This document shows positions 1 to 52,971 of a stretch of 52,971 bases of DNA, in pieces. The translations under genes and the position numbers were made by a program. The DNA is from Novosphingobium sp. Lineage in GTDB: Bacteria > Pseudomonadota > Alphaproteobacteria > Sphingomonadales > Sphingomonadaceae. Under the pieces are notes generated by a model that saw only the letters and a program-made list of their open reading frames with translations, searched no databases and was not told where the DNA came from. The stretch is from positions 1-52,971 of the forward strand of contig JAGREJ010000004.1 in NCBI GenBank assembly GCA_020446595.1, in the 5' to 3' direction. How positions within the stretch are numbered: position 1 is the stretch's first letter; each line of letters opens with the position of its first letter.

Positions 1-1194
1 GAACCTGCAGAGGAGTTCGACTTCGCGACACCTCTGGGCCAGTTCCTCAAACTGTTCGCGCTTGCCTCATTCGTTACCGCTCTGGTCGGCTATGTGCCCC
101 TTGCAAGCGAGATCTTCAGCTCGGTCATGGCGACCCTCGCAGTCATTGCCATCGCCATCTACCTGAACCGCACGATCAAGCTGATCGCTTCCGCCATTGG
201 TTCCTCGCTGAAAGCCTACCGGCGTTCGTTCCAGTTCCTGCCGATGGTGACGGGTCTGGTCCTGTTGGCAGGAAGCCTGCTGCTTATCGCGCTGATCTGG
301 GGGTATCGACCGCAGGAAATCGGCGATGGACTGACCGCACTGCGCGACGGCATCGACTTTGGAGACGTTCGCATATCGGCGGGAGACGTCTTCACCTTCG
401 CGCTCGTGTTCTTCATCGGCTACGTTGCGACCCGGTTCGTCCAGCGTTTCCTTCGCCTCTCGATATTGCCGCAGTTCGAGCTCGATCGTGGCGGCATTGC
501 GGCGATCGTCACGGCGGTCGGCTATATCGGCGTCATTCTTGCGGCTCTTGTCGCGATTGCTTCTACGGGACTGGACCTGTCGAGCCTGGCATTCGTTGCG
601 GGCGCTCTGTCTGTGGGTCTGGGCTTCGGACTTCAGTCGGTCGTCGAGAACTTCACCAGCGGCATCCTCCTGCTGGCGGAAAGGCCGATCAAGGAAGGCG
701 ACTGGATCGAAGTCGGCGAGTTTTCAGGCATTGTCCGCAAGATTTCCGTTCGTTCGACCCAGTTGGAGACGTTCGACCGCCATTTCATCATCATTCCGAA
801 TTCGTTGCTTATCACCGGAAGCGTCAAGAACCTCAGCTTCACAGGCGGTGCCGCGCGCATCCGCGTTCCGGTCGGCGTGAGCTACGATGCCGATGTCGAC
901 AGGGTCCACAAGCTGCTGAAGGAGATCGCGCTCAGCCTGCCGAACGTGCTGTCGGACCCGGAGCCGGCCGTGCTGCTGACGGACTTCGGCGACAGTTCGA
1001 TCAACTTCGACGTGCTCTGTTTCGTTGCCGACGTGACCACGGGTTCGGGCACGCAGTCGGAGCTGAACCTTGAGATTGCTCGCCGCTTTGCAAGCGAGGG
1101 CATCGAAATTCCGTTCCCACAACGCGAGATTCACATCAAGCACGAGGACGCTCTCCTGCCAACCGCACCGGAAGCGCCGCCCACAAAGGATTGA
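1..1194 (+). CDS. MscS-family mechanosensitive channel (large MscK-like type), 5'-partial
   Basis: Frame is open from base 1 (EPAEEFDF...). Multiple TM helices followed by the MscS core: GALSVGLGFGLQSVVENFTSGILLLAERPIKEGDWI, IIIPNS, GIEIPFPQR. Confidence 0.9.
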   Translation, partial: EPAEEFDFATPLGQFLKLFALASFVTALVGYVPLASEIFSSVMATLAVIAIAIYLNRTIKLIASAIGSSLKAYRRSFQFLPMVTGLVLLAGSLLLIALIWGYRPQEIGDGLTALRDGIDFGDVRISAGDVFTFALVFFIGYVATRFVQRFLRLSILPQFELDRGGIAAIVTAVGYIGVILAALVAIASTGLDLSSLAFVAGALSVGLGFGLQSVVENFTSGILLLAERPIKEGDWIEVGEFSGIVRKISVRSTQLETFDRHFIIIPNSLLITGSVKNLSFTGGAARIRVPVGVSYDADVDRVHKLLKEIALSLPNVLSDPEPAVLLTDFGDSSINFDVLCFVADVTTGSGTQSELNLEIARRFASEGIEIPFPQREIHIKHEDALLPTAPEAPPTKD

Positions 1195-1298
1195 TTGCGC
1201 GGATTTTACCGGAAGCGATCCTCGATCTGCGAGGCAGACCGGCCATCGGGCGCGAAACAAGCCCACACCAAGGATTTGCAACGGGTTGCAGTGAATTT

Positions 1299-1321
1299 TG
1301 GCGGAGAGGGTGGGATTCGAA
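1299..1321 (-). repeat. att core, distal copy (duplicated tRNA-Ser 3' end)
   Basis: TGGCGGAGAGGGTGGGATTCGAA, identical to 50327-50349. Homology stops in the T-loop. Confidence 0.95.
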
Positions 1322-1374
1322 TAAGTTACTTATCTCTCTGAACCTTCATGAGATTTCCTCAAAACATGTATAAT

Positions 1375-1394
1375 GTGCCCCCGCATATGCCCCC
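1375..1394 (+). repeat. Putative integrase arm-type sites (RYGCCCCC x2, 12-bp period)
   Basis: GTGCCCCC at 1375-1382 and ATGCCCCC at 1387-1394. The same motif recurs at 50171-50212. Confidence 0.65.
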
Positions 1395-1488
1395 AATTCA
1401 CTCTGACGGATAATGTATTGCAACCGAAAAAATATGAACTGCAGCCACTACTCTAGCTGTCGTGTCGCGCACACCTTCGATTCAGCCT

Positions 1489-4191
1489 CTAGGCGAAAGC
1501 GTAGCTGAATCCTGATGCCCCGGTCGAAACGGTGATTTCCTTGACCTGCTCGCCGTCCATTTGGCGCCCCAGCAATTCGACCGACATCTCGGGCAGCATC
1601 GTATTGGTGAGGATCGCATCGATCATCCGGCCGCCGCTGTCGACTTCGGTACAGCGCGAAACGATCAGATCGACGACATCCTGCCCATAAGTGAACGCTA
1701 TGTCGTGGTTTTCCGCGATGCGCCGCTTGATCCGCTCAAGCTGGATGCGCACGATCTCGCCCAGCATTTGCTGGCTGAGCGGGTAATAGGGTAACACCAT
1801 GAGGCGCCCCAGCAGCGCCGGAGGAAAGACCTTGAGCAGTTCAGGGCGCAACGCTTCGCTCAGAGCCTCCGCTCCCGGTTTGAGCTCTTCGTCCTCAGAC
1901 ATCGACATGATGAGGTCCGTGCCGACGTTCGAGGTGAGAAGAATCAGCGTGTTCTTGAAATCGATGAAGCGGCCTTCACTGTCGTTCATGAACCCCTTGT
2001 CGAAAACCTGGAAGAACATCTCGTGGACATCGGGATGGGCTTTCTCGATCTCGTCGAGCAGCACCACCGAGTAGGGCCGCCGACGCACCGCCTCGGTCAG
2101 CACGCCGCCCTGGCCATAGCCGACGTAGCCAGCCGGCGCTCCCTTCAGGGTCGATACGGTGTGCGCTTCCTGGAACTCACTCATGTTGATGACGATCATC
2201 GATTCGTCGCCGGAGAACAGCAGCTCCGAAAGGGCATGCGCGGTTTCGGTCTTGCCGACACCGGACGGGCCGCACAGCATGAACACGCCGACTGGCTTGT
2301 TGGGATTGTCGAGCTTGGCGCGAGAGGTCTGGATCCGTTTGGATATCGCATCCATGGCATGATCCTGCCCGATGACGCGCGACTTGAGCGCATCGGCAAT
2401 CTTCAGGACGCTCGCGATCTCGTCCTTGACCATGCGACCGACCGGAATGCCGGTCCAGTCGCCTACGACGGCGGCAACGGCATCCTCGTCGGCAACGCCG
2501 AAGATCATGGGCGTGTCGCCTTGCGCTGACCGCATGACCTCGATCGCGGCCTGCAGTTCGTCCTTGAGTTCGGATTCGGACTTTGCAGGCTGCCCGGCAT
2601 CCGGAGCGTCATCGCTCGCGACCTCGCCGCCTTCGGCTTCCCCGGCTGCAGAAGCCTTCTGCGCTGCACGCAGCGCATCGCGCACCACGACCACCTTGGC
2701 GAAAGCATCCTTCTCGGCCTGCCATTTTGCCTCGATCTCGGCGAATTCCGTCCGGGCCTCTGCGAGTTGCGCCTCAATCGAGCCCAGGTCGCCCGCATCG
2801 CGATACTGGTCGTCGACCTCGCGCGAAGCGATGTCTCGTTCGACCTCGAGCAGTTCGATCCGCCGCATCCGGTCTTCGACCATCGCCGGGGTTGCATGCT
2901 GCGACACCGCCACGCGCGCGCAGGCCGTATCCAGCAGACTCACCGCCTTGTCCGGCAACTGGCGCGCGGGCACATAGCGTTGCGACAGGGTGACCGCGGC
3001 GCTGACCGCCTCATCCAGCACAACGACATCGTGATGCTTTTCCATCATCGGCGCAACCGACCGGATCATCGCGACTGCCTTGTCTGTTTCCGGCTCGCGA
3101 ACATCGACTGTCTGGAAGCGGCGGGTAAGCGCGGGATCCTTTTCGAAGTACTGGCGGTACTCGGCGTAGGTCGTTGCCGCGATGGTACGCAGGCGTCCTC
3201 GTGCAAGCGCCGGCTTGAGCAGATTGGCTGCATCGCCCGTCCCCGCCTGCCCGCCTGCGCCAATCAGGGTATGCGCCTCATCGATGAACAGGATGATCGG
3301 ATCGGGCGAGGATTCGACCTCGTCGATGACCGAGCGAAGCCGCTTTTCGAATTCGCCCTTCACGCTGGCGCCCGCTTGCATCAACCCGATATCGAGCGAT
3401 CGCAGCGTCACGCCCCTGAGCGAGGGTGGAACATCGCCATCGACGATTCGCTTCGCAAACCCCTCGACCACAGCCGTCTTGCCCACGCCCGCCTCGCCGA
3501 TCAGGATCGGGTTGTTCTGGCGACGGCGCAGCAGGATATCGACGCATTGCCGAATTTCCGCATCGCGCCCGACTATAGAGTCGATCTCGCCGTTGCGTGC
3601 CTTTTCCGTCAGGTCGATGGCATATTTGGCGAGCGCGCTTTCACCGGACATGACCTGGCCGCCGCCGCCATCGATGACCTGCGGGTCCGAACCTGCAGAC
3701 CCGGGTTCGCTTGTCTCTCCGGATTCCTTCACGATGTCCTCGAAACGGTCGCCGAGGTCATCCGCTCTGACCTTGCGCCACTCGTTGCTCAGGCCGATCA
3801 GGGCATTTTCCAGCGTCTGTGTCTTCAGCATGGCATAGATCAGATGACCGGTGCGCACGCGACCTGCCGAAAACTGCAGCGAAGCATAGAGCCAGCCCTT
3901 TTCGATCGCCTCCTCGATCTGCGGCGCGAAGTCGGAAATCGCGGTCGCTCCGCGGGGCAGTCCGTCCAGCCGCGCCACGATGTCGCGGGCAAGCTGGGTA
4001 TCATCAAGGCCGAAATGGTTGCGGATTGCCGCTACGTCGTTCTGCGGGTCCTGAAGCATGACATGGACCCAGTGCGCCAGTTCCACATAGGGATTGCCGC
4101 GCATCTTGCAAAATGACGTCGCCGTTTCGATCGACTTCAGCCCGGTTGGATTAAGCCTGCCGAAAAGCGAAGTCCTGCTGATCTTGCTCAT
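1489..4191 (-). CDS. tssH: T6SS AAA+ ATPase ClpV/TssH
   Basis: Two AAA modules (GEAGVGKT, GPSGVGKT), LLRRRQNNP, ClpV-type N-terminus (RGNPYVELAHW); last gene of the tss operon. Confidence 0.96.
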   Translation of the reverse strand: MSKISRTSLFGRLNPTGLKSIETATSFCKMRGNPYVELAHWVHVMLQDPQNDVAAIRNHFGLDDTQLARDIVARLDGLPRGATAISDFAPQIEEAIEKGWLYASLQFSAGRVRTGHLIYAMLKTQTLENALIGLSNEWRKVRADDLGDRFEDIVKESGETSEPGSAGSDPQVIDGGGGQVMSGESALAKYAIDLTEKARNGEIDSIVGRDAEIRQCVDILLRRRQNNPILIGEAGVGKTAVVEGFAKRIVDGDVPPSLRGVTLRSLDIGLMQAGASVKGEFEKRLRSVIDEVESSPDPIILFIDEAHTLIGAGGQAGTGDAANLLKPALARGRLRTIAATTYAEYRQYFEKDPALTRRFQTVDVREPETDKAVAMIRSVAPMMEKHHDVVVLDEAVSAAVTLSQRYVPARQLPDKAVSLLDTACARVAVSQHATPAMVEDRMRRIELLEVERDIASREVDDQYRDAGDLGSIEAQLAEARTEFAEIEAKWQAEKDAFAKVVVVRDALRAAQKASAAGEAEGGEVASDDAPDAGQPAKSESELKDELQAAIEVMRSAQGDTPMIFGVADEDAVAAVVGDWTGIPVGRMVKDEIASVLKIADALKSRVIGQDHAMDAISKRIQTSRAKLDNPNKPVGVFMLCGPSGVGKTETAHALSELLFSGDESMIVINMSEFQEAHTVSTLKGAPAGYVGYGQGGVLTEAVRRRPYSVVLLDEIEKAHPDVHEMFFQVFDKGFMNDSEGRFIDFKNTLILLTSNVGTDLIMSMSEDEELKPGAEALSEALRPELLKVFPPALLGRLMVLPYYPLSQQMLGEIVRIQLERIKRRIAENHDIAFTYGQDVVDLIVSRCTEVDSGGRMIDAILTNTMLPEMSVELLGRQMDGEQVKEITVSTGASGFSYAFA

Positions 4192-5249
4192 ATCATAGAT
4201 CCCCTCTGTTTCGTTCGGCTGCCAGCCGCACCGGCGCTGCGACGATAGCGCCCCTTGCCCAGTCTCACATCGCGCCGCACCTTGCCCGGCGAGCCATCAC
4301 CAAGCCAGCTCGTCCAGCCAAGCTGCGCCGAGCCGTCCGCACGCGCTGCCCTAATGTGCCTGCCGTCCAGTTCGATGGCAATTTCCCAATTGAGATGGCT
4401 TGGTGCGAAAGCGTCGAGGGCCTCGCTGGCAGCGGGAAACCGGCTGCCAGTGGGCATGAGGCTGCGGTAATCGTGGAGCGAGTTTGCGCGGATGACGACC
4501 TGAAACGATTCCGATGCCAGGCGAATGCGGCCGCCCACGAACATGTCCTTTCCCAGTTCGCAGAAGCTGCGTCCGAGCCGCGACTGATCGGCTTGCTCGA
4601 TAGGATACCAGTCGGGCAGGAACTCGTTGATCTTCACGTCCTGCTCCAGCAGGTGCGACAGAGCATCCTCGATTGCCACCGCGCTGCGCGGCGAGGCGAG
4701 CAGACCCGCATATTGCAACCGGGCCGCGGCTGGCAGAGAACCATTCTGCCTTGCCCCATCCATCGCGCCGGAAAGCAGCGCAATATACCAGGCGAACACA
4801 TCGTCGCCCGGCCGGTCTGCGGAGGCAACGGGCTGGCTGTCCGCCCAGGCCCTGTAAAAGAGCTGAAGCATCCGGTTTGCCAGCATGTCGAGCCAGCGGC
4901 CAAACGGCCGGGCCTTGGCATAGCGACGTTCGTAAATGGCGAACTCGGTAAGGTGGCTCGGCATCGGCCCCATCGGGCCAAGCAATCCCAGCCAGTGGCC
5001 CTGAATGTCGGGGCGACGACGATTGAATTCGATATTCTCGATGGTCGGGGCGGGAAACGCGTTTGACGGAATCTGCGACAAGGAAAGGATGTCACGCGAA
5101 GGACCATTGGCCGTGCCCACGCGCGGCAGATGCGACGCACGCGCCTCAGTGGAGCGGACGACAGGAAACAGACCGAAGCGGCGTACCTCCTCGCTAACCT
5201 GCTCCAGATACCTCAGATGCTCTTGCGGCGGCCGATCCTCGGAGGCCAT
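4188..5249 (-). CDS. tssG: T6SS baseplate TssG
   Basis: GLLGPMGPMPSHLTE, RMLQLFYRAW and LGWTSWLG motifs; lies between tssF and clpV. Confidence 0.93.
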   Translation of the reverse strand: MASEDRPPQEHLRYLEQVSEEVRRFGLFPVVRSTEARASHLPRVGTANGPSRDILSLSQIPSNAFPAPTIENIEFNRRRPDIQGHWLGLLGPMGPMPSHLTEFAIYERRYAKARPFGRWLDMLANRMLQLFYRAWADSQPVASADRPGDDVFAWYIALLSGAMDGARQNGSLPAAARLQYAGLLASPRSAVAIEDALSHLLEQDVKINEFLPDWYPIEQADQSRLGRSFCELGKDMFVGGRIRLASESFQVVIRANSLHDYRSLMPTGSRFPAASEALDAFAPSHLNWEIAIELDGRHIRAARADGSAQLGWTSWLGDGSPGKVRRDVRLGKGRYRRSAGAAGSRTKQRGSMI

Positions 5250-7135
5250 GACGCGAATTTTCCTTCCGTCTGACTTTCAAAATGACATTCCGTGAAAGAA
5301 TTTATGCTCGCAAATTCGGCAAGAAACCGCTCCAGCACCGAAGCGAACAGGAACATGCGCGACAGATCGAAAGCGGCATCGTCCAGCTTGATCCTGATGC
5401 GATGGCCGCGCGCAATGGACATGGCACGCGCCCCGGGCACACGCCGCGTTATGGGTTCGGCCCGCACTTCGAGGAGACTGTCGATGTGGCGCTGCGAAGC
5501 GGCATCGTCGCGGCGCCCGTACAGCGCGAGATGATCGCGCAGGATTGACGGATCGCCGTCTATCTCGTCAGCAAGCGACAGGTAGTTCGGAGTGAGATGC
5601 CCGATGATGCGCCAGGCCGCGTCACCCTGGATACGTTCGCCGAACGGACTCTCGCGGTTCTGGCGCTGGTTGAGAGTCCCGATTCCCATCGGCGGTCGCG
5701 GCGCGGTGGGCGAGCGCAGGATATTCACCTTGCGAGCAGGCACGCCGACGACCTTGAAGTGGCTCGTGCCGCTGAAGCGCAGCAGAGCGGGAAGCTCGCG
5801 GTTGGTAACCCAGGCCTTGATCGCCAGTTCGGCGATGTCGTCCAGCAATTCGGGCCGGTTCGGCGCAGTCAGCATGATCCAGCATTCCGTGCCAACATAG
5901 TCCCTGCGGTTGCGAAGGCGCTGTTCGCGCGTCGACAGGCGGCGCTGGCGAAGTCTCGTTGTATAGAACAGGGAATCGCGTTGATCGAAGAGCTGACCGC
6001 CGATTTCATAGAGCGGCATCACCCGTCGCTGCAGGGTATTCTGCCTCGTGTATGCCCCGATATCGGTAATCCGGAACACTTCGAAGTCGAGCGGCTTGGC
6101 CCGATCGGGGACGACATGGAATTCGTGTTCGTGCGCGCTGTAGACAACGCGGCCGAGCTGCTTCTCGAACAGGTTGATCGCCGGTGTCGCGAACAGCTTG
6201 AAATTGGACGGCTCGAGCGCATTCACGAGAATACTCGTGGTTCGGGACAGCAGGATGACGATATCGAGCTTGTTGCCGCCGATCGACATGGCCGGTTTCA
6301 GGCCAGTGAGCCCGGCAAACAGAAACCTTTCCGGACAGGCAAAGTATTCCGAGAGAATGCGATACCCGCGAAAGCTGCGCCGCTCGACCGGCAACAGGGC
6401 TTCCTCGTCGTTGAAACCGACCTGTTCGACCTGCCCCACCTTTTTCCAGCCTGCCGCTCCGCTACCCGAATCGGGCGACCCCGCGATCACGGCGATCTGG
6501 TCGCCGATCAACTGGCGATAGAGCTCTCCCGGCAGCATTTCGGAGCCATCAAGATAGATTGGCAAGCTGTCGAGCGGCAGATCCGAGAAATCGACGCCGC
6601 CCGTCGTCTCGATCCGCAATCTCAGTGCCGCCTCGGCCCTGACGCCTGCAATCTGCGCAAAGCTCGCCGCCGCAGCGCGGCTTGACAGGTATTCGCACTG
6701 GGTGACCTTGATCGGCCACAAGACGACATCGTGGCCCGATCTGAAGCGAACCGGCGTCGTTTCCCCCTCGATTGCCTCGGCCACGAGTTCGGTGCCGCGG
6801 CCCACGACGAACCCTTCGTTCAGTGCCGGATCGCCTTCGATCGGCTCGAACCCGGCAATGCAGATCGACGGGATCGGCGCCAGATAGTGCGGCTGAATCG
6901 CTTGCAGGAGGTGGTGCGTGAACTCGGGAAACTGGTCTTCCATCTTGAGCTGCACACGCGCGCCGAGATAGGCCACGCCTTCCAGCAGACGTTCGACGTG
7001 CGGATCGGGTTCCTGAGGGGATTTGAGGCCGAGATAGCCGGCAGCGCTTTCGTGCTCCTTGCCGAATTCGCTCGCCGATTCGCGCAGATGCGCCAGTTCG
7101 CGTTCGTAAAGGCGCAGGAGGCGGGGATTGACCAT
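5213..7135 (-). CDS. tssF: T6SS baseplate TssF
   Basis: YERELAHLRE..EF, DPHVERLLEG, PHYLAPIPS, GYRILSEYF.CPERF, ATPAINLF, SINSFT. Confidence 0.95.
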   Translation of the reverse strand: MVNPRLLRLYERELAHLRESASEFGKEHESAAGYLGLKSPQEPDPHVERLLEGVAYLGARVQLKMEDQFPEFTHHLLQAIQPHYLAPIPSICIAGFEPIEGDPALNEGFVVGRGTELVAEAIEGETTPVRFRSGHDVVLWPIKVTQCEYLSSRAAAASFAQIAGVRAEAALRLRIETTGGVDFSDLPLDSLPIYLDGSEMLPGELYRQLIGDQIAVIAGSPDSGSGAAGWKKVGQVEQVGFNDEEALLPVERRSFRGYRILSEYFACPERFLFAGLTGLKPAMSIGGNKLDIVILLSRTTSILVNALEPSNFKLFATPAINLFEKQLGRVVYSAHEHEFHVVPDRAKPLDFEVFRITDIGAYTRQNTLQRRVMPLYEIGGQLFDQRDSLFYTTRLRQRRLSTREQRLRNRRDYVGTECWIMLTAPNRPELLDDIAELAIKAWVTNRELPALLRFSGTSHFKVVGVPARKVNILRSPTAPRPPMGIGTLNQRQNRESPFGERIQGDAAWRIIGHLTPNYLSLADEIDGDPSILRDHLALYGRRDDAASQRHIDSLLEVRAEPITRRVPGARAMSIARGHRIRIKLDDAAFDLSRMFLFASVLERFLAEFASINSFTECHFESQTEGKFASWPPRIGRRKSI

Positions 7136-7138
7136 TGC

Positions 7139-7672
7139 CTACTCGCGCACGTCCACGGATGCGATCTCCGCATCCACATCGGTCTTGAACTTCACCGGCA
7201 TGGCTCGCACGGCAGAGCCAATGTCGCCGGAGATCACATAGGTGACCGAGTTGATCTTTTCGATTTCGTCGAGGGGTTCAACGCGCAGGCCCGCCTCCTC
7301 GAAACGAGGTTCGAAGGTCAGTATCGCCTTGCGAATTTCGCGGGCGCGGCGTCGGATGACGGTGCGGCTGGCGGCCTGTCCCGCCAGATCGGGCACCCCG
7401 AAGTTGAGCACCGATGTGGCGACATTGGGATAGTCTTCGAGGTCCACGCTCGCGCCCAGGTTGGTGGTATTCAGCAACCACGCCAGATCGCGGCGCAAGG
7501 TCTGGCGCATGGCCTTTTCATTGAACCTGTTGAGGTCGGGAATGGCGTAGTTGCGGAACTGCTCTCGCGCGATCCGTTCTTCCTTGTCATCCGACTGGTC
7601 CGTAAGTCCGGCAATCGTCAAGCCACCGACCAGCTTGTCGAACAGGGTCGGTGTCAGCGTTTCCTGAACCAT
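7139..7672 (-). CDS. tssE: T6SS baseplate TssE (gp25-like)
   Basis: PTLFDKL, RRDLAWLLNT, SVLNFGVPDL, FEPR. Confidence 0.92.
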   Translation of the reverse strand: MVQETLTPTLFDKLVGGLTIAGLTDQSDDKEERIAREQFRNYAIPDLNRFNEKAMRQTLRRDLAWLLNTTNLGASVDLEDYPNVATSVLNFGVPDLAGQAASRTVIRRRAREIRKAILTFEPRFEEAGLRVEPLDEIEKINSVTYVISGDIGSAVRAMPVKFKTDVDAEIASVDVRE

Positions 7673-7674
7673 TC

Positions 7675-8469
7675 TTAGACCGGATCGAACGCCAATTCGC
7701 GAACCGACAGCAATCCCACCTCGTCATCGTTCGATAGCACCCAGAGCCGCTGCCCCTGCCCCGACTGGCCCCAATCGCAATCGACCCAGTCCGTTGCCCT
7801 GGCAAGGCGCAGCCCGCCATCGTTCGCGTTTTCGGTTCCGGGATAGCGGGTCGGAATGAAACCGGCGACCGACTGGCCCGATCGCATCGCGATCTGGACC
7901 GGGTACCAGACGAGGTCGCGCAGGTCACGCGGCCCTTCGCTGACGATGCTTTCCACCTGATCGAAGGGAACGAGGCCGTACTGGCCATTGATGATCGCCT
8001 CGAAGCTCGGCCCGAAGCGGCTGTCGGCGTCGGCGATCCAGTCAAACGGCTTGCCGTCGATCGTGCCGGCGCAATCGGGTGCCGCATCGAATGCGTCCTC
8101 GCGGCAGGCTTCGCCCTGCGCGGTCCGCCCTGCGGCGAAATGGCCGATCGCCTCGGCCAGCTTGACCGCCCAGTCGGAATGAACCGCCAGCGGCATGTCC
8201 GCCTTGCCGGAAAACACCATCTCGCGCTGATCCTCGGCCGCCAGCGCCCGCGAATAGGCGACAGCCAGCATCTGCGCCTCGGGCGAGAGCTGGGCAAGCA
8301 TTCCGAGCTGCTTCGCGGCCTTCTCCCGCTCACCGACAAGAGCCAGCAACTGGAAGAGGAACATCCGCGCCGGCTGATCGGCAGGCTTCTGGCGGACGAC
8401 CTCGACGAGCGCCGCACGGGCTCCGTCGATGTCGCCTGCACTGAGGAGCTGGTGAGCCTCTTCTTCCAT
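7675..8469 (-). CDS. tagJ: T6SS accessory TagJ/ImpE (SciE)
   Basis: RMFLFQLL, FDWIADADSRFGP, DLRDLVW, IPTRYPG, GQGQR; lies between hcp and tssE. Confidence 0.9.
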   Translation of the reverse strand: MEEEAHQLLSAGDIDGARAALVEVVRQKPADQPARMFLFQLLALVGEREKAAKQLGMLAQLSPEAQMLAVAYSRALAAEDQREMVFSGKADMPLAVHSDWAVKLAEAIGHFAAGRTAQGEACREDAFDAAPDCAGTIDGKPFDWIADADSRFGPSFEAIINGQYGLVPFDQVESIVSEGPRDLRDLVWYPVQIAMRSGQSVAGFIPTRYPGTENANDGGLRLARATDWVDCDWGQSGQGQRLWVLSNDDEVGLLSVRELAFDPV

Positions 8470-8489
8470 GGTCTCGTCGAACGGTCCGA

Positions 8490-8993
8490 TCAGGCCGTCG
8501 CGACGTTCCTGCGAATGTCGTAGACACCCGAAACGACAGCCTTTTCGTTGCTCTCTTCGTCGAGAACCTTGTAATCGAAGCTCATCTTCGCGCAGTTGAA
8601 CGAGACGCTTTCCATGATGTGCTGGTCTTTGTCTGCACCCGAGCTGCTGAAGCTGGAGACCATGACGTCTTCCAGCGTGATCTTGTAATAGCCGATCGGG
8701 TCGGCATCGGGACGCGCCGGCGGCTTCTGGTCGATAAGCGTCACCTTACCTATATACCGTCCCTGTGCGCAGGCATTGAACAGGACCGCCGACGCGTTGT
8801 CGGCCCGCTTCATGATCGTCAGATCGGAAACGTCGGCACGGCCCGCACCGCCACCGCCGGCACCGCCTTCATGGAAATCGCCGCTCTGCGTGATGGCGAA
8901 ACTGTAGCTCAGGATGTCGATCCAGCCTTCGCGGCCAACCTTCTGGCTCTCGCCTTCGATTCCCTCGACTTCAATGAAAATATCTACCGCCAT
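8490..8993 (-). CDS. hcp: T6SS tube protein Hcp/TssD
   Basis: GIEGES..., WIDILSYSF, YYKITLEDVMVSS, ESVSFN; 167 aa, downstream of tssC. Confidence 0.93.
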   Translation of the reverse strand: MAVDIFIEVEGIEGESQKVGREGWIDILSYSFAITQSGDFHEGGAGGGGAGRADVSDLTIMKRADNASAVLFNACAQGRYIGKVTLIDQKPPARPDADPIGYYKITLEDVMVSSFSSSGADKDQHIMESVSFNCAKMSFDYKVLDEESNEKAVVSGVYDIRRNVATA

Positions 8994-9075
8994 TTGACTT
9001 CTCCTTTGAACGTCCGGATCATCTCGCCCCGTCGAGGTGGCACCTGCCTGTCACCTGTTCTGGCAGGCTATTGCG

Positions 9076-10575
9076 TCAGTTTGTGGCATTCTTGGGCAGG
9101 CGCGAAACCATGCTCAGCGCCACGTCCATCCCTTCGAGCTGGTAGTGTGGCATGAACATGAACTTGCCCTTGTAATACCCCGGATTTTCCTCGTCCGGGA
9201 TGACCTCGACATGTGCAGCTTTGAGCGGCAGGCGGGCCTTGGTGGCTTCGCTCGACGATTCGGGCGCGCCATCGACGAACTGCCCGACCCACGAACGCAA
9301 CTGGCTCTGCAATTGCGGCGCCTCGCGGCTGCTGCCAACCCAGTCGCGCACCATGCACTTGAGGTAGTGGGCGAAGCGGCAGCTCGCGAAAATATAGGGC
9401 AGCCGTGCCGAGAGGTTAGCATTGGAAGTCGCCGCCGCGTCTTCGTATTTCTTCGGACGGTGGAGCGTCTGCGCGCCGATGAAGGTCGCCTGATCGGTGT
9501 TCTTGCGATGGATCAGCGGCAGCATGCCCACGCCCGAAAGCTCGGCCTCGCGCCGGTCCGAAATGGCGATCTCGGTCGGACACTTCATGTCGATGCCGCC
9601 ATCGTCGGTCGGGAAGGATGAAGTTGGCAGGTCTTCCATCGTGCCGCCCGATTCCACACCGCGGATACGCGTACACCAGCCATAGGTGTTGAACGCATCG
9701 GTGATGCGTGTGGCCATACCATAGGCGGCATTGAGCCAGAGGTGATTGTCGTGGTCGCCGCCGGTCTCTTCTTCGAAGTCGAACTCCTCGACCGGTTCGG
9801 TCTTGGCACCATAGATGCGGCGGCCAAGGAAACGCGGCATGGTCAGCGCCATGTACCGGGAATCGTCGGTATCGCGGAACGAGCGCCAGGCCATGTATTC
9901 CTGCGCTTCGAATATCTTGGCCAGATCACGCGGATTGGAAAGTTCGGTCCAGCTTTCCATGCCAAACAGCGAGGAACTCGCTGCACCGATGAAAGGCGCG
10001 TGCGCCGCAGCGCCGATCTTCGAAAGCCCCTTGAGCACTTCGAGGTCCGGGCCGCTGTGATCGAAGCTGTAATCGCAAACGAATGCGCCGTAGGGCTGCC
10101 CGCCGAGCTGGCCGAATTCCGATTCGTAGACCTTCTTAAACAGCGGGCTCTGGTCCCACGCGGCGTCGCGGAACTGGCGGAACATCCGGCGGCACTCTTC
10201 CTTGCCGATGTTCATCACCCGGATCTTCATGTCCTTGCCGGTCGACGTATTCATGACGAGATAGTGCAGCCCGCGCCACGCCGATTCCAGCTGCTGAAAC
10301 TCCGGATTGTGCAGGATCAGGTTCATCTGCTCGCTGAGCTTCTTGTCGATGGCGGTCCGCATGGCATCGAGCGTGGCATAGACGTCATCGCCGACGACCG
10401 ACGAATCACTCAGGGCCTGCTGCGCCATGGTCTGCACAGCCTGCTGGATGCGATTGCTGCGCTCATCGGTGCTGGGCTTGAATTCCTTCTGGATCAGCGC
10501 CGCAAAATCGTCGAGTTCGATTGCCTCGCCGACTTCGGCGGCTTGCGCCTCTTTTCCTGCCTTACCGTCCGCCAT
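9076..10575 (-). CDS. tssC: T6SS sheath large subunit TssC
   Basis: ILHNPEFQQLESAWRGL, AAAHAPF, KCPTEIAISDRREAEL, RFAHYLK. Confidence 0.97.
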   Translation of the reverse strand: MADGKAGKEAQAAEVGEAIELDDFAALIQKEFKPSTDERSNRIQQAVQTMAQQALSDSSVVGDDVYATLDAMRTAIDKKLSEQMNLILHNPEFQQLESAWRGLHYLVMNTSTGKDMKIRVMNIGKEECRRMFRQFRDAAWDQSPLFKKVYESEFGQLGGQPYGAFVCDYSFDHSGPDLEVLKGLSKIGAAAHAPFIGAASSSLFGMESWTELSNPRDLAKIFEAQEYMAWRSFRDTDDSRYMALTMPRFLGRRIYGAKTEPVEEFDFEEETGGDHDNHLWLNAAYGMATRITDAFNTYGWCTRIRGVESGGTMEDLPTSSFPTDDGGIDMKCPTEIAISDRREAELSGVGMLPLIHRKNTDQATFIGAQTLHRPKKYEDAAATSNANLSARLPYIFASCRFAHYLKCMVRDWVGSSREAPQLQSQLRSWVGQFVDGAPESSSEATKARLPLKAAHVEVIPDEENPGYYKGKFMFMPHYQLEGMDVALSMVSRLPKNATN

Positions 10576-10633
10576 GGGAAATTCGCCTCCAGCAATGTGT
10601 CAATGTATCGTTGATGCCCCGATCGCAATCCGG

Positions 10634-11173
10634 TCAGCTACCGGATTCGTCCTCGCCGGCAGCATTGTCGTCTGCCTGTTCACTCGCCTGCCGCGCGGCC
10701 GTCAGCGACTTGAGCAGACTCGGATCCTTGAGAACCTTGTCGAGCAGGTCCTGCGCGCCCGCCTTGCCGTCCACGAAAGTCAGCAAGTCATTCAGTTCCT
10801 GCCGCGCTTCGAGCAGCTTGGCCATCGCCGGAACCTTCTTGGCGATTTGCCCCGGATCGAAATCGTTCATGTTCTTGAAGGTCAGATCAATGCCGAGCTT
10901 GCCTTCGCCGGACAGGGCATTGTCAGTCATGAAGGCTGCGCGCGGCGCGATCTTCTCCATCCGCTGATCGAAATTGTCCATGTCGAACTCGAGAAAATCG
11001 CGTTCTGACAGACCCTTCTTCTCAACTTCGCTCTTGCCCGAAAGATCGGACAAGACGCCCATGACGAAAGGAAGCTCGACCTTCTGGCGCGAACCGTAAG
11101 TTTCTACTTCATATTCGATGTGAACGCGCGGTGCGCGGTTTTCACGAATGAAACGTTGTCCACTCTTGGCCAT
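10634..11173 (-). CDS. tssB: T6SS sheath small subunit TssB
   Basis: RAPRVHIEYEVE, ELPFVMGVLSDLSG. ATG at 11173 (MAKSGQRF) preferred over the track's upstream start. Confidence 0.95.
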   Translation of the reverse strand: MAKSGQRFIRENRAPRVHIEYEVETYGSRQKVELPFVMGVLSDLSGKSEVEKKGLSERDFLEFDMDNFDQRMEKIAPRAAFMTDNALSGEGKLGIDLTFKNMNDFDPGQIAKKVPAMAKLLEARQELNDLLTFVDGKAGAQDLLDKVLKDPSLLKSLTAARQASEQADDNAAGEDESGS

Positions 11174-11324
11174 GGAAACCCCCTGGGATTGCGTGATGAC
11201 TTCCGGCTTCGGGGCCAAGCTTGCAGACCCGTCGCCGTGACCGTCTAAGCGTTGTGCGATATTACGTTCTATCGAGCGTTATACAATAACTATCTTGATC
11301 CATCATGGCATCTTGCTGACCATT

Positions 11325-12404
11325 TCACCAGTCCGAACCGGACGAACTGCTTGCGGGCGGCTGGCTCTCTGCGACGGGCGGCGGCGCTGCCACCGGAGCG
11401 GCAGCGGCGGGTGACTTGCCTTCCGATCCCAGCACGCGCTTGGCATCGTTGAGACCACCCGGCACGATATCCTCCAGAAGCTGCATGAAGTCGAGATAGA
11501 CCCAATTGCGGACGCGTTTGAGCGCGACCGGTATCGGGCTGCCGGGTTCATGCACGCGATAGTATTCGACCACGAGGTCAAGCGCACGCGCAACATCTTC
11601 CCGGCTCGTGACGCTGCCCGAGAAGGGCGTGGCCCTGGCGCTCCCGCTCCCGCCTGTCGCTGGCTCGCCGACTTCGCCCGTTGCGCCTTCGTCCGTCTGG
11701 GCAGGAACATTCTCGATTCCCGAGAAATGGACGATTGCCTTTCTGAGGCCAGCCAGCGCGAGGTAGAGATTCTCGAAATTGGTTCCTGTCTCTCCGCCTT
11801 CGGCATGCTCGACCAGAATTGCATCGACCCTCTCGATCGAGCTGCGAAGCCGGTCGAGCTGCGCAACGAGGTCGGTGAAATGGTCCGGACCGAGATCTTC
11901 GACGGCAGCGCGAAACGCGCCGATGTTCTGCGCGCCATCCCGGTTCTCGAAGAAGCCTTCGATGTCCTCGGCGGAAAAGGACCCGAGGCGTTGATGAACC
12001 ACAATTCCCATGCGCCTGAACGGGATCAGGAATTCCCTGTGGCCGACAAGCGAATCGCACGGCGCCTTGCGGCCCTGAAATCCGTATTCCTCGACGGTCG
12101 GATGGAGGTCGGGCCAGAGCTCTTCCAGCAGGCCGACAAGCAGTTCGGCACCTGCATTGACCTTGTCGAGATCCCCCTGCCGTGCGCTCGCGCGCATGAG
12201 ATAGACCGGCAACCAGGCATCGCGCGTTTCCGCAGCCTGTGCTTCGATCAGCTTGACGATCTCCCGCCAGTTGACCGGGTCCGCGTTTTCAACCGTTTCC
12301 AGATCGAAGGCCTGCTCGATCATGGCGCGTTCGCCGCTGTAGGAGAGGTCTTCTCCTGCAGGAAGTTCCTCCGAAACAGGCCTAGAGAGTGCTGCTATGT
12401 CCAA
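11325..12404 (-). CDS. tssA: T6SS TssA (ImpA_N, short TssA type)
   Basis: PVSEELPAGEDLSY, WPDLHP, SREDV..LD....YY..HEPGSPIP; TTG start. Confidence 0.9.
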   Translation of the reverse strand: MDIAALSRPVSEELPAGEDLSYSGERAMIEQAFDLETVENADPVNWREIVKLIEAQAAETRDAWLPVYLMRASARQGDLDKVNAGAELLVGLLEELWPDLHPTVEEYGFQGRKAPCDSLVGHREFLIPFRRMGIVVHQRLGSFSAEDIEGFFENRDGAQNIGAFRAAVEDLGPDHFTDLVAQLDRLRSSIERVDAILVEHAEGGETGTNFENLYLALAGLRKAIVHFSGIENVPAQTDEGATGEVGEPATGGSGSARATPFSGSVTSREDVARALDLVVEYYRVHEPGSPIPVALKRVRNWVYLDFMQLLEDIVPGGLNDAKRVLGSEGKSPAAAAPVAAPPPVAESQPPASSSSGSDW

Positions 12405-12787
12405 GTGAGCTCCCCAACTCGTTCGGCGCCGCCCGGCAGATGGTCAGTCCGCACCGCGACGCGATTGCATCATGACGTGATGAGAGCGCGTGGCAAGGAC
12501 AAATCCCATATCTTGTCCCATAATGGAGCAGGCATTGGGGCCGGCAAGGCGCAACCGGCACCATGCGCGTCAATATGCGCTGCGCACATGCACGAGATTG
12601 GAGGCTGGCCGCTGAAGCCGATCTATTGCGCCGCGCGGTGCGTCAGTAATCGATCGGGATTGCGCTGAATCCAAGAATATGGTTTGCTGATCGCAACGGG
12701 ACGGACAATGTCAATCGACGATGGATGCGCAGATGATCCGGTCTCCCGCAGGCCAGAGCCTTTCGCGACGAACGCAAGGACCGCAGC

Positions 12788-14827
12788 ATGCCCGACGCCT
12801 TTAGCCGCCAATCCCAGATGCAGATCGACCTTGGGGGTGAACAGGTCGAGCTTGTCAGGATCAGGGCGAGCGAGGAGCTTGGCAAGCCGTTCGAAATCTC
12901 GCTACGCGTCGTCGCCACCCTTGGCGAAGTCGATCTGCTTCCGCATCTTGGCAAGCCCGTGGGTTTGACCTGCCTGGAAGATGGCGAATTGCAGCGGTAT
13001 TTTCACGGCATCCTCGTTGCCGGCCGGTTCGTGGAAGAAACCAACTCCGGCCACAATTACGATCTTACCCTCATGCCCTGGACGGAGCTGATCGACCAGA
13101 ACGTCGATTACGCGATCCATCAGGACCTTTCCGCTGTCGACATAATTCGCAAGACCTTGGACGACGCCGGCATGACGGATTACGATCTCGGCGGGATCAC
13201 GAAGTCATACGATCCCCGCGTCTATTGCGTTCAATACCGCGAAAGCGATTTCGCTTTCGTTTCGCGGCTCATGCAGGAAGAGGGCATTTATTACTATTTC
13301 GAGCACCACGAAAACAGGCATGTCATGAAACTGTGCGATGCACAGTCGGTGCATCCGGCGTCGAACCCGGCGCGACTGGAGTACAGCAGTTCATCCGTAT
13401 CGGTTTTCCTGACAAGTTCCGATCCGCGTCAGGGCGACGACTCCAGCGGCAAATTCATCCACAACTGGTACGATCGTGTCGCGACCAACCTGCGCGGCAA
13501 GCTCACGGTGCGCGATTATGATTTCGAGAAGGCGGACAGGCCGGTCGAAGCCGAGTCGTACGGTGACGGTGAACACAGTCACGACGAAAAGGAAGTCTAC
13601 GTCTATCCGGGCAACCTGGTCGAAGAAGCCCGCGCCAGCCATCTGGGCGAAGTCGCGCTGGAATCGCAGCGGGCTGGCAGGCAGATATTCACCGGCGAGA
13701 CACAGGCGACCGGCATTGCCGTGGGCACGCATCTCACCGTTTTCGAACATCCGCACGAGCGCAAGAACGGCGAATTTCTCATCACCAAGACCTATCACAA
13801 CATCGTGAATGAGACCTATCGTTCGGGTGACAACCTCACGGGCGAGCAGTTCAGTACCAAGGTCGAAGCCATTCCCGTGTCTCGCCCCTTCAGGCCACAG
13901 CGTACGGTGCCGAGGCCAGTGACTCACGGACTTGAATCCGCGATTGTGACAGGCCCGGAAGGCGAGGAGATCTACACCGACGAATGGGGGCGCGTAAAAG
14001 TGCGGTTTCACTGGGACCGTTCGGGTTCGTCCGGCGACAAGTCGACCTGCTGGATCCGCGTTTCACAAACCGGCGGGCTTGGCAATCTGATCCTGCCGCG
14101 CGTCACGCACGAAGTGCTGGTCGATTTCCTGAATGGCGATCCGGACAGGCCGATCGTTGTGGGCCGGGTTTTCAACAGTCGCCACAAACCCATCTACAAG
14201 CTCCCGGAACACAAGACGCGGGCATTGTGGCGAACCAAGCGTTACGGCAAGACCGGGCAATATCCCGAAACCCAGGACCTCGACACGGGCAAGCCGGGCG
14301 TCAACGAGCTTCGCTTCGAGGACAAGGGCGGCAGTGAGGAAGTATTCCTCCACGCCGAGCGCGACATGAACACGCGCATCCGCCACGAAGAAACGCACCA
14401 TGTCGGTCGCAACCAGCAGGTGATGGTAGGAAACGACCGGGAAGTGATCGTGGGCCATAACGAAACGATCACCATCGGCAACGATCAGTCACGGCAGATC
14501 GCGCACAACCAGACCCTCGATGTCGGTGACCAGCAGCGTGAGACGATCGGATCGCATCGCTCCGTTTCCGTGGGCCGCACTGACACGCTCAGCGTTGGCC
14601 AGACCATTGAAATAACAGCGGGAACGAGCATCAAGCTGGAAGCCGGCATGTCGATCGAGTTCAAGGTCGGCGCGACCACGATCTCGATGGATAATATGGG
14701 GATCAATTTCAAAGGACCGATGCTGAGCCTCAAGGCCGACGCGACCGTCACGGTCCAGTCACTCAAGACCGACATTACGGGAAGCGCGATGCTTACCGAA
14801 ACCGGCGGCATCGTGATGATAAACTGA
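12788..14827 (+). CDS. vgrG: T6SS spike VgrG/TssI, no C-terminal effector extension
   Basis: YCVQYRESDFAFVSRLMQEEGIYYYF, GRVKVRFHWDR, GDPDRP, NELRFEDK, gp5-like C-terminal repeats. Confidence 0.96.
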   Translation: MPDAFSRQSQMQIDLGGEQVELVRIRASEELGKPFEISLRVVATLGEVDLLPHLGKPVGLTCLEDGELQRYFHGILVAGRFVEETNSGHNYDLTLMPWTELIDQNVDYAIHQDLSAVDIIRKTLDDAGMTDYDLGGITKSYDPRVYCVQYRESDFAFVSRLMQEEGIYYYFEHHENRHVMKLCDAQSVHPASNPARLEYSSSSVSVFLTSSDPRQGDDSSGKFIHNWYDRVATNLRGKLTVRDYDFEKADRPVEAESYGDGEHSHDEKEVYVYPGNLVEEARASHLGEVALESQRAGRQIFTGETQATGIAVGTHLTVFEHPHERKNGEFLITKTYHNIVNETYRSGDNLTGEQFSTKVEAIPVSRPFRPQRTVPRPVTHGLESAIVTGPEGEEIYTDEWGRVKVRFHWDRSGSSGDKSTCWIRVSQTGGLGNLILPRVTHEVLVDFLNGDPDRPIVVGRVFNSRHKPIYKLPEHKTRALWRTKRYGKTGQYPETQDLDTGKPGVNELRFEDKGGSEEVFLHAERDMNTRIRHEETHHVGRNQQVMVGNDREVIVGHNETITIGNDQSRQIAHNQTLDVGDQQRETIGSHRSVSVGRTDTLSVGQTIEITAGTSIKLEAGMSIEFKVGATTISMDNMGINFKGPMLSLKADATVTVQSLKTDITGSAMLTETGGIVMIN

Positions 14828-14831
14828 GCCG

Positions 14832-15395
14832 ATGGCACTGACACCGATTCCAAGGCACTGGTCGGCGGTCCAATGGACGGAGAGCCGCCAGATATTCGAA
14901 TTTCTCGACTGGGGCGACCGGGTCACGGATGCACTCCCGCAATCCGTGACAGAAGGTTACGACCATCTTCGGACAAACGGCGAACCACATGACGCGATTT
15001 ATTACCTCGCATCGGCCCTGCCGCGCATGGATGCCGTCAGCTGGGCATCGCAATTCCTTGATGAACTGTCGCGGGTCGATGCGCTTGCCATACGCGATCA
15101 GCAGGCGCTCGATTCGGTCCAGCGCTGGATCGGTGACCCGATCGAGGATTATCGCCGGGCTGCATTCAATGCCGCCGAGAATGCCAGTTCCGACAGCCCC
15201 GAGCGGCTCCTGGCGCTTGCCGCGTTCTTTTCGGGCGGCAACATTTCGAGCCCCGATCTTGAGCCGGTCGAGCCGCCGCCCAATGCGGCGGGCAAACTCG
15301 CAGCCACGGCAATTCTCGGCGGTATATTCCGCAACGGTCCGGATCCTGCACGCATCGAACGCGCGTTGCAGATGGGCGAGGAACGCGCATGCTAG
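14832..15395 (+). CDS. VgrG-associated helical protein (DUF6931-like, tentative)
   Basis: Starts 4 bp after vgrG; 187 aa; ALP..DAV.WA, V.RW..DP.E..RR.A, AAF.SGG.I pattern. Confidence 0.55.
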   Translation: MALTPIPRHWSAVQWTESRQIFEFLDWGDRVTDALPQSVTEGYDHLRTNGEPHDAIYYLASALPRMDAVSWASQFLDELSRVDALAIRDQQALDSVQRWIGDPIEDYRRAAFNAAENASSDSPERLLALAAFFSGGNISSPDLEPVEPPPNAAGKLAATAILGGIFRNGPDPARIERALQMGEERAC

Positions 15396-15419
15396 CGCGA
15401 CTGCGAACGAGCCTGTGAC

Positions 15420-16901
15420 ATGACCCTGACGCTCAAAATCCAGGGTTTCGACAGACTCGCCAACGGCCTGCCCAGCGAATTTGTGCTGACTAGACGCGGT
15501 GCGAACATCGGGCGGGCACCTACCAGCGACTGGTGCTTGCCCGATCCCGACAAGCATATCTCCTCGACCCATTGCGTGATCCGCTATGCCGAAGGATTCT
15601 ACTGGCTCGAAGATTGCAGCACGAACGGCACCTATCTCAATGGCTCGACGGTCAGAATGGATCAGCCGAGACGCATCGAGAATGGCGACCGGCTGCTGAT
15701 CGGTGGATACGAACTTCATGCCTTGCTCAGCGGAGAAGCGTCCGCGGCATTCAGGAACGAGCAGCAGGAAATTTCGTCGCGGGAAGAAGAACAGCGTTGG
15801 CAAGGATGGGCCAGCGCGGTCGGAGACTTCGGCACCACCCCGGGCGCTCCCCAGCCCCCGCCTCCCGATCCCGGGCCACAGGCCAATGTGGTCAGCACGT
15901 TCGGCGAAAACTGGACACCGTCCCAGCGTGCTCCCGACGGCGGCAAGTATTCCGTCTGGTCAGGCGAGGAAGCGGACCGGATGGCCGCTTCGGGTTGGTC
16001 TGGCGAGGCAGGCGCAGCGGGACCGAGCCGCCCAGGTGACGCCTGGGGCGAGCTGGCGCAGAACTACGTCGTCGACTGGGCGCGCGGCGGCTTCAACCAG
16101 CCCGATACGAGAAACCCGGACCCGCTCGGGCTGAACAAGGCAGACATGCGCGCCGATCCCCTGAGCATTCCGCTCGGCCCCGATCCTGCCGAAACGCGCG
16201 GTTCCGCGCCCATGCCCGATCCCCTGTCCTTCGGCTCGCGCGATGCACCGGCATCATCTGCTCCACAACCGCAAACGGCAGAGCCGCCTCCTACTTCTGC
16301 CGCTGTCACTGCCCCCTCAACGGCAACCAGCGACTCCGCGGTTGTCGACGCGCTTTTGAGTGCCTTGCAGCTGGATGGGTCGGCCCTTGACCTGACCCCC
16401 GACGATCTGGCGCAGCGTGTCGGCATGGTCATGCACAAGATGGTCGGCGGCCTCACCATGATGGTTGAGGCCCGCGCCCGGGCAAAGGCACAGCTTGGCG
16501 CCGAGGCGACGAGCTTTGCGCATGACGGCAACAACCCGCTTAAGTTCGCAAGGGATGTCGAGGACGCAATCGTGCTGCTGCTCAAGGATCCCGATCACGG
16601 CTACATGGACGGGCTGCGCGCGGTGGAAGATGCTTTCTTCGATCTGCAGGCACATCAGATGGCGACGCTGAAGGCCATGCAGGGTGCACTGAAGGCGACG
16701 CTGGATCGCTTTTCGCCCGAAGCTATCCGGCAGCGGGCCACGAGCAAGGGAATACTCGGCAAGTTACCAGGCACGCGCGAAGCAGCTTTGTGGAAGGCCT
16801 ACGAGCGCGAATTTTCCGGCGTGGCGCAGGGATCGGACGAGGCCTTCATGGACGTCTTCGCCAAGGAATTCCGCAAGGCCTACATGGATAATACCCGCTG
16901 A
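15420..16901 (+). CDS. tagH: T6SS FHA-domain protein TagH/Fha
   Basis: N-terminal FHA (IGR, ISSTHC, STNGTYLN), Pro/Trp-rich linker, TagH C-terminal domain (NNPLKF, DLQAHQMA, F.KAY). Confidence 0.92.
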   Translation: MTLTLKIQGFDRLANGLPSEFVLTRRGANIGRAPTSDWCLPDPDKHISSTHCVIRYAEGFYWLEDCSTNGTYLNGSTVRMDQPRRIENGDRLLIGGYELHALLSGEASAAFRNEQQEISSREEEQRWQGWASAVGDFGTTPGAPQPPPPDPGPQANVVSTFGENWTPSQRAPDGGKYSVWSGEEADRMAASGWSGEAGAAGPSRPGDAWGELAQNYVVDWARGGFNQPDTRNPDPLGLNKADMRADPLSIPLGPDPAETRGSAPMPDPLSFGSRDAPASSAPQPQTAEPPPTSAAVTAPSTATSDSAVVDALLSALQLDGSALDLTPDDLAQRVGMVMHKMVGGLTMMVEARARAKAQLGAEATSFAHDGNNPLKFARDVEDAIVLLLKDPDHGYMDGLRAVEDAFFDLQAHQMATLKAMQGALKATLDRFSPEAIRQRATSKGILGKLPGTREAALWKAYEREFSGVAQGSDEAFMDVFAKEFRKAYMDNTR

Positions 16902-16902
16902 T

Positions 16903-16931
16903 CCATTGCCGGACACTTTTTCCGGCAATGG
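16903..16931. terminator. Inverted repeat between convergent tagH and ppkA; likely bidirectional terminator
   Basis: CCATTGCCGGA-cactttt-TCCGGCAATGG, perfect 11-bp stem; no long flanking T tract. Confidence 0.6.
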
Positions 16932-16940
16932 GCAATTGCC

Positions 16941-19199
16941 TCACCGCACGGACCTGAACCACACCATTTCGGTGTGCCAGTCGTTGCGGCCGGCCGCAGT
17001 CATGAATTCGGATTGCCAGGACGTGCCACGCCCGCCAACCGGCGGAGCGATCAGCTTGTCTGGAAACGGGCCCTTGCCGGTGACGAGCAGCATTCCGGAC
17101 CAGCCTTCATGGTCGAGATCGATTGTCATCCGGTACTTTTCGGGGCCAGTCAGTTCGATCAGCGCGAGCTTTTCTCGATAGATGCGCTCGAACTCTGCTT
17201 TACTGTTCACGAGAACAGTGAACAGGCCGGAATTGTCCAGCCCTACCAGGGCAAAGTCCTTGTCCCCGATATCGGTGTCCAGTTTCAGGATGGCGTTTGC
17301 CGCCATTTTTCCGGCATAGACCGAACCCTGAGGCTGCATTCGCATTTCGAACTGGCGTTGAGCGACAGTCAGGTGCTCGCCGAACGGATCGCGGATCTGG
17401 CGATAGGTATCGAGTGCCGAACAGCCGCCTTGCGTGATAGGCGCGACTTCCTCGAAATCGAGGTTGGCCGACTTGACCCCCGATGCCCCCAGACTGCGCG
17501 CGATGTCGGCCTGCGCCGCTGCGGGGTTACCCGCGACACCGGTGAAGCGGATGGTCAGATCGCCCTTCTGCTGCGCCACATCGACGATCGAGAGCCAGGT
17601 GCAGGAAACCGAGGGCAGCGCAGTATTGACGACACGGCGCGCCTGATCGACGACGGGGAGGCCTTCAGGTTGCTTCACGACCGTGGCTTGTTGCCCTGCG
17701 GCGGCAGGCGTCTCATCATAGCCCGCGAACCACCAGTACGAAGCCCCCGCCATGAGGAGCGCGAGGCCGATGGCGACGCCAATCGCCACCTTGCGTGAGC
17801 CGGAACCGACGCCGCCCGAACCCTCGCTCGTAAAGCTGTCCACCTGCTCGTCGCCATCTGCCGGTGCGAAGCCATCCTGTTCTGCGGCGCGGATCGCGTC
17901 GAGCAATTGTGCCATCGACTGCGGGCGCGCGCGCGGATCGGGCTGCAGCATCCAGGCAAGCAGGCTTTGCAGCCTGGGCTCTATCCCTTCCAGGTCCGCG
18001 CCAGCGCGTCGTTTGTCGACCGCTTCCACTAGCGTGGCACCCATGCTTGCACTGCGCCCGCGCGCCACCGCCAGAAGGCACAGGCCCAGACTGTACACGT
18101 CAGTCCAGGGGCCGACCAAACGCTCGAAATCGCCAAGCTGTTCGGGCGCGACATAGCCCAGCTTGCCAGCGAACCCATCGCCGACAATCGTCTGCGATCC
18201 CGGATCGAGGTCCTTGGCTATGCCGAAATCGATGATCTTGGCCCGCTGCAACTTGCCATCGGGCAACAGGATGTTGTCCGGCGAAAGGTCGCGGTGGATG
18301 ACGCCTCGCGCATGGGCGACCCTGAGGCCGGAAGCGAGGCGCGTCGCGAAAGCGAGGATTTCGTCGGTCGAGGCATCAAGCCTATGCAACTCGTCTGCGA
18401 GGCTGACGCCATCGATGTAATCCGTGACGATATAAAGAACGCCCAGTTCGGGTTCCTGAGCCAGCACGCGATAGGAGACCAGCGATTCATGGCTGAGGTC
18501 GGTGAGCGTCCGGGCTTCCTTGCGGAACATGCCGACGACATCGGGATCGGCAGCAAGCGCGGGCAGGATGACCTTGATGGCCACTCGCTCATCCATGTTG
18601 ACGTTCAGCCCTTCGAAGACTTCGCCCATCCCGCCGCGTGCGATGAGCCGCTTGACCTCATAGATGTGATTGAGAACTTGACCGGGACGTATCGACTGAT
18701 ACGACGCGGTTTCGGGAGCATGGCCGGGCGGCACGCTGCCCGCCAGTTCTGTTTTCGGTACATCGCCCGATCCTGCGAACTGGGTCCGGTCAGCCTCGCC
18801 CGCCGGTTCTTGCGTGGCAGGCTCGTCGGCCAACGAGGGCGCAAATACCGTCCTGTCCGGCACGTCCGGCTCACGGGGTTCTTCCGCGTCAGCACCGTTG
18901 TCATCTCCGATGTTGTGGTTTTCGATGCCCGGTGCGAAGACCGTGCGATCGGGAGGCACCGGAGTTTCCGCTTCCTTAGCGCCGTCCGCGTCTGGCTCGA
19001 CTGCCGGTGCCTCGGAGGGCTGAAAGACCGTCCGTTCCCCCTCCTCCGCAGGAGGTTCGGCACCTGCCCCAGCGTCACTCGCGTCACCTGCGTTCTGAGG
19101 CGCATCTTGTGATACTTCCTCTTCGGCAGATGGCGTGACTGACGGATCTTCACCGATGTCCTGATCCTCGTCATCACCGGCAGGCGGCTTGTCATTCAT
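16941..19199 (-). CDS. ppkA: Membrane Ser/Thr kinase PpkA-like
   Basis: ARGGMGEV, VAIK, HRDLSPDNI, DFG, YVAPEQ; one TM helix and a periplasmic C-terminal domain. ATG 19199 overlaps the pppA stop (ATGA). Confidence 0.88.
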   Translation of the reverse strand: MNDKPPAGDDEDQDIGEDPSVTPSAEEEVSQDAPQNAGDASDAGAGAEPPAEEGERTVFQPSEAPAVEPDADGAKEAETPVPPDRTVFAPGIENHNIGDDNGADAEEPREPDVPDRTVFAPSLADEPATQEPAGEADRTQFAGSGDVPKTELAGSVPPGHAPETASYQSIRPGQVLNHIYEVKRLIARGGMGEVFEGLNVNMDERVAIKVILPALAADPDVVGMFRKEARTLTDLSHESLVSYRVLAQEPELGVLYIVTDYIDGVSLADELHRLDASTDEILAFATRLASGLRVAHARGVIHRDLSPDNILLPDGKLQRAKIIDFGIAKDLDPGSQTIVGDGFAGKLGYVAPEQLGDFERLVGPWTDVYSLGLCLLAVARGRSASMGATLVEAVDKRRAGADLEGIEPRLQSLLAWMLQPDPRARPQSMAQLLDAIRAAEQDGFAPADGDEQVDSFTSEGSGGVGSGSRKVAIGVAIGLALLMAGASYWWFAGYDETPAAAGQQATVVKQPEGLPVVDQARRVVNTALPSVSCTWLSIVDVAQQKGDLTIRFTGVAGNPAAAQADIARSLGASGVKSANLDFEEVAPITQGGCSALDTYRQIRDPFGEHLTVAQRQFEMRMQPQGSVYAGKMAANAILKLDTDIGDKDFALVGLDNSGLFTVLVNSKAEFERIYREKLALIELTGPEKYRMTIDLDHEGWSGMLLVTGKGPFPDKLIAPPVGGRGTSWQSEFMTAAGRNDWHTEMVWFRSVR

Positions 19200-19957
19200 A
19201 AATTCGCACCACCAGTGCCGGCACTCGCCGGTATCTCGGTACATTCACGAATGCCGATGGCGACAATCGACACATTGTCGGGCGCGCCGCGCGCAAGCAC
19301 CATGTCGAGCATCCTGTCAGTAGACTGGTCCGGGCCTAGCGTGCGCAGGACTTCGCCGATTTCCGTGTCAGTCAGCACTCCGGACAGGCCATCGCTGCAC
19401 AGCAGAAAAACATCGCCCGGCTCGGTCTGGTCGACGACGATATCGACCTCTACCGCGTCCTGGACACCGATAGCGCGTGAAAGCATATGTCGCATCCTGT
19501 GCGTCTTGGCCTCTTCTGGTTCGAGTAATCCGCGATCAATCAGCTCCTGAACCTGCGAATGATCGCTGGTGAGCTGGATGAGCTGCCCGTCTCGCAGAAG
19601 ATAGCCACGGCTGTCTCCCACCCACGAGACGGAGAAGCGGTTGCCGGCTACATGCAGCACGACGATCGTGCTTCCCATCTGAACGCCGCGCCGCTGTGCC
19701 TCAGCATAGATTGTCTGGTTTGCAGCGTGAATTTGATCGGCGATCCTCAGACAAGCGGAATCGAAATCCCCGGGCAACGGAAATTCGGACAGGCAACGCG
19801 CGATTTGGGACGAAGCCCAGTCACCGTTGGCGTGACCGCCCATGCCGTCTGCCACGGCCCAAAGCCCCGCATCGGGACGCTCGCACAGCGCGTCCTCATT
19901 GTTCTCCCGAACCTGGCCGCGATGGGTCACGGTTGATGCTTCGAGTTTAAGTCGCAT
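19196..19957 (-). CDS. pppA: PP2C phosphatase PppA
   Basis: RENNED, VADGMGGH, VGDSR, LCSDGL, DNVS. Confidence 0.92.
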   Translation of the reverse strand: MRLKLEASTVTHRGQVRENNEDALCERPDAGLWAVADGMGGHANGDWASSQIARCLSEFPLPGDFDSACLRIADQIHAANQTIYAEAQRRGVQMGSTIVVLHVAGNRFSVSWVGDSRGYLLRDGQLIQLTSDHSQVQELIDRGLLEPEEAKTHRMRHMLSRAIGVQDAVEVDIVVDQTEPGDVFLLCSDGLSGVLTDTEIGEVLRTLGPDQSTDRMLDMVLARGAPDNVSIVAIGIRECTEIPASAGTGGANL

Positions 19958-20504
19958 GATCTGCCCCGACTTGCGACAAGGCGAGCATCTCGCTCAGCAG
20001 GTTTGCCGGACGGGCCAGCGGCAGGCTCGCCACGACCTCGCCGTCGGCATCGATGGCCCACCAGCATCCAGAATCGATGGCTTGAGGCGGCGTAACGTTC
20101 GGCGCGTCTGCAACGGCCAACTGCGCAAGCGAGGCCATCAGCTCATCGACTGTTTCGGCTGAGGAAATGGCGCGGTACAAGGCTTCCTGTGCCTGAACCG
20201 CCAGCGCAGCAAGATTTTCGCCGCCGCCCGTCTCAACGCTTGCAAGAAGCGGAAATCTGCGTCCTGCCCTGTCGACGGAAGGACACAGCGCACCCGCCTC
20301 GAATCCGTCGGACAGAGGATGGACATATAGCCAGGGCGGTGCGCAATCGAACCGTTCACGCCAGTCATCCGAAAAACGCTCCTGCGCATCCTCGAACGAA
20401 GTAGTCAGCCATGCGTCGCAAGCCTCGCGCCGCGTCATGTCCATACCGCGCGCGACAAAATCGCCATGAGCCGGAAGCTTTCCAAAGATGGACCAGGTGC
20501 TCAT
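19947..20504 (-). CDS. tagF: T6SS regulator TagF
   Basis: FGKLPAHGDF, PSVDRAGRRFPL. ATG 20504 overlaps the tssM C-fragment stop. Confidence 0.9.
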   Translation of the reverse strand: MSTWSIFGKLPAHGDFVARGMDMTRREACDAWLTTSFEDAQERFSDDWRERFDCAPPWLYVHPLSDGFEAGALCPSVDRAGRRFPLLASVETGGGENLAALAVQAQEALYRAISSAETVDELMASLAQLAVADAPNVTPPQAIDSGCWWAIDADGEVVASLPLARPANLLSEMLALSQVGADHAT

Positions 20505-21166
20505 AGGGCAATCGGGCATCGAAACGACCACAGGCCGCCACGGCTGAACGGATTGTTGCTACCCGGCAGGGTAATAGCGAATTTGGCCGTCTCACCCTTG
20601 CTGGCAAAAACTACGGTGATCGCGTTCGCCCCGCTGTTGGTCATCTCGCCCATGTCTATCAGGCGGAACAGGGCCCACGGCCCCTCGGTTTCGATCCGTG
20701 CCATTTCCTCGACTTTAGTTGTCGTGGCACCTTCGGTCACGGGAGGGAAAAACGAGACATGTGCTTCAGGCAGACTGCCGGAGCCGGACCACACGAGGTT
20801 GCGTCCGCGCGCTCCGGGTTCTTCGAACTTGTAGGTTGTGCCGCCTGCCGAAAACTCGACCTCGCCGATGCCGGGAGATTTCGAAACCAGCGCCACCTTG
20901 ATCGGCACGCCGGTTATCATCAGGTCGCGGACCTGAACGGCCTTGGCAAAATCCTGAGGACTGGCGGGATCGAGCCCGGCGGTCAGCGGATCGTCGCGCA
21001 CCCATCGCCAGACCGGACCGTCGCGGTCTATCAAGCGGTCGAGGCGCTGCGAGACAAAGCTGTCGATCACCCCTCCTGCGCCGAAAACTCGTTGCATGTC
21101 GGCAAGGGAGGCATCCTCGTCCGACGTTCCGTAAAAGGGTACTTGTCCTTGGCGACCTCCTGGCAC
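20501..21166 (-). CDS. tssM: TssM C-terminal part (-1 frame relative to 21067-24009)
   Basis: PFYG..DASLADMQRVFGAGGVIDSF, GPWALFRL, NPF......FRCP..L (IcmF C-terminus). Homology begins at the YPF motif, ~21139. Confidence 0.88.
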   Translation of the reverse strand: MPGGRQGQVPFYGTSDEDASLADMQRVFGAGGVIDSFVSQRLDRLIDRDGPVWRWVRDDPLTAGLDPASPQDFAKAVQVRDLMITGVPIKVALVSKSPGIGEVEFSAGGTTYKFEEPGARGRNLVWSGSGSLPEAHVSFFPPVTEGATTTKVEEMARIETEGPWALFRLIDMGEMTNSGANAITVVFASKGETAKFAITLPGSNNPFSRGGLWSFRCPIAL

Positions 21167-24009
21167 GCCGGCATCACGGATTGGGCATAGGCGTCCGTGA
21201 TCGCGCCTGTCGCGGCGCTCACACGGGCACTGCTGCCGCGCTGCGTCGCCTGTTTGACGAATTCCTGAAGTTGCGGGGGCGCGCCCGCCGCTGCCGCCTG
21301 CACCTCGGCCATGGCCGAAGCGGCGCTGGCCTGAGTCATGTCGACGCCGCCACCGCCGCCGATCGACCTGGCTGCAATGATCGCCTTGCCGGCCTGCTTG
21401 AGCGCGGCGACGAAATCATCGATTTCCGCCTTGCGCTTCCCGTTCCCGACATAGTCGTGGAGCGGGGCGAAATAGTTGGTGATTTCGCTGGCCGCGTCGA
21501 GACCGGCAGCGCGATTGTCGCTGAATTCGCGGGCATAACGACCCACTCCAGTACGACTGAGCTGTCTGCTGACCACCCGCGCTCCGACATCCTGGACGCC
21601 GCCCGTGAAAATCGTGTTCTTGCGCAGTTCGGAAAGCACCTTCTTGAGCGGCGACGGACTTTTGGTAATTGCGCCGAACGCCACGGCATCACTGAAATAG
21701 TTGCCGGGCTGAAGTGCCTTGACCGCGTTTTCCCAGGCCGCGATGTAGTCGCTGGCATAGAGATTGGCGATGCCGGGGCGCAGGTCGCCCATTTCAGACA
21801 GGATGCCCTCGTTCTTCGCGTCGTCACCGAACATCCACAAGTCGTTGGTCAGATCAGTACTGACAGTTGCAAGCCCGACCAGATAGCTCTTGTCATAGCC
21901 ATCTCGCGTGAAAAATTGCGGGATCTGGATCGCCAGCACCTTGTCGGGCGAAGCGAAGGCCATGGCATCGCCTTTCGAAAGCACGTTGGCCATGCGCCAG
22001 GGCGCCTTGCCGGCATTGGCCCGCTGCCGCATGAGCGCATAGCCTCGCTCGGCTGCTGACAAGGTGAGGATACTGGCCCTCGAAGCCGCGACGAGCTGTC
22101 CATCCAGAGGCGCCTTGCGCTCGGCCCAGACGGTCGTGATGTTCTTGTCCTTCAGCAAGGCCTGCAGATGCGCGGTGAGTTGCTGACGTTCGCGCGAGCG
22201 ATCGGAACCTGGGTAGACTTCGGTTGCCCAGTCGCGCGTAACCCATGCAACGACCTCGTCCTCGTCCATCTTCTTGCCGTAACCGCCCAGCATCAGATAG
22301 CTCTTGAGCGGTTCGTAGAGCGCAAGCGCGTCCTGACGATTTGCGCGCATGTAATCTTCGAGGCGCATCATCAGGCGCGGCAACATGACGCGGCGCAAGG
22401 CATCGCGGTAGGTTTCGGCGGCCTGATCGGCGAGGCCTTCCTGATAGAGTCCGAAGCGCATCGTCAGTGGCGGGCCGCCCTGAAGCTGACGCGCGTAGCC
22501 GTGCGGAAGATTGCGCAAGGCATTGAGCAGCGGCAGCGCGTCGGCAAGATCGGCATCGCTGGCCCGCACCTGCTGCATGTCGATGCCGCGTTCGCCCTTG
22601 ATCCGTTCGGCCGCCGCGGCCTGTGCCACCAGGTCGTTCTGGAACGAACGGTTCTTCGCGAAACTTATGCCCCAGGCTATCAGCAGCAGCAGGCTGACCG
22701 CTCCGATCGTGCCGAAGATCGAGGCCAGCATGACACGCTGGCGCGCCTGTGCTCTGATATCGGTCGTGACGAGGCCAGCCTCGGGAATCATCACCTCACG
22801 CACCAGCCGGTTCAGGAAATAGGCGCGGCCCTGCCCCGGATTGACCTGCGTATTATCGACATCATAGACTTCAGCCATGCTCGACATGATCCGGTCGAGC
22901 GGCGTGCCTTCCTGGACGCCGCTCGTGAAGTAGAAGCCCCTGAGCTGGCCCGTCTGGCTTTCGGGCGCATCGAGAAACGCCCCTTCGGCAAAGCGCATCA
23001 CCCGGGCGCGGATCGATTTCAACTGCGACGGGAAACCAAGGATCAGGCTGCGACGTGACTGGTCGGGTTCCTCCAGCAAACGCTTCGCCTGCCGGTCGGC
23101 GGCAGCCTGCGCCATCTCGTCAAAAGCGCGGGCGATCTGTTCGGCGGTATAGCGACCTGCCGAATGTTCGAATGTCGATCCGAGAACCGCGCGGCGACCC
23201 TCGACATCAAGGTCGGCATAGTATTCGGTAAGGCCGGCCAGCAGATCCGCCTTGGTTATCATCAGATAGACCGGCGGCGCGACCTCAAGCGTGCGCCGCA
23301 GTTCCGCAAGCCTGCGCCGCACGGCGGCGGCATGCCTGTCGATGGCAGCGCAGTCCGAGCCGACCAGCTCGTCCACCCCGATTGCCACGATCACGCCGTT
23401 GACCGGCTGGAGCGGGCGGTGCTTGCGCAACAGGGCAAGGAACTTCTGCCATCCCCTGCTGTCGACATCCTCGTCGGAATCCTGCGAGGTGTAGCGGCCC
23501 GCCGTATCGACCAGGACTGCCTCGTCAGCGAACCAGAAATCAAGGTTCCGGGTGCCCCCGACGCCCCTTGCAGTTTGCTCTGCGAAGGGAAAGCGCAGCC
23601 CGGAATTCAGGAGTGCCGTGGTCTTGCCTGCCCCCGGCGGACCGATAATCATGTACCACGGCCGCGTATAGAGATAGTTCCGGCGCTGCCCGGTCGCTTC
23701 GCGCAGCGAAGCCAGCGCCTTTGTCATCCGCTCGCCCAGCGCGCGCTCTTCCTCGTCGGCCGCGGTTGGCGGGTTGAGTTCCTCTTCGAGCGCGCGAGCC
23801 GCCTTGCGCGCTTTCCAGACGCGCAGGAACACGAAGATCAGCCAGATGAAGATCACCGCGCCGGACAGGCTGAGGCGTATCCACATCGGCTTCATCGATG
23901 CGAACAGCAGTGGCAGGCCAACCGACAGAATCAGGCACGCAATCACTACCAGCGTGATCGTTACAACCCACCAGTTCCTGAAGACGCGGTAGAAGAAGCG
24001 CCTGATCAT
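21067..24009 (-). CDS. tssM: TssM/IcmF N-terminal ~959 aa, interrupted by a frameshift
   Basis: PWYMIIGPPGAGKTT, DTAGRY, RPLQPVNGVI, LRGFYFTSG.QEGTP. Homology is lost after KDKYPF. Confidence 0.93.
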   Translation of the reverse strand: MIRRFFYRVFRNWWVVTITLVVIACLILSVGLPLLFASMKPMWIRLSLSGAVIFIWLIFVFLRVWKARKAARALEEELNPPTAADEEERALGERMTKALASLREATGQRRNYLYTRPWYMIIGPPGAGKTTALLNSGLRFPFAEQTARGVGGTRNLDFWFADEAVLVDTAGRYTSQDSDEDVDSRGWQKFLALLRKHRPLQPVNGVIVAIGVDELVGSDCAAIDRHAAAVRRRLAELRRTLEVAPPVYLMITKADLLAGLTEYYADLDVEGRRAVLGSTFEHSAGRYTAEQIARAFDEMAQAAADRQAKRLLEEPDQSRRSLILGFPSQLKSIRARVMRFAEGAFLDAPESQTGQLRGFYFTSGVQEGTPLDRIMSSMAEVYDVDNTQVNPGQGRAYFLNRLVREVMIPEAGLVTTDIRAQARQRVMLASIFGTIGAVSLLLLIAWGISFAKNRSFQNDLVAQAAAAERIKGERGIDMQQVRASDADLADALPLLNALRNLPHGYARQLQGGPPLTMRFGLYQEGLADQAAETYRDALRRVMLPRLMMRLEDYMRANRQDALALYEPLKSYLMLGGYGKKMDEDEVVAWVTRDWATEVYPGSDRSRERQQLTAHLQALLKDKNITTVWAERKAPLDGQLVAASRASILTLSAAERGYALMRQRANAGKAPWRMANVLSKGDAMAFASPDKVLAIQIPQFFTRDGYDKSYLVGLATVSTDLTNDLWMFGDDAKNEGILSEMGDLRPGIANLYASDYIAAWENAVKALQPGNYFSDAVAFGAITKSPSPLKKVLSELRKNTIFTGGVQDVGARVVSRQLSRTGVGRYAREFSDNRAAGLDAASEITNYFAPLHDYVGNGKRKAEIDDFVAALKQAGKAIIAARSIGGGGGVDMTQASAASAMAEVQAAAAGAPPQLQEFVKQATQRGSSARVSAATGAITDAYAQSVMPACQEVAKDKYPFTERRTRMPPLPTCNEFSAQEG

Positions 24010-25658
24010 TCCACCCCCCTGTTGGAGCGGCGCGGAACCACGACCTCGACCCGGCGATTGAGCGACTTGCCGTCTTCGGAATCGTTGCTCGCGACCGGGC
24101 GCGTTTCGCCATAGCCCTTCGCCTCGATGCGATCCGCGTCCGTGATCTCGTCACGCAGGATGGCAACGACGGTTTCGGCGCGCGCCTCCGACAAGGCCAT
24201 GTTATCCGGGAAGGCGAGATTTCCGGATATCTTGTCGCTGTCGGAATGGCCCTCGACCGTGACGAAGCCGCTCTTGTCGGCCTCGATGGCCTTGCCGATC
24301 CTGCGGAACAGCGCCTCGCGACCCGGTTCGAGCTGATCGGAACCGGACTGGAACAGCTGGCCGACCGTCGTGCGCACACGCACCGTCTGTGCGTCTTCCT
24401 CGACCTTCACGAGACCCTGCTCGATCTCCGGTGCGAGGAACTTGCGCAGTCCCTCGGCCTGAACGCTGGCGCCTTCATCGGGCAGTTCGGCAACCTCGCG
24501 CGACATCGAAAGCGGATCAGCGCCATTGATCCCCGCGAGCCGGTCCCAGGGCGATTCTCCTGCGAACAGGAGGATCAGGCGAAGGATGATATAGATGAGA
24601 AGCAACAGCCCTGCCGCGCCCGCGATTGCCAGCAACACATAGTTCCAGAAATTGATACGCGAAGCAGGCGCCTTTTCGCCCCGCCAGCGCGGCGACAGCT
24701 CCACCATCGACAGCGAGCGCACATGTTCCAGCGCGCCGTTCAGCCTCGTCATGATCTCCTGCAGCCGCTGGCGGCCGTCGGGCATTTGCCGGAACCTGCC
24801 TTCGAAGCCGGCGGCAATGCAGGCGTGGAACAGCTCGATCAGATCGTAATTCTCGCGCGGGCTGCGCAACAGGTCATCGACAAGCTGCCAGAACCGGTCA
24901 CCACCGATGTTCTCGCGGAAAAACTGCACGACCATCGAGCGCCTTGCCCATTCGCCGCCATCGGTTCCCGAATAGGCAAGGTTCTGCGCAATATCGTCGA
25001 TCGTGGCGCATACGGCATATTTGGCGCGCTGCTTCTGCTCCTCGGTATATTTGGGCGACGCGAGGATGGCGCGCTCGAACCTGGCGATCGCGCCCGTTAC
25101 TTCGCGATGGAAGTGCTGCATGGGCGCGCGCGCCCTGCCCGCGCGGATAGAAGCAGCCAGCGACAGCGCGGGCAAAGCCTCGTCGAGAACAAAATTGCGG
25201 ACCGCGCGCGGTTCTGACGGCAAGGGCACATCGTCATCGCCAAGCCGCGAAGGCGCGATGTTCGGCGCCCCGCGCTGCACCGGCTCGGCAGGCTGGCCGG
25301 GCGAGTTCCAGGGATTGCTCTGCGGCGCGGGCTGCTGACCGAAACTTCCCGGATCGGGCTTGCTGTCGAAACCGGCGCGTTGCGACGCGTTACCCCAGCG
25401 ATTGTCGGCCGGCAACGGCCCGGGTGCGCCCCAGCCTCCGCTTGCCGGAGGCGGAGGGGGAGGAGCCCCCCAGGTGTTCTGCTGCGGTCCGGCAGGGGGA
25501 GCGGAAGGCGGAGGCGGAGGGGTTCCCCAGCCACTTGCGGGCGGAGCAGGCTGAGACGGCGCTCCGGACTGCCCGCCACGCAAACCTTGCAGGGGCGACG
25601 GACGGAACACGGTCTTGTTCCGGTCAGGTGGTCCGTTATCGTCCTTGCCGTTGCTCAT
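24006..25658 (-). CDS. tssL: TssL/DotU long form with C-terminal OmpA/MotB peptidoglycan-binding domain and Pro/Trp-rich N-terminus
   Basis: YAVCATIDD, GGDRFW, GFEGRF, TM helix, EGHSD...NMALSEARA...NRRVEV. Confidence 0.93.
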   Translation of the reverse strand: MSNGKDDNGPPDRNKTVFRPSPLQGLRGGQSGAPSQPAPPASGWGTPPPPPSAPPAGPQQNTWGAPPPPPPASGGWGAPGPLPADNRWGNASQRAGFDSKPDPGSFGQQPAPQSNPWNSPGQPAEPVQRGAPNIAPSRLGDDDVPLPSEPRAVRNFVLDEALPALSLAASIRAGRARAPMQHFHREVTGAIARFERAILASPKYTEEQKQRAKYAVCATIDDIAQNLAYSGTDGGEWARRSMVVQFFRENIGGDRFWQLVDDLLRSPRENYDLIELFHACIAAGFEGRFRQMPDGRQRLQEIMTRLNGALEHVRSLSMVELSPRWRGEKAPASRINFWNYVLLAIAGAAGLLLLIYIILRLILLFAGESPWDRLAGINGADPLSMSREVAELPDEGASVQAEGLRKFLAPEIEQGLVKVEEDAQTVRVRTTVGQLFQSGSDQLEPGREALFRRIGKAIEADKSGFVTVEGHSDSDKISGNLAFPDNMALSEARAETVVAILRDEITDADRIEAKGYGETRPVASNDSEDGKSLNRRVEVVVPRRSNRGVE

Positions 25659-25702
25659 CAGTCCTCACGATATGGTGTGTGTGGGTCGGTAAAGCGGCTG
25701 GC

Positions 25703-27049
25703 CTAACCGCTTTTGTCGCTCTTGACGCACCATAGTTCAAGCCTCAGCTCATGCCATTCGCCCGCAACATGCATGCAAAGGGCTGGCGAATTCTGGAATT
25801 CGTCCCACTCGGGAACGCCGCGATCCAGTTCGAAATAGACGTATCCGGGCAGGACCCGGATCTGCGGCGGCGGGGTCGGCGCGTGGCGGATCGGCACGCC
25901 CACAAGCGAGGAATCCACAACCGACTGGATCTTCTGCAACGTCGCGATCTTGACCACCGATGGAAAGGCCGAGCGGATCTCCTCGACATTCGCCTGAGCG
26001 GAAACCGCCAGGAAGAAGTATCCGGTACGAAACTGGCTGTGATCGGTGATCGTGGCAGCATAGGCGCCCGGCCCGACCTGCTTGAGCGGAAGCTGCACCG
26101 CCGACCGGTCGAACACCGCAGACAGCATCGATTGCAGCAGGCTGAAGACAACCGAAAAGCACGTTTCCGGATTTTCGTGATCGTAGCGCGGCAAGGTCGG
26201 CGGCTTGCGATCCGAGCGGACCAGTGTCGCCAGCTCTCCAGCGAAGGATCCCAGCGACTGGTAGAGCCGTTCGGGATGGATCATCGGCATCGATTCAAGA
26301 TGCTGGAGGTGCGGGATCCAGCGGTTCAGCGCCTGCAGCAGGAGAAAGCTCGAAAAGGTTTCCGCCCCGCCCTCGGTCGCCTCTACGGCGCGCAGGGCAA
26401 GTTCTTCCGCGCGCTGCTCGGCTCGGCCGATGATGTCGACCAGCCCTCCCTGCAGAGCTTGTGTCGATGCGATGTCGAGCGTAGGCGGGATGTAGCGGCC
26501 ATCGAAACGCAGCGCCTTGTTGTCGACTTCACGAATTCGCGCCAGCCCGAGCGTGATCCGCCCGTAAAGCTGCTCCCGCGTGACGCCGAAACGCAGGTTT
26601 GGCCGCCCGATTTCAAGCACTTCCGAAACCCGCTCGTCCGCGAAACTGTCGAGCATTTCGCTTTCCTCGACCACGAACCGCGCATCGATCGCCCGCGAGG
26701 TCTGCGCCTCGGCAAATTCGAGCGCGCCGTCCTGCTGCGCCGGCAAGGTGAGGCTGACAATGGCGTCGCGCGTGTCGTCCGGCACGTCGATCGGGTCGGG
26801 CGGCGGCATTCTTCCGGGGATCGAGAATGGCGTGCCGTCGGGCATCACACCCGAACACCGCGAAATTCCGAATTTGCCGATGGATGCGAGGTCTTCGTCG
26901 ACGACAATCTCGGTCAGCCCCCAGTTCCAGGGCTGAGCCACGTTCATCCGCATGTTCAACTGCGCCATGAAATGCCGGTCTTGCGCCTGAAAATGCTGAG
27001 GGCGCAGGAACATGCCTTCCCGCCAGGCTACTCGGTTGCTTTCCGACAA
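25703..27049 (-). CDS. tssK: T6SS TssK
   Basis: VAWREGMFLRPQHFQAQDR, HPERLY, YDH, YFELD, LELW. Confidence 0.95.
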   Translation of the reverse strand: MSESNRVAWREGMFLRPQHFQAQDRHFMAQLNMRMNVAQPWNWGLTEIVVDEDLASIGKFGISRCSGVMPDGTPFSIPGRMPPPDPIDVPDDTRDAIVSLTLPAQQDGALEFAEAQTSRAIDARFVVEESEMLDSFADERVSEVLEIGRPNLRFGVTREQLYGRITLGLARIREVDNKALRFDGRYIPPTLDIASTQALQGGLVDIIGRAEQRAEELALRAVEATEGGAETFSSFLLLQALNRWIPHLQHLESMPMIHPERLYQSLGSFAGELATLVRSDRKPPTLPRYDHENPETCFSVVFSLLQSMLSAVFDRSAVQLPLKQVGPGAYAATITDHSQFRTGYFFLAVSAQANVEEIRSAFPSVVKIATLQKIQSVVDSSLVGVPIRHAPTPPPQIRVLPGYVYFELDRGVPEWDEFQNSPALCMHVAGEWHELRLELWCVKSDKSG

Positions 27050-27174
27050 GAGTCTGCCCCCTCAAGAATCGCGTCAGAGCATACCGATATTGTGCCGATA
27101 CGAAAGGCCCGAATTGTGCCGGTTCCGTTCCTAACCATTTAGTATTGGCGAAGACTCGTGATAGTCACACGAGT

Positions 27175-28716
27175 ATGAACCAGCCGACGGATAACGACGC
27201 CAGCTTCGATCCGCGCAGCTGGTTGCGCCAGGACGGCGACGCGGCAGGCGGTTCAACCAGAATCGGAGAGCCGGGCAGTAGCCCGGATCGCGCGGATGCC
27301 AAAAGTTCGTCTGTCGCCGAACGAGACACGACCTCTTTCGATCCAAGGGCATGGAACGTCGCGGTAAGAGAGAAGGCCCGCCAATCAACGCAACCGATCG
27401 GTGGCGAGCAGCAAGCAAGCGGGTATCAGTCGAACGCCAGGCGAGCGCCGCGAGGCTATTTGATTGCCGGTCTTGCCAGCCTCACCGCAATGGTCGCCGG
27501 CATCGGTATTTATCTCTGGCAGGGATCCGGTACGAGCGCAGACACTGCGGCTCCAACTCCATCCGCCAAGCCAGTCGCTACCGCCCACGCCGTAAAGCCG
27601 GACCTCGATCTGGAACCGGGCGTGAGCAGACGCAGCCTCAAGCTGACTTCTTCCGCCCAGATCGCGCAGACGCTGAGCCAGGCAGGTGTCGAGGAGTCGC
27701 TTGCCTCTCAGGTCGCCGCGAAAATCGCGGCAGGAATTGCGCCAGGCGAAGAAATGGACCTCGAATTCGGCCTGAAGGTGGCAGGAAGCGACAAGCCGGC
27801 AGAGCTTGTTTTCGCTCAGGGCACCGTGGCAGATGGATCGGGCATGCGCATCTTGACCGGGAAAAGCGGACTTGCGATTGCCGCCATCAAACCCTCGCTG
27901 AAACGCAGGGTGACGTCAGTGCGCGGTGAACTGGATACCGAGAGTTTCTATACCTCGGCGGTTTCGGCAGGCGTGGTCGACAGCCTTATCAGCGATTTCG
28001 TCAACGCCTTTTCCTTCGATTTCAACCTCGCGCACGAGGTCAAACCGGGCGACGTGTTCGAAGTCGCCTATGCCGAACAGGTCAATTCGCGCGGCGAGCG
28101 GGTGGGCAAGCCCGAATTGCTCTATGTGTCTCTCACGACCGCCGAAAAGTCGAAGGATCTCTATCGCTTCAAGCCGGCCGGGGCCAAGGAATACGGCTGG
28201 TACGATGCCAACGGCACCAGCACCGTGCGGGCCTTCATGCGTACTCCAATCGACGGAGCGCGCATTACCTCGAATTTCGGCATGCGCTTTCACCCGGTGC
28301 TGAAATACAACCGGCTGCATGGCGGAACCGACTTTGCCGCGCCGGTCGGAACGCCGATCTACGCCGCTGCCGACGCCACCGTGATGTCCGCTTCGCCGAG
28401 TCGGTGCGCGGGCAACATGGCCATTCTGACCCACGACAACGGATACCAGACCCGCTATTTCCACCTCAGCAGATATGCGACGGGCCTTCATCCCGGCCAG
28501 AAGGTCCATCAGGGTGAGACTATCGGTTATGTCGGCAATACCGGCACCTGCACGACAGGCCCTCACCTGCATTACGAAGTGCATATCTCCGGCAAGAAGA
28601 TCGATCCGCTCAGCGTCGATACGGGAGAAGCGAAGACCCTTTCGCCAGCACTGGTCAAGAGCTTCTATGGCGTGCGCGACAGCATTGACGAAGCCCGGGC
28701 GAGCGCAGATCAGTGA
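27175..28716 (+). CDS. Membrane-anchored M23 metallo-endopeptidase (peptidoglycan hydrolase)
   Basis: HGGTDFAAP.GTP, YFHLS, TGPHLHYE; one TM helix after a disordered N-terminus. Confidence 0.9.
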   Translation: MNQPTDNDASFDPRSWLRQDGDAAGGSTRIGEPGSSPDRADAKSSSVAERDTTSFDPRAWNVAVREKARQSTQPIGGEQQASGYQSNARRAPRGYLIAGLASLTAMVAGIGIYLWQGSGTSADTAAPTPSAKPVATAHAVKPDLDLEPGVSRRSLKLTSSAQIAQTLSQAGVEESLASQVAAKIAAGIAPGEEMDLEFGLKVAGSDKPAELVFAQGTVADGSGMRILTGKSGLAIAAIKPSLKRRVTSVRGELDTESFYTSAVSAGVVDSLISDFVNAFSFDFNLAHEVKPGDVFEVAYAEQVNSRGERVGKPELLYVSLTTAEKSKDLYRFKPAGAKEYGWYDANGTSTVRAFMRTPIDGARITSNFGMRFHPVLKYNRLHGGTDFAAPVGTPIYAAADATVMSASPSRCAGNMAILTHDNGYQTRYFHLSRYATGLHPGQKVHQGETIGYVGNTGTCTTGPHLHYEVHISGKKIDPLSVDTGEAKTLSPALVKSFYGVRDSIDEARASADQ

Positions 28717-28723
28717 CCGTGGA

Positions 28724-29587
28724 TCAGTCCCCCAGTTCGCGCAAGGGCTTTGCGGTTCGCTGTTTATAAGTGAACATCACCGCCAGAAGCAAACCGAAGG
28801 CTACCGTCATTGCCAGCGACTGGTTGAGCCCCTGCTCGCCCCCTCCGAACAGTGCGGAGCCTTTGAGATCGAGGTCGACCAGGCTGCCGAACATCGGCGA
28901 TCCGGGATTGGGCAGCAAACCCAGCAGCGATTCCTCGGTCGCGTTCCAGGTGAAATGGAATGCCGTCGGAGCGACAATCGCATTCGAGCGATAGGCCAGA
29001 ACACCGAAGACGAGGCCTCCGAGGAACAGGTTGAGAAGCGACACCGGTCCACTCGCCCCGGCGGGAAAATGCAGCAGGGCGAATATCAACGCCGTCACTG
29101 TCACTCCCGCCATTGCCCCCCATGCCGTGACCAGGACCGGCTGCATCCAGCCGCGAAATGCGACTTCCTCGGCCAGGCTCTGCAACAGAGTCAGCGCGAG
29201 CCCTATGCCGATAAGGTAGATGACTTGCGATCCATCTCCCAGCGCGATCGTATTGCCAAGAAAACTGACTGCCACCGCCACGATCACCGCGGCAATCGCC
29301 ATCACCATGCCGAGTGCAAGTGCCACCATTGGCCGATCGCCTGCCTGAAACGGACGCACTCCCGTCAATCTTCCCCCTGCCCATCCGCCGAGCAGCAGCA
29401 GGCCGAACATCATGGCCACGGATACCACGGTCAAGCCTTCGGGGTTTGTGGCGAAGGTGCTGGTCTTGGCGAGAGCGGAACTTACCACATCGGTCGCGAA
29501 GAATAGCAGCAGCACGAGCGTCGGTACGGCCAGAACAGTTGCCCAAACGGCAGAGCGCGATGGCGGCGCGGGCGATTTCGTGTTCAT
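28724..29587 (-). CDS. CPBP/CAAX (Abi) intramembrane metalloprotease
   Basis: EEVAFRG, FALLH, HFTWN motifs; multiple TM helices. Start is 29587 (ATG) or 29620 (TTG). Confidence 0.88.
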   Translation of the reverse strand: MNTKSPAPPSRSAVWATVLAVPTLVLLLFFATDVVSSALAKTSTFATNPEGLTVVSVAMMFGLLLLGGWAGGRLTGVRPFQAGDRPMVALALGMVMAIAAVIVAVAVSFLGNTIALGDGSQVIYLIGIGLALTLLQSLAEEVAFRGWMQPVLVTAWGAMAGVTVTALIFALLHFPAGASGPVSLLNLFLGGLVFGVLAYRSNAIVAPTAFHFTWNATEESLLGLLPNPGSPMFGSLVDLDLKGSALFGGGEQGLNQSLAMTVAFGLLLAVMFTYKQRTAKPLRELGD

Positions 29588-29606
29588 GCGACGATCCGGC
29601 CAGCTT

Positions 29607-30392
29607 TCACTGTGGCTCAAGCTTCGGCGGCCATTGCCCGGCGGCGATCCGGCGCTTGACCACCTTGGGCTCCGGCGGCGGCCAGGGAAAACCGACTTCG
29701 CGAAACTTTGCAGCTACCGCATCGCGCGCCTGGCCATCGGGATTCTCGGATTTCAGCCTGCTGCGATAGGCGCGATAAGCGATCGTGATGCCGGCAGTAT
29801 CGGTCGTATAGGGTGATGCACCGCGCCCGATGAGCTTTACGACCACCTGCCACTGGTCTGCTGCAGCGCCGGTAATGGACGGGCTGCGCTGAAGCTGGAC
29901 CTGACCCTTCTCGATGTCCGCACCAGCGTCGAGAAGGCGATCGGCATTGCCTGCCGCTCCTACCAGAGCGGCTTCGTTAAGCGGGGTTTCGAAATTGTAG
30001 GTGCGGTTCGGATCGGCTCCTGCCTTGAGCAGCATATTGACCAGTTCGCCGCTTTCGTCGAGCACGGCCGGATGCAGCGGGGCCGCGTTGTCCCCGCCAT
30101 CGGGATTTGCTCCGGCATCGAGCAGGGCCTTCACCATTTTCCTGTCATTAGCCATGACAGCAAGCAACAGGGCAGTCCGCCCCTGTTTGCCGGTCGTATC
30201 GAGTCCGTCAGGCAGGTTCCGCCCCAGCCGCAAGGCCTGATCCGTCTTGCCATCGATGACGCTGGCAATGAACTCGCGTTCCTCTTGCGTAGCGAAATTG
30301 TCGAGACGGGTATCGGCCATGTGCGCATCCTTGCCAGTCAGTCCGCATCCGGCAAGTGCAAATGCGATCTGCAAGGCGAGCCACCTCGCCAT
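29607..30392 (-). CDS. Ankyrin-repeat lipoprotein; probable immunity/accessory protein of the adjacent lipase (PhlB-like)
   Basis: Lipobox LAGC after MARWLALQIAFA; ankyrin repeats (GRTALLLAV..LLDAGANPD, PLHPAV..LLKAGADPN, TPLNEAA..LLDAGADI); starts 1 bp after the effector stop. Confidence 0.8.
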   Translation of the reverse strand: MARWLALQIAFALAGCGLTGKDAHMADTRLDNFATQEEREFIASVIDGKTDQALRLGRNLPDGLDTTGKQGRTALLLAVMANDRKMVKALLDAGANPDGGDNAAPLHPAVLDESGELVNMLLKAGADPNRTYNFETPLNEAALVGAAGNADRLLDAGADIEKGQVQLQRSPSITGAAADQWQVVVKLIGRGASPYTTDTAGITIAYRAYRSRLKSENPDGQARDAVAAKFREVGFPWPPPEPKVVKRRIAAGQWPPKLEPQ

Positions 30393-30393
30393 G

Positions 30394-31551
30394 TCAGATA
30401 CAGCCGGCCTCCCGCTGGGCGGCCTCCAGCGCATCCATTACCGAGGTCATGCGGTGCGGGTTCACGAGGTCCATCAGCGCATTAACCGGATTGATCCGGT
30501 CCCACATGCTCTGATTCGACGTATCGCGCTTCTCAGGCAATTCGCGGCGCGTTCCATATGCGGGCGGCAGCATCGGGCTCGACCCAATTTCGCGCCCGGC
30601 CGTGTAGCCGGCGAGAAACGAGCCAAGCGTCATATTGAGCGCGCCCACCCCGGTGACAATCGCCGCCAGCACGCCTTCGCGATTGTCCTGCGCCGCGCTC
30701 AGCGGATCGCGCGGGGTATAGTAGGCATCGACTGGCACCGGATCGTCGGAATATCCATCGACGGTGCTGTTGCTGAGACCGGCGGCGTTGTAGGTCGTGG
30801 CAGGACGACCCGTAGCGACCGCCGCCGCGGACGCCAGCCCGCCGCCAAGCGAGTGACCCGTAAAGGTCACGTTGTCAGCCGAATCCGAAACAGCGGTCGC
30901 GACAGCGATGGCGCGTTCGAAGTGGTCCGTTTCCATACCAAGGCCCTGAGTCACGTCGGCAACCACATCATCGGCAGACTGGGTGCCGCGAAAAGCGACA
31001 GTATATTCCGGGCCAGTCGGACCGTCAGTTACATAGACGCGTGCATGGAAATCGGAATCGGGAGGATCGAGCATCTCGGCCGAAACGCCCAGCGCCAGCA
31101 ATTCCTCATCGCTCGCGCGGCGGGTGTTGGCAGGCAATTCGTTGTCGCCACCATAGGTGTCGCCAGCCATCTGCGCCTTGGCAAAGGCATCGGCAAGTCG
31201 CACGCATTCGGGCGACTTGGTCGAGGTCAGGCCAAGTCCCGCCCCGAAACCCGCGCCGCCGCCGCCCGCCCCCTTCATGCCGATCAGCACAGTCGGCCAG
31301 CCCGTTATGACGGTTCCACCGGCGGCCGTGGCATCGGTGATCCGCGCGGCAGGCATCTTGCCGACAAGCACGGTCCATGCCCCGGTCACGATGGCATCGG
31401 GCTTGGCGGTGCAGGTGCAGATATCGGTGACGCGCGCCTGCGGCAGCTTGGCGGTAAGGACAGTGGGCCAGCCGGTAATTATCGGCAAGCCGGGCGGCGG
31501 GCAGGTCAGGCAGACATGCAGGTCAGTGATGCGTGCTGCCGGCAACCCCAC
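30394..31551 (-). CDS. PAAR-domain effector fused to a PhlA/YplA-like (DUF2974-type) phospholipase A1
   Basis: Three PAAR motifs (PAARITD, PQARVTD, PAARITD) with His/Cys ligands; Gly linker; lipase motifs VAFRGT, TGHSLGGGLA, TYNAAG. Confidence 0.88.
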   Translation of the reverse strand: MGLPAARITDLHVCLTCPPPGLPIITGWPTVLTAKLPQARVTDICTCTAKPDAIVTGAWTVLVGKMPAARITDATAAGGTVITGWPTVLIGMKGAGGGGAGFGAGLGLTSTKSPECVRLADAFAKAQMAGDTYGGDNELPANTRRASDEELLALGVSAEMLDPPDSDFHARVYVTDGPTGPEYTVAFRGTQSADDVVADVTQGLGMETDHFERAIAVATAVSDSADNVTFTGHSLGGGLASAAAVATGRPATTYNAAGLSNSTVDGYSDDPVPVDAYYTPRDPLSAAQDNREGVLAAIVTGVGALNMTLGSFLAGYTAGREIGSSPMLPPAYGTRRELPEKRDTSNQSMWDRINPVNALMDLVNPHRMTSVMDALEAAQREAGCI

Positions 31552-31663
31552 GATCAGTTCAGATCCGCTGTGATGCTGCAGACAAGAGCGGGTGAAACCG
31601 GCTTCGTTCTGCCTGATCTTGCCATGTCTCTACCCCCGCACGCCGGCAATCATCAACCAGCCT

Positions 31664-32401
31664 TCACTCCACGCGCTGGACCTCGATCCTGCGATTGCGT
31701 GGATCGTAAGGGGAAAGGCCTGGAAGGTTATCGAGGAAGCCACGACCTCGCACAAGAACTCGCCGCCAATCGACACCCACCGAATAGAGATAGCGTGCCG
31801 CAGTATCTGCTCGTTCGTACGAAAGCTTCTGATTTTCCTCAAGGATTCCTGACTTGTCAGTGTGTCCGACGATCATGATCCGCTTGGACTTATGCTCGTC
31901 CGAGTTAAGAACGACCGCAAGATTTCTTAGATTCTCCATCGACTGTGGCGAAAGCGCGGATGAACCCGCCTCGAACTGCAGGGGAACCTCACGAGCGGCC
32001 GGCTTTGCAAGGGAGGGAGACGGCGTTTTATTGACTGCCATCTGGCCCTGTTTGACCTTGGATTGTTTTGAAGGTTTGGCAAAAGATTTCAAAGGCTTCA
32101 CGTAGGAGGCCTTGTCATTCGAACTTGTCGACTTGGCATAGGAGGTCTTTCCAGCCGAGCTTGATGAAACTTCCGACGATTCGGATTTGGGCCGGGCGAA
32201 AGAGAAACCTCGCGTCTTGCTGACTTGCGGGCATGTGCCGTCGTCGAGCTTGATCTCGCAATCCTGTGCAGTCTCCCCATCGGCCAGCATGGCTTCTGCA
32301 TCGCTGGTCGAAAACACGCCCACGTCAGGTTCCGCCAACACAGCCGACGCAAGCGAGCAAGCCGACAGGGCGAGGGCCGCACTACAGAGCCGAATCTTCA
32401 T
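31664..32401 (-). CDS. Exported OmpA-domain (peptidoglycan-binding) protein
   Basis: Signal peptide (possible lipobox LSAC); C-terminal F..GS..L, VGHTD, NQKLSYERA, NRRIEV. Confidence 0.88.
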   Translation of the reverse strand: MKIRLCSAALALSACSLASAVLAEPDVGVFSTSDAEAMLADGETAQDCEIKLDDGTCPQVSKTRGFSFARPKSESSEVSSSSAGKTSYAKSTSSNDKASYVKPLKSFAKPSKQSKVKQGQMAVNKTPSPSLAKPAAREVPLQFEAGSSALSPQSMENLRNLAVVLNSDEHKSKRIMIVGHTDKSGILEENQKLSYERADTAARYLYSVGVDWRRVLVRGRGFLDNLPGLSPYDPRNRRIEVQRVE

Positions 32402-32484
32402 CTGAGCTCTCCAATTTTCCTGATCGAATGCGACGAGCTTACGCCCACGAGCGACGAAATTCAACGCGATGCCGAATTTTGCGG

Positions 32485-34404
32485 TCAGAACAAGCGAGTC
32501 GGGTGGATCGTTACCCGGAAACTGATGCCCTTGTCCTGCAGATGGCGTTTTCCGACGAACGATACGTCACGCAGGGCTTCACCATAGGTGATCCGGGCCG
32601 AAATGGCGTCTGATGGCCTCCAGGTGAGCGACGCTCCGACGGACGCCACCGATTTGGGCAGTGGATCGGGCGGCCTGGCATTGCCCGTCACAGCCCCATC
32701 GACGAACGCTGAAATGCGGAACGCGCCCCAGTCGAAATCCTTCACGTCCTTCACGTCTCCGGTAAGGGTGAAGTTGTAGCCAAGTTCGACGCTGGCAAAC
32801 AACGCACGATCTGCGAGCAGGAGATTTTCGCGATAGCCGCGAACGCTGTTCTGGCCGCCGATCGAGAAACGCTCACCGGAATACACTATCCCGCCCGAAT
32901 ACTGCCCCCCGACGCGCAAGTTCGCATCGAGCGCCTCGGTCAGGCGATAAGCGAAGCTGACCTGGCCGAGGATGGCGGTGAAGTTCTTCTTCACACGCTG
33001 CGCGCCGGGCGCGGTCGGATTGGTCCCGTCGAGGCCGATGGTCTCGGTCAGGGATACCGCAAGAACATGACGGGTCCCGCGCTCGACGAAATCCTGGGTC
33101 AGCCGCAAGGCCGTGTATTCGGCGCGACCGTCAACCGATCCTGGGCTGAAGGAAAATGGCTCGCCAAGCAGTTCGGTCTCGGTCTTGCGGTGAGCGACAA
33201 GCATGCCGACGGACAAGGAGCGCGCCGCTCTCCAACGCCCGTCGTCGGGAATGAGCGGCGTATCCAGCAAGGTATGTGAGACGCCGCCTTCGACAGACCA
33301 TTCCTTCGACTTGATATCGAGGGCTTCGAAGCGCCGCTCGACCACCGCGGCATCATTGATCGCGCCTCTCAGCAGCAGCCGGGTGCGCGGGCCGAACACC
33401 GGGCCGGCGTAGGAAAGGTAACCGTCGGTCAAACCTTCGGCATAACTCGCCTCGGCCGAAACCAGATCGCCTGCCACAAGCGTGTTGCGCAGCGATCCGC
33501 CAACCGCGGCCCGCAGGCTGCCTATCGCAGGGGACCGGTCGTTCGCAACCAGCGCATAGACATCGGCCTGACACTCCGGCGTGACAAGGATATCGAGTGC
33601 AGCCTCGCCGTGACGCGCGCCGGGCCTCAGGCTGGCATCAATATTCCGCACTGCCGGATCGGCGGCAAGGAGCCTGAAATCGCGCTCGAGCAGGTAGCTG
33701 TTGAACGGAACCGAGCGAGCCGAGGGCATCCGCTGGGCAACATATCTCTGACTCAATCCGCAGGACCTGTCGCCAGCGAAGCGCACGTTCAGTCCGCCAT
33801 CGGCACCGTCCGGGATTACCCGGCCATTGATGAGCCGCAGGTTCAGGCTGTCGGACCCAGGCTCTTGCGCCGCCACGAGAACACCGGAGTTGGCGTAGCC
33901 GTTTGCCAGAAAGGCGCGGTTCACAAGCTGGACCATGCCCAGGATGCGCGAGTAACTCGTCGGCTGGCCGACCAGCCCGTTGGCGCGAAACTGCTGCTCC
34001 ACCCATTGTCCGTCGAAACCCGATGGTCCCGGCGCGCTCAGCGAGAGACCTGTCGCGTCGTCCTTGCCGGGCAGCCAGCCGGATTGCGGCACGGCCGTAC
34101 CCTCTCCTTCAAGCAGGACATTCACGGTCTGGAACGTGACAGTCGCTGGCCGGGTCGGCGCAACATAGGGTTCCGGCTCCGCGACCGAGAACTCCGGCGC
34201 GGGCTTTGCGAATTCAGGCTGTGCCAATGGCTGAGCAAGAGGCCCGGTCCGCTCGCGCGGAGCGCCCGCGGCATCCTGCGCAAGCGCCGGCATGCTGGCA
34301 AGTGGAGTTACTGCCAGGGCCATTGAACAGGCCAGCGCCTGCCTCGCCAGACTGCCATTGGCCAGTTCGAATCTCACTGCGCTCTTGCCCCCTCTCACTG
34401 TCAC
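32485..34404 (-). CDS. Two-partner secretion transporter TpsB (ShlB/FhaC/HecB family)
   Basis: Signal peptide, POTRA-like GYANSG, VRGY motif (GGQNSVRGYREN), beta-barrel C-terminus ending in F. GTG start overlaps the TpsA stop. Confidence 0.9.
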   Translation of the reverse strand: MTVRGGKSAVRFELANGSLARQALACSMALAVTPLASMPALAQDAAGAPRERTGPLAQPLAQPEFAKPAPEFSVAEPEPYVAPTRPATVTFQTVNVLLEGEGTAVPQSGWLPGKDDATGLSLSAPGPSGFDGQWVEQQFRANGLVGQPTSYSRILGMVQLVNRAFLANGYANSGVLVAAQEPGSDSLNLRLINGRVIPDGADGGLNVRFAGDRSCGLSQRYVAQRMPSARSVPFNSYLLERDFRLLAADPAVRNIDASLRPGARHGEAALDILVTPECQADVYALVANDRSPAIGSLRAAVGGSLRNTLVAGDLVSAEASYAEGLTDGYLSYAGPVFGPRTRLLLRGAINDAAVVERRFEALDIKSKEWSVEGGVSHTLLDTPLIPDDGRWRAARSLSVGMLVAHRKTETELLGEPFSFSPGSVDGRAEYTALRLTQDFVERGTRHVLAVSLTETIGLDGTNPTAPGAQRVKKNFTAILGQVSFAYRLTEALDANLRVGGQYSGGIVYSGERFSIGGQNSVRGYRENLLLADRALFASVELGYNFTLTGDVKDVKDFDWGAFRISAFVDGAVTGNARPPDPLPKSVASVGASLTWRPSDAISARITYGEALRDVSFVGKRHLQDKGISFRVTIHPTRLF

Positions 34405-37400
34405 GAACAGGTTCTCCCCGTATCGCCAGAGGCGAGATCGGGGCTATCGGGCGCAAGTTCCGGTTTCGGCGCCAGCGAGTAGGGACCGATCTGATCGATC
34501 TGCAAGGTGTTGGACTTACCGCGCGCGCGCGCTGCCTGGCACCGGTTCGCAAGAACCTCTGCGGCGTCGAGGAACGAGACCTCTGCAACAGTCGTTCCGC
34601 TCGAAACGTCCTGCTCGGGGGCGACGGCGCTGTATCCTGCGACATTTACAACGTTGGTCGCATCGCTCGAATTGATGCGAATGGTGGATTCATCGATTAT
34701 GACGACAGCATTGCTGACATCGCCGCTCGCGCTGATCTCGCTGTTATCGGCGATGACCGCATAAGCGTTGAGGATGTTGATGATGCCGCCGCTGCCCTGC
34801 TGTCCGGAATCGGTGACGATCGATCCCGGCAGGGGATCGCCGCGCAGGAACACGATGCCGGTGTCGCTCTGGCCAAGATCGATCACGATTGCACCGGCAT
34901 CGGCGGACACCGAACTGGTATTGAGTACGCCCCCATTGCTCACGGTGAGCCTGCCAGTTTCGACCAGAATGTCACCGCCGAGATTGGTTCCGCCGGGTGC
35001 CGGATCGGCCAGCGTGTTGACGCTGAACACCTGTGACGGTGCACCGCCGGCACCGACGCCATCGACCAGAACTTCCCCTGCGGTAAGCGAAATGAAACCG
35101 GCAGGAAGTGCGTTTGCCGATTCCGCGGTGATATTGCCGCCGCGCAGGACATTTATCCTGTCAGCATTGAGCACGACATTGCCCGCCGCGCCGGTTCCTG
35201 TCGCGCTAGCCGAGACAGCACCGCCATCGACCACGTTGATTTCCTCCGAAGGCGTCGCAGGTTCGTCCACGTCGCCGCCGATGAAAACCAGTCCGGCATT
35301 GCCCGAATCAGTGGACGCGCTGGTGATGGCACCGCCGCTGCCGACCGTTACCTTGCGAGCGCCGATCAGCAATCCGGCGGAATCCCCGCTCGAATTGGTC
35401 GCTGCCGCAATTTCCGAATCGGTCACGACCAGTTCGTCGGCCACGAAGGATATGACGCCGCCCGGCCCCGAACCGCTGGTATTGGCAAATACGGATGTGC
35501 CACCCGTCAACGTCGCCTTTTGGCCGATCTCGAAGAACAGCCCGCCGCCGCCCCCGCTTCCGAACGAGTCGGAAGATACGGTCGACCCATCTATCGAAAG
35601 GTTGCCCGGCGCGGACAGCAGAACCGTACCGGCATCGCCGAAGAACGGACTTTCCACCACGGCCAGACTTTCGGACGAGATATAGCCACCCGTCAACGAG
35701 ATGTCGGCACCCGCGCCCAGAGTGATGTCGCCACCTCGTCCCTGTCCATAGGTATCGGCATAGATCTCGGTATTTGTGGCTGAGATCGACTGTTCCGCGG
35801 AAATGTTGATGAAACCCCCATTGCCGGAACCGCCCACCGTATCGGCGGTAATTACACTGTCGGCGATTATCAGCCCGCCACCAGATAGGATGCGGGCGAT
35901 GCCGCCGTCTCCGCTGCCGAAGGTATCGGTCGAGAGCGTCGAGGAGACGAAGCTGAGGTCGCCTGCGGAGATGAGTGCGGCAATGCCGCTGTCTCCGCTC
36001 GTTCCGGTAGCATTGGTGGCAGCGGAAAACTGGGATGTCGAAACGTCGAGCGCACCGAGCGAGTTGACGATTACGTTGCCGCCGTTGCCAATGCTGTTGG
36101 CTGTCGAGAACAGGTCCGAATCGGCGATGGACAGCTCGGACCCCGCTTCAAGATAGACGTTTCCGCCAGTCCCGGTCCCGTCGGTCCGGGCGACCAGCGC
36201 GGAATTGCTGACGTTCAGCCCCGTGCCGGAGACGAGCTGTATATCGGCCCCAAGCCCCCCATTATTCGATTGCAGGCTCGTCGCCGAGGCCAGTTCGGTA
36301 TCATCGACGCTCACCGAACCGATAGAGTTGATGTTGATGAGGCCACCGGCGGCGGTGCCCGCAGTCGTGGCAGAAAATGTCGAGCCGGTTATGGAAATCG
36401 GTCCGAAAGCGGAGAGCCGGATCGCACCGGCGTCACCGCCTCCGGTTTCGAGCAGCGAAGAGGAAATGATGGCGATCCCGGCAATGGACAGGGAATCATT
36501 CGATCCCAGCGTGATCGTTCCACCGGCGCCTGCGCCATTTGTCAGGCTGGCGATCGTGCTGTCGGTTATGCCGAGCTGCGAGGTCGAACCGATGGCAATG
36601 CCCGATGCTGGTGCATCAATTTCCGTAAGCGACGCGATATTCGTCAGGTCGATCGCGACAATGCCGGCTACAAAGCGGGAAAGCGGCAGGAAGTCTCCGC
36701 TCGCCGGGGCAAGTGCCGCGCGTAGAAGAAAATCGCTCTGGCTGATCGTCAGAGTGCCGTCGATTGTCGCCGGCAAGTCACCGAACAATGGCACTTCACC
36801 AGCCGTACCGGAAGCGATAAGATCGAGCACGCTGGTCTGGATGCCTGACAATTCGACGGTAAGGTCAGGCGCCACGAATGTTGCGCCGGTCCACCCGACT
36901 GCCTCGGGCAGCGAGGAACCGCTGAACAGCGGCTCGCCAACGCCCGAAATCGTCAGGCCCGCCTCTCCCCCGACAAATCCGAAGGCAACCGGATTGGATA
37001 TCGACAGAGTCGAGCCTTCCGGCGTGCGCGCGGAAAAGACGTCACCGTTGGCGAAGCGAACCTCGCTGCCGGTCGAGAAATAGGCGGCGCCGGGAACATT
37101 GAGGTTGGCGCCCTGCCCGAACAACACCCCGTTCGGATTGATGAACCAGAAATCCGCGCCCGGCAGAGCGGTCGTATCGATGGTGCCGTTGATGTGGGAC
37201 GACAGGTTGCCGGTGACACGATTGACGATGTTCGAGATCGTCCCCGATCCGGGCGCCTGCCAGAAAGCCGTATCCCCGGCAGCCAGATCGAACTGCTCGA
37301 AACTATAGAACTGGTTGGCCGCGACCACCGTGCCGCCGCCGATGAAAATCGTTCCCTGATTGCCGTCGATCACCGTGTTCTGGCCAGTGGATCCTCTGGT

Positions 37401-37511
37401 ATCGGCAATGATCGTGGTTTGCACGGTCTGCGCATGGGCCGCCCCGGACAAGGCCGTGGCTGAAAGCAGGGCCAGGACCGCCAGGCGCTTTAGCGAGTGA
37501 TGTGGCCTCAT
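34401..37511 (-). CDS. TpsA exoprotein (filamentous haemagglutinin-like secretion domain plus beta-helix repeats), ~1036 aa
   Basis: Signal peptide ending AHA-Q; NQFYSFEQF, NRVTG, FINPNGVLFG; many G.GG.I repeats. ATG 37511 overlaps the CHAT stop (ATGA). Confidence 0.9.
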   Translation of the reverse strand: MRPHHSLKRLAVLALLSATALSGAAHAQTVQTTIIADTRGSTGQNTVIDGNQGTIFIGGGTVVAANQFYSFEQFDLAAGDTAFWQAPGSGTISNIVNRVTGNLSSHINGTIDTTALPGADFWFINPNGVLFGQGANLNVPGAAYFSTGSEVRFANGDVFSARTPEGSTLSISNPVAFGFVGGEAGLTISGVGEPLFSGSSLPEAVGWTGATFVAPDLTVELSGIQTSVLDLIASGTAGEVPLFGDLPATIDGTLTISQSDFLLRAALAPASGDFLPLSRFVAGIVAIDLTNIASLTEIDAPASGIAIGSTSQLGITDSTIASLTNGAGAGGTITLGSNDSLSIAGIAIISSSLLETGGGDAGAIRLSAFGPISITGSTFSATTAGTAAGGLININSIGSVSVDDTELASATSLQSNNGGLGADIQLVSGTGLNVSNSALVARTDGTGTGGNVYLEAGSELSIADSDLFSTANSIGNGGNVIVNSLGALDVSTSQFSAATNATGTSGDSGIAALISAGDLSFVSSTLSTDTFGSGDGGIARILSGGGLIIADSVITADTVGGSGNGGFINISAEQSISATNTEIYADTYGQGRGGDITLGAGADISLTGGYISSESLAVVESPFFGDAGTVLLSAPGNLSIDGSTVSSDSFGSGGGGGLFFEIGQKATLTGGTSVFANTSGSGPGGVISFVADELVVTDSEIAAATNSSGDSAGLLIGARKVTVGSGGAITSASTDSGNAGLVFIGGDVDEPATPSEEINVVDGGAVSASATGTGAAGNVVLNADRINVLRGGNITAESANALPAGFISLTAGEVLVDGVGAGGAPSQVFSVNTLADPAPGGTNLGGDILVETGRLTVSNGGVLNTSSVSADAGAIVIDLGQSDTGIVFLRGDPLPGSIVTDSGQQGSGGIINILNAYAVIADNSEISASGDVSNAVVIIDESTIRINSSDATNVVNVAGYSAVAPEQDVSSGTTVAEVSFLDAAEVLANRCQAARARGKSNTLQIDQIGPYSLAPKPELAPDSPDLASGDTGRTCS

Positions 37512-39868
37512 CTCCAGCCTCCCAGCATGGTGAACGCTGACCATATCCACGGATCGGACTGATTGTTGTTGCGCGCGATCAGCGCGAGCTGCGCGTCGCG
37601 CAAGGCTTCGGCTCTCGATTTGCCCTCGCGCAGCCCGCGATAGAAAACGCTCATGAGTTCGGCGGTGCCAATGTCGTCCACTTGCCACAGCGAGGCGAGC
37701 GCGCTGACAGCGCCTGCCTGAATGGCGGCGCCAGCGAGTCCCATCGCCGCCTCGTCATCGCCCACCGCGGTTTCGCAGGCGCTGAGAACCAGCAGCGCAA
37801 GATCGCCGCCCCGGGTTCTGCGCGCCGAAATCAGGTCGCGCAGTTCGGATAGGCGCACGAGCTGGTCCGCAGCCACGATAAACGACCTGTTCGACCCGCC
37901 ATTGAAAGCCGCATGGGTGGCCAGGTGGAGAATATCGACCGGCTCACGAACCAGCACGCGTTCGAGATCGGCCTTCGAGAAATCAACCATGACGTCGCTG
38001 TTGTCACCCTGCTCCGCCGCTACGACTGCGCGCGCCTCCGGAATGGTGAAATCAAGCTTGGGAAATACGCCTCCCGGCACAACGACCTCGCGCCCAAGGG
38101 CCGCCGCAACGACATTTGGCTCGTTCTGAGCTGCGCGATCTCCCGGCTGGAGAAACGACAGGGCAGGCGCTACCGTCATGCGCGTCCGTTCGACGAGATA
38201 CTTGCCGGTCCCGTCGACGAGGGCTGCAAAGGGTACGGCGCGAAGGCTGCTGTCGGGCACGATTATCAGCGTCGAATCGCCGCCCAGCTGGTTTTCGATC
38301 GGTGCGATCAGCAATTCGTAAAGCCTTGCCGCCGCGCCCTGCCAAGCTGAGCCGTGACCCCTCGAGCCGAGCGAGACAAGCCCCGCCACCACGCTATCTA
38401 CTTCTGACCGGCTGACCGGGCGCGGAACGAGGCGATGGAAGCGCGGCGCGGAATCCCCGGGGGCGGCCGCCGCATAGAGCAGCTCCATTCTGTCATCCAG
38501 CACAACCGGATAGAGCACCACTTCGCGAGCCAGCAGGTCAGATGGCGTGAACGGCGTCGCCGAGGGCGCGCAATCGCTGCCGAACAGATCCTGAATCTCC
38601 GCCTGACGGTAGCTCTCGATGATGGTCTGGGCTCTGGCGATACGATCGGGATCGTCGCCCGAGACGCTGTTCAGTTCGGCATCTACGGCGGCTTCGAATA
38701 CTTCCCGCATGCGCAGGGCGAAGTTGGATTCGTTGGTAACCGGATCGACGGCTGGCAGGAACGGCCGGATTGTTTCAAGCGCCCGGTAGGCCGATGCGAC
38801 ATGTTCGTAACGCTTGTCCGGTTCGGCCTGTGCCAGCAGCAGCAACCAGTCCGGCATGCGGGTCGGCAGTTCCCGTTGCGATTCGAACTGGATTGCCCGC
38901 TGCAGATGGCCGTTTGCCGGGCCGCCCGTAGCCTGCGCAAGCCGACCTTCCAGTGCAGCCGTAAAGGCGGCGATCGCCGGGTCGTCGCTGGCTGCCGTGC
39001 GCATCTGGCCGATTGCCAGGTCGAGCCGAGCATACGAATTCGAACCTGCATCAAGCGCCGTTTCCACGAGTCTTCCGATCATCGTAGCGCGATCGACACC
39101 GTTCGGTATGGATTCAGCCGTGCCGATCGATTGCAGCGCAAGACCGCTGGCAAACGGTCTTGATTGCGCGGTGAATGGCAGATCGGGATTGGCAATGGCG
39201 AGCCTCGCCAGACGAAGCGACGCCATCGACGAGAGCCTGTAGTCTTTCGCCGCCAGCGCCCTGCCCGCCGAACATTCGAGCGCCAATGCGGAGTAGGCTC
39301 GTCCGCGCATGCCGGAATTGCCTGGCGAACTCAGGGTCGCGCAGGCAGCGTCGGCTCCGCGACCGGCCACGCTCGCGTCCTCGGAGACATCGCCCGCCAT
39401 TCCGCGAGACCCGATGCCGCTGCCATCGCTGGCATGGACCAGCCCCAGTCTGTAAGCCGCAAGGGCGCTGACGTCGCGAAGCCCTGCGCGCTCTGCACTC
39501 ACCAGCGACGCGACGAGATAGGCGTGCGCCTGATACTGGCTGCCATCGCTTCGCGTTCTGGCTGCTTCGCCGGCGGCGGAACAGTATTGGGCGAGTGCCG
39601 CCTCGGAAGGTGGCGAAGATGCGCTGGCACCTTCCACCGTGACGACGGATTGAAGTGACGCGCTGCCGCCTCCGCGCGACATCGCGCGCTCGATCGCCGC
39701 TGCCTGGGTCTGCAAGGTGCTATCGTCCGGATAGGTGCCTGCCGAAAACTGCGACGTCGCGCACAGCTCATCGGCGGTCAGGGCCCGGGCAGGCGTTGAT
39801 GCAAGCAGGCCGAATGCTGCGGCGGCAACGCCCGCGATGCAAACCCTCCCGCCAAAGGATGGTTTCAT
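37508..39868 (-). CDS. Exported CHAT-domain (caspase/HetF-like) cysteine protease with helical N-terminal region
   Basis: Catalytic motifs HLATHA and LVLSACETA, plus SLWQVDD and P..WSAF. Signal peptide MKPSFGGRVC...PARA; AGGGGG RBS before ATG 39868. Confidence 0.9.
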   Translation of the reverse strand: MKPSFGGRVCIAGVAAAAFGLLASTPARALTADELCATSQFSAGTYPDDSTLQTQAAAIERAMSRGGGSASLQSVVTVEGASASSPPSEAALAQYCSAAGEAARTRSDGSQYQAHAYLVASLVSAERAGLRDVSALAAYRLGLVHASDGSGIGSRGMAGDVSEDASVAGRGADAACATLSSPGNSGMRGRAYSALALECSAGRALAAKDYRLSSMASLRLARLAIANPDLPFTAQSRPFASGLALQSIGTAESIPNGVDRATMIGRLVETALDAGSNSYARLDLAIGQMRTAASDDPAIAAFTAALEGRLAQATGGPANGHLQRAIQFESQRELPTRMPDWLLLLAQAEPDKRYEHVASAYRALETIRPFLPAVDPVTNESNFALRMREVFEAAVDAELNSVSGDDPDRIARAQTIIESYRQAEIQDLFGSDCAPSATPFTPSDLLAREVVLYPVVLDDRMELLYAAAAPGDSAPRFHRLVPRPVSRSEVDSVVAGLVSLGSRGHGSAWQGAAARLYELLIAPIENQLGGDSTLIIVPDSSLRAVPFAALVDGTGKYLVERTRMTVAPALSFLQPGDRAAQNEPNVVAAALGREVVVPGGVFPKLDFTIPEARAVVAAEQGDNSDVMVDFSKADLERVLVREPVDILHLATHAAFNGGSNRSFIVAADQLVRLSELRDLISARRTRGGDLALLVLSACETAVGDDEAAMGLAGAAIQAGAVSALASLWQVDDIGTAELMSVFYRGLREGKSRAEALRDAQLALIARNNNQSDPWIWSAFTMLGGWR

Positions 39869-40207
39869 TTGCAACCCCCTGAGTCGTGGCAAAGCCAATC
39901 CAGCCGCGCATATTGCCTGCACCGGTGCCCAAAGACCCGCACTGGCCGCAACGGCGGCGCGATAAGGCAGGTTGATCGACCAGTCATCACGAGTCAACAA
40001 ATCAATCGCTTGAGTGCACTATTGCGCAAATCAACGAAGCTGACGGCTCTCCATTCTAGCCAGACAAAGTCCCAAATCTTGAATGTCGAAACCGCAGCCT
40101 ATGGCTCTATTTTTTTCTAAGGGTAACCGTAAAACTGTATAAGAACCTCTCAAGGCCCGCAGCAGGTCTACATCCGCTGGTAAGAGACGCGGCTGGCGCC
40201 GGTGTTT

Positions 40208-40594
40208 CTATTTCATATTCTGCATTATCTGGTTGCTGACGCTCGACATCTGCTTGGTCATGTTGCTCAAGGCACTGAACATTTGCTGCTGGCTGGAAAA
40301 CAATGACTGTATCGCCTGGAGCGCCGTGCTGTTCTTCACGTTCTGATTCGAGATGTTGCCCAGACTGACCCACAGATCGTTCTTCTGTGTTTCCAGATTG
40401 AACAGGACGCTTTTTTCCGCCTTGGCGATCGCCTTGTGCAGCGCGGCGATGTAGGCTGCCTTCTGCAGCGCCGGTCCGAGCTTGGCCAGCAATTGCGGGT
40501 CGATGCCGGCCGCCGGGTTGAACACCGACGTTTTGGACTTGCCGTCGACAAGCTGGCCCAAGAGCGATCCAAGGTTACCGATGTTTCCAAACAT
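40208..40594 (-). CDS. Hypothetical 128-aa Q/N/S-rich helical protein with T3SS-needle (SctF)-like C-terminus
   Basis: GGAG RBS before ATG 40594; ends in LQAIQSLFSSQQQMFSALSNMTKQMSSVSNQIMQNMK. Confidence 0.7.
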   Translation of the reverse strand: MFGNIGNLGSLLGQLVDGKSKTSVFNPAAGIDPQLLAKLGPALQKAAYIAALHKAIAKAEKSVLFNLETQKNDLWVSLGNISNQNVKNSTALQAIQSLFSSQQQMFSALSNMTKQMSSVSNQIMQNMK

Positions 40595-40776
40595 GATGAC
40601 ATTCTCCAGGTTTGACCAGTTCGATTGGCTGAGGTGAAGAATAACCATCGTACAAGCGAGGGATCAAGCGATAAGGCGGAATTACTGTCCAGATCGGCAC
40701 CAGAGAAAATTGCTACGCGTTGGAAACTCATCGGGGCGATGCAAGGTGTGCCACCTGCACTTGCCCTGATCGCCGC

Positions 40777-41280
40777 CTAATTGGCCGCGATGCTGAAACC
40801 TAGCTCCTTCCAGATGTGGGCCTGGTTCTTGCGCAGTTGCGGGACGAGCATGCCCACGACCGGCCCCAGGCTCGTGGCAATACCCTGGAGAACCGGGCCG
40901 AGTTTGCTGTATGGCGCGGGAAAATTTGACGCGATGTTGCCGAATTCGTTTATCAATGTGGCCATTGCCGGAATCGCGGCCTCGCGGTTGAAGCGGATTG
41001 CATGGGGATCGCTGAGCACCTTGTGCGCGGCTTTGATGCGCTTGTAGGCATCGACGGCACCATAGAGACTGTGCCCCTTGCCGATCGCCTCCGAAACGCC
41101 CTTCAACGCCTTTGACGCGCTTTCCATCGTGCTGATGGCGACACTGTCATTGCCGCTGTTGACCTGATTCCAGACCCATTTGGCCTGCCCGATCTTCTTG
41201 ACGGTATCGTCACATGCAGACTTAAGGGCCTTGGAATCCTCAATCGCATATTTTCCGGTAAAATATCCGTAAATATCCAT
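40777..41280 (-). CDS. Hypothetical 167-aa helical protein
   Basis: GGGAG RBS before ATG 41280; protein-like composition; no motif recognised. Confidence 0.7.
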   Translation of the reverse strand: MDIYGYFTGKYAIEDSKALKSACDDTVKKIGQAKWVWNQVNSGNDSVAISTMESASKALKGVSEAIGKGHSLYGAVDAYKRIKAAHKVLSDPHAIRFNREAAIPAMATLINEFGNIASNFPAPYSKLGPVLQGIATSLGPVVGMLVPQLRKNQAHIWKELGFSIAAN

Positions 41281-41628
41281 CTGGTATCTCCCTGAAAACA
41301 AAACGAGCGGGATATCGACGCGACACTGCATTGACGACCAAGCCGCGCGGGTCTGTCGGCATATCCAGTTTTTGCGGGCCAGTTTTTGCAGGCTGTGTCA
41401 GCGTATCATCCTTGTCTCCCGAATTCGACCGATTGTTTGCCAAATCGCCTCGCTCTACTGGCCGATGCGGCGGGGCGGCTTGTCGGGTATTGCGCGAAGG
41501 TGTAGACTTGCGATGCCCGGAAGGTATCGAACATTTGTCCTGGCCATCAAGGTCCGGACTGTCCGTTGCGACGTGCTGCGCTCGGCATTCGACGCTGCGG
41601 CGCAGCCGCTCGCAGGGAAGGAGGAGGT

Positions 41629-43146
41629 TTGCAAACGACCGGATCTTTTGCCCTCCGGAACGCCAAGGCGCGGCACGCGCTGTTCATGGCGATAGGCGTC
41701 GCCAGTGCATGCCTTGTTGGCCCCGTGGCAGGGCCAGCAGGAGCAAGGCCTTCCGACAGCGGGCAAGGCGCCAGCGATCTGCTCGTGGTGGACTGCCTGC
41801 TGCCTCCGACGATCCAGCGCCTTGGCAACAGCGTCACCTATCTGCGCGCGCGCAAGGCGGTAAAGACTTCCGCTGCAGAATGCCGCAAGCGTGGCGGCGA
41901 ATATTCGGAAGCCGGCAAGGAAACCTACGCCGCACTCACCAAAATCTGGCTTCCTCTCGCCAATGCCGGAGATGCCGAAGCGCAGACCAATCTTGGCGAG
42001 ATATTCGAACAGGGAAAGGGCGGCCCTCCCCAGCCCGACATGGCAGCGCAGTGGTATCGCCGCGCGGCAGAAGCGGGATATGCGCGCGCGCAGGTGAACC
42101 TTGGCTCCCTTTATGAGCGCGGCCTTGGTGTGCCCAAGAATCAATCGACCGCTATGCAATGGTACCGCCGCGCTTCGGGCCTGGAAAACGAGAGCCTTGC
42201 CTTCCAGGCCGGTAGCCAGAACACCGAAGTTCAGCGCCTCCAGCGCGAGCGCGACGATCTGGCCCGCCAGCTCGAACAGGAGCGCAGCAAGCGCAAGGCT
42301 CTTGAACAGGGCGCTGCATCGGATGTGGCGTCAGCGCCTGACGATGCGGCGCTGAATATTCAGCGCAAGCCGCAAAAGGTTGCGCGCAGTCAGCGCAAGA
42401 CGTCGAGCCAGACCCGCTATCACGCTCTGATAATCGGCAACAATGACTTCGAGCACATTCCGAGCCTGACGACCGCCGTCAACGATGCGCGGACGATCGA
42501 GGCGATCCTGCGCAAGCAATACGGCTACAAGACAACCCTGCTCATCGACGGCAGCCGCTATCAATTGCTTTCGGCGCTGAATACCTTGCGGGAGGAACTG
42601 ACCGAGCGGGACAATCTCCTCATATTCTATGCCGGGCATGGCGCGCTCGATGAAGTGAATGACCGGGGGTACTGGCTCCCGGTCGATGCCGAAGCGCATT
42701 CGAATGCGAACTGGATTCCGTCGTGGCAGATAACCGATCTGATGAATGCGATGAACGCGGGCCAGATCATGCTGATCGCCGATTCCTGCTATGCGGGAAC
42801 CCTGACCCGCGCATCGATACCCACCGCACAATCTGGCATGAACGAGGCCGACAGGGCGCGCTGGATCGAAGTCATGACAAGGCGGCGCACCCGCGTCGTG
42901 CTCACCTCTGGCGGGGTCAAACCCGTTCTAGACACGGGCGGAGGACAGCATTCGGTTTTCGCTGCCGCGCTTATCAGAGCGCTTGAAAGCAACCATCAGG
43001 CTCTCGAAGGGCAGAAGCTGGCAAACACGATAACTGGACAGGTCAAGGCAGCCGCACTGCGCCAGAAATTCGATCAGGTTCCGATGTACGCTCCGATTCG
43101 CTATGCCGGACATGAAGCGGGGGATTATTTCTTCATCCCCAGGTGA
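41629..43146 (+). CDS. Exported Sel1-repeat + coiled-coil + caspase (peptidase C14) protein
   Basis: GGAGG RBS, TTG start and signal peptide; Sel1 repeats (AQTNLGEIFEQG, AQVNLGSLYERG); C14 motifs ALIIGNN, FYAGHG, ADSCYAG. Confidence 0.88.
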   Translation: MQTTGSFALRNAKARHALFMAIGVASACLVGPVAGPAGARPSDSGQGASDLLVVDCLLPPTIQRLGNSVTYLRARKAVKTSAAECRKRGGEYSEAGKETYAALTKIWLPLANAGDAEAQTNLGEIFEQGKGGPPQPDMAAQWYRRAAEAGYARAQVNLGSLYERGLGVPKNQSTAMQWYRRASGLENESLAFQAGSQNTEVQRLQRERDDLARQLEQERSKRKALEQGAASDVASAPDDAALNIQRKPQKVARSQRKTSSQTRYHALIIGNNDFEHIPSLTTAVNDARTIEAILRKQYGYKTTLLIDGSRYQLLSALNTLREELTERDNLLIFYAGHGALDEVNDRGYWLPVDAEAHSNANWIPSWQITDLMNAMNAGQIMLIADSCYAGTLTRASIPTAQSGMNEADRARWIEVMTRRRTRVVLTSGGVKPVLDTGGGQHSVFAAALIRALESNHQALEGQKLANTITGQVKAAALRQKFDQVPMYAPIRYAGHEAGDYFFIPR

Positions 43147-43179
43147 AATGCATAATTCGATTAAACAGGGAGTCCGCCG

Positions 43180-44493
43180 TTGAACAAGTCTGCATTCCCG
43201 CCCGCGATGGCGGTCGCCGTTGGCATGCTGGTCGCATTCGGTGTCCAGGCACCCGAAGCTCACGCCCAGTCTGCCGGCAATGCCTCGTACCAGGACTTCT
43301 TTGCAACCTCGGTCTGTGGTCTTGACAGTACCGGCGAGGGTTCGCCGCCAAGTCAGGCCATTGCCGCCCGCTGTCGCGACACGATCGACAACAACGGTCA
43401 GGCAGCCAACATTTCCGGCGACAGCGAATCCTCGCTCAATCCCAATCAGGTCGCCATTGCCGCAAGCAGCGCCCTGGCACGGGCAAGGTCGATGGCGGAA
43501 CAGGCCGAAGATCGCATGCGCGACCAGCGCGAAAACGATGAGGAAGAGCAGGAAGGTGGCGATGAAGGGTATGTCGCCTCGTTCGGCCCCTGGAGCCTCT
43601 TCGCCAACCTCGAGACCGAATGGTTCGACCAGACGCGCCTGCCTTATGCGAACGAGCGCGGGTTCGATGGCGACCGGATCAGGGGAACGCTGGGAGCCGA
43701 TTACCGGCTCAATCCCCGGTCGCATATCGGCCTGATGCTGCATTACGAGCACTATTCGGCAGACTTCGACAAGGAGCTGGCAGGCACGGGCTTTGCGCCG
43801 ACCGGCCCGGCAGGTTCGGTCCGATCGAACACCTGGGCCGGTACCGTGTTCGCTTCCTTCTCGCTGTCCGATGAAGCATGGCTCGATGCCTCCGCGGGCT
43901 ATGGCAGCAGCGACAACGTATTCCGCCGCAACGCGATCTTCCAGCCGGGCACGCGCGCCTTTTCCCGCCCGGTGGAGACACGCGGCGAGGCTGACGGGGA
44001 AATGATCTTCGCATCCATCGGCGCGGGGTACGATTTCCTCACCGGCGCGCTTTCGATCGGCCCCTACATCCGGGGCCGCTATGTCCGCTCGAAAATCGAT
44101 GGCTATGTCGAGGAAGACCTGAGCAGCAGCGCGCTGCAACTCGCCGTAGGGCGGCAAAAGGCAACATCGCTGACTTCGGTGCTCGGCACGCAGCTTTCCT
44201 ATCCAATCAGCACGAGCTGGGGCGTGATAATGCCGCAGGCGAGGTTCGAATACGAACACGAATTCGAGGATGATCCGCGCACCACGCTGACCAGCTTCGT
44301 CAACGATCCTCGCGGAACGGCGTTTTTCGGCGTGACGACCGATGCACCCGATCGCAATTACTTCAACGCGGCGGCGGGACTGGTCATGATCCTCCCGAAC
44401 GGGATTATGCCTTACATCGATTACGAAGCACTGCTTGGATATCGCAACTTCGACCGGCACCGGCTGACCGTGGGACTGCGCCTCGAATTTTGA
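43180..44493 (+). CDS. Autotransporter beta-domain protein with very short passenger
   Basis: Signal peptide (AHA-Q), short passenger with one Cys pair, barrel strands (LGADYR, YEHEF, terminal GLRLEF); GGGAG RBS. Confidence 0.85.
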   Translation: MNKSAFPPAMAVAVGMLVAFGVQAPEAHAQSAGNASYQDFFATSVCGLDSTGEGSPPSQAIAARCRDTIDNNGQAANISGDSESSLNPNQVAIAASSALARARSMAEQAEDRMRDQRENDEEEQEGGDEGYVASFGPWSLFANLETEWFDQTRLPYANERGFDGDRIRGTLGADYRLNPRSHIGLMLHYEHYSADFDKELAGTGFAPTGPAGSVRSNTWAGTVFASFSLSDEAWLDASAGYGSSDNVFRRNAIFQPGTRAFSRPVETRGEADGEMIFASIGAGYDFLTGALSIGPYIRGRYVRSKIDGYVEEDLSSSALQLAVGRQKATSLTSVLGTQLSYPISTSWGVIMPQARFEYEHEFEDDPRTTLTSFVNDPRGTAFFGVTTDAPDRNYFNAAAGLVMILPNGIMPYIDYEALLGYRNFDRHRLTVGLRLEF

Positions 44494-44767
44494 GAAAAAA
44501 CCTCACTGAATTTGTCGCGATCGAGCAGGAAGTCGTTCAAAGCTGACTTGGTGGCGCAACTGCGTGGCACTTCTGGTCGCCGGACGCTGAATGCGTTTGT
44601 AAGGGGCTGGGGAATGCTCAAGGGGCGACGTGGCATTCGGGCGATCCCGGCGCTTCGCTCCAACGCCGCTATGGCCTGATACTCCGATAGGATTATATCA
44701 AGTGGACCGACGATACAGTTCGACGAATGAACCGGTCACAAAGAGAGCGTCGCGATTGGATGATTTG

Positions 44768-44890
44768 CACACCCTACCCCTCAACGGGAAGGTCATTTAG
44801 GCATAACATATTGAATATTAACCATTTTTCCTGACTTGGCTGCGATTCGGCAAACTGACCATTGGTCAACGTGATGACCAGCGGTGACCA
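44768..44890. other. Candidate oriT region
   Basis: Intergenic region upstream of the mob genes. Minus-strand GTAGGGTGTG (44777-44768) resembles F-family nic sequences; TGACCA-T-TGGTCA palindrome at 44856-44868 and further TGACCA copies at 44875 and 44885. Confidence 0.45.
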
Positions 44891-44943
44891 CATTCTCCAT
44901 TGCCCTGATTTCAAGCGATTTTCCGCGCTTGAAAATGCCCTAT

Positions 44944-44958
44944 GTTCTATATATGTTC
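44944..44958 (+). promoter_or_regulatory. Alphaproteobacterial LexA box upstream of the mob operon
   Basis: GTTC-TATATAT-GTTC, a perfect GTTC-N7-GTTC; TTGAAA -35-like hexamer at 44929-44934. Confidence 0.75.
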
Positions 44959-45001
44959 CAATGCGAGGGAACCGATCTGAAGGGGTGTGGAGAATGCCTC
45001 A

Positions 45002-45292
45002 ATGTCGCGTCGGTATCATCTCGCCTGCTATGTGACCGAAGATATTTTCGACCGGTTCGGCGCTCTGGCGACAAGCCGTCACATGACCGTCACGGGCCTG
45101 CTGCGCAAGCTGATCGTCGACGAACTGGACGCCGCATCGCTGCTCGCACCGGGCGATCTGGAGCGCAATGTTCTGTTCACCGCGCGCGCGGTCGGCGCGT
45201 TGCTCGAACGACATGATCCGCAGCTCTATGCGCACGTCATTGCGGCCTGGCGCAGCGACCTTTCGGGTGAGGATCAGACCGATGTGGGATGA
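45002..45292 (+). CDS. Small ribbon-helix-helix-like protein, probable relaxosome accessory (TrwA position)
   Basis: 96 aa with a beta-strand/helix/helix pattern (YHLACYV-TEDIFDRFGALA-MTVTGLLRKLI); first gene of the mob operon. Confidence 0.55.
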   Translation: MSRRYHLACYVTEDIFDRFGALATSRHMTVTGLLRKLIVDELDAASLLAPGDLERNVLFTARAVGALLERHDPQLYAHVIAAWRSDLSGEDQTDVG

Positions 45293-46034
45293 TGCCGCTT
45301 CCGATATCGACGAGCCGTTCTACCTCACCCGCTGGATCGGACCGAAGCTTGCCATAGCGATCGTTATGTCGGTCCTTTACCTGTCGATCCGCTACCAGCT
45401 GGAGGTCCATTCCGACGTCACCACCAACGTGTTTGGTCTGGCTCATATGAAGGCGAACCTGTTCCTGTTTCTGGGCGCAAGCGGGGATGCACAATGGGTC
45501 TTTTCCGGCGGCGGAGAGTCGTTCCTCGTGCGGCAGGATGTGGTCGCAACCGCGGCCCCCTATGCTGCGTCGTGGAGGCATATGCTGGACCGGATCGTGC
45601 GCGGGACATGGATCGCAGTTGGCCTGCTGTTTGCTCCGCCAGCGTTCTGGCATTCGCTGCCCGTGGTGGAAGACGCACTGGCCCGGATCAAGGTGCAACG
45701 CGCGAAATGGTGTGAACGACATGAACCGCCGGAGGTGGAGCAGCCGGAATCTCCAAAGGCAGCAACGTCGCGCCGACGTCCCAAGCCCAAACCATCCGCC
45801 GATGAACAGCTTTCACTGCCCTTTGATCGCCCCGAAAAGGTTCCATCCACGGTGTCGGACGAGGCGATCAAAGAGAAATGGAATTGCATCGCGCGGCACA
45901 CCGAGGAGAACCCTGTACGGCCTGCTGAACCGGCTCGCGAACCACTACCCACCATGCCACCACCCGTTGCAATCGAGGAACCGAAGTTCGTCCCCGGCCA
46001 GCTCCGCCGCAAGTCCAGGACGGAGGATCAATAA
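45282..46034 (+). CDS. Two-TM protein with Pro-rich tail in the coupling-protein (TrwB/TraD) position, lacking an ATPase domain
   Basis: Two hydrophobic segments and no Walker motifs; stop codon abuts the relaxase ATG. Confidence 0.5.
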   Translation: MWDDAASDIDEPFYLTRWIGPKLAIAIVMSVLYLSIRYQLEVHSDVTTNVFGLAHMKANLFLFLGASGDAQWVFSGGGESFLVRQDVVATAAPYAASWRHMLDRIVRGTWIAVGLLFAPPAFWHSLPVVEDALARIKVQRAKWCERHEPPEVEQPESPKAATSRRRPKPKPSADEQLSLPFDRPEKVPSTVSDEAIKEKWNCIARHTEENPVRPAEPAREPLPTMPPPVAIEEPKFVPGQLRRKSRTEDQ

Positions 46035-48881
46035 ATGCTCTCGGTTGCATCGGTTCGCTCGGCTGGCGGAGCAGCCAGCTACTTCGCTGCGGACAACTAT
46101 TACACGCGCGAACAGGGTCACGGAGAGTGGTTCGGCAAGGGCGCGGAGGCACTTGGCCTGACGGACAGGATCGATGCAAAGCAGTTCGAGGCCGTGCTGC
46201 GCGGCGAACTGCCCAACGGTTCGCGGGTGGGCCGGGATGGCATTCATCGCGCCGGGATCGACCTTACTTTCTCGATGCCCAAAAGCTGGTCGCTGATCGC
46301 GCTGGTGGGTGGCGACCGGCGGATCATCGAGGCCTATGGCGAGGCAGTGAAAGCGACACTTTCATGGGCGGAAAAGAACGCCGCGCAAGCCCGTGTCGAT
46401 GAAGGCAAGGGGCAGAAACTCCTTCCGACCGGGAACCTTGTCGTCGGTCTGTTCGAACACGACACAAGCCGCGCGCAAGAACCGCAAAGCCATTTCCATG
46501 CGGTGATCGCCAATGTGACCCAGCTTCCGAACGGCGAATGGCGGGCATTGCGCAACGACAAGCTCTGGACATTCAACACGCTGCTCAATTCGATGACCAT
46601 GGCGCATTTCCGGCGCAGTGTTGAGGCGATGGGTTATGCCATTGCTGATCGCTCGAAGCATGGCAACTTCGAAGCCGCCGGTATCGCGCGCAACATGGTG
46701 ATGGCGTTCAGCACCCGCCGCCAGCAGATACTCGCCAAGGTGAGCGAAATGACATCACGCAGCCCCGAAGCATTCCATGCAGCCACGCTGATGACACGAG
46801 AGAACAAGGCCCAGGTTGAGGATCGCGCTGCGCTCTATGCCGGGTGGAATGAGACCGCTGCCGAGATTGGCTTGGACCTCGCCGCGATCCGCGCCGAGGC
46901 CGTTCACAGGTTGCAAGCCGAACCCGGACTTGCGCAGCGCATGGGGGACGTCTGGAGTGCAATCGCGGACAAGGCGCGCGATATTGCCGACCGTTTTGCC
47001 GGTGCGCTGGGCCTGCAAGCTACCGATCCTTACCTGCCGCAGCGCTTCCCCAAGCAAACGCCCGGCGACATTGCCGCTGCCCATGCCGTGGCGTCCGCCA
47101 TCCGGCATCTCGAACAGCGCGAGGCAGGCTTTGCTGTCACCGACATCGCCAAGGCCGCACTGGACTTTGGCCTACCGACGACGATCGACGAGGTCGAGAA
47201 GGCCATCGACCGCCAACTTCGTAGCGGCAATGTGCAACGCGGACATGACGAACGCGCGGGGCTGGTTACGACCGTTCAAGCACTTGCGACCGAACGATCT
47301 ATGCTGGAGGAGATCGACAAGGGACGTGCTGCCGTCACTCCAATCCTTCCAGCCGACCTCGCCGGGGAAAACCTCCAGCACTTCGCGCAAGAGGCTAACG
47401 GCTTCACGCTCAATCCGGGACAGGAGGCTGCGGGACGCATGATGTTCGCTTCTGCCGACCGCACTATTGCGATTCAGGGCATTGCCGGAGCAGGCAAGTC
47501 CTCGATGCTGGCACCCGCCGCGCGGCTGTTCGAAGCGCAGGGACGCAAAGTCATGGGTCTGGCGGTGCAGAACACGCTGGTGCGCCAGCTTGAGCGCGAT
47601 ACCGGCATCGCTTCGATGACCGTGGCTCGATTCCTCAAGGCCTATGGCGGCGACGTCAGCAACGCTACGAGGACGGAAATGGCGGGCTCTGTGCTGGTGG
47701 TCGATGAGGCTTCGATGCTCGCCAATGCCGACCAGCTCAAACTGATCGAAGTGGCTAACAGGCTCGATGTCGCACGTCTGGTGCTGATCGGCGATGCCAG
47801 ACAGCTTGGCGCGGTCGATGCCGGCAAACCCTTTGCGCTGGCGCAGGATTCCGGGATCGAAACCGCCCGCATGGACGAGAATGTCCGCGCGCGCGACGAC
47901 ACCATCCGGGATGTCGCGAAAGCCGCGCAGGCAGGCGATGTGACCAAGGCCATGCAGCTACTCGGCGGGAATGTCGTCGAAACCCAAGGCAGTGTGGTCG
48001 AGCAGGCAGCGCGGCAATGGCTCGATCTGCCCAAGGGCGAACGCGAACGGACGATGATCTTTGCCTCGGGCCGCCGCTTGCGCGATGCGGTTAACCTGGC
48101 GGTGCAGTCCGGCTTGCGTGAGAAGGGCGAGCTTGGCGGCGATAGCTTGACCTTCCAGACGCTCGACCGCGTCAACCTGACCAATGAGGAACTGCGCTAT
48201 GCGCATCACTATCGGGCCGGTCGCATCGTCGAACTCGCCAAGCCGATCAAGGCGCAGCGGTTATCGGCAGGCCTCTATGCGGTCAGCGGGGTGAGTGGCA
48301 ATGGGCGCGTCGAGATGATTGATGCCAAGGGCAAGGTCCATCGCTTCGATCCCGACCGTGTCCGGCCCGGACAGGACAATCGCATCGCGCTTCATGAGCC
48401 GAAAGAACGAACCATCCATACCGGTGACCGCATCCGCTGGACCACGAACGACCATCAGCGCGGGCTACTCAATGCCGACCGCGCCACGGTAACGTCCCTC
48501 GGCAAGTCCCATGTCGAAATTGAGACGTCGACCGGTATGAAGCTGTCACTGGCGAAAACCGATCCCATGCTAGCCCGGTTCGATCTGGCCTATGCCTATA
48601 ATGCCCACATGGCGCAGGGCATGACCGCTGACAAAGCGATCGTCGTGATGGAAGCGCGCGATACCAAGTTGCTCACCAAACAGAACTTCCTCGTTTCGGT
48701 CACCCGAGTGCGCGATGATCTCACCGTCTATGTCGATCAGGCGGACAAGGCCCAGCGCAAACTGGAATTGCAGTCCGGCGAAAAGACTTCGGCACTGGGG
48801 ACCGTTGGCGAGAGAGAATCCAAAGCTCCGGAACTCGAACTGCAGCGCGACCGGGTCAAACCCTTCGAAATCGGCCTGTAG
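46035..48881 (+). CDS. trwC: MOBF relaxase-helicase (TrwC/TraI-like)
   Basis: YFAADNYY, DLTFSMPKS, HDTSRAQEPQSHFH (3H motif); helicase motifs GIAGAGKS, VDEASM, GDARQL, AQGMT. Confidence 0.93.
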   Translation: MLSVASVRSAGGAASYFAADNYYTREQGHGEWFGKGAEALGLTDRIDAKQFEAVLRGELPNGSRVGRDGIHRAGIDLTFSMPKSWSLIALVGGDRRIIEAYGEAVKATLSWAEKNAAQARVDEGKGQKLLPTGNLVVGLFEHDTSRAQEPQSHFHAVIANVTQLPNGEWRALRNDKLWTFNTLLNSMTMAHFRRSVEAMGYAIADRSKHGNFEAAGIARNMVMAFSTRRQQILAKVSEMTSRSPEAFHAATLMTRENKAQVEDRAALYAGWNETAAEIGLDLAAIRAEAVHRLQAEPGLAQRMGDVWSAIADKARDIADRFAGALGLQATDPYLPQRFPKQTPGDIAAAHAVASAIRHLEQREAGFAVTDIAKAALDFGLPTTIDEVEKAIDRQLRSGNVQRGHDERAGLVTTVQALATERSMLEEIDKGRAAVTPILPADLAGENLQHFAQEANGFTLNPGQEAAGRMMFASADRTIAIQGIAGAGKSSMLAPAARLFEAQGRKVMGLAVQNTLVRQLERDTGIASMTVARFLKAYGGDVSNATRTEMAGSVLVVDEASMLANADQLKLIEVANRLDVARLVLIGDARQLGAVDAGKPFALAQDSGIETARMDENVRARDDTIRDVAKAAQAGDVTKAMQLLGGNVVETQGSVVEQAARQWLDLPKGERERTMIFASGRRLRDAVNLAVQSGLREKGELGGDSLTFQTLDRVNLTNEELRYAHHYRAGRIVELAKPIKAQRLSAGLYAVSGVSGNGRVEMIDAKGKVHRFDPDRVRPGQDNRIALHEPKERTIHTGDRIRWTTNDHQRGLLNADRATVTSLGKSHVEIETSTGMKLSLAKTDPMLARFDLAYAYNAHMAQGMTADKAIVVMEARDTKLLTKQNFLVSVTRVRDDLTVYVDQADKAQRKLELQSGEKTSALGTVGERESKAPELELQRDRVKPFEIGL

Positions 48882-50168
48882 CTACCGGCTCGGCCAGCCC
48901 AGCATCTTGTAGGGAACCGGGAACGCATCGAGCAGCATCACTCCCCATGCATCGAGCAGTTCTCGTCGCCGGACCATGAAAGCAGCGCGGTTGTAGGCCC
49001 CTTCCGATCCCGACACCCCTTCAGGGATGTGGGCCAGGATCAGATCGATCACATGCCGGTCGCCCGGCGAACCGTTGCGTTCGGCCCATTCGTTCATGAT
49101 CGTCGAGAACGACGCGCGCCAGCCATGCGGGACGTGGCGGCCCTGATAGCCACAGCGGTTGTAGAAGTAGGATAGCGTGTTCTCGCTCATCGGGCGACGC
49201 GCATTGCGGTTCGACGGGAACACCAGCGGCCCGCGACCGGTCAGTGCCCATGCCGCGCGCAATACATCGACCGCTTGGGGTGACAGAGGCACAAGGTGCT
49301 CAAAGCCTTCGTCAGTCTTGAGCTCTTTGTCGAGCTTCATCCGGTGTGCTGGCACGCGCCACAGCGCATCGGCGCATGGCGCATCGCTTTGCCACTCCAC
49401 GCCCTCGATCTCGGTCCACGGCAATGCCCGGATCATGCCGGGGCGTTGCGCCGTCAGCGCCAGAAAGCGCGACGCCAGCTTGGTCAGCGGCGAGGCCGGA
49501 TCGGCCTCGGTCTTGCGCAGCATGTCCTGCAATTGATCGAGCGACAGAAACGCCGGTCGCTTCTTTGAACGCGGCACCGGCTTCAGGGCTTTGGTCACGA
49601 TAGCCGCCGGATCGCGAGTCCCTGCGCCCTCGGCAATCGCATGGACGAACACCGCCGACATGCGCTGGCGCACCCGATGTGCCGTCTCGATCGCGCCGCG
49701 CTTCTCGATCTTGCGCAGCACCGAGAGCACCATAGGCTCGTCGATCTCCGAAATTGGCAATTTGCCAACCCAGGGGAACACTTCCTTCTCCAGGCTCCCG
49801 ATCACGTCTTGCGAATGGATCGGTGTCCAGCGGTCCTTTTGCAGGTCGTACCAGCCTCGTGCCAGCGCTTCGAAGGTGTTGGTGGCCGCCACCGCGCGTT
49901 CAACCTTCGCCTTTGCTGCCTCAATCCCCGGATCGCGGCCATCCGACAGGAGCCGCCGCGCATCGGCCTTACGATCGCGTGCTTCCTTCAGGCCCATATC
50001 GGGGTAGCGACCCAGAACCAGCCGCCGTTCCTTGCCGGCAAAACGATATTTGAGCCGCCAGCTGCGCAGTCCGGCCTTCGACACGAACAGATACAACCCT
50101 TCGGAATCGGAAAGCTTGTAATCCTTTGTTTTCGGCTTGGCCTGTCTTACGGCCATGTCGGTCAGCAT
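48882..50168 (-). CDS. P4-like tyrosine integrase
   Basis: N-terminal arm-binding domain (KLSDSEGLYL, WRLKYR, LGRYP); catalytic R (QRPG), HGWR, LAH, Y; directly downstream of the tRNA. Confidence 0.95.
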   Translation of the reverse strand: MLTDMAVRQAKPKTKDYKLSDSEGLYLFVSKAGLRSWRLKYRFAGKERRLVLGRYPDMGLKEARDRKADARRLLSDGRDPGIEAAKAKVERAVAATNTFEALARGWYDLQKDRWTPIHSQDVIGSLEKEVFPWVGKLPISEIDEPMVLSVLRKIEKRGAIETAHRVRQRMSAVFVHAIAEGAGTRDPAAIVTKALKPVPRSKKRPAFLSLDQLQDMLRKTEADPASPLTKLASRFLALTAQRPGMIRALPWTEIEGVEWQSDAPCADALWRVPAHRMKLDKELKTDEGFEHLVPLSPQAVDVLRAAWALTGRGPLVFPSNRNARRPMSENTLSYFYNRCGYQGRHVPHGWRASFSTIMNEWAERNGSPGDRHVIDLILAHIPEGVSGSEGAYNRAAFMVRRRELLDAWGVMLLDAFPVPYKMLGWPSR

Positions 50169-50170
50169 AA

Positions 50171-50212
50171 ATGCCCCCAGATTTGCGATCCTACGCCCCC
50201 TTCCGTGCCCCC
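50171..50212 (+). repeat. Putative integrase arm-type sites (RYGCCCCC x3)
   Basis: ATGCCCCC at 50171, ACGCCCCC at 50193, GTGCCCCC at 50205; the last two are 12 bp apart, as at 1375/1387. Confidence 0.65.
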
Positions 50213-50242
50213 GGATTGATGCGGATGCAGGCAGACATATCG

Positions 50243-50257
50243 AAACAAATAGGGAAC
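50243..50257 (-). promoter_or_regulatory. LexA-like box upstream of the integrase
   Basis: Minus strand reads GTTC-CCTATTT-GTTT, one mismatch to GTTC-N7-GTTC, ~75 bp upstream of the int ATG. Confidence 0.6.
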
Positions 50258-50326
50258 AATGATGGCCGCAAAATCCCGGAAATACAAGGAAATTAGCGCT
50301 TTATTGGAAGGCCTCGGATCGCGAGG

Positions 50327-50349
50327 TGGCGGAGAGGGTGGGATTCGAA
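50327..50349 (-). repeat. att core, tRNA-proximal copy
   Basis: Identical to 1299-1321. Confidence 0.95.
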
Positions 50350-50416
50350 CCCACGTTACGGTTGCCCGTAAACCGCATTTCGAGTGCGGCGCATTCGACC
50401 TCTCTGCCACCTCTCC
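50327..50416 (-). tRNA. tRNA-Ser(CGA)
   Basis: GGAGAGG...CCTCTCC-GCCA acceptor stem, anticodon arm CCGCA-CT-CGA-AA-TGCGG, long variable arm, GGTTCGAATCC; 90 nt with encoded CCA. Confidence 0.97.
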
Positions 50417-50573
50417 GCAAGGGGTGCCCGATCGCGCGACAAACGCTGTGTGGTCGAGGAAGCGCGCGGTTAGCGGACCGGCGCGCCTTTGCCAAGCCCC
50501 GTTGGTCGCATGTCGGGGGATCGCGCCGCTACAACGCTTGTTTCGCATGCGCACAAATCCTATATTCGCTTTC

Positions 50574-50954
50574 ATGAATCGCGCGACTTACTATTCGCCG
50601 CAGGCCGGTCGTCTCATCGACGCACCGCGCCAGACCAGAGCCCGCTTCGCCATCGGCGATGTCGTCAAGCACCGCCATTACGATTTTCGGGGGGTCGTTT
50701 TCGATATCGATCCGGTCTTCGCAAACAGCGAGGAGTGGTATCAGTCGATCCCGGCGGACGTGCGGCCCACGCGCGAACAGCCGTTCTACCATCTCCTCGC
50801 CGAGAACGAGGACGCGAGCTACGTCGCCTATGTCAGCCAGCAAAACCTGCTCGGCGATGCCGAAGGCGGGCCGGTCGATCATCCCTCGCTGGCCGAGATG
50901 TTCGAGGATTTCGCCGACGGGCGCTATCGCCTGCGGCAGGGGCTGGCGCACTAA
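50574..50954 (+). CDS. hspQ: Heat shock protein HspQ (YccV-like)
   Basis: FAIGDVVKHR, RGVVFDIDP, QPFYHLLAE, YVAYVSQQNL, HP. Confidence 0.9.
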   Translation: MNRATYYSPQAGRLIDAPRQTRARFAIGDVVKHRHYDFRGVVFDIDPVFANSEEWYQSIPADVRPTREQPFYHLLAENEDASYVAYVSQQNLLGDAEGGPVDHPSLAEMFEDFADGRYRLRQGLAH

Positions 50955-50961
50955 CGGGATT

Positions 50962-51426
50962 TCAGCCGGCGGGGCGCGTGCCTCGCAAGTGCCGCGTGCG
51001 ATCCACACCCGCGATCATCGGAGCTGCCCCGACGCTGCGCTCAAAGCGCAGGTAGGACAGCGACGAGGTCTTGATATACCAGCGCCCGTCGACCTTCTCG
51101 TAGGTTTCGAGATAGTGGCCCCAGCCGTGGGTCTGGCTGCCATCGGTGTAGATGTTGTAGTCCTCCAGCGCCCAGACACCTGAGGCGGTGGTCTCACCGG
51201 TCATCTCGATTTCCGGCATGTGTCCCTGGTGCACGCTCTGCACGATGCCCAGATTCTTTACGGACTCGACAAATTCGTCCCGGCTCGTGGTCCTTTCGCC
51301 GCCTGCCCCGCTGGTGTCGAAAATAACGTCCGGCGTGAAGATCTGCGCGTAGTTCTCCCAGTCCTGCGCATCCAGAAAGCGGAAATAGCGGGCCTTGAGC
51401 TTCTTGATTTCCTCGATGTCATCCAT
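50962..51426 (-). CDS. SnoaL-like / NTF2-fold protein
   Basis: IEEIKKLKARYFRFLD..DW, VHQGHMPEIE, G.Y.E.Y.K.DGRW.I. Confidence 0.85.
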   Translation of the reverse strand: MDDIEEIKKLKARYFRFLDAQDWENYAQIFTPDVIFDTSGAGGERTTSRDEFVESVKNLGIVQSVHQGHMPEIEMTGETTASGVWALEDYNIYTDGSQTHGWGHYLETYEKVDGRWYIKTSSLSYLRFERSVGAAPMIAGVDRTRHLRGTRPAG

Positions 51427-51459
51427 GGCATGCTCTCCCTTCTTCCGCATCCTGCGGCT

Positions 51460-52329
51460 TCAGGTCTTCAGTTTCCAGCCCGAACGCAGAACCAGATAGG
51501 TAATGATCGCCAGTGCGAGGTTCACCAGGCCCATCGCCACCGCTGCCTGCATCACGGCGGCGTTGGTATCGCCGATGTCGCTCTGCCCCAGGAAGCCGAA
51601 GCGGAAGCCGGAAATGATGTAGAAGAACGGATTGGCGCGGCTGATCGCCTGAAAGACAGGAGCAAGATTGCTGATGACATAGAACGTGCCCGACAGCAGC
51701 GAGAGCGGCGCGATGATGAAATTGGTGATCGCGGCGTTGTGATCGAACTTGTCGGCCCAGATCGAGGACAACAGGCCGAGGATCGACAGGAACGCCGAAC
51801 CCATCAGGCCGAACCACACGACGGCCCAGGGATGCGCCAGCGAAAGGTCTACCCCCGGCCACAGCAGCATCGCGCCGTAGAGTGCCAGCCCCACCATCAC
51901 CGCGCGAGTCATCGCCGCACCGACCATGGCCAGCAGCAGTTCGCCTTCCGACAGCGGCGGCATCAGGAAATCGACGATGGTGCCCTGCATCTTGCCGGAG
52001 AGGAACGAGAAGCTGGCATTGGCAAAGGCGTTCTGCATCATGCCCATGACGATGAGGCCCGGCGCGACAAAAGTCGCGAAATTGACGCCGAGCACCTCGC
52101 GCCCGCCACGCCCCAGCGCCACCGAAAAGATCACGAGAAACAGCAGGGTGGTGATCGCCGGCGCCCAGATCGTCTGGGTCTGGACCTTGAAGAAACGCCG
52201 CACCTCCTTCATATATAGGGTCTTCAGGCCGATCCAGTTGACGCGGTGGATCACCGGCTCACCCTTTGGCGCAAAGCCGGATGCGGACGGCCCGTTAACG
52301 GATTCGGTCAAGGCGGGTTGATCGGTCAT
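51460..52329 (-). CDS. ABC-2 type transporter permease (YadH-like)
   Basis: KEVRRFFKVQTQTIWAP, FVAPGLI, PLSLLSGTFY, NPFFYII.GFR; ATG 52329. Confidence 0.9.
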   Translation of the reverse strand: MTDQPALTESVNGPSASGFAPKGEPVIHRVNWIGLKTLYMKEVRRFFKVQTQTIWAPAITTLLFLVIFSVALGRGGREVLGVNFATFVAPGLIVMGMMQNAFANASFSFLSGKMQGTIVDFLMPPLSEGELLLAMVGAAMTRAVMVGLALYGAMLLWPGVDLSLAHPWAVVWFGLMGSAFLSILGLLSSIWADKFDHNAAITNFIIAPLSLLSGTFYVISNLAPVFQAISRANPFFYIISGFRFGFLGQSDIGDTNAAVMQAAVAMGLVNLALAIITYLVLRSGWKLKT

Positions 52330-52402
52330 CACGCGGCGACTATCGGCTGCCTGCCGCACTGGCAAGCGGGCTTTGCTCGCTACTACGAGGAACGGAATTG
52401 CA

Positions 52403-52971
52403 ATGAGCTGGACCGACGAGCGGATCAAGAAGCTGACCAAGATGTGGGAAAGCGGTGCCACCGCAAGCCAGATCGCCGACGAACTTGGCGGGGTCAGCCG
52501 CAATGCCGTGATCGGCAAGGCGCACCGGCTGGGCCTCAAGGCGCGGCCGTCCCCGGTCAAGCCGAACGAAAAGGAAGTGAAGGCCAAGACCGCCAAGAAG
52601 GCGAAACCGGCCGCCCCGCCCGCGCCCGCCAAGGAAGCGAAACCGGCGAAGCCCGCCAAGGCCGAGCCGAAACCGGCTGCCGAACAGCCCGAGGTCGAGG
52701 CGAAGCCGGAGCCGGCCGTCACGCCGTCCATCCCTGCCCCCGCCATGCCCGAGCGGCCCCGGATCGTCTCGGTCGGCCCCGGCGGCTTCCTGCGTCAGGG
52801 CCCCGGCGACCAGCAGGCGCCTATCCCGCCAGCGCCGCCGCGCCGCCTTGTCCCGGCCAAGCCTAGCCCGGAGATCGCCGACAAGACCAGCCTGCTCGAT
52901 CTCAACGATCGCATCTGCCGCTGGCCGATGGGCCATCCGGGCGAGCCCGATTTCCATTTCTGCGGCGAGAA
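52403..52971 (+). CDS. gcrA: Cell-cycle regulator GcrA, 3'-partial (absent from the ORF track because no stop codon in window)
   Basis: Translated by hand: MSWTDERIKKLTKMWESGATASQIADELGGVSRNAVIGKAHRLGL ... LLDLNDRICRWPMGHPGEPDFHFCG. Confidence 0.95.
   Translation, partial: MSWTDERIKKLTKMWESGATASQIADELGGVSRNAVIGKAHRLGLKARPSPVKPNEKEVKAKTAKKAKPAAPPAPAKEAKPAKPAKAEPKPAAEQPEVEAKPEPAVTPSIPAPAMPERPRIVSVGPGGFLRQGPGDQQAPIPPAPPRRLVPAKPSPEIADKTSLLDLNDRICRWPMGHPGEPDFHFCGE

What the first reader, a model, noticed from the sequence alone, without database searches (positions are those of the whole stretch)
28724..44493. Exported caspase-fold protease module (CHAT + TpsA/TpsB + OmpA + Sel1-caspase + mini-autotransporter) physically coupled to a T6SS
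Seen: two different caspase-fold proteases, a CHAT and a C14, both with intact His/Cys motifs and both with signal peptides. CHAT, tpsA and tpsB have overlapping stop/start codons. They continue on the same strand, with gaps of only ~83 and ~112 bp, into ompA and the PAAR effector/immunity/CAAX genes. The caspase gene is paired with a barrel that has almost no passenger. Known: in the P. aeruginosa H1-T6SS the PpkA/PppA/Fha/TagF pathway is triggered through TagQRST, none of which is recognisable here, and CHAT-activated prokaryotic caspase cascades are described in the cytoplasm (type III CRISPR). Inference: this may be an undescribed periplasmic proteolytic sensing cascade. A surface TpsA or barrel would detect contact or damage, activate the proteases, and signal to PpkA and T6SS firing in place of TagQRST.
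Basis: partly seen in the sequence, partly recalled or inferred. Interest (0 to 1): 0.9.

Follow-up and report, generated by a model that had tools for sequence, protein, structure and literature searches.

The report
Filament-protease cassette beside a T6SS
Three neighbouring genes for a surface filament, its export pore and a caspase-like protease that is predicted to work outside the cytoplasm sit at the edge of a bacterial type VI secretion weapon, in the slot where related bacteria keep a different version of the same trio, so the trio likely acts as a protease-controlled contact adhesin for the weapon, while the second protease and barrel named in the finding form a separate unit.

Summary
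The genes, His/Cys motifs, overlaps and gaps are as described. The finding merges three units.

(1) CHAT-tpsA-tpsB is a conserved cassette. Its subfamily mostly lives without a T6SS: 8 of 9 other genomes lack TssC, and the ninth has it on another contig. (2) ompA-PAAR-CAAX-M23 goes with the T6SS. (3) Sel1-caspase plus barrel is on the opposite strand and was never found beside a T6SS or CHAT elsewhere.

The T6SS link is still real at family level. A different CHAT clade (tpsB-tpsA-CHAT) adjoins the T6SS in 14 of 27 T6SS-bearing family genomes and in 4 of 4 held-out cases, often in the slot this cassette fills. All 16 TpsA tails keep a two-cysteine hook and a conserved motif.

Best reading: the protease likely binds or cuts the anchored filament tail, giving a regulated adhesin for the T6SS (0.45). 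Signalling to PpkA instead of TagQRST is possible (about 0.22). A two-protease cascade is unsupported.

I found no paper on this in my searches. The scan has noted the CHAT-TpsA-TpsB module before on other DNA (34 findings, several beside a T6SS).

The parts
37508..39868 (-). Exported TPR-CHAT (caspase-fold) protease, 786 aa, 'type A' subfamily; core of the cassette
   Evidence: Pfam PF12770; invariant H652/C698 and several invariant N-terminal Cys; fold like Csx29/DdvA/separase; dN/dS about 0.25 against N. aquimarinum
34401..37511 (-). TpsA filament, 1036 aa, with TPS domain and a conserved C-terminal two-cysteine tail
   Evidence: Pfam TPS; TIGR01901; two Cys in 16 of 16 tails; ATGA overlap with CHAT
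32485..34404 (-). TpsB exporter (POTRA plus ShlB/Omp85 barrel)
   Evidence: Pfam ShlB, POTRA_2, Omp85; GTGA overlap with tpsA
31664..32401 (-). Exported OmpA-domain (peptidoglycan-binding) protein; belongs to the T6SS edge
   Evidence: Pfam OmpA; orthologue precedes PAAR in N. aquimarinum, where no CHAT-TPS is adjacent
30394..31551 (-). PAAR domain fused to a GHSLGG lipase-like domain; likely antibacterial effector
   Evidence: Pfam PAAR_motif and a weak Lipase_3 match; motif in the sequence
29607..30392 (-). Ankyrin-repeat lipoprotein (LAGC lipobox); likely immunity protein (inferred from position)
   Evidence: Pfam Ank; start and lipobox
28724..29620 (-). CPBP/CAAX intramembrane protease, conserved at this T6SS edge
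   Evidence: Pfam Rce1-like; same place in G436, G473, G488, G476, G177, G026, G020, G032 and S. parapaucimobilis
27145..28716 (+). M23 peptidase, convergent with the CAAX gene; separates the operon from tssK
   Evidence: Pfam Peptidase_M23; conserved between CAAX and tssK in relatives
16941..19244 (-). PpkA kinase with one transmembrane helix and a DUF4384-like periplasmic domain
   Evidence: Pfam Pkinase; TM near residue 486; ESM Atlas 0.94 to DUF4384 clusters, a lead only
1489..27049 (.). T6SS core cluster with tagF, pppA, fha and tagJ; no tssJ found; tssM split in two frames
40208..40594 (-). 128-aa helical small protein of unknown family, between the two units
   Evidence: No Pfam or NCBIfam match; Atlas hits are hypothetical proteins, with weak T3SS-needle likeness at 0.90
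40777..41280 (-). 167-aa protein with few known relatives
   Evidence: 5 homologues at 59-80% identity, one named from Novosphingobium sp. PC22D
41632..43146 (+). Exported Sel1-repeat / coiled-coil / C14 caspase-family protein, 504 aa; separate unit
   Evidence: Pfam C14 and Sel1; dyad invariant in 40 of 40; TTG start behind an AGGAGG
43180..44493 (+). Autotransporter barrel with a short passenger; partner of the Sel1-C14 gene
   Evidence: Pfam Autotransporter; same pair in G893 and G874

Best explanation
CHAT, tpsA and tpsB form a conserved three-gene cassette at the edge of this T6SS, and the predicted periplasmic TPR-CHAT protease likely binds or cuts the cysteine-hooked tail of the TpsA filament, which would make the filament a regulated contact adhesin serving the T6SS. 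Steps: (1) shown, the three genes are coupled and inherited together under purifying selection; (2) inferred from two-partner-secretion biology, TpsB exports TpsA and the two C-terminal cysteines hold its tail in the periplasm; (3) inferred, the conserved tail motif is the docking or cleavage site for the cognate CHAT, so the protease sets whether the filament stays on or is shed; (4) shown, a different CHAT-TPS clade holds the same slot in related T6SS loci; (5) inferred, the T6SS gains from a filament that holds target cells, and this cassette replaced the ancestral one. The Sel1-caspase and barrel are a separate, divergently transcribed unit.
For: tpsA is beside the CHAT at 10 of 10 loci from the order draw and tpsB at 9 of 10, and at G017 and N. 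aquimarinum. Flanking genes are unrelated housekeeping genes with no shared receptor, so the only constant partner is the TPS pair. Two tail cysteines in 16 of 16 TpsA, plus invariant D-A..L...C...R and G-P residues. Type-B tails carry a different conserved motif. Precedent: HMW1/HxuA disulfide anchor, and LapG cleavage of the CdrA tail (PMC5422565, PMC11898600, passages). T6SS slot: 14 of 27 genomes and 4 of 4 held out. On the TssK tree the window and N. aquimarinum are sisters among six type-B-bearing loci (support 91/89). The CHAT tree puts types A and B in different clades.
Against: No binding or cleavage was tested. This subfamily lacks a T6SS in 8 of 9 other genomes, and N. aquimarinum keeps the orthologous cassette and T6SS on different contigs, so the adjacency is a single case for type A. 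Related clades sit beside membrane receptors: CHASE2 cyclase in 5 of the 10 B' loci compared, and a Hanks kinase plus OmpA in L043 and L084. That favours signalling over plain release. Outside the family only 2 of 88 TssK-positive genomes have a CHAT within 20 kb upstream, both in one genus. Kin are not independent.
Confidence: 0.45

Rival explanations
1. The cassette is an independent adhesin-protease unit that was inserted next to the T6SS by chance and has no T6SS function in this genome.
For: 8 of 9 other type-A genomes have no TssC and 0 of 8 have the PpkA sensor domain. Type-A cassettes sit at many unrelated housekeeping sites. The sister T6SS in N. aquimarinum has no adjacent cassette. 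A relaxase and an integrase lie 1.5-6 kb to the right of the barrel.
Against: It fills the same CAAX/M23/tssK slot, on the same strand, as the type-B cassette in six sister loci and four held-out loci. It runs into ompA after only 83 bp.
Confidence: 0.25
2. The filament senses contact, the TPR-CHAT is switched on, and it activates PpkA through its DUF4384-like periplasmic domain, replacing TagQRST.
For: 13 of the 14 family loci with an adjacent type-B CHAT have ppkA in the cluster; in the other, G072, it is about 59 kb from tssK. In a distant T6SS clade, G072 and G388 carry both type-B CHAT-TPS and this PpkA domain, while G520, G667 and G615 were found with neither. The sister CHAT clade is wired to a CHASE2 cyclase instead. 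DdvA is a precedent for periplasmic TPR-CHAT signalling. PpkA inputs vary by lineage: TagQRST, RtkS, TssW.
Against: G412, G502, G619 and G474 have a PpkA with a related domain and no CHAT match in the genome. Type A occurs without PpkA in 8 of 8 T6SS-less genomes. The PpkA domain shows no profile match to the small protein of the CHASE2 loci (probability 0.2%). PpkA is reported to be constitutively active where TagQRST is missing (PMC12607579, passage).
Confidence: 0.22
3. CHAT, the Sel1-C14 caspase and the short barrel form one two-protease cascade that feeds the T6SS.
For: Both proteases have export-type N-termini and intact dyads. The two units are divergently oriented around a roughly 350-bp gap, so shared regulation is possible.
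Against: No C14 gene near tssK in 28 T6SS genomes. No Sel1-C14 orthologue in 5 of 5 type-A genomes tested. The 3 of 380 phylum genomes with an orthologue have no CHAT or TPS hit in the 20 kb fetched, and in G893 and G874 TssK is 2.3 Mb and 0.78 Mb away.
Confidence: 0.08

Closest known systems
CdrA/CdrB with LapG, Pseudomonas aeruginosa (PMC11898600, PMC5422565; passages read)
   Same: A two-partner-secreted filament held by a C-terminal cysteine hook, with a periplasmic cysteine protease that could release it.
   Different: The protease here is a TPR-CHAT encoded in the same operon. LapG is c-di-GMP-regulated and (recalled) of another fold. [quoted passage not shown] Cleavage is untested here.
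DdvA of Myxococcus xanthus (PMC11506125; passages read)
   Same: Periplasmic TPR-CHAT with a His-Cys dyad; structural match at E 8e-11.
   Different: DdvA is a membrane anti-sigma dimer. This protein has a signal-type N-terminus, no anti-sigma domain and no ECF sigma gene among the window ORFs scanned, and its partner is a TPS pair.
T6SS threonine-phosphorylation pathway: TagQRST, RtkS or TssW acting on PpkA-PppA-Fha-TagF (PMC13584744, PMC6653060, PMC12607579; passages read)
   Same: ppkA, pppA, fha and tagF are present; lineage-specific envelope inputs are known.
   Different: No TagQRST family in the window. The 2026 review of T6SS accessory factors has no passage on CHAT, caspase or two-partner secretion.
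Craspase (Csx29) and type III CRISPR CHAT-caspase cascades (PDB matches; bioRxiv 10.1101/2023.06.23.546230, search listing only)
   Same: TPR-CHAT fold and dyad.
   Different: Those are cytoplasmic and nucleic-acid triggered; no cas or SAVED family appeared among the 43 window ORFs scanned.
Bacterial metacaspases with Sel1 repeats and N-terminal signal-like helices (PMC3501461; passages read)
   Same: C14 domain, Sel1 repeats, likely signal peptide; such architectures are catalogued.
   Different: The pairing with a short-passenger barrel is not in the passages read; function unknown.

Membership tests
CHAT / TPR-CHAT protease (clan CD) | CHAT domain with His-Cys dyad | tested here: met
   PF12770 E 4e-59; H652 and C698 invariant in 56 of 56
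CHAT / TPR-CHAT protease (clan CD) | Helical-repeat N-terminal region and separase/Csx29-like fold | tested here: met
CHAT / TPR-CHAT protease (clan CD) | Proteolytic activity and substrate | not testable with these tools
   needs an assay
Two-partner secretion (type Vb) | TpsA with signal peptide and TPS domain; adjacent TpsB with POTRA and barrel | tested here: met
Two-partner secretion (type Vb) | C-terminal disulfide anchor (HMW1/HxuA/CdrA subtype) | tested here: inconclusive
   Two conserved Cys in 16 of 16 tails; the bond and periplasmic retention were not tested
CdrA-LapG-LapD system | LapG-family protease under a c-di-GMP receptor | tested here: not met
   No such Pfam family among the 43 window ORFs; the protease is CHAT. 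The rest of the genome was not searched.
TagQRST-PpkA pathway | ppkA, pppA, fha and tagF in the cluster | tested here: met
TagQRST-PpkA pathway | tagQ, tagR, tagS and tagT linked to the cluster | tested here: not met
   None in the window; FGE-sulfatase matches only on other contigs here, and not near tssK in 4 relatives
TagQRST-PpkA pathway | Upstream module raises PpkA activity | not testable with these tools
   needs phosphorylation and Hcp assays
DdvA-type anti-sigma | Cytoplasmic anti-sigma domain, transmembrane helix and cognate ECF sigma | tested here: not met
   N-terminus is a short signal-type stretch; no sigma factor family among window ORFs
CRISPR-linked CHAT/caspase cascade | Linked cas genes or SAVED sensor, cytoplasmic location | tested here: not met
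Peptidase C14 (bacterial metacaspase) | C14 domain with His-Cys dyad | tested here: met
   PF00656 E 4e-20; dyad invariant in 40 of 40

The most novel reading that the evidence does not exclude
An anchored surface filament and a periplasmic separase-like protease form an interchangeable touch sensor. T6SS loci have recruited it from at least two, perhaps three, separate CHAT clades, and it fires the weapon through PpkA, while the sister clade drives a CHASE2 cyclase instead.
Probability: 0.25. Interest if true: 0.85.

Novelty: new variant of a known kind. Interest (0 to 1): 0.55.

Why it matters
How PpkA-type T6SSs that lack TagQRST sense or hold a target is open, and exported bacterial caspase-fold proteases have almost no known substrates. 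This locus offers a concrete candidate substrate (the conserved TpsA tail) and a natural experiment: two unrelated CHAT-TPS clades in the same T6SS slot, and a cultured relative (N. aquimarinum) that has all the parts scattered. The module itself is common and the scan has met it before, which limits the surprise.

Tried and rejected
Complex prediction of CHAT with the TpsA tail was not available, so there is no verdict. No RNA holder was listed for 30400-40300, so co-transcription is untested. The promoter/terminator scan gave chance-level counts: 3 against 4.6 expected, and 14 against 16.3. A single-protein scan of genome contigs gave 1 useful locus of 2.

I first thought CHAT-less T6SS loci lacked PpkA or carried TagRST instead. 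They mostly keep a relocated PpkA, next to a DAHL histidine kinase, MauG and response regulator, or next to dehydrogenases. I first noted the split tssM as family-wide; one search shows it only here and in N. aquimarinum.

No homology between the PpkA periplasmic domain and the small protein of the CHASE2 loci, or between type-A and type-B TpsA tails. No unusual RNA fold after the tssM slip site (z -0.85 and +0.60). No Sel1-C14 match in plasmids. No look-alike windows in the scan's index.

My recollection that the X. citri T6SS has a CHAT-TPS trio was not verified: no listed paper held XAC4112 or XAC4113 (30 of 38 listed); XAC4114 is called a type Vb transporter in PMC7777525 (passage).
Full report
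1. What is in the window. The contig (G000:C151, genome 64% complete) holds a T6SS from tssH (1489) to tssK (27049) with tagJ, vgrG, fha, ppkA, pppA and tagF. TssJ was not found in this genome or in 4 relatives (0 of 5). After a convergent M23 peptidase gene comes a minus-strand run, read from the right: two small ORFs, CHAT, tpsA, tpsB, ompA, PAAR-lipase, ankyrin lipoprotein, CAAX protease. The Sel1-C14 gene and the barrel are on the plus strand, divergent from that run; a TrwC relaxase and an integrase follow. Both dyads are invariant among homologues (56 of the 74 CHAT hits aligned; 40 of the 120 listed C14 hits aligned). The CHAT model is a TPR-CHAT like Csx29, DdvA and separase. Export is inferred from hydropathy only. 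Closest named relatives are Novosphingobium.

2. The window's CHAT subfamily (type A). It occurs in 7 of 400 genomes of the order (10 loci; only two candidates per genome were scored, so some may be missed), plus G017 and N. aquimarinum = G436. tpsA is adjacent at 10 of 10 loci and tpsB at 9 of 10; in G429 tpsA looks fragmented and no tpsB was hit. TssC is missing in 8 of these 9 genomes; in G436 it is on another contig. None of the 8 has the PpkA periplasmic domain with this query. Flanks are housekeeping genes such as mutS, guaA and a chloride channel. None of 80 metagenome loci had a core T6SS gene hit, though many are short and most are more distant CHATs. All 16 TpsA tails examined keep two cysteines and a conserved motif. 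CHAT and TpsB are under purifying selection against G436 (dN 0.29 and 0.28, dS 1.16 and 1.36).

3. The sister T6SS. G436 has the orthologous cluster (TssK 89%) with ompA-PAAR-CAAX-M23-tssK in the same order, housekeeping genes beyond ompA, and no ppkA in the cluster. It has two ppkA copies on other contigs. So ompA, PAAR, CAAX and M23 belong to the T6SS edge, and in this strain all the parts exist but are scattered.

4. A different CHAT clade at T6SS loci (type B). 27 of 400 family genomes have TssK (32 loci; four are on contigs under 8 kb). A CHAT gene lies on the same strand 2-19 kb upstream of tssK at 14 loci in 14 genomes. The order is tpsB-tpsA-CHAT. Both TPS genes were confirmed by Pfam in 4 and by tblastn in 7 more; G625 showed tpsB and a long ORF, G102 only the TpsA tail, and G628 ends at the contig edge. 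These CHATs have export-type or lipoprotein N-termini and the dyad (10 shown). In 5 loci an OmpA-domain gene precedes tpsB. As a held-out test, 4 of 4 further type-B proteins not used in the alignment (G026, G020, G032, S. parapaucimobilis YK209) lie 2-4 kb upstream of tssK. In 125 family genomes the only top-tier matches were the 5 alignment members; most other matches form a paralogous tier at about 30% identity. Of 10 such B' loci compared, 5 carry a CHASE2 adenylate cyclase and a small exported protein. On the CHAT tree, type B (11 of 11 rows T6SS-adjacent; one intended row was lost in extraction) is sister to B', and type A is far away with 1 of 10 rows T6SS-adjacent (FastTree). On the TssK tree the window and G436 nest among six type-B loci (91/89). 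The simplest history is an ancestral type-B cassette in this slot, lost, with type A now there; the order of events is not shown. These loci are kin, so the counts show long retention through rearrangement, not independent events.

5. Limits of the link. Seven loci of a neighbouring TssK clade have no adjacent CHAT; six of them have a PpkA-like kinase, and four of those six genomes have no CHAT match at all. In a phylum draw, 96 of 400 genomes had TssK; I searched 88 of them for CHAT (leaving out 2 family members already covered and 6 weak TssK matches). 14 of 88 had a CHAT and 2 had it within 20 kb upstream, both from one genus, with a TPS pair but with two-component genes in between. The association is lineage-restricted and not required for this kind of T6SS.

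6. Sel1-caspase and barrel. The family is large (3613 hits). No C14 gene lies near tssK in 28 T6SS genomes, and no orthologue was found in 5 type-A genomes. Orthologues occur in 3 of 380 phylum genomes; two have the barrel next door, far from their T6SS, and none of the four loci showed a kinase, CHAT or TPS hit in 20 kb. It is a real pair but a separate one.

7. Mechanism. TpsA proteins of the HMW1/HxuA kind are locked in their pore by a C-terminal disulfide loop, and LapG cuts the periplasmic tail of CdrA to release it (PMC5422565, PMC11898600, passages). TPR-CHAT proteases rest until a partner realigns the dyad (PMC11506125, passages). The only constant partner of type A is the TPS pair, and each CHAT clade has its own TpsA tail motif. 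I therefore commit to CHAT acting on the TpsA tail, with the filament serving the T6SS as a regulated adhesin (0.45). Onward signalling to PpkA (0.22) is supported by receptor-linked sister clades and by co-occurrence of type B with this PpkA domain in a distant T6SS clade, and weakened by the counter-examples in sections 2 and 5. Chance adjacency is 0.25 and the two-protease cascade 0.08. All mechanistic steps are inferred; no binding, cleavage or expression data were obtained.

8. Novelty. Full-text searches found no paper joining CHAT with TPS or T6SS: 0 papers, and no relevant title in the listings (30 of 139 listed; 3 of 3; 15 of 172; 20 of 59). The library lacks most subscription papers, and I read no supplements. 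The T6SS accessory review has no passage on it. The scan's own notes hold 34 findings with CHAT, TpsA and TpsB, several beside a T6SS; these are leads, not support. What this window adds is the clade analysis: two unrelated cassettes in one slot, and the separation of the finding into three units. Verdict: new variant of a known kind, interest 0.55.

Noticed in passing
window 21133-21139 (- strand), tssM 21067-24009 and 20501-21166: tssM breaks frame at a C-CCT-TTT slippery-type heptamer, at the same codon as in N. aquimarinum, while five other relatives checked are intact. The downstream 211 codons stay open with dN/dS about 0.23. Candidate programmed frameshift; tssM slippage is known on a poly-A run in C. 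rodentium (PMC4256274, abstract). If it is not recoded, this T6SS may be impaired.
   Followed up: partly
window 1489-27049: No TssJ match in this genome or 4 relatives (0 of 5): a TssJ-less T6SS with long-form TssL.
   Followed up: partly
window 40208-41280: Two small lower-GC genes between the units. The 128-aa one has weak T3SS-needle-like features (Atlas 0.90); the 167-aa one has only 5 homologues. Neither appeared in other loci among 218 held.
   Followed up: partly
L199:10429-15005 (G436:C45), L216 and L217 (G465, G510), L201 (G479), L204 (G072): ppkA copies, often with pppA, CAAX, M23, ompA or fha, lie away from the T6SS core in several genomes: a movable accessory kit.
   Followed up: partly
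L130:15436-19531, L133, L136: In G412, G502 and G619 a DAHL histidine kinase, a MauG-type cytochrome and a response regulator sit between ppkA and tssK.
   Followed up: no
L043:6148-16280, L084:539-5798, L088:5875-12950: TPR-OmpA, Sel1-tipped kinase, CHAT and TPS genes in one run (L043, L084), and PP2C-FHA-OmpA-CHAT-tpsB beside multihaem cytochromes (L088), with no T6SS core gene hit in the stretches held.
   Followed up: partly
window 8490-8993: Hcp is only 29% identical to that of the sister T6SS whose TssC is 83% identical, which suggests a swap.
   Followed up: no
window 45168-50168: TrwC relaxase and an integrase right of the barrel; likely edge of a mobile element.
   Followed up: no
L148:4362-7540 (G594): The type-B CHAT appears split into two ORFs.
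   Followed up: no
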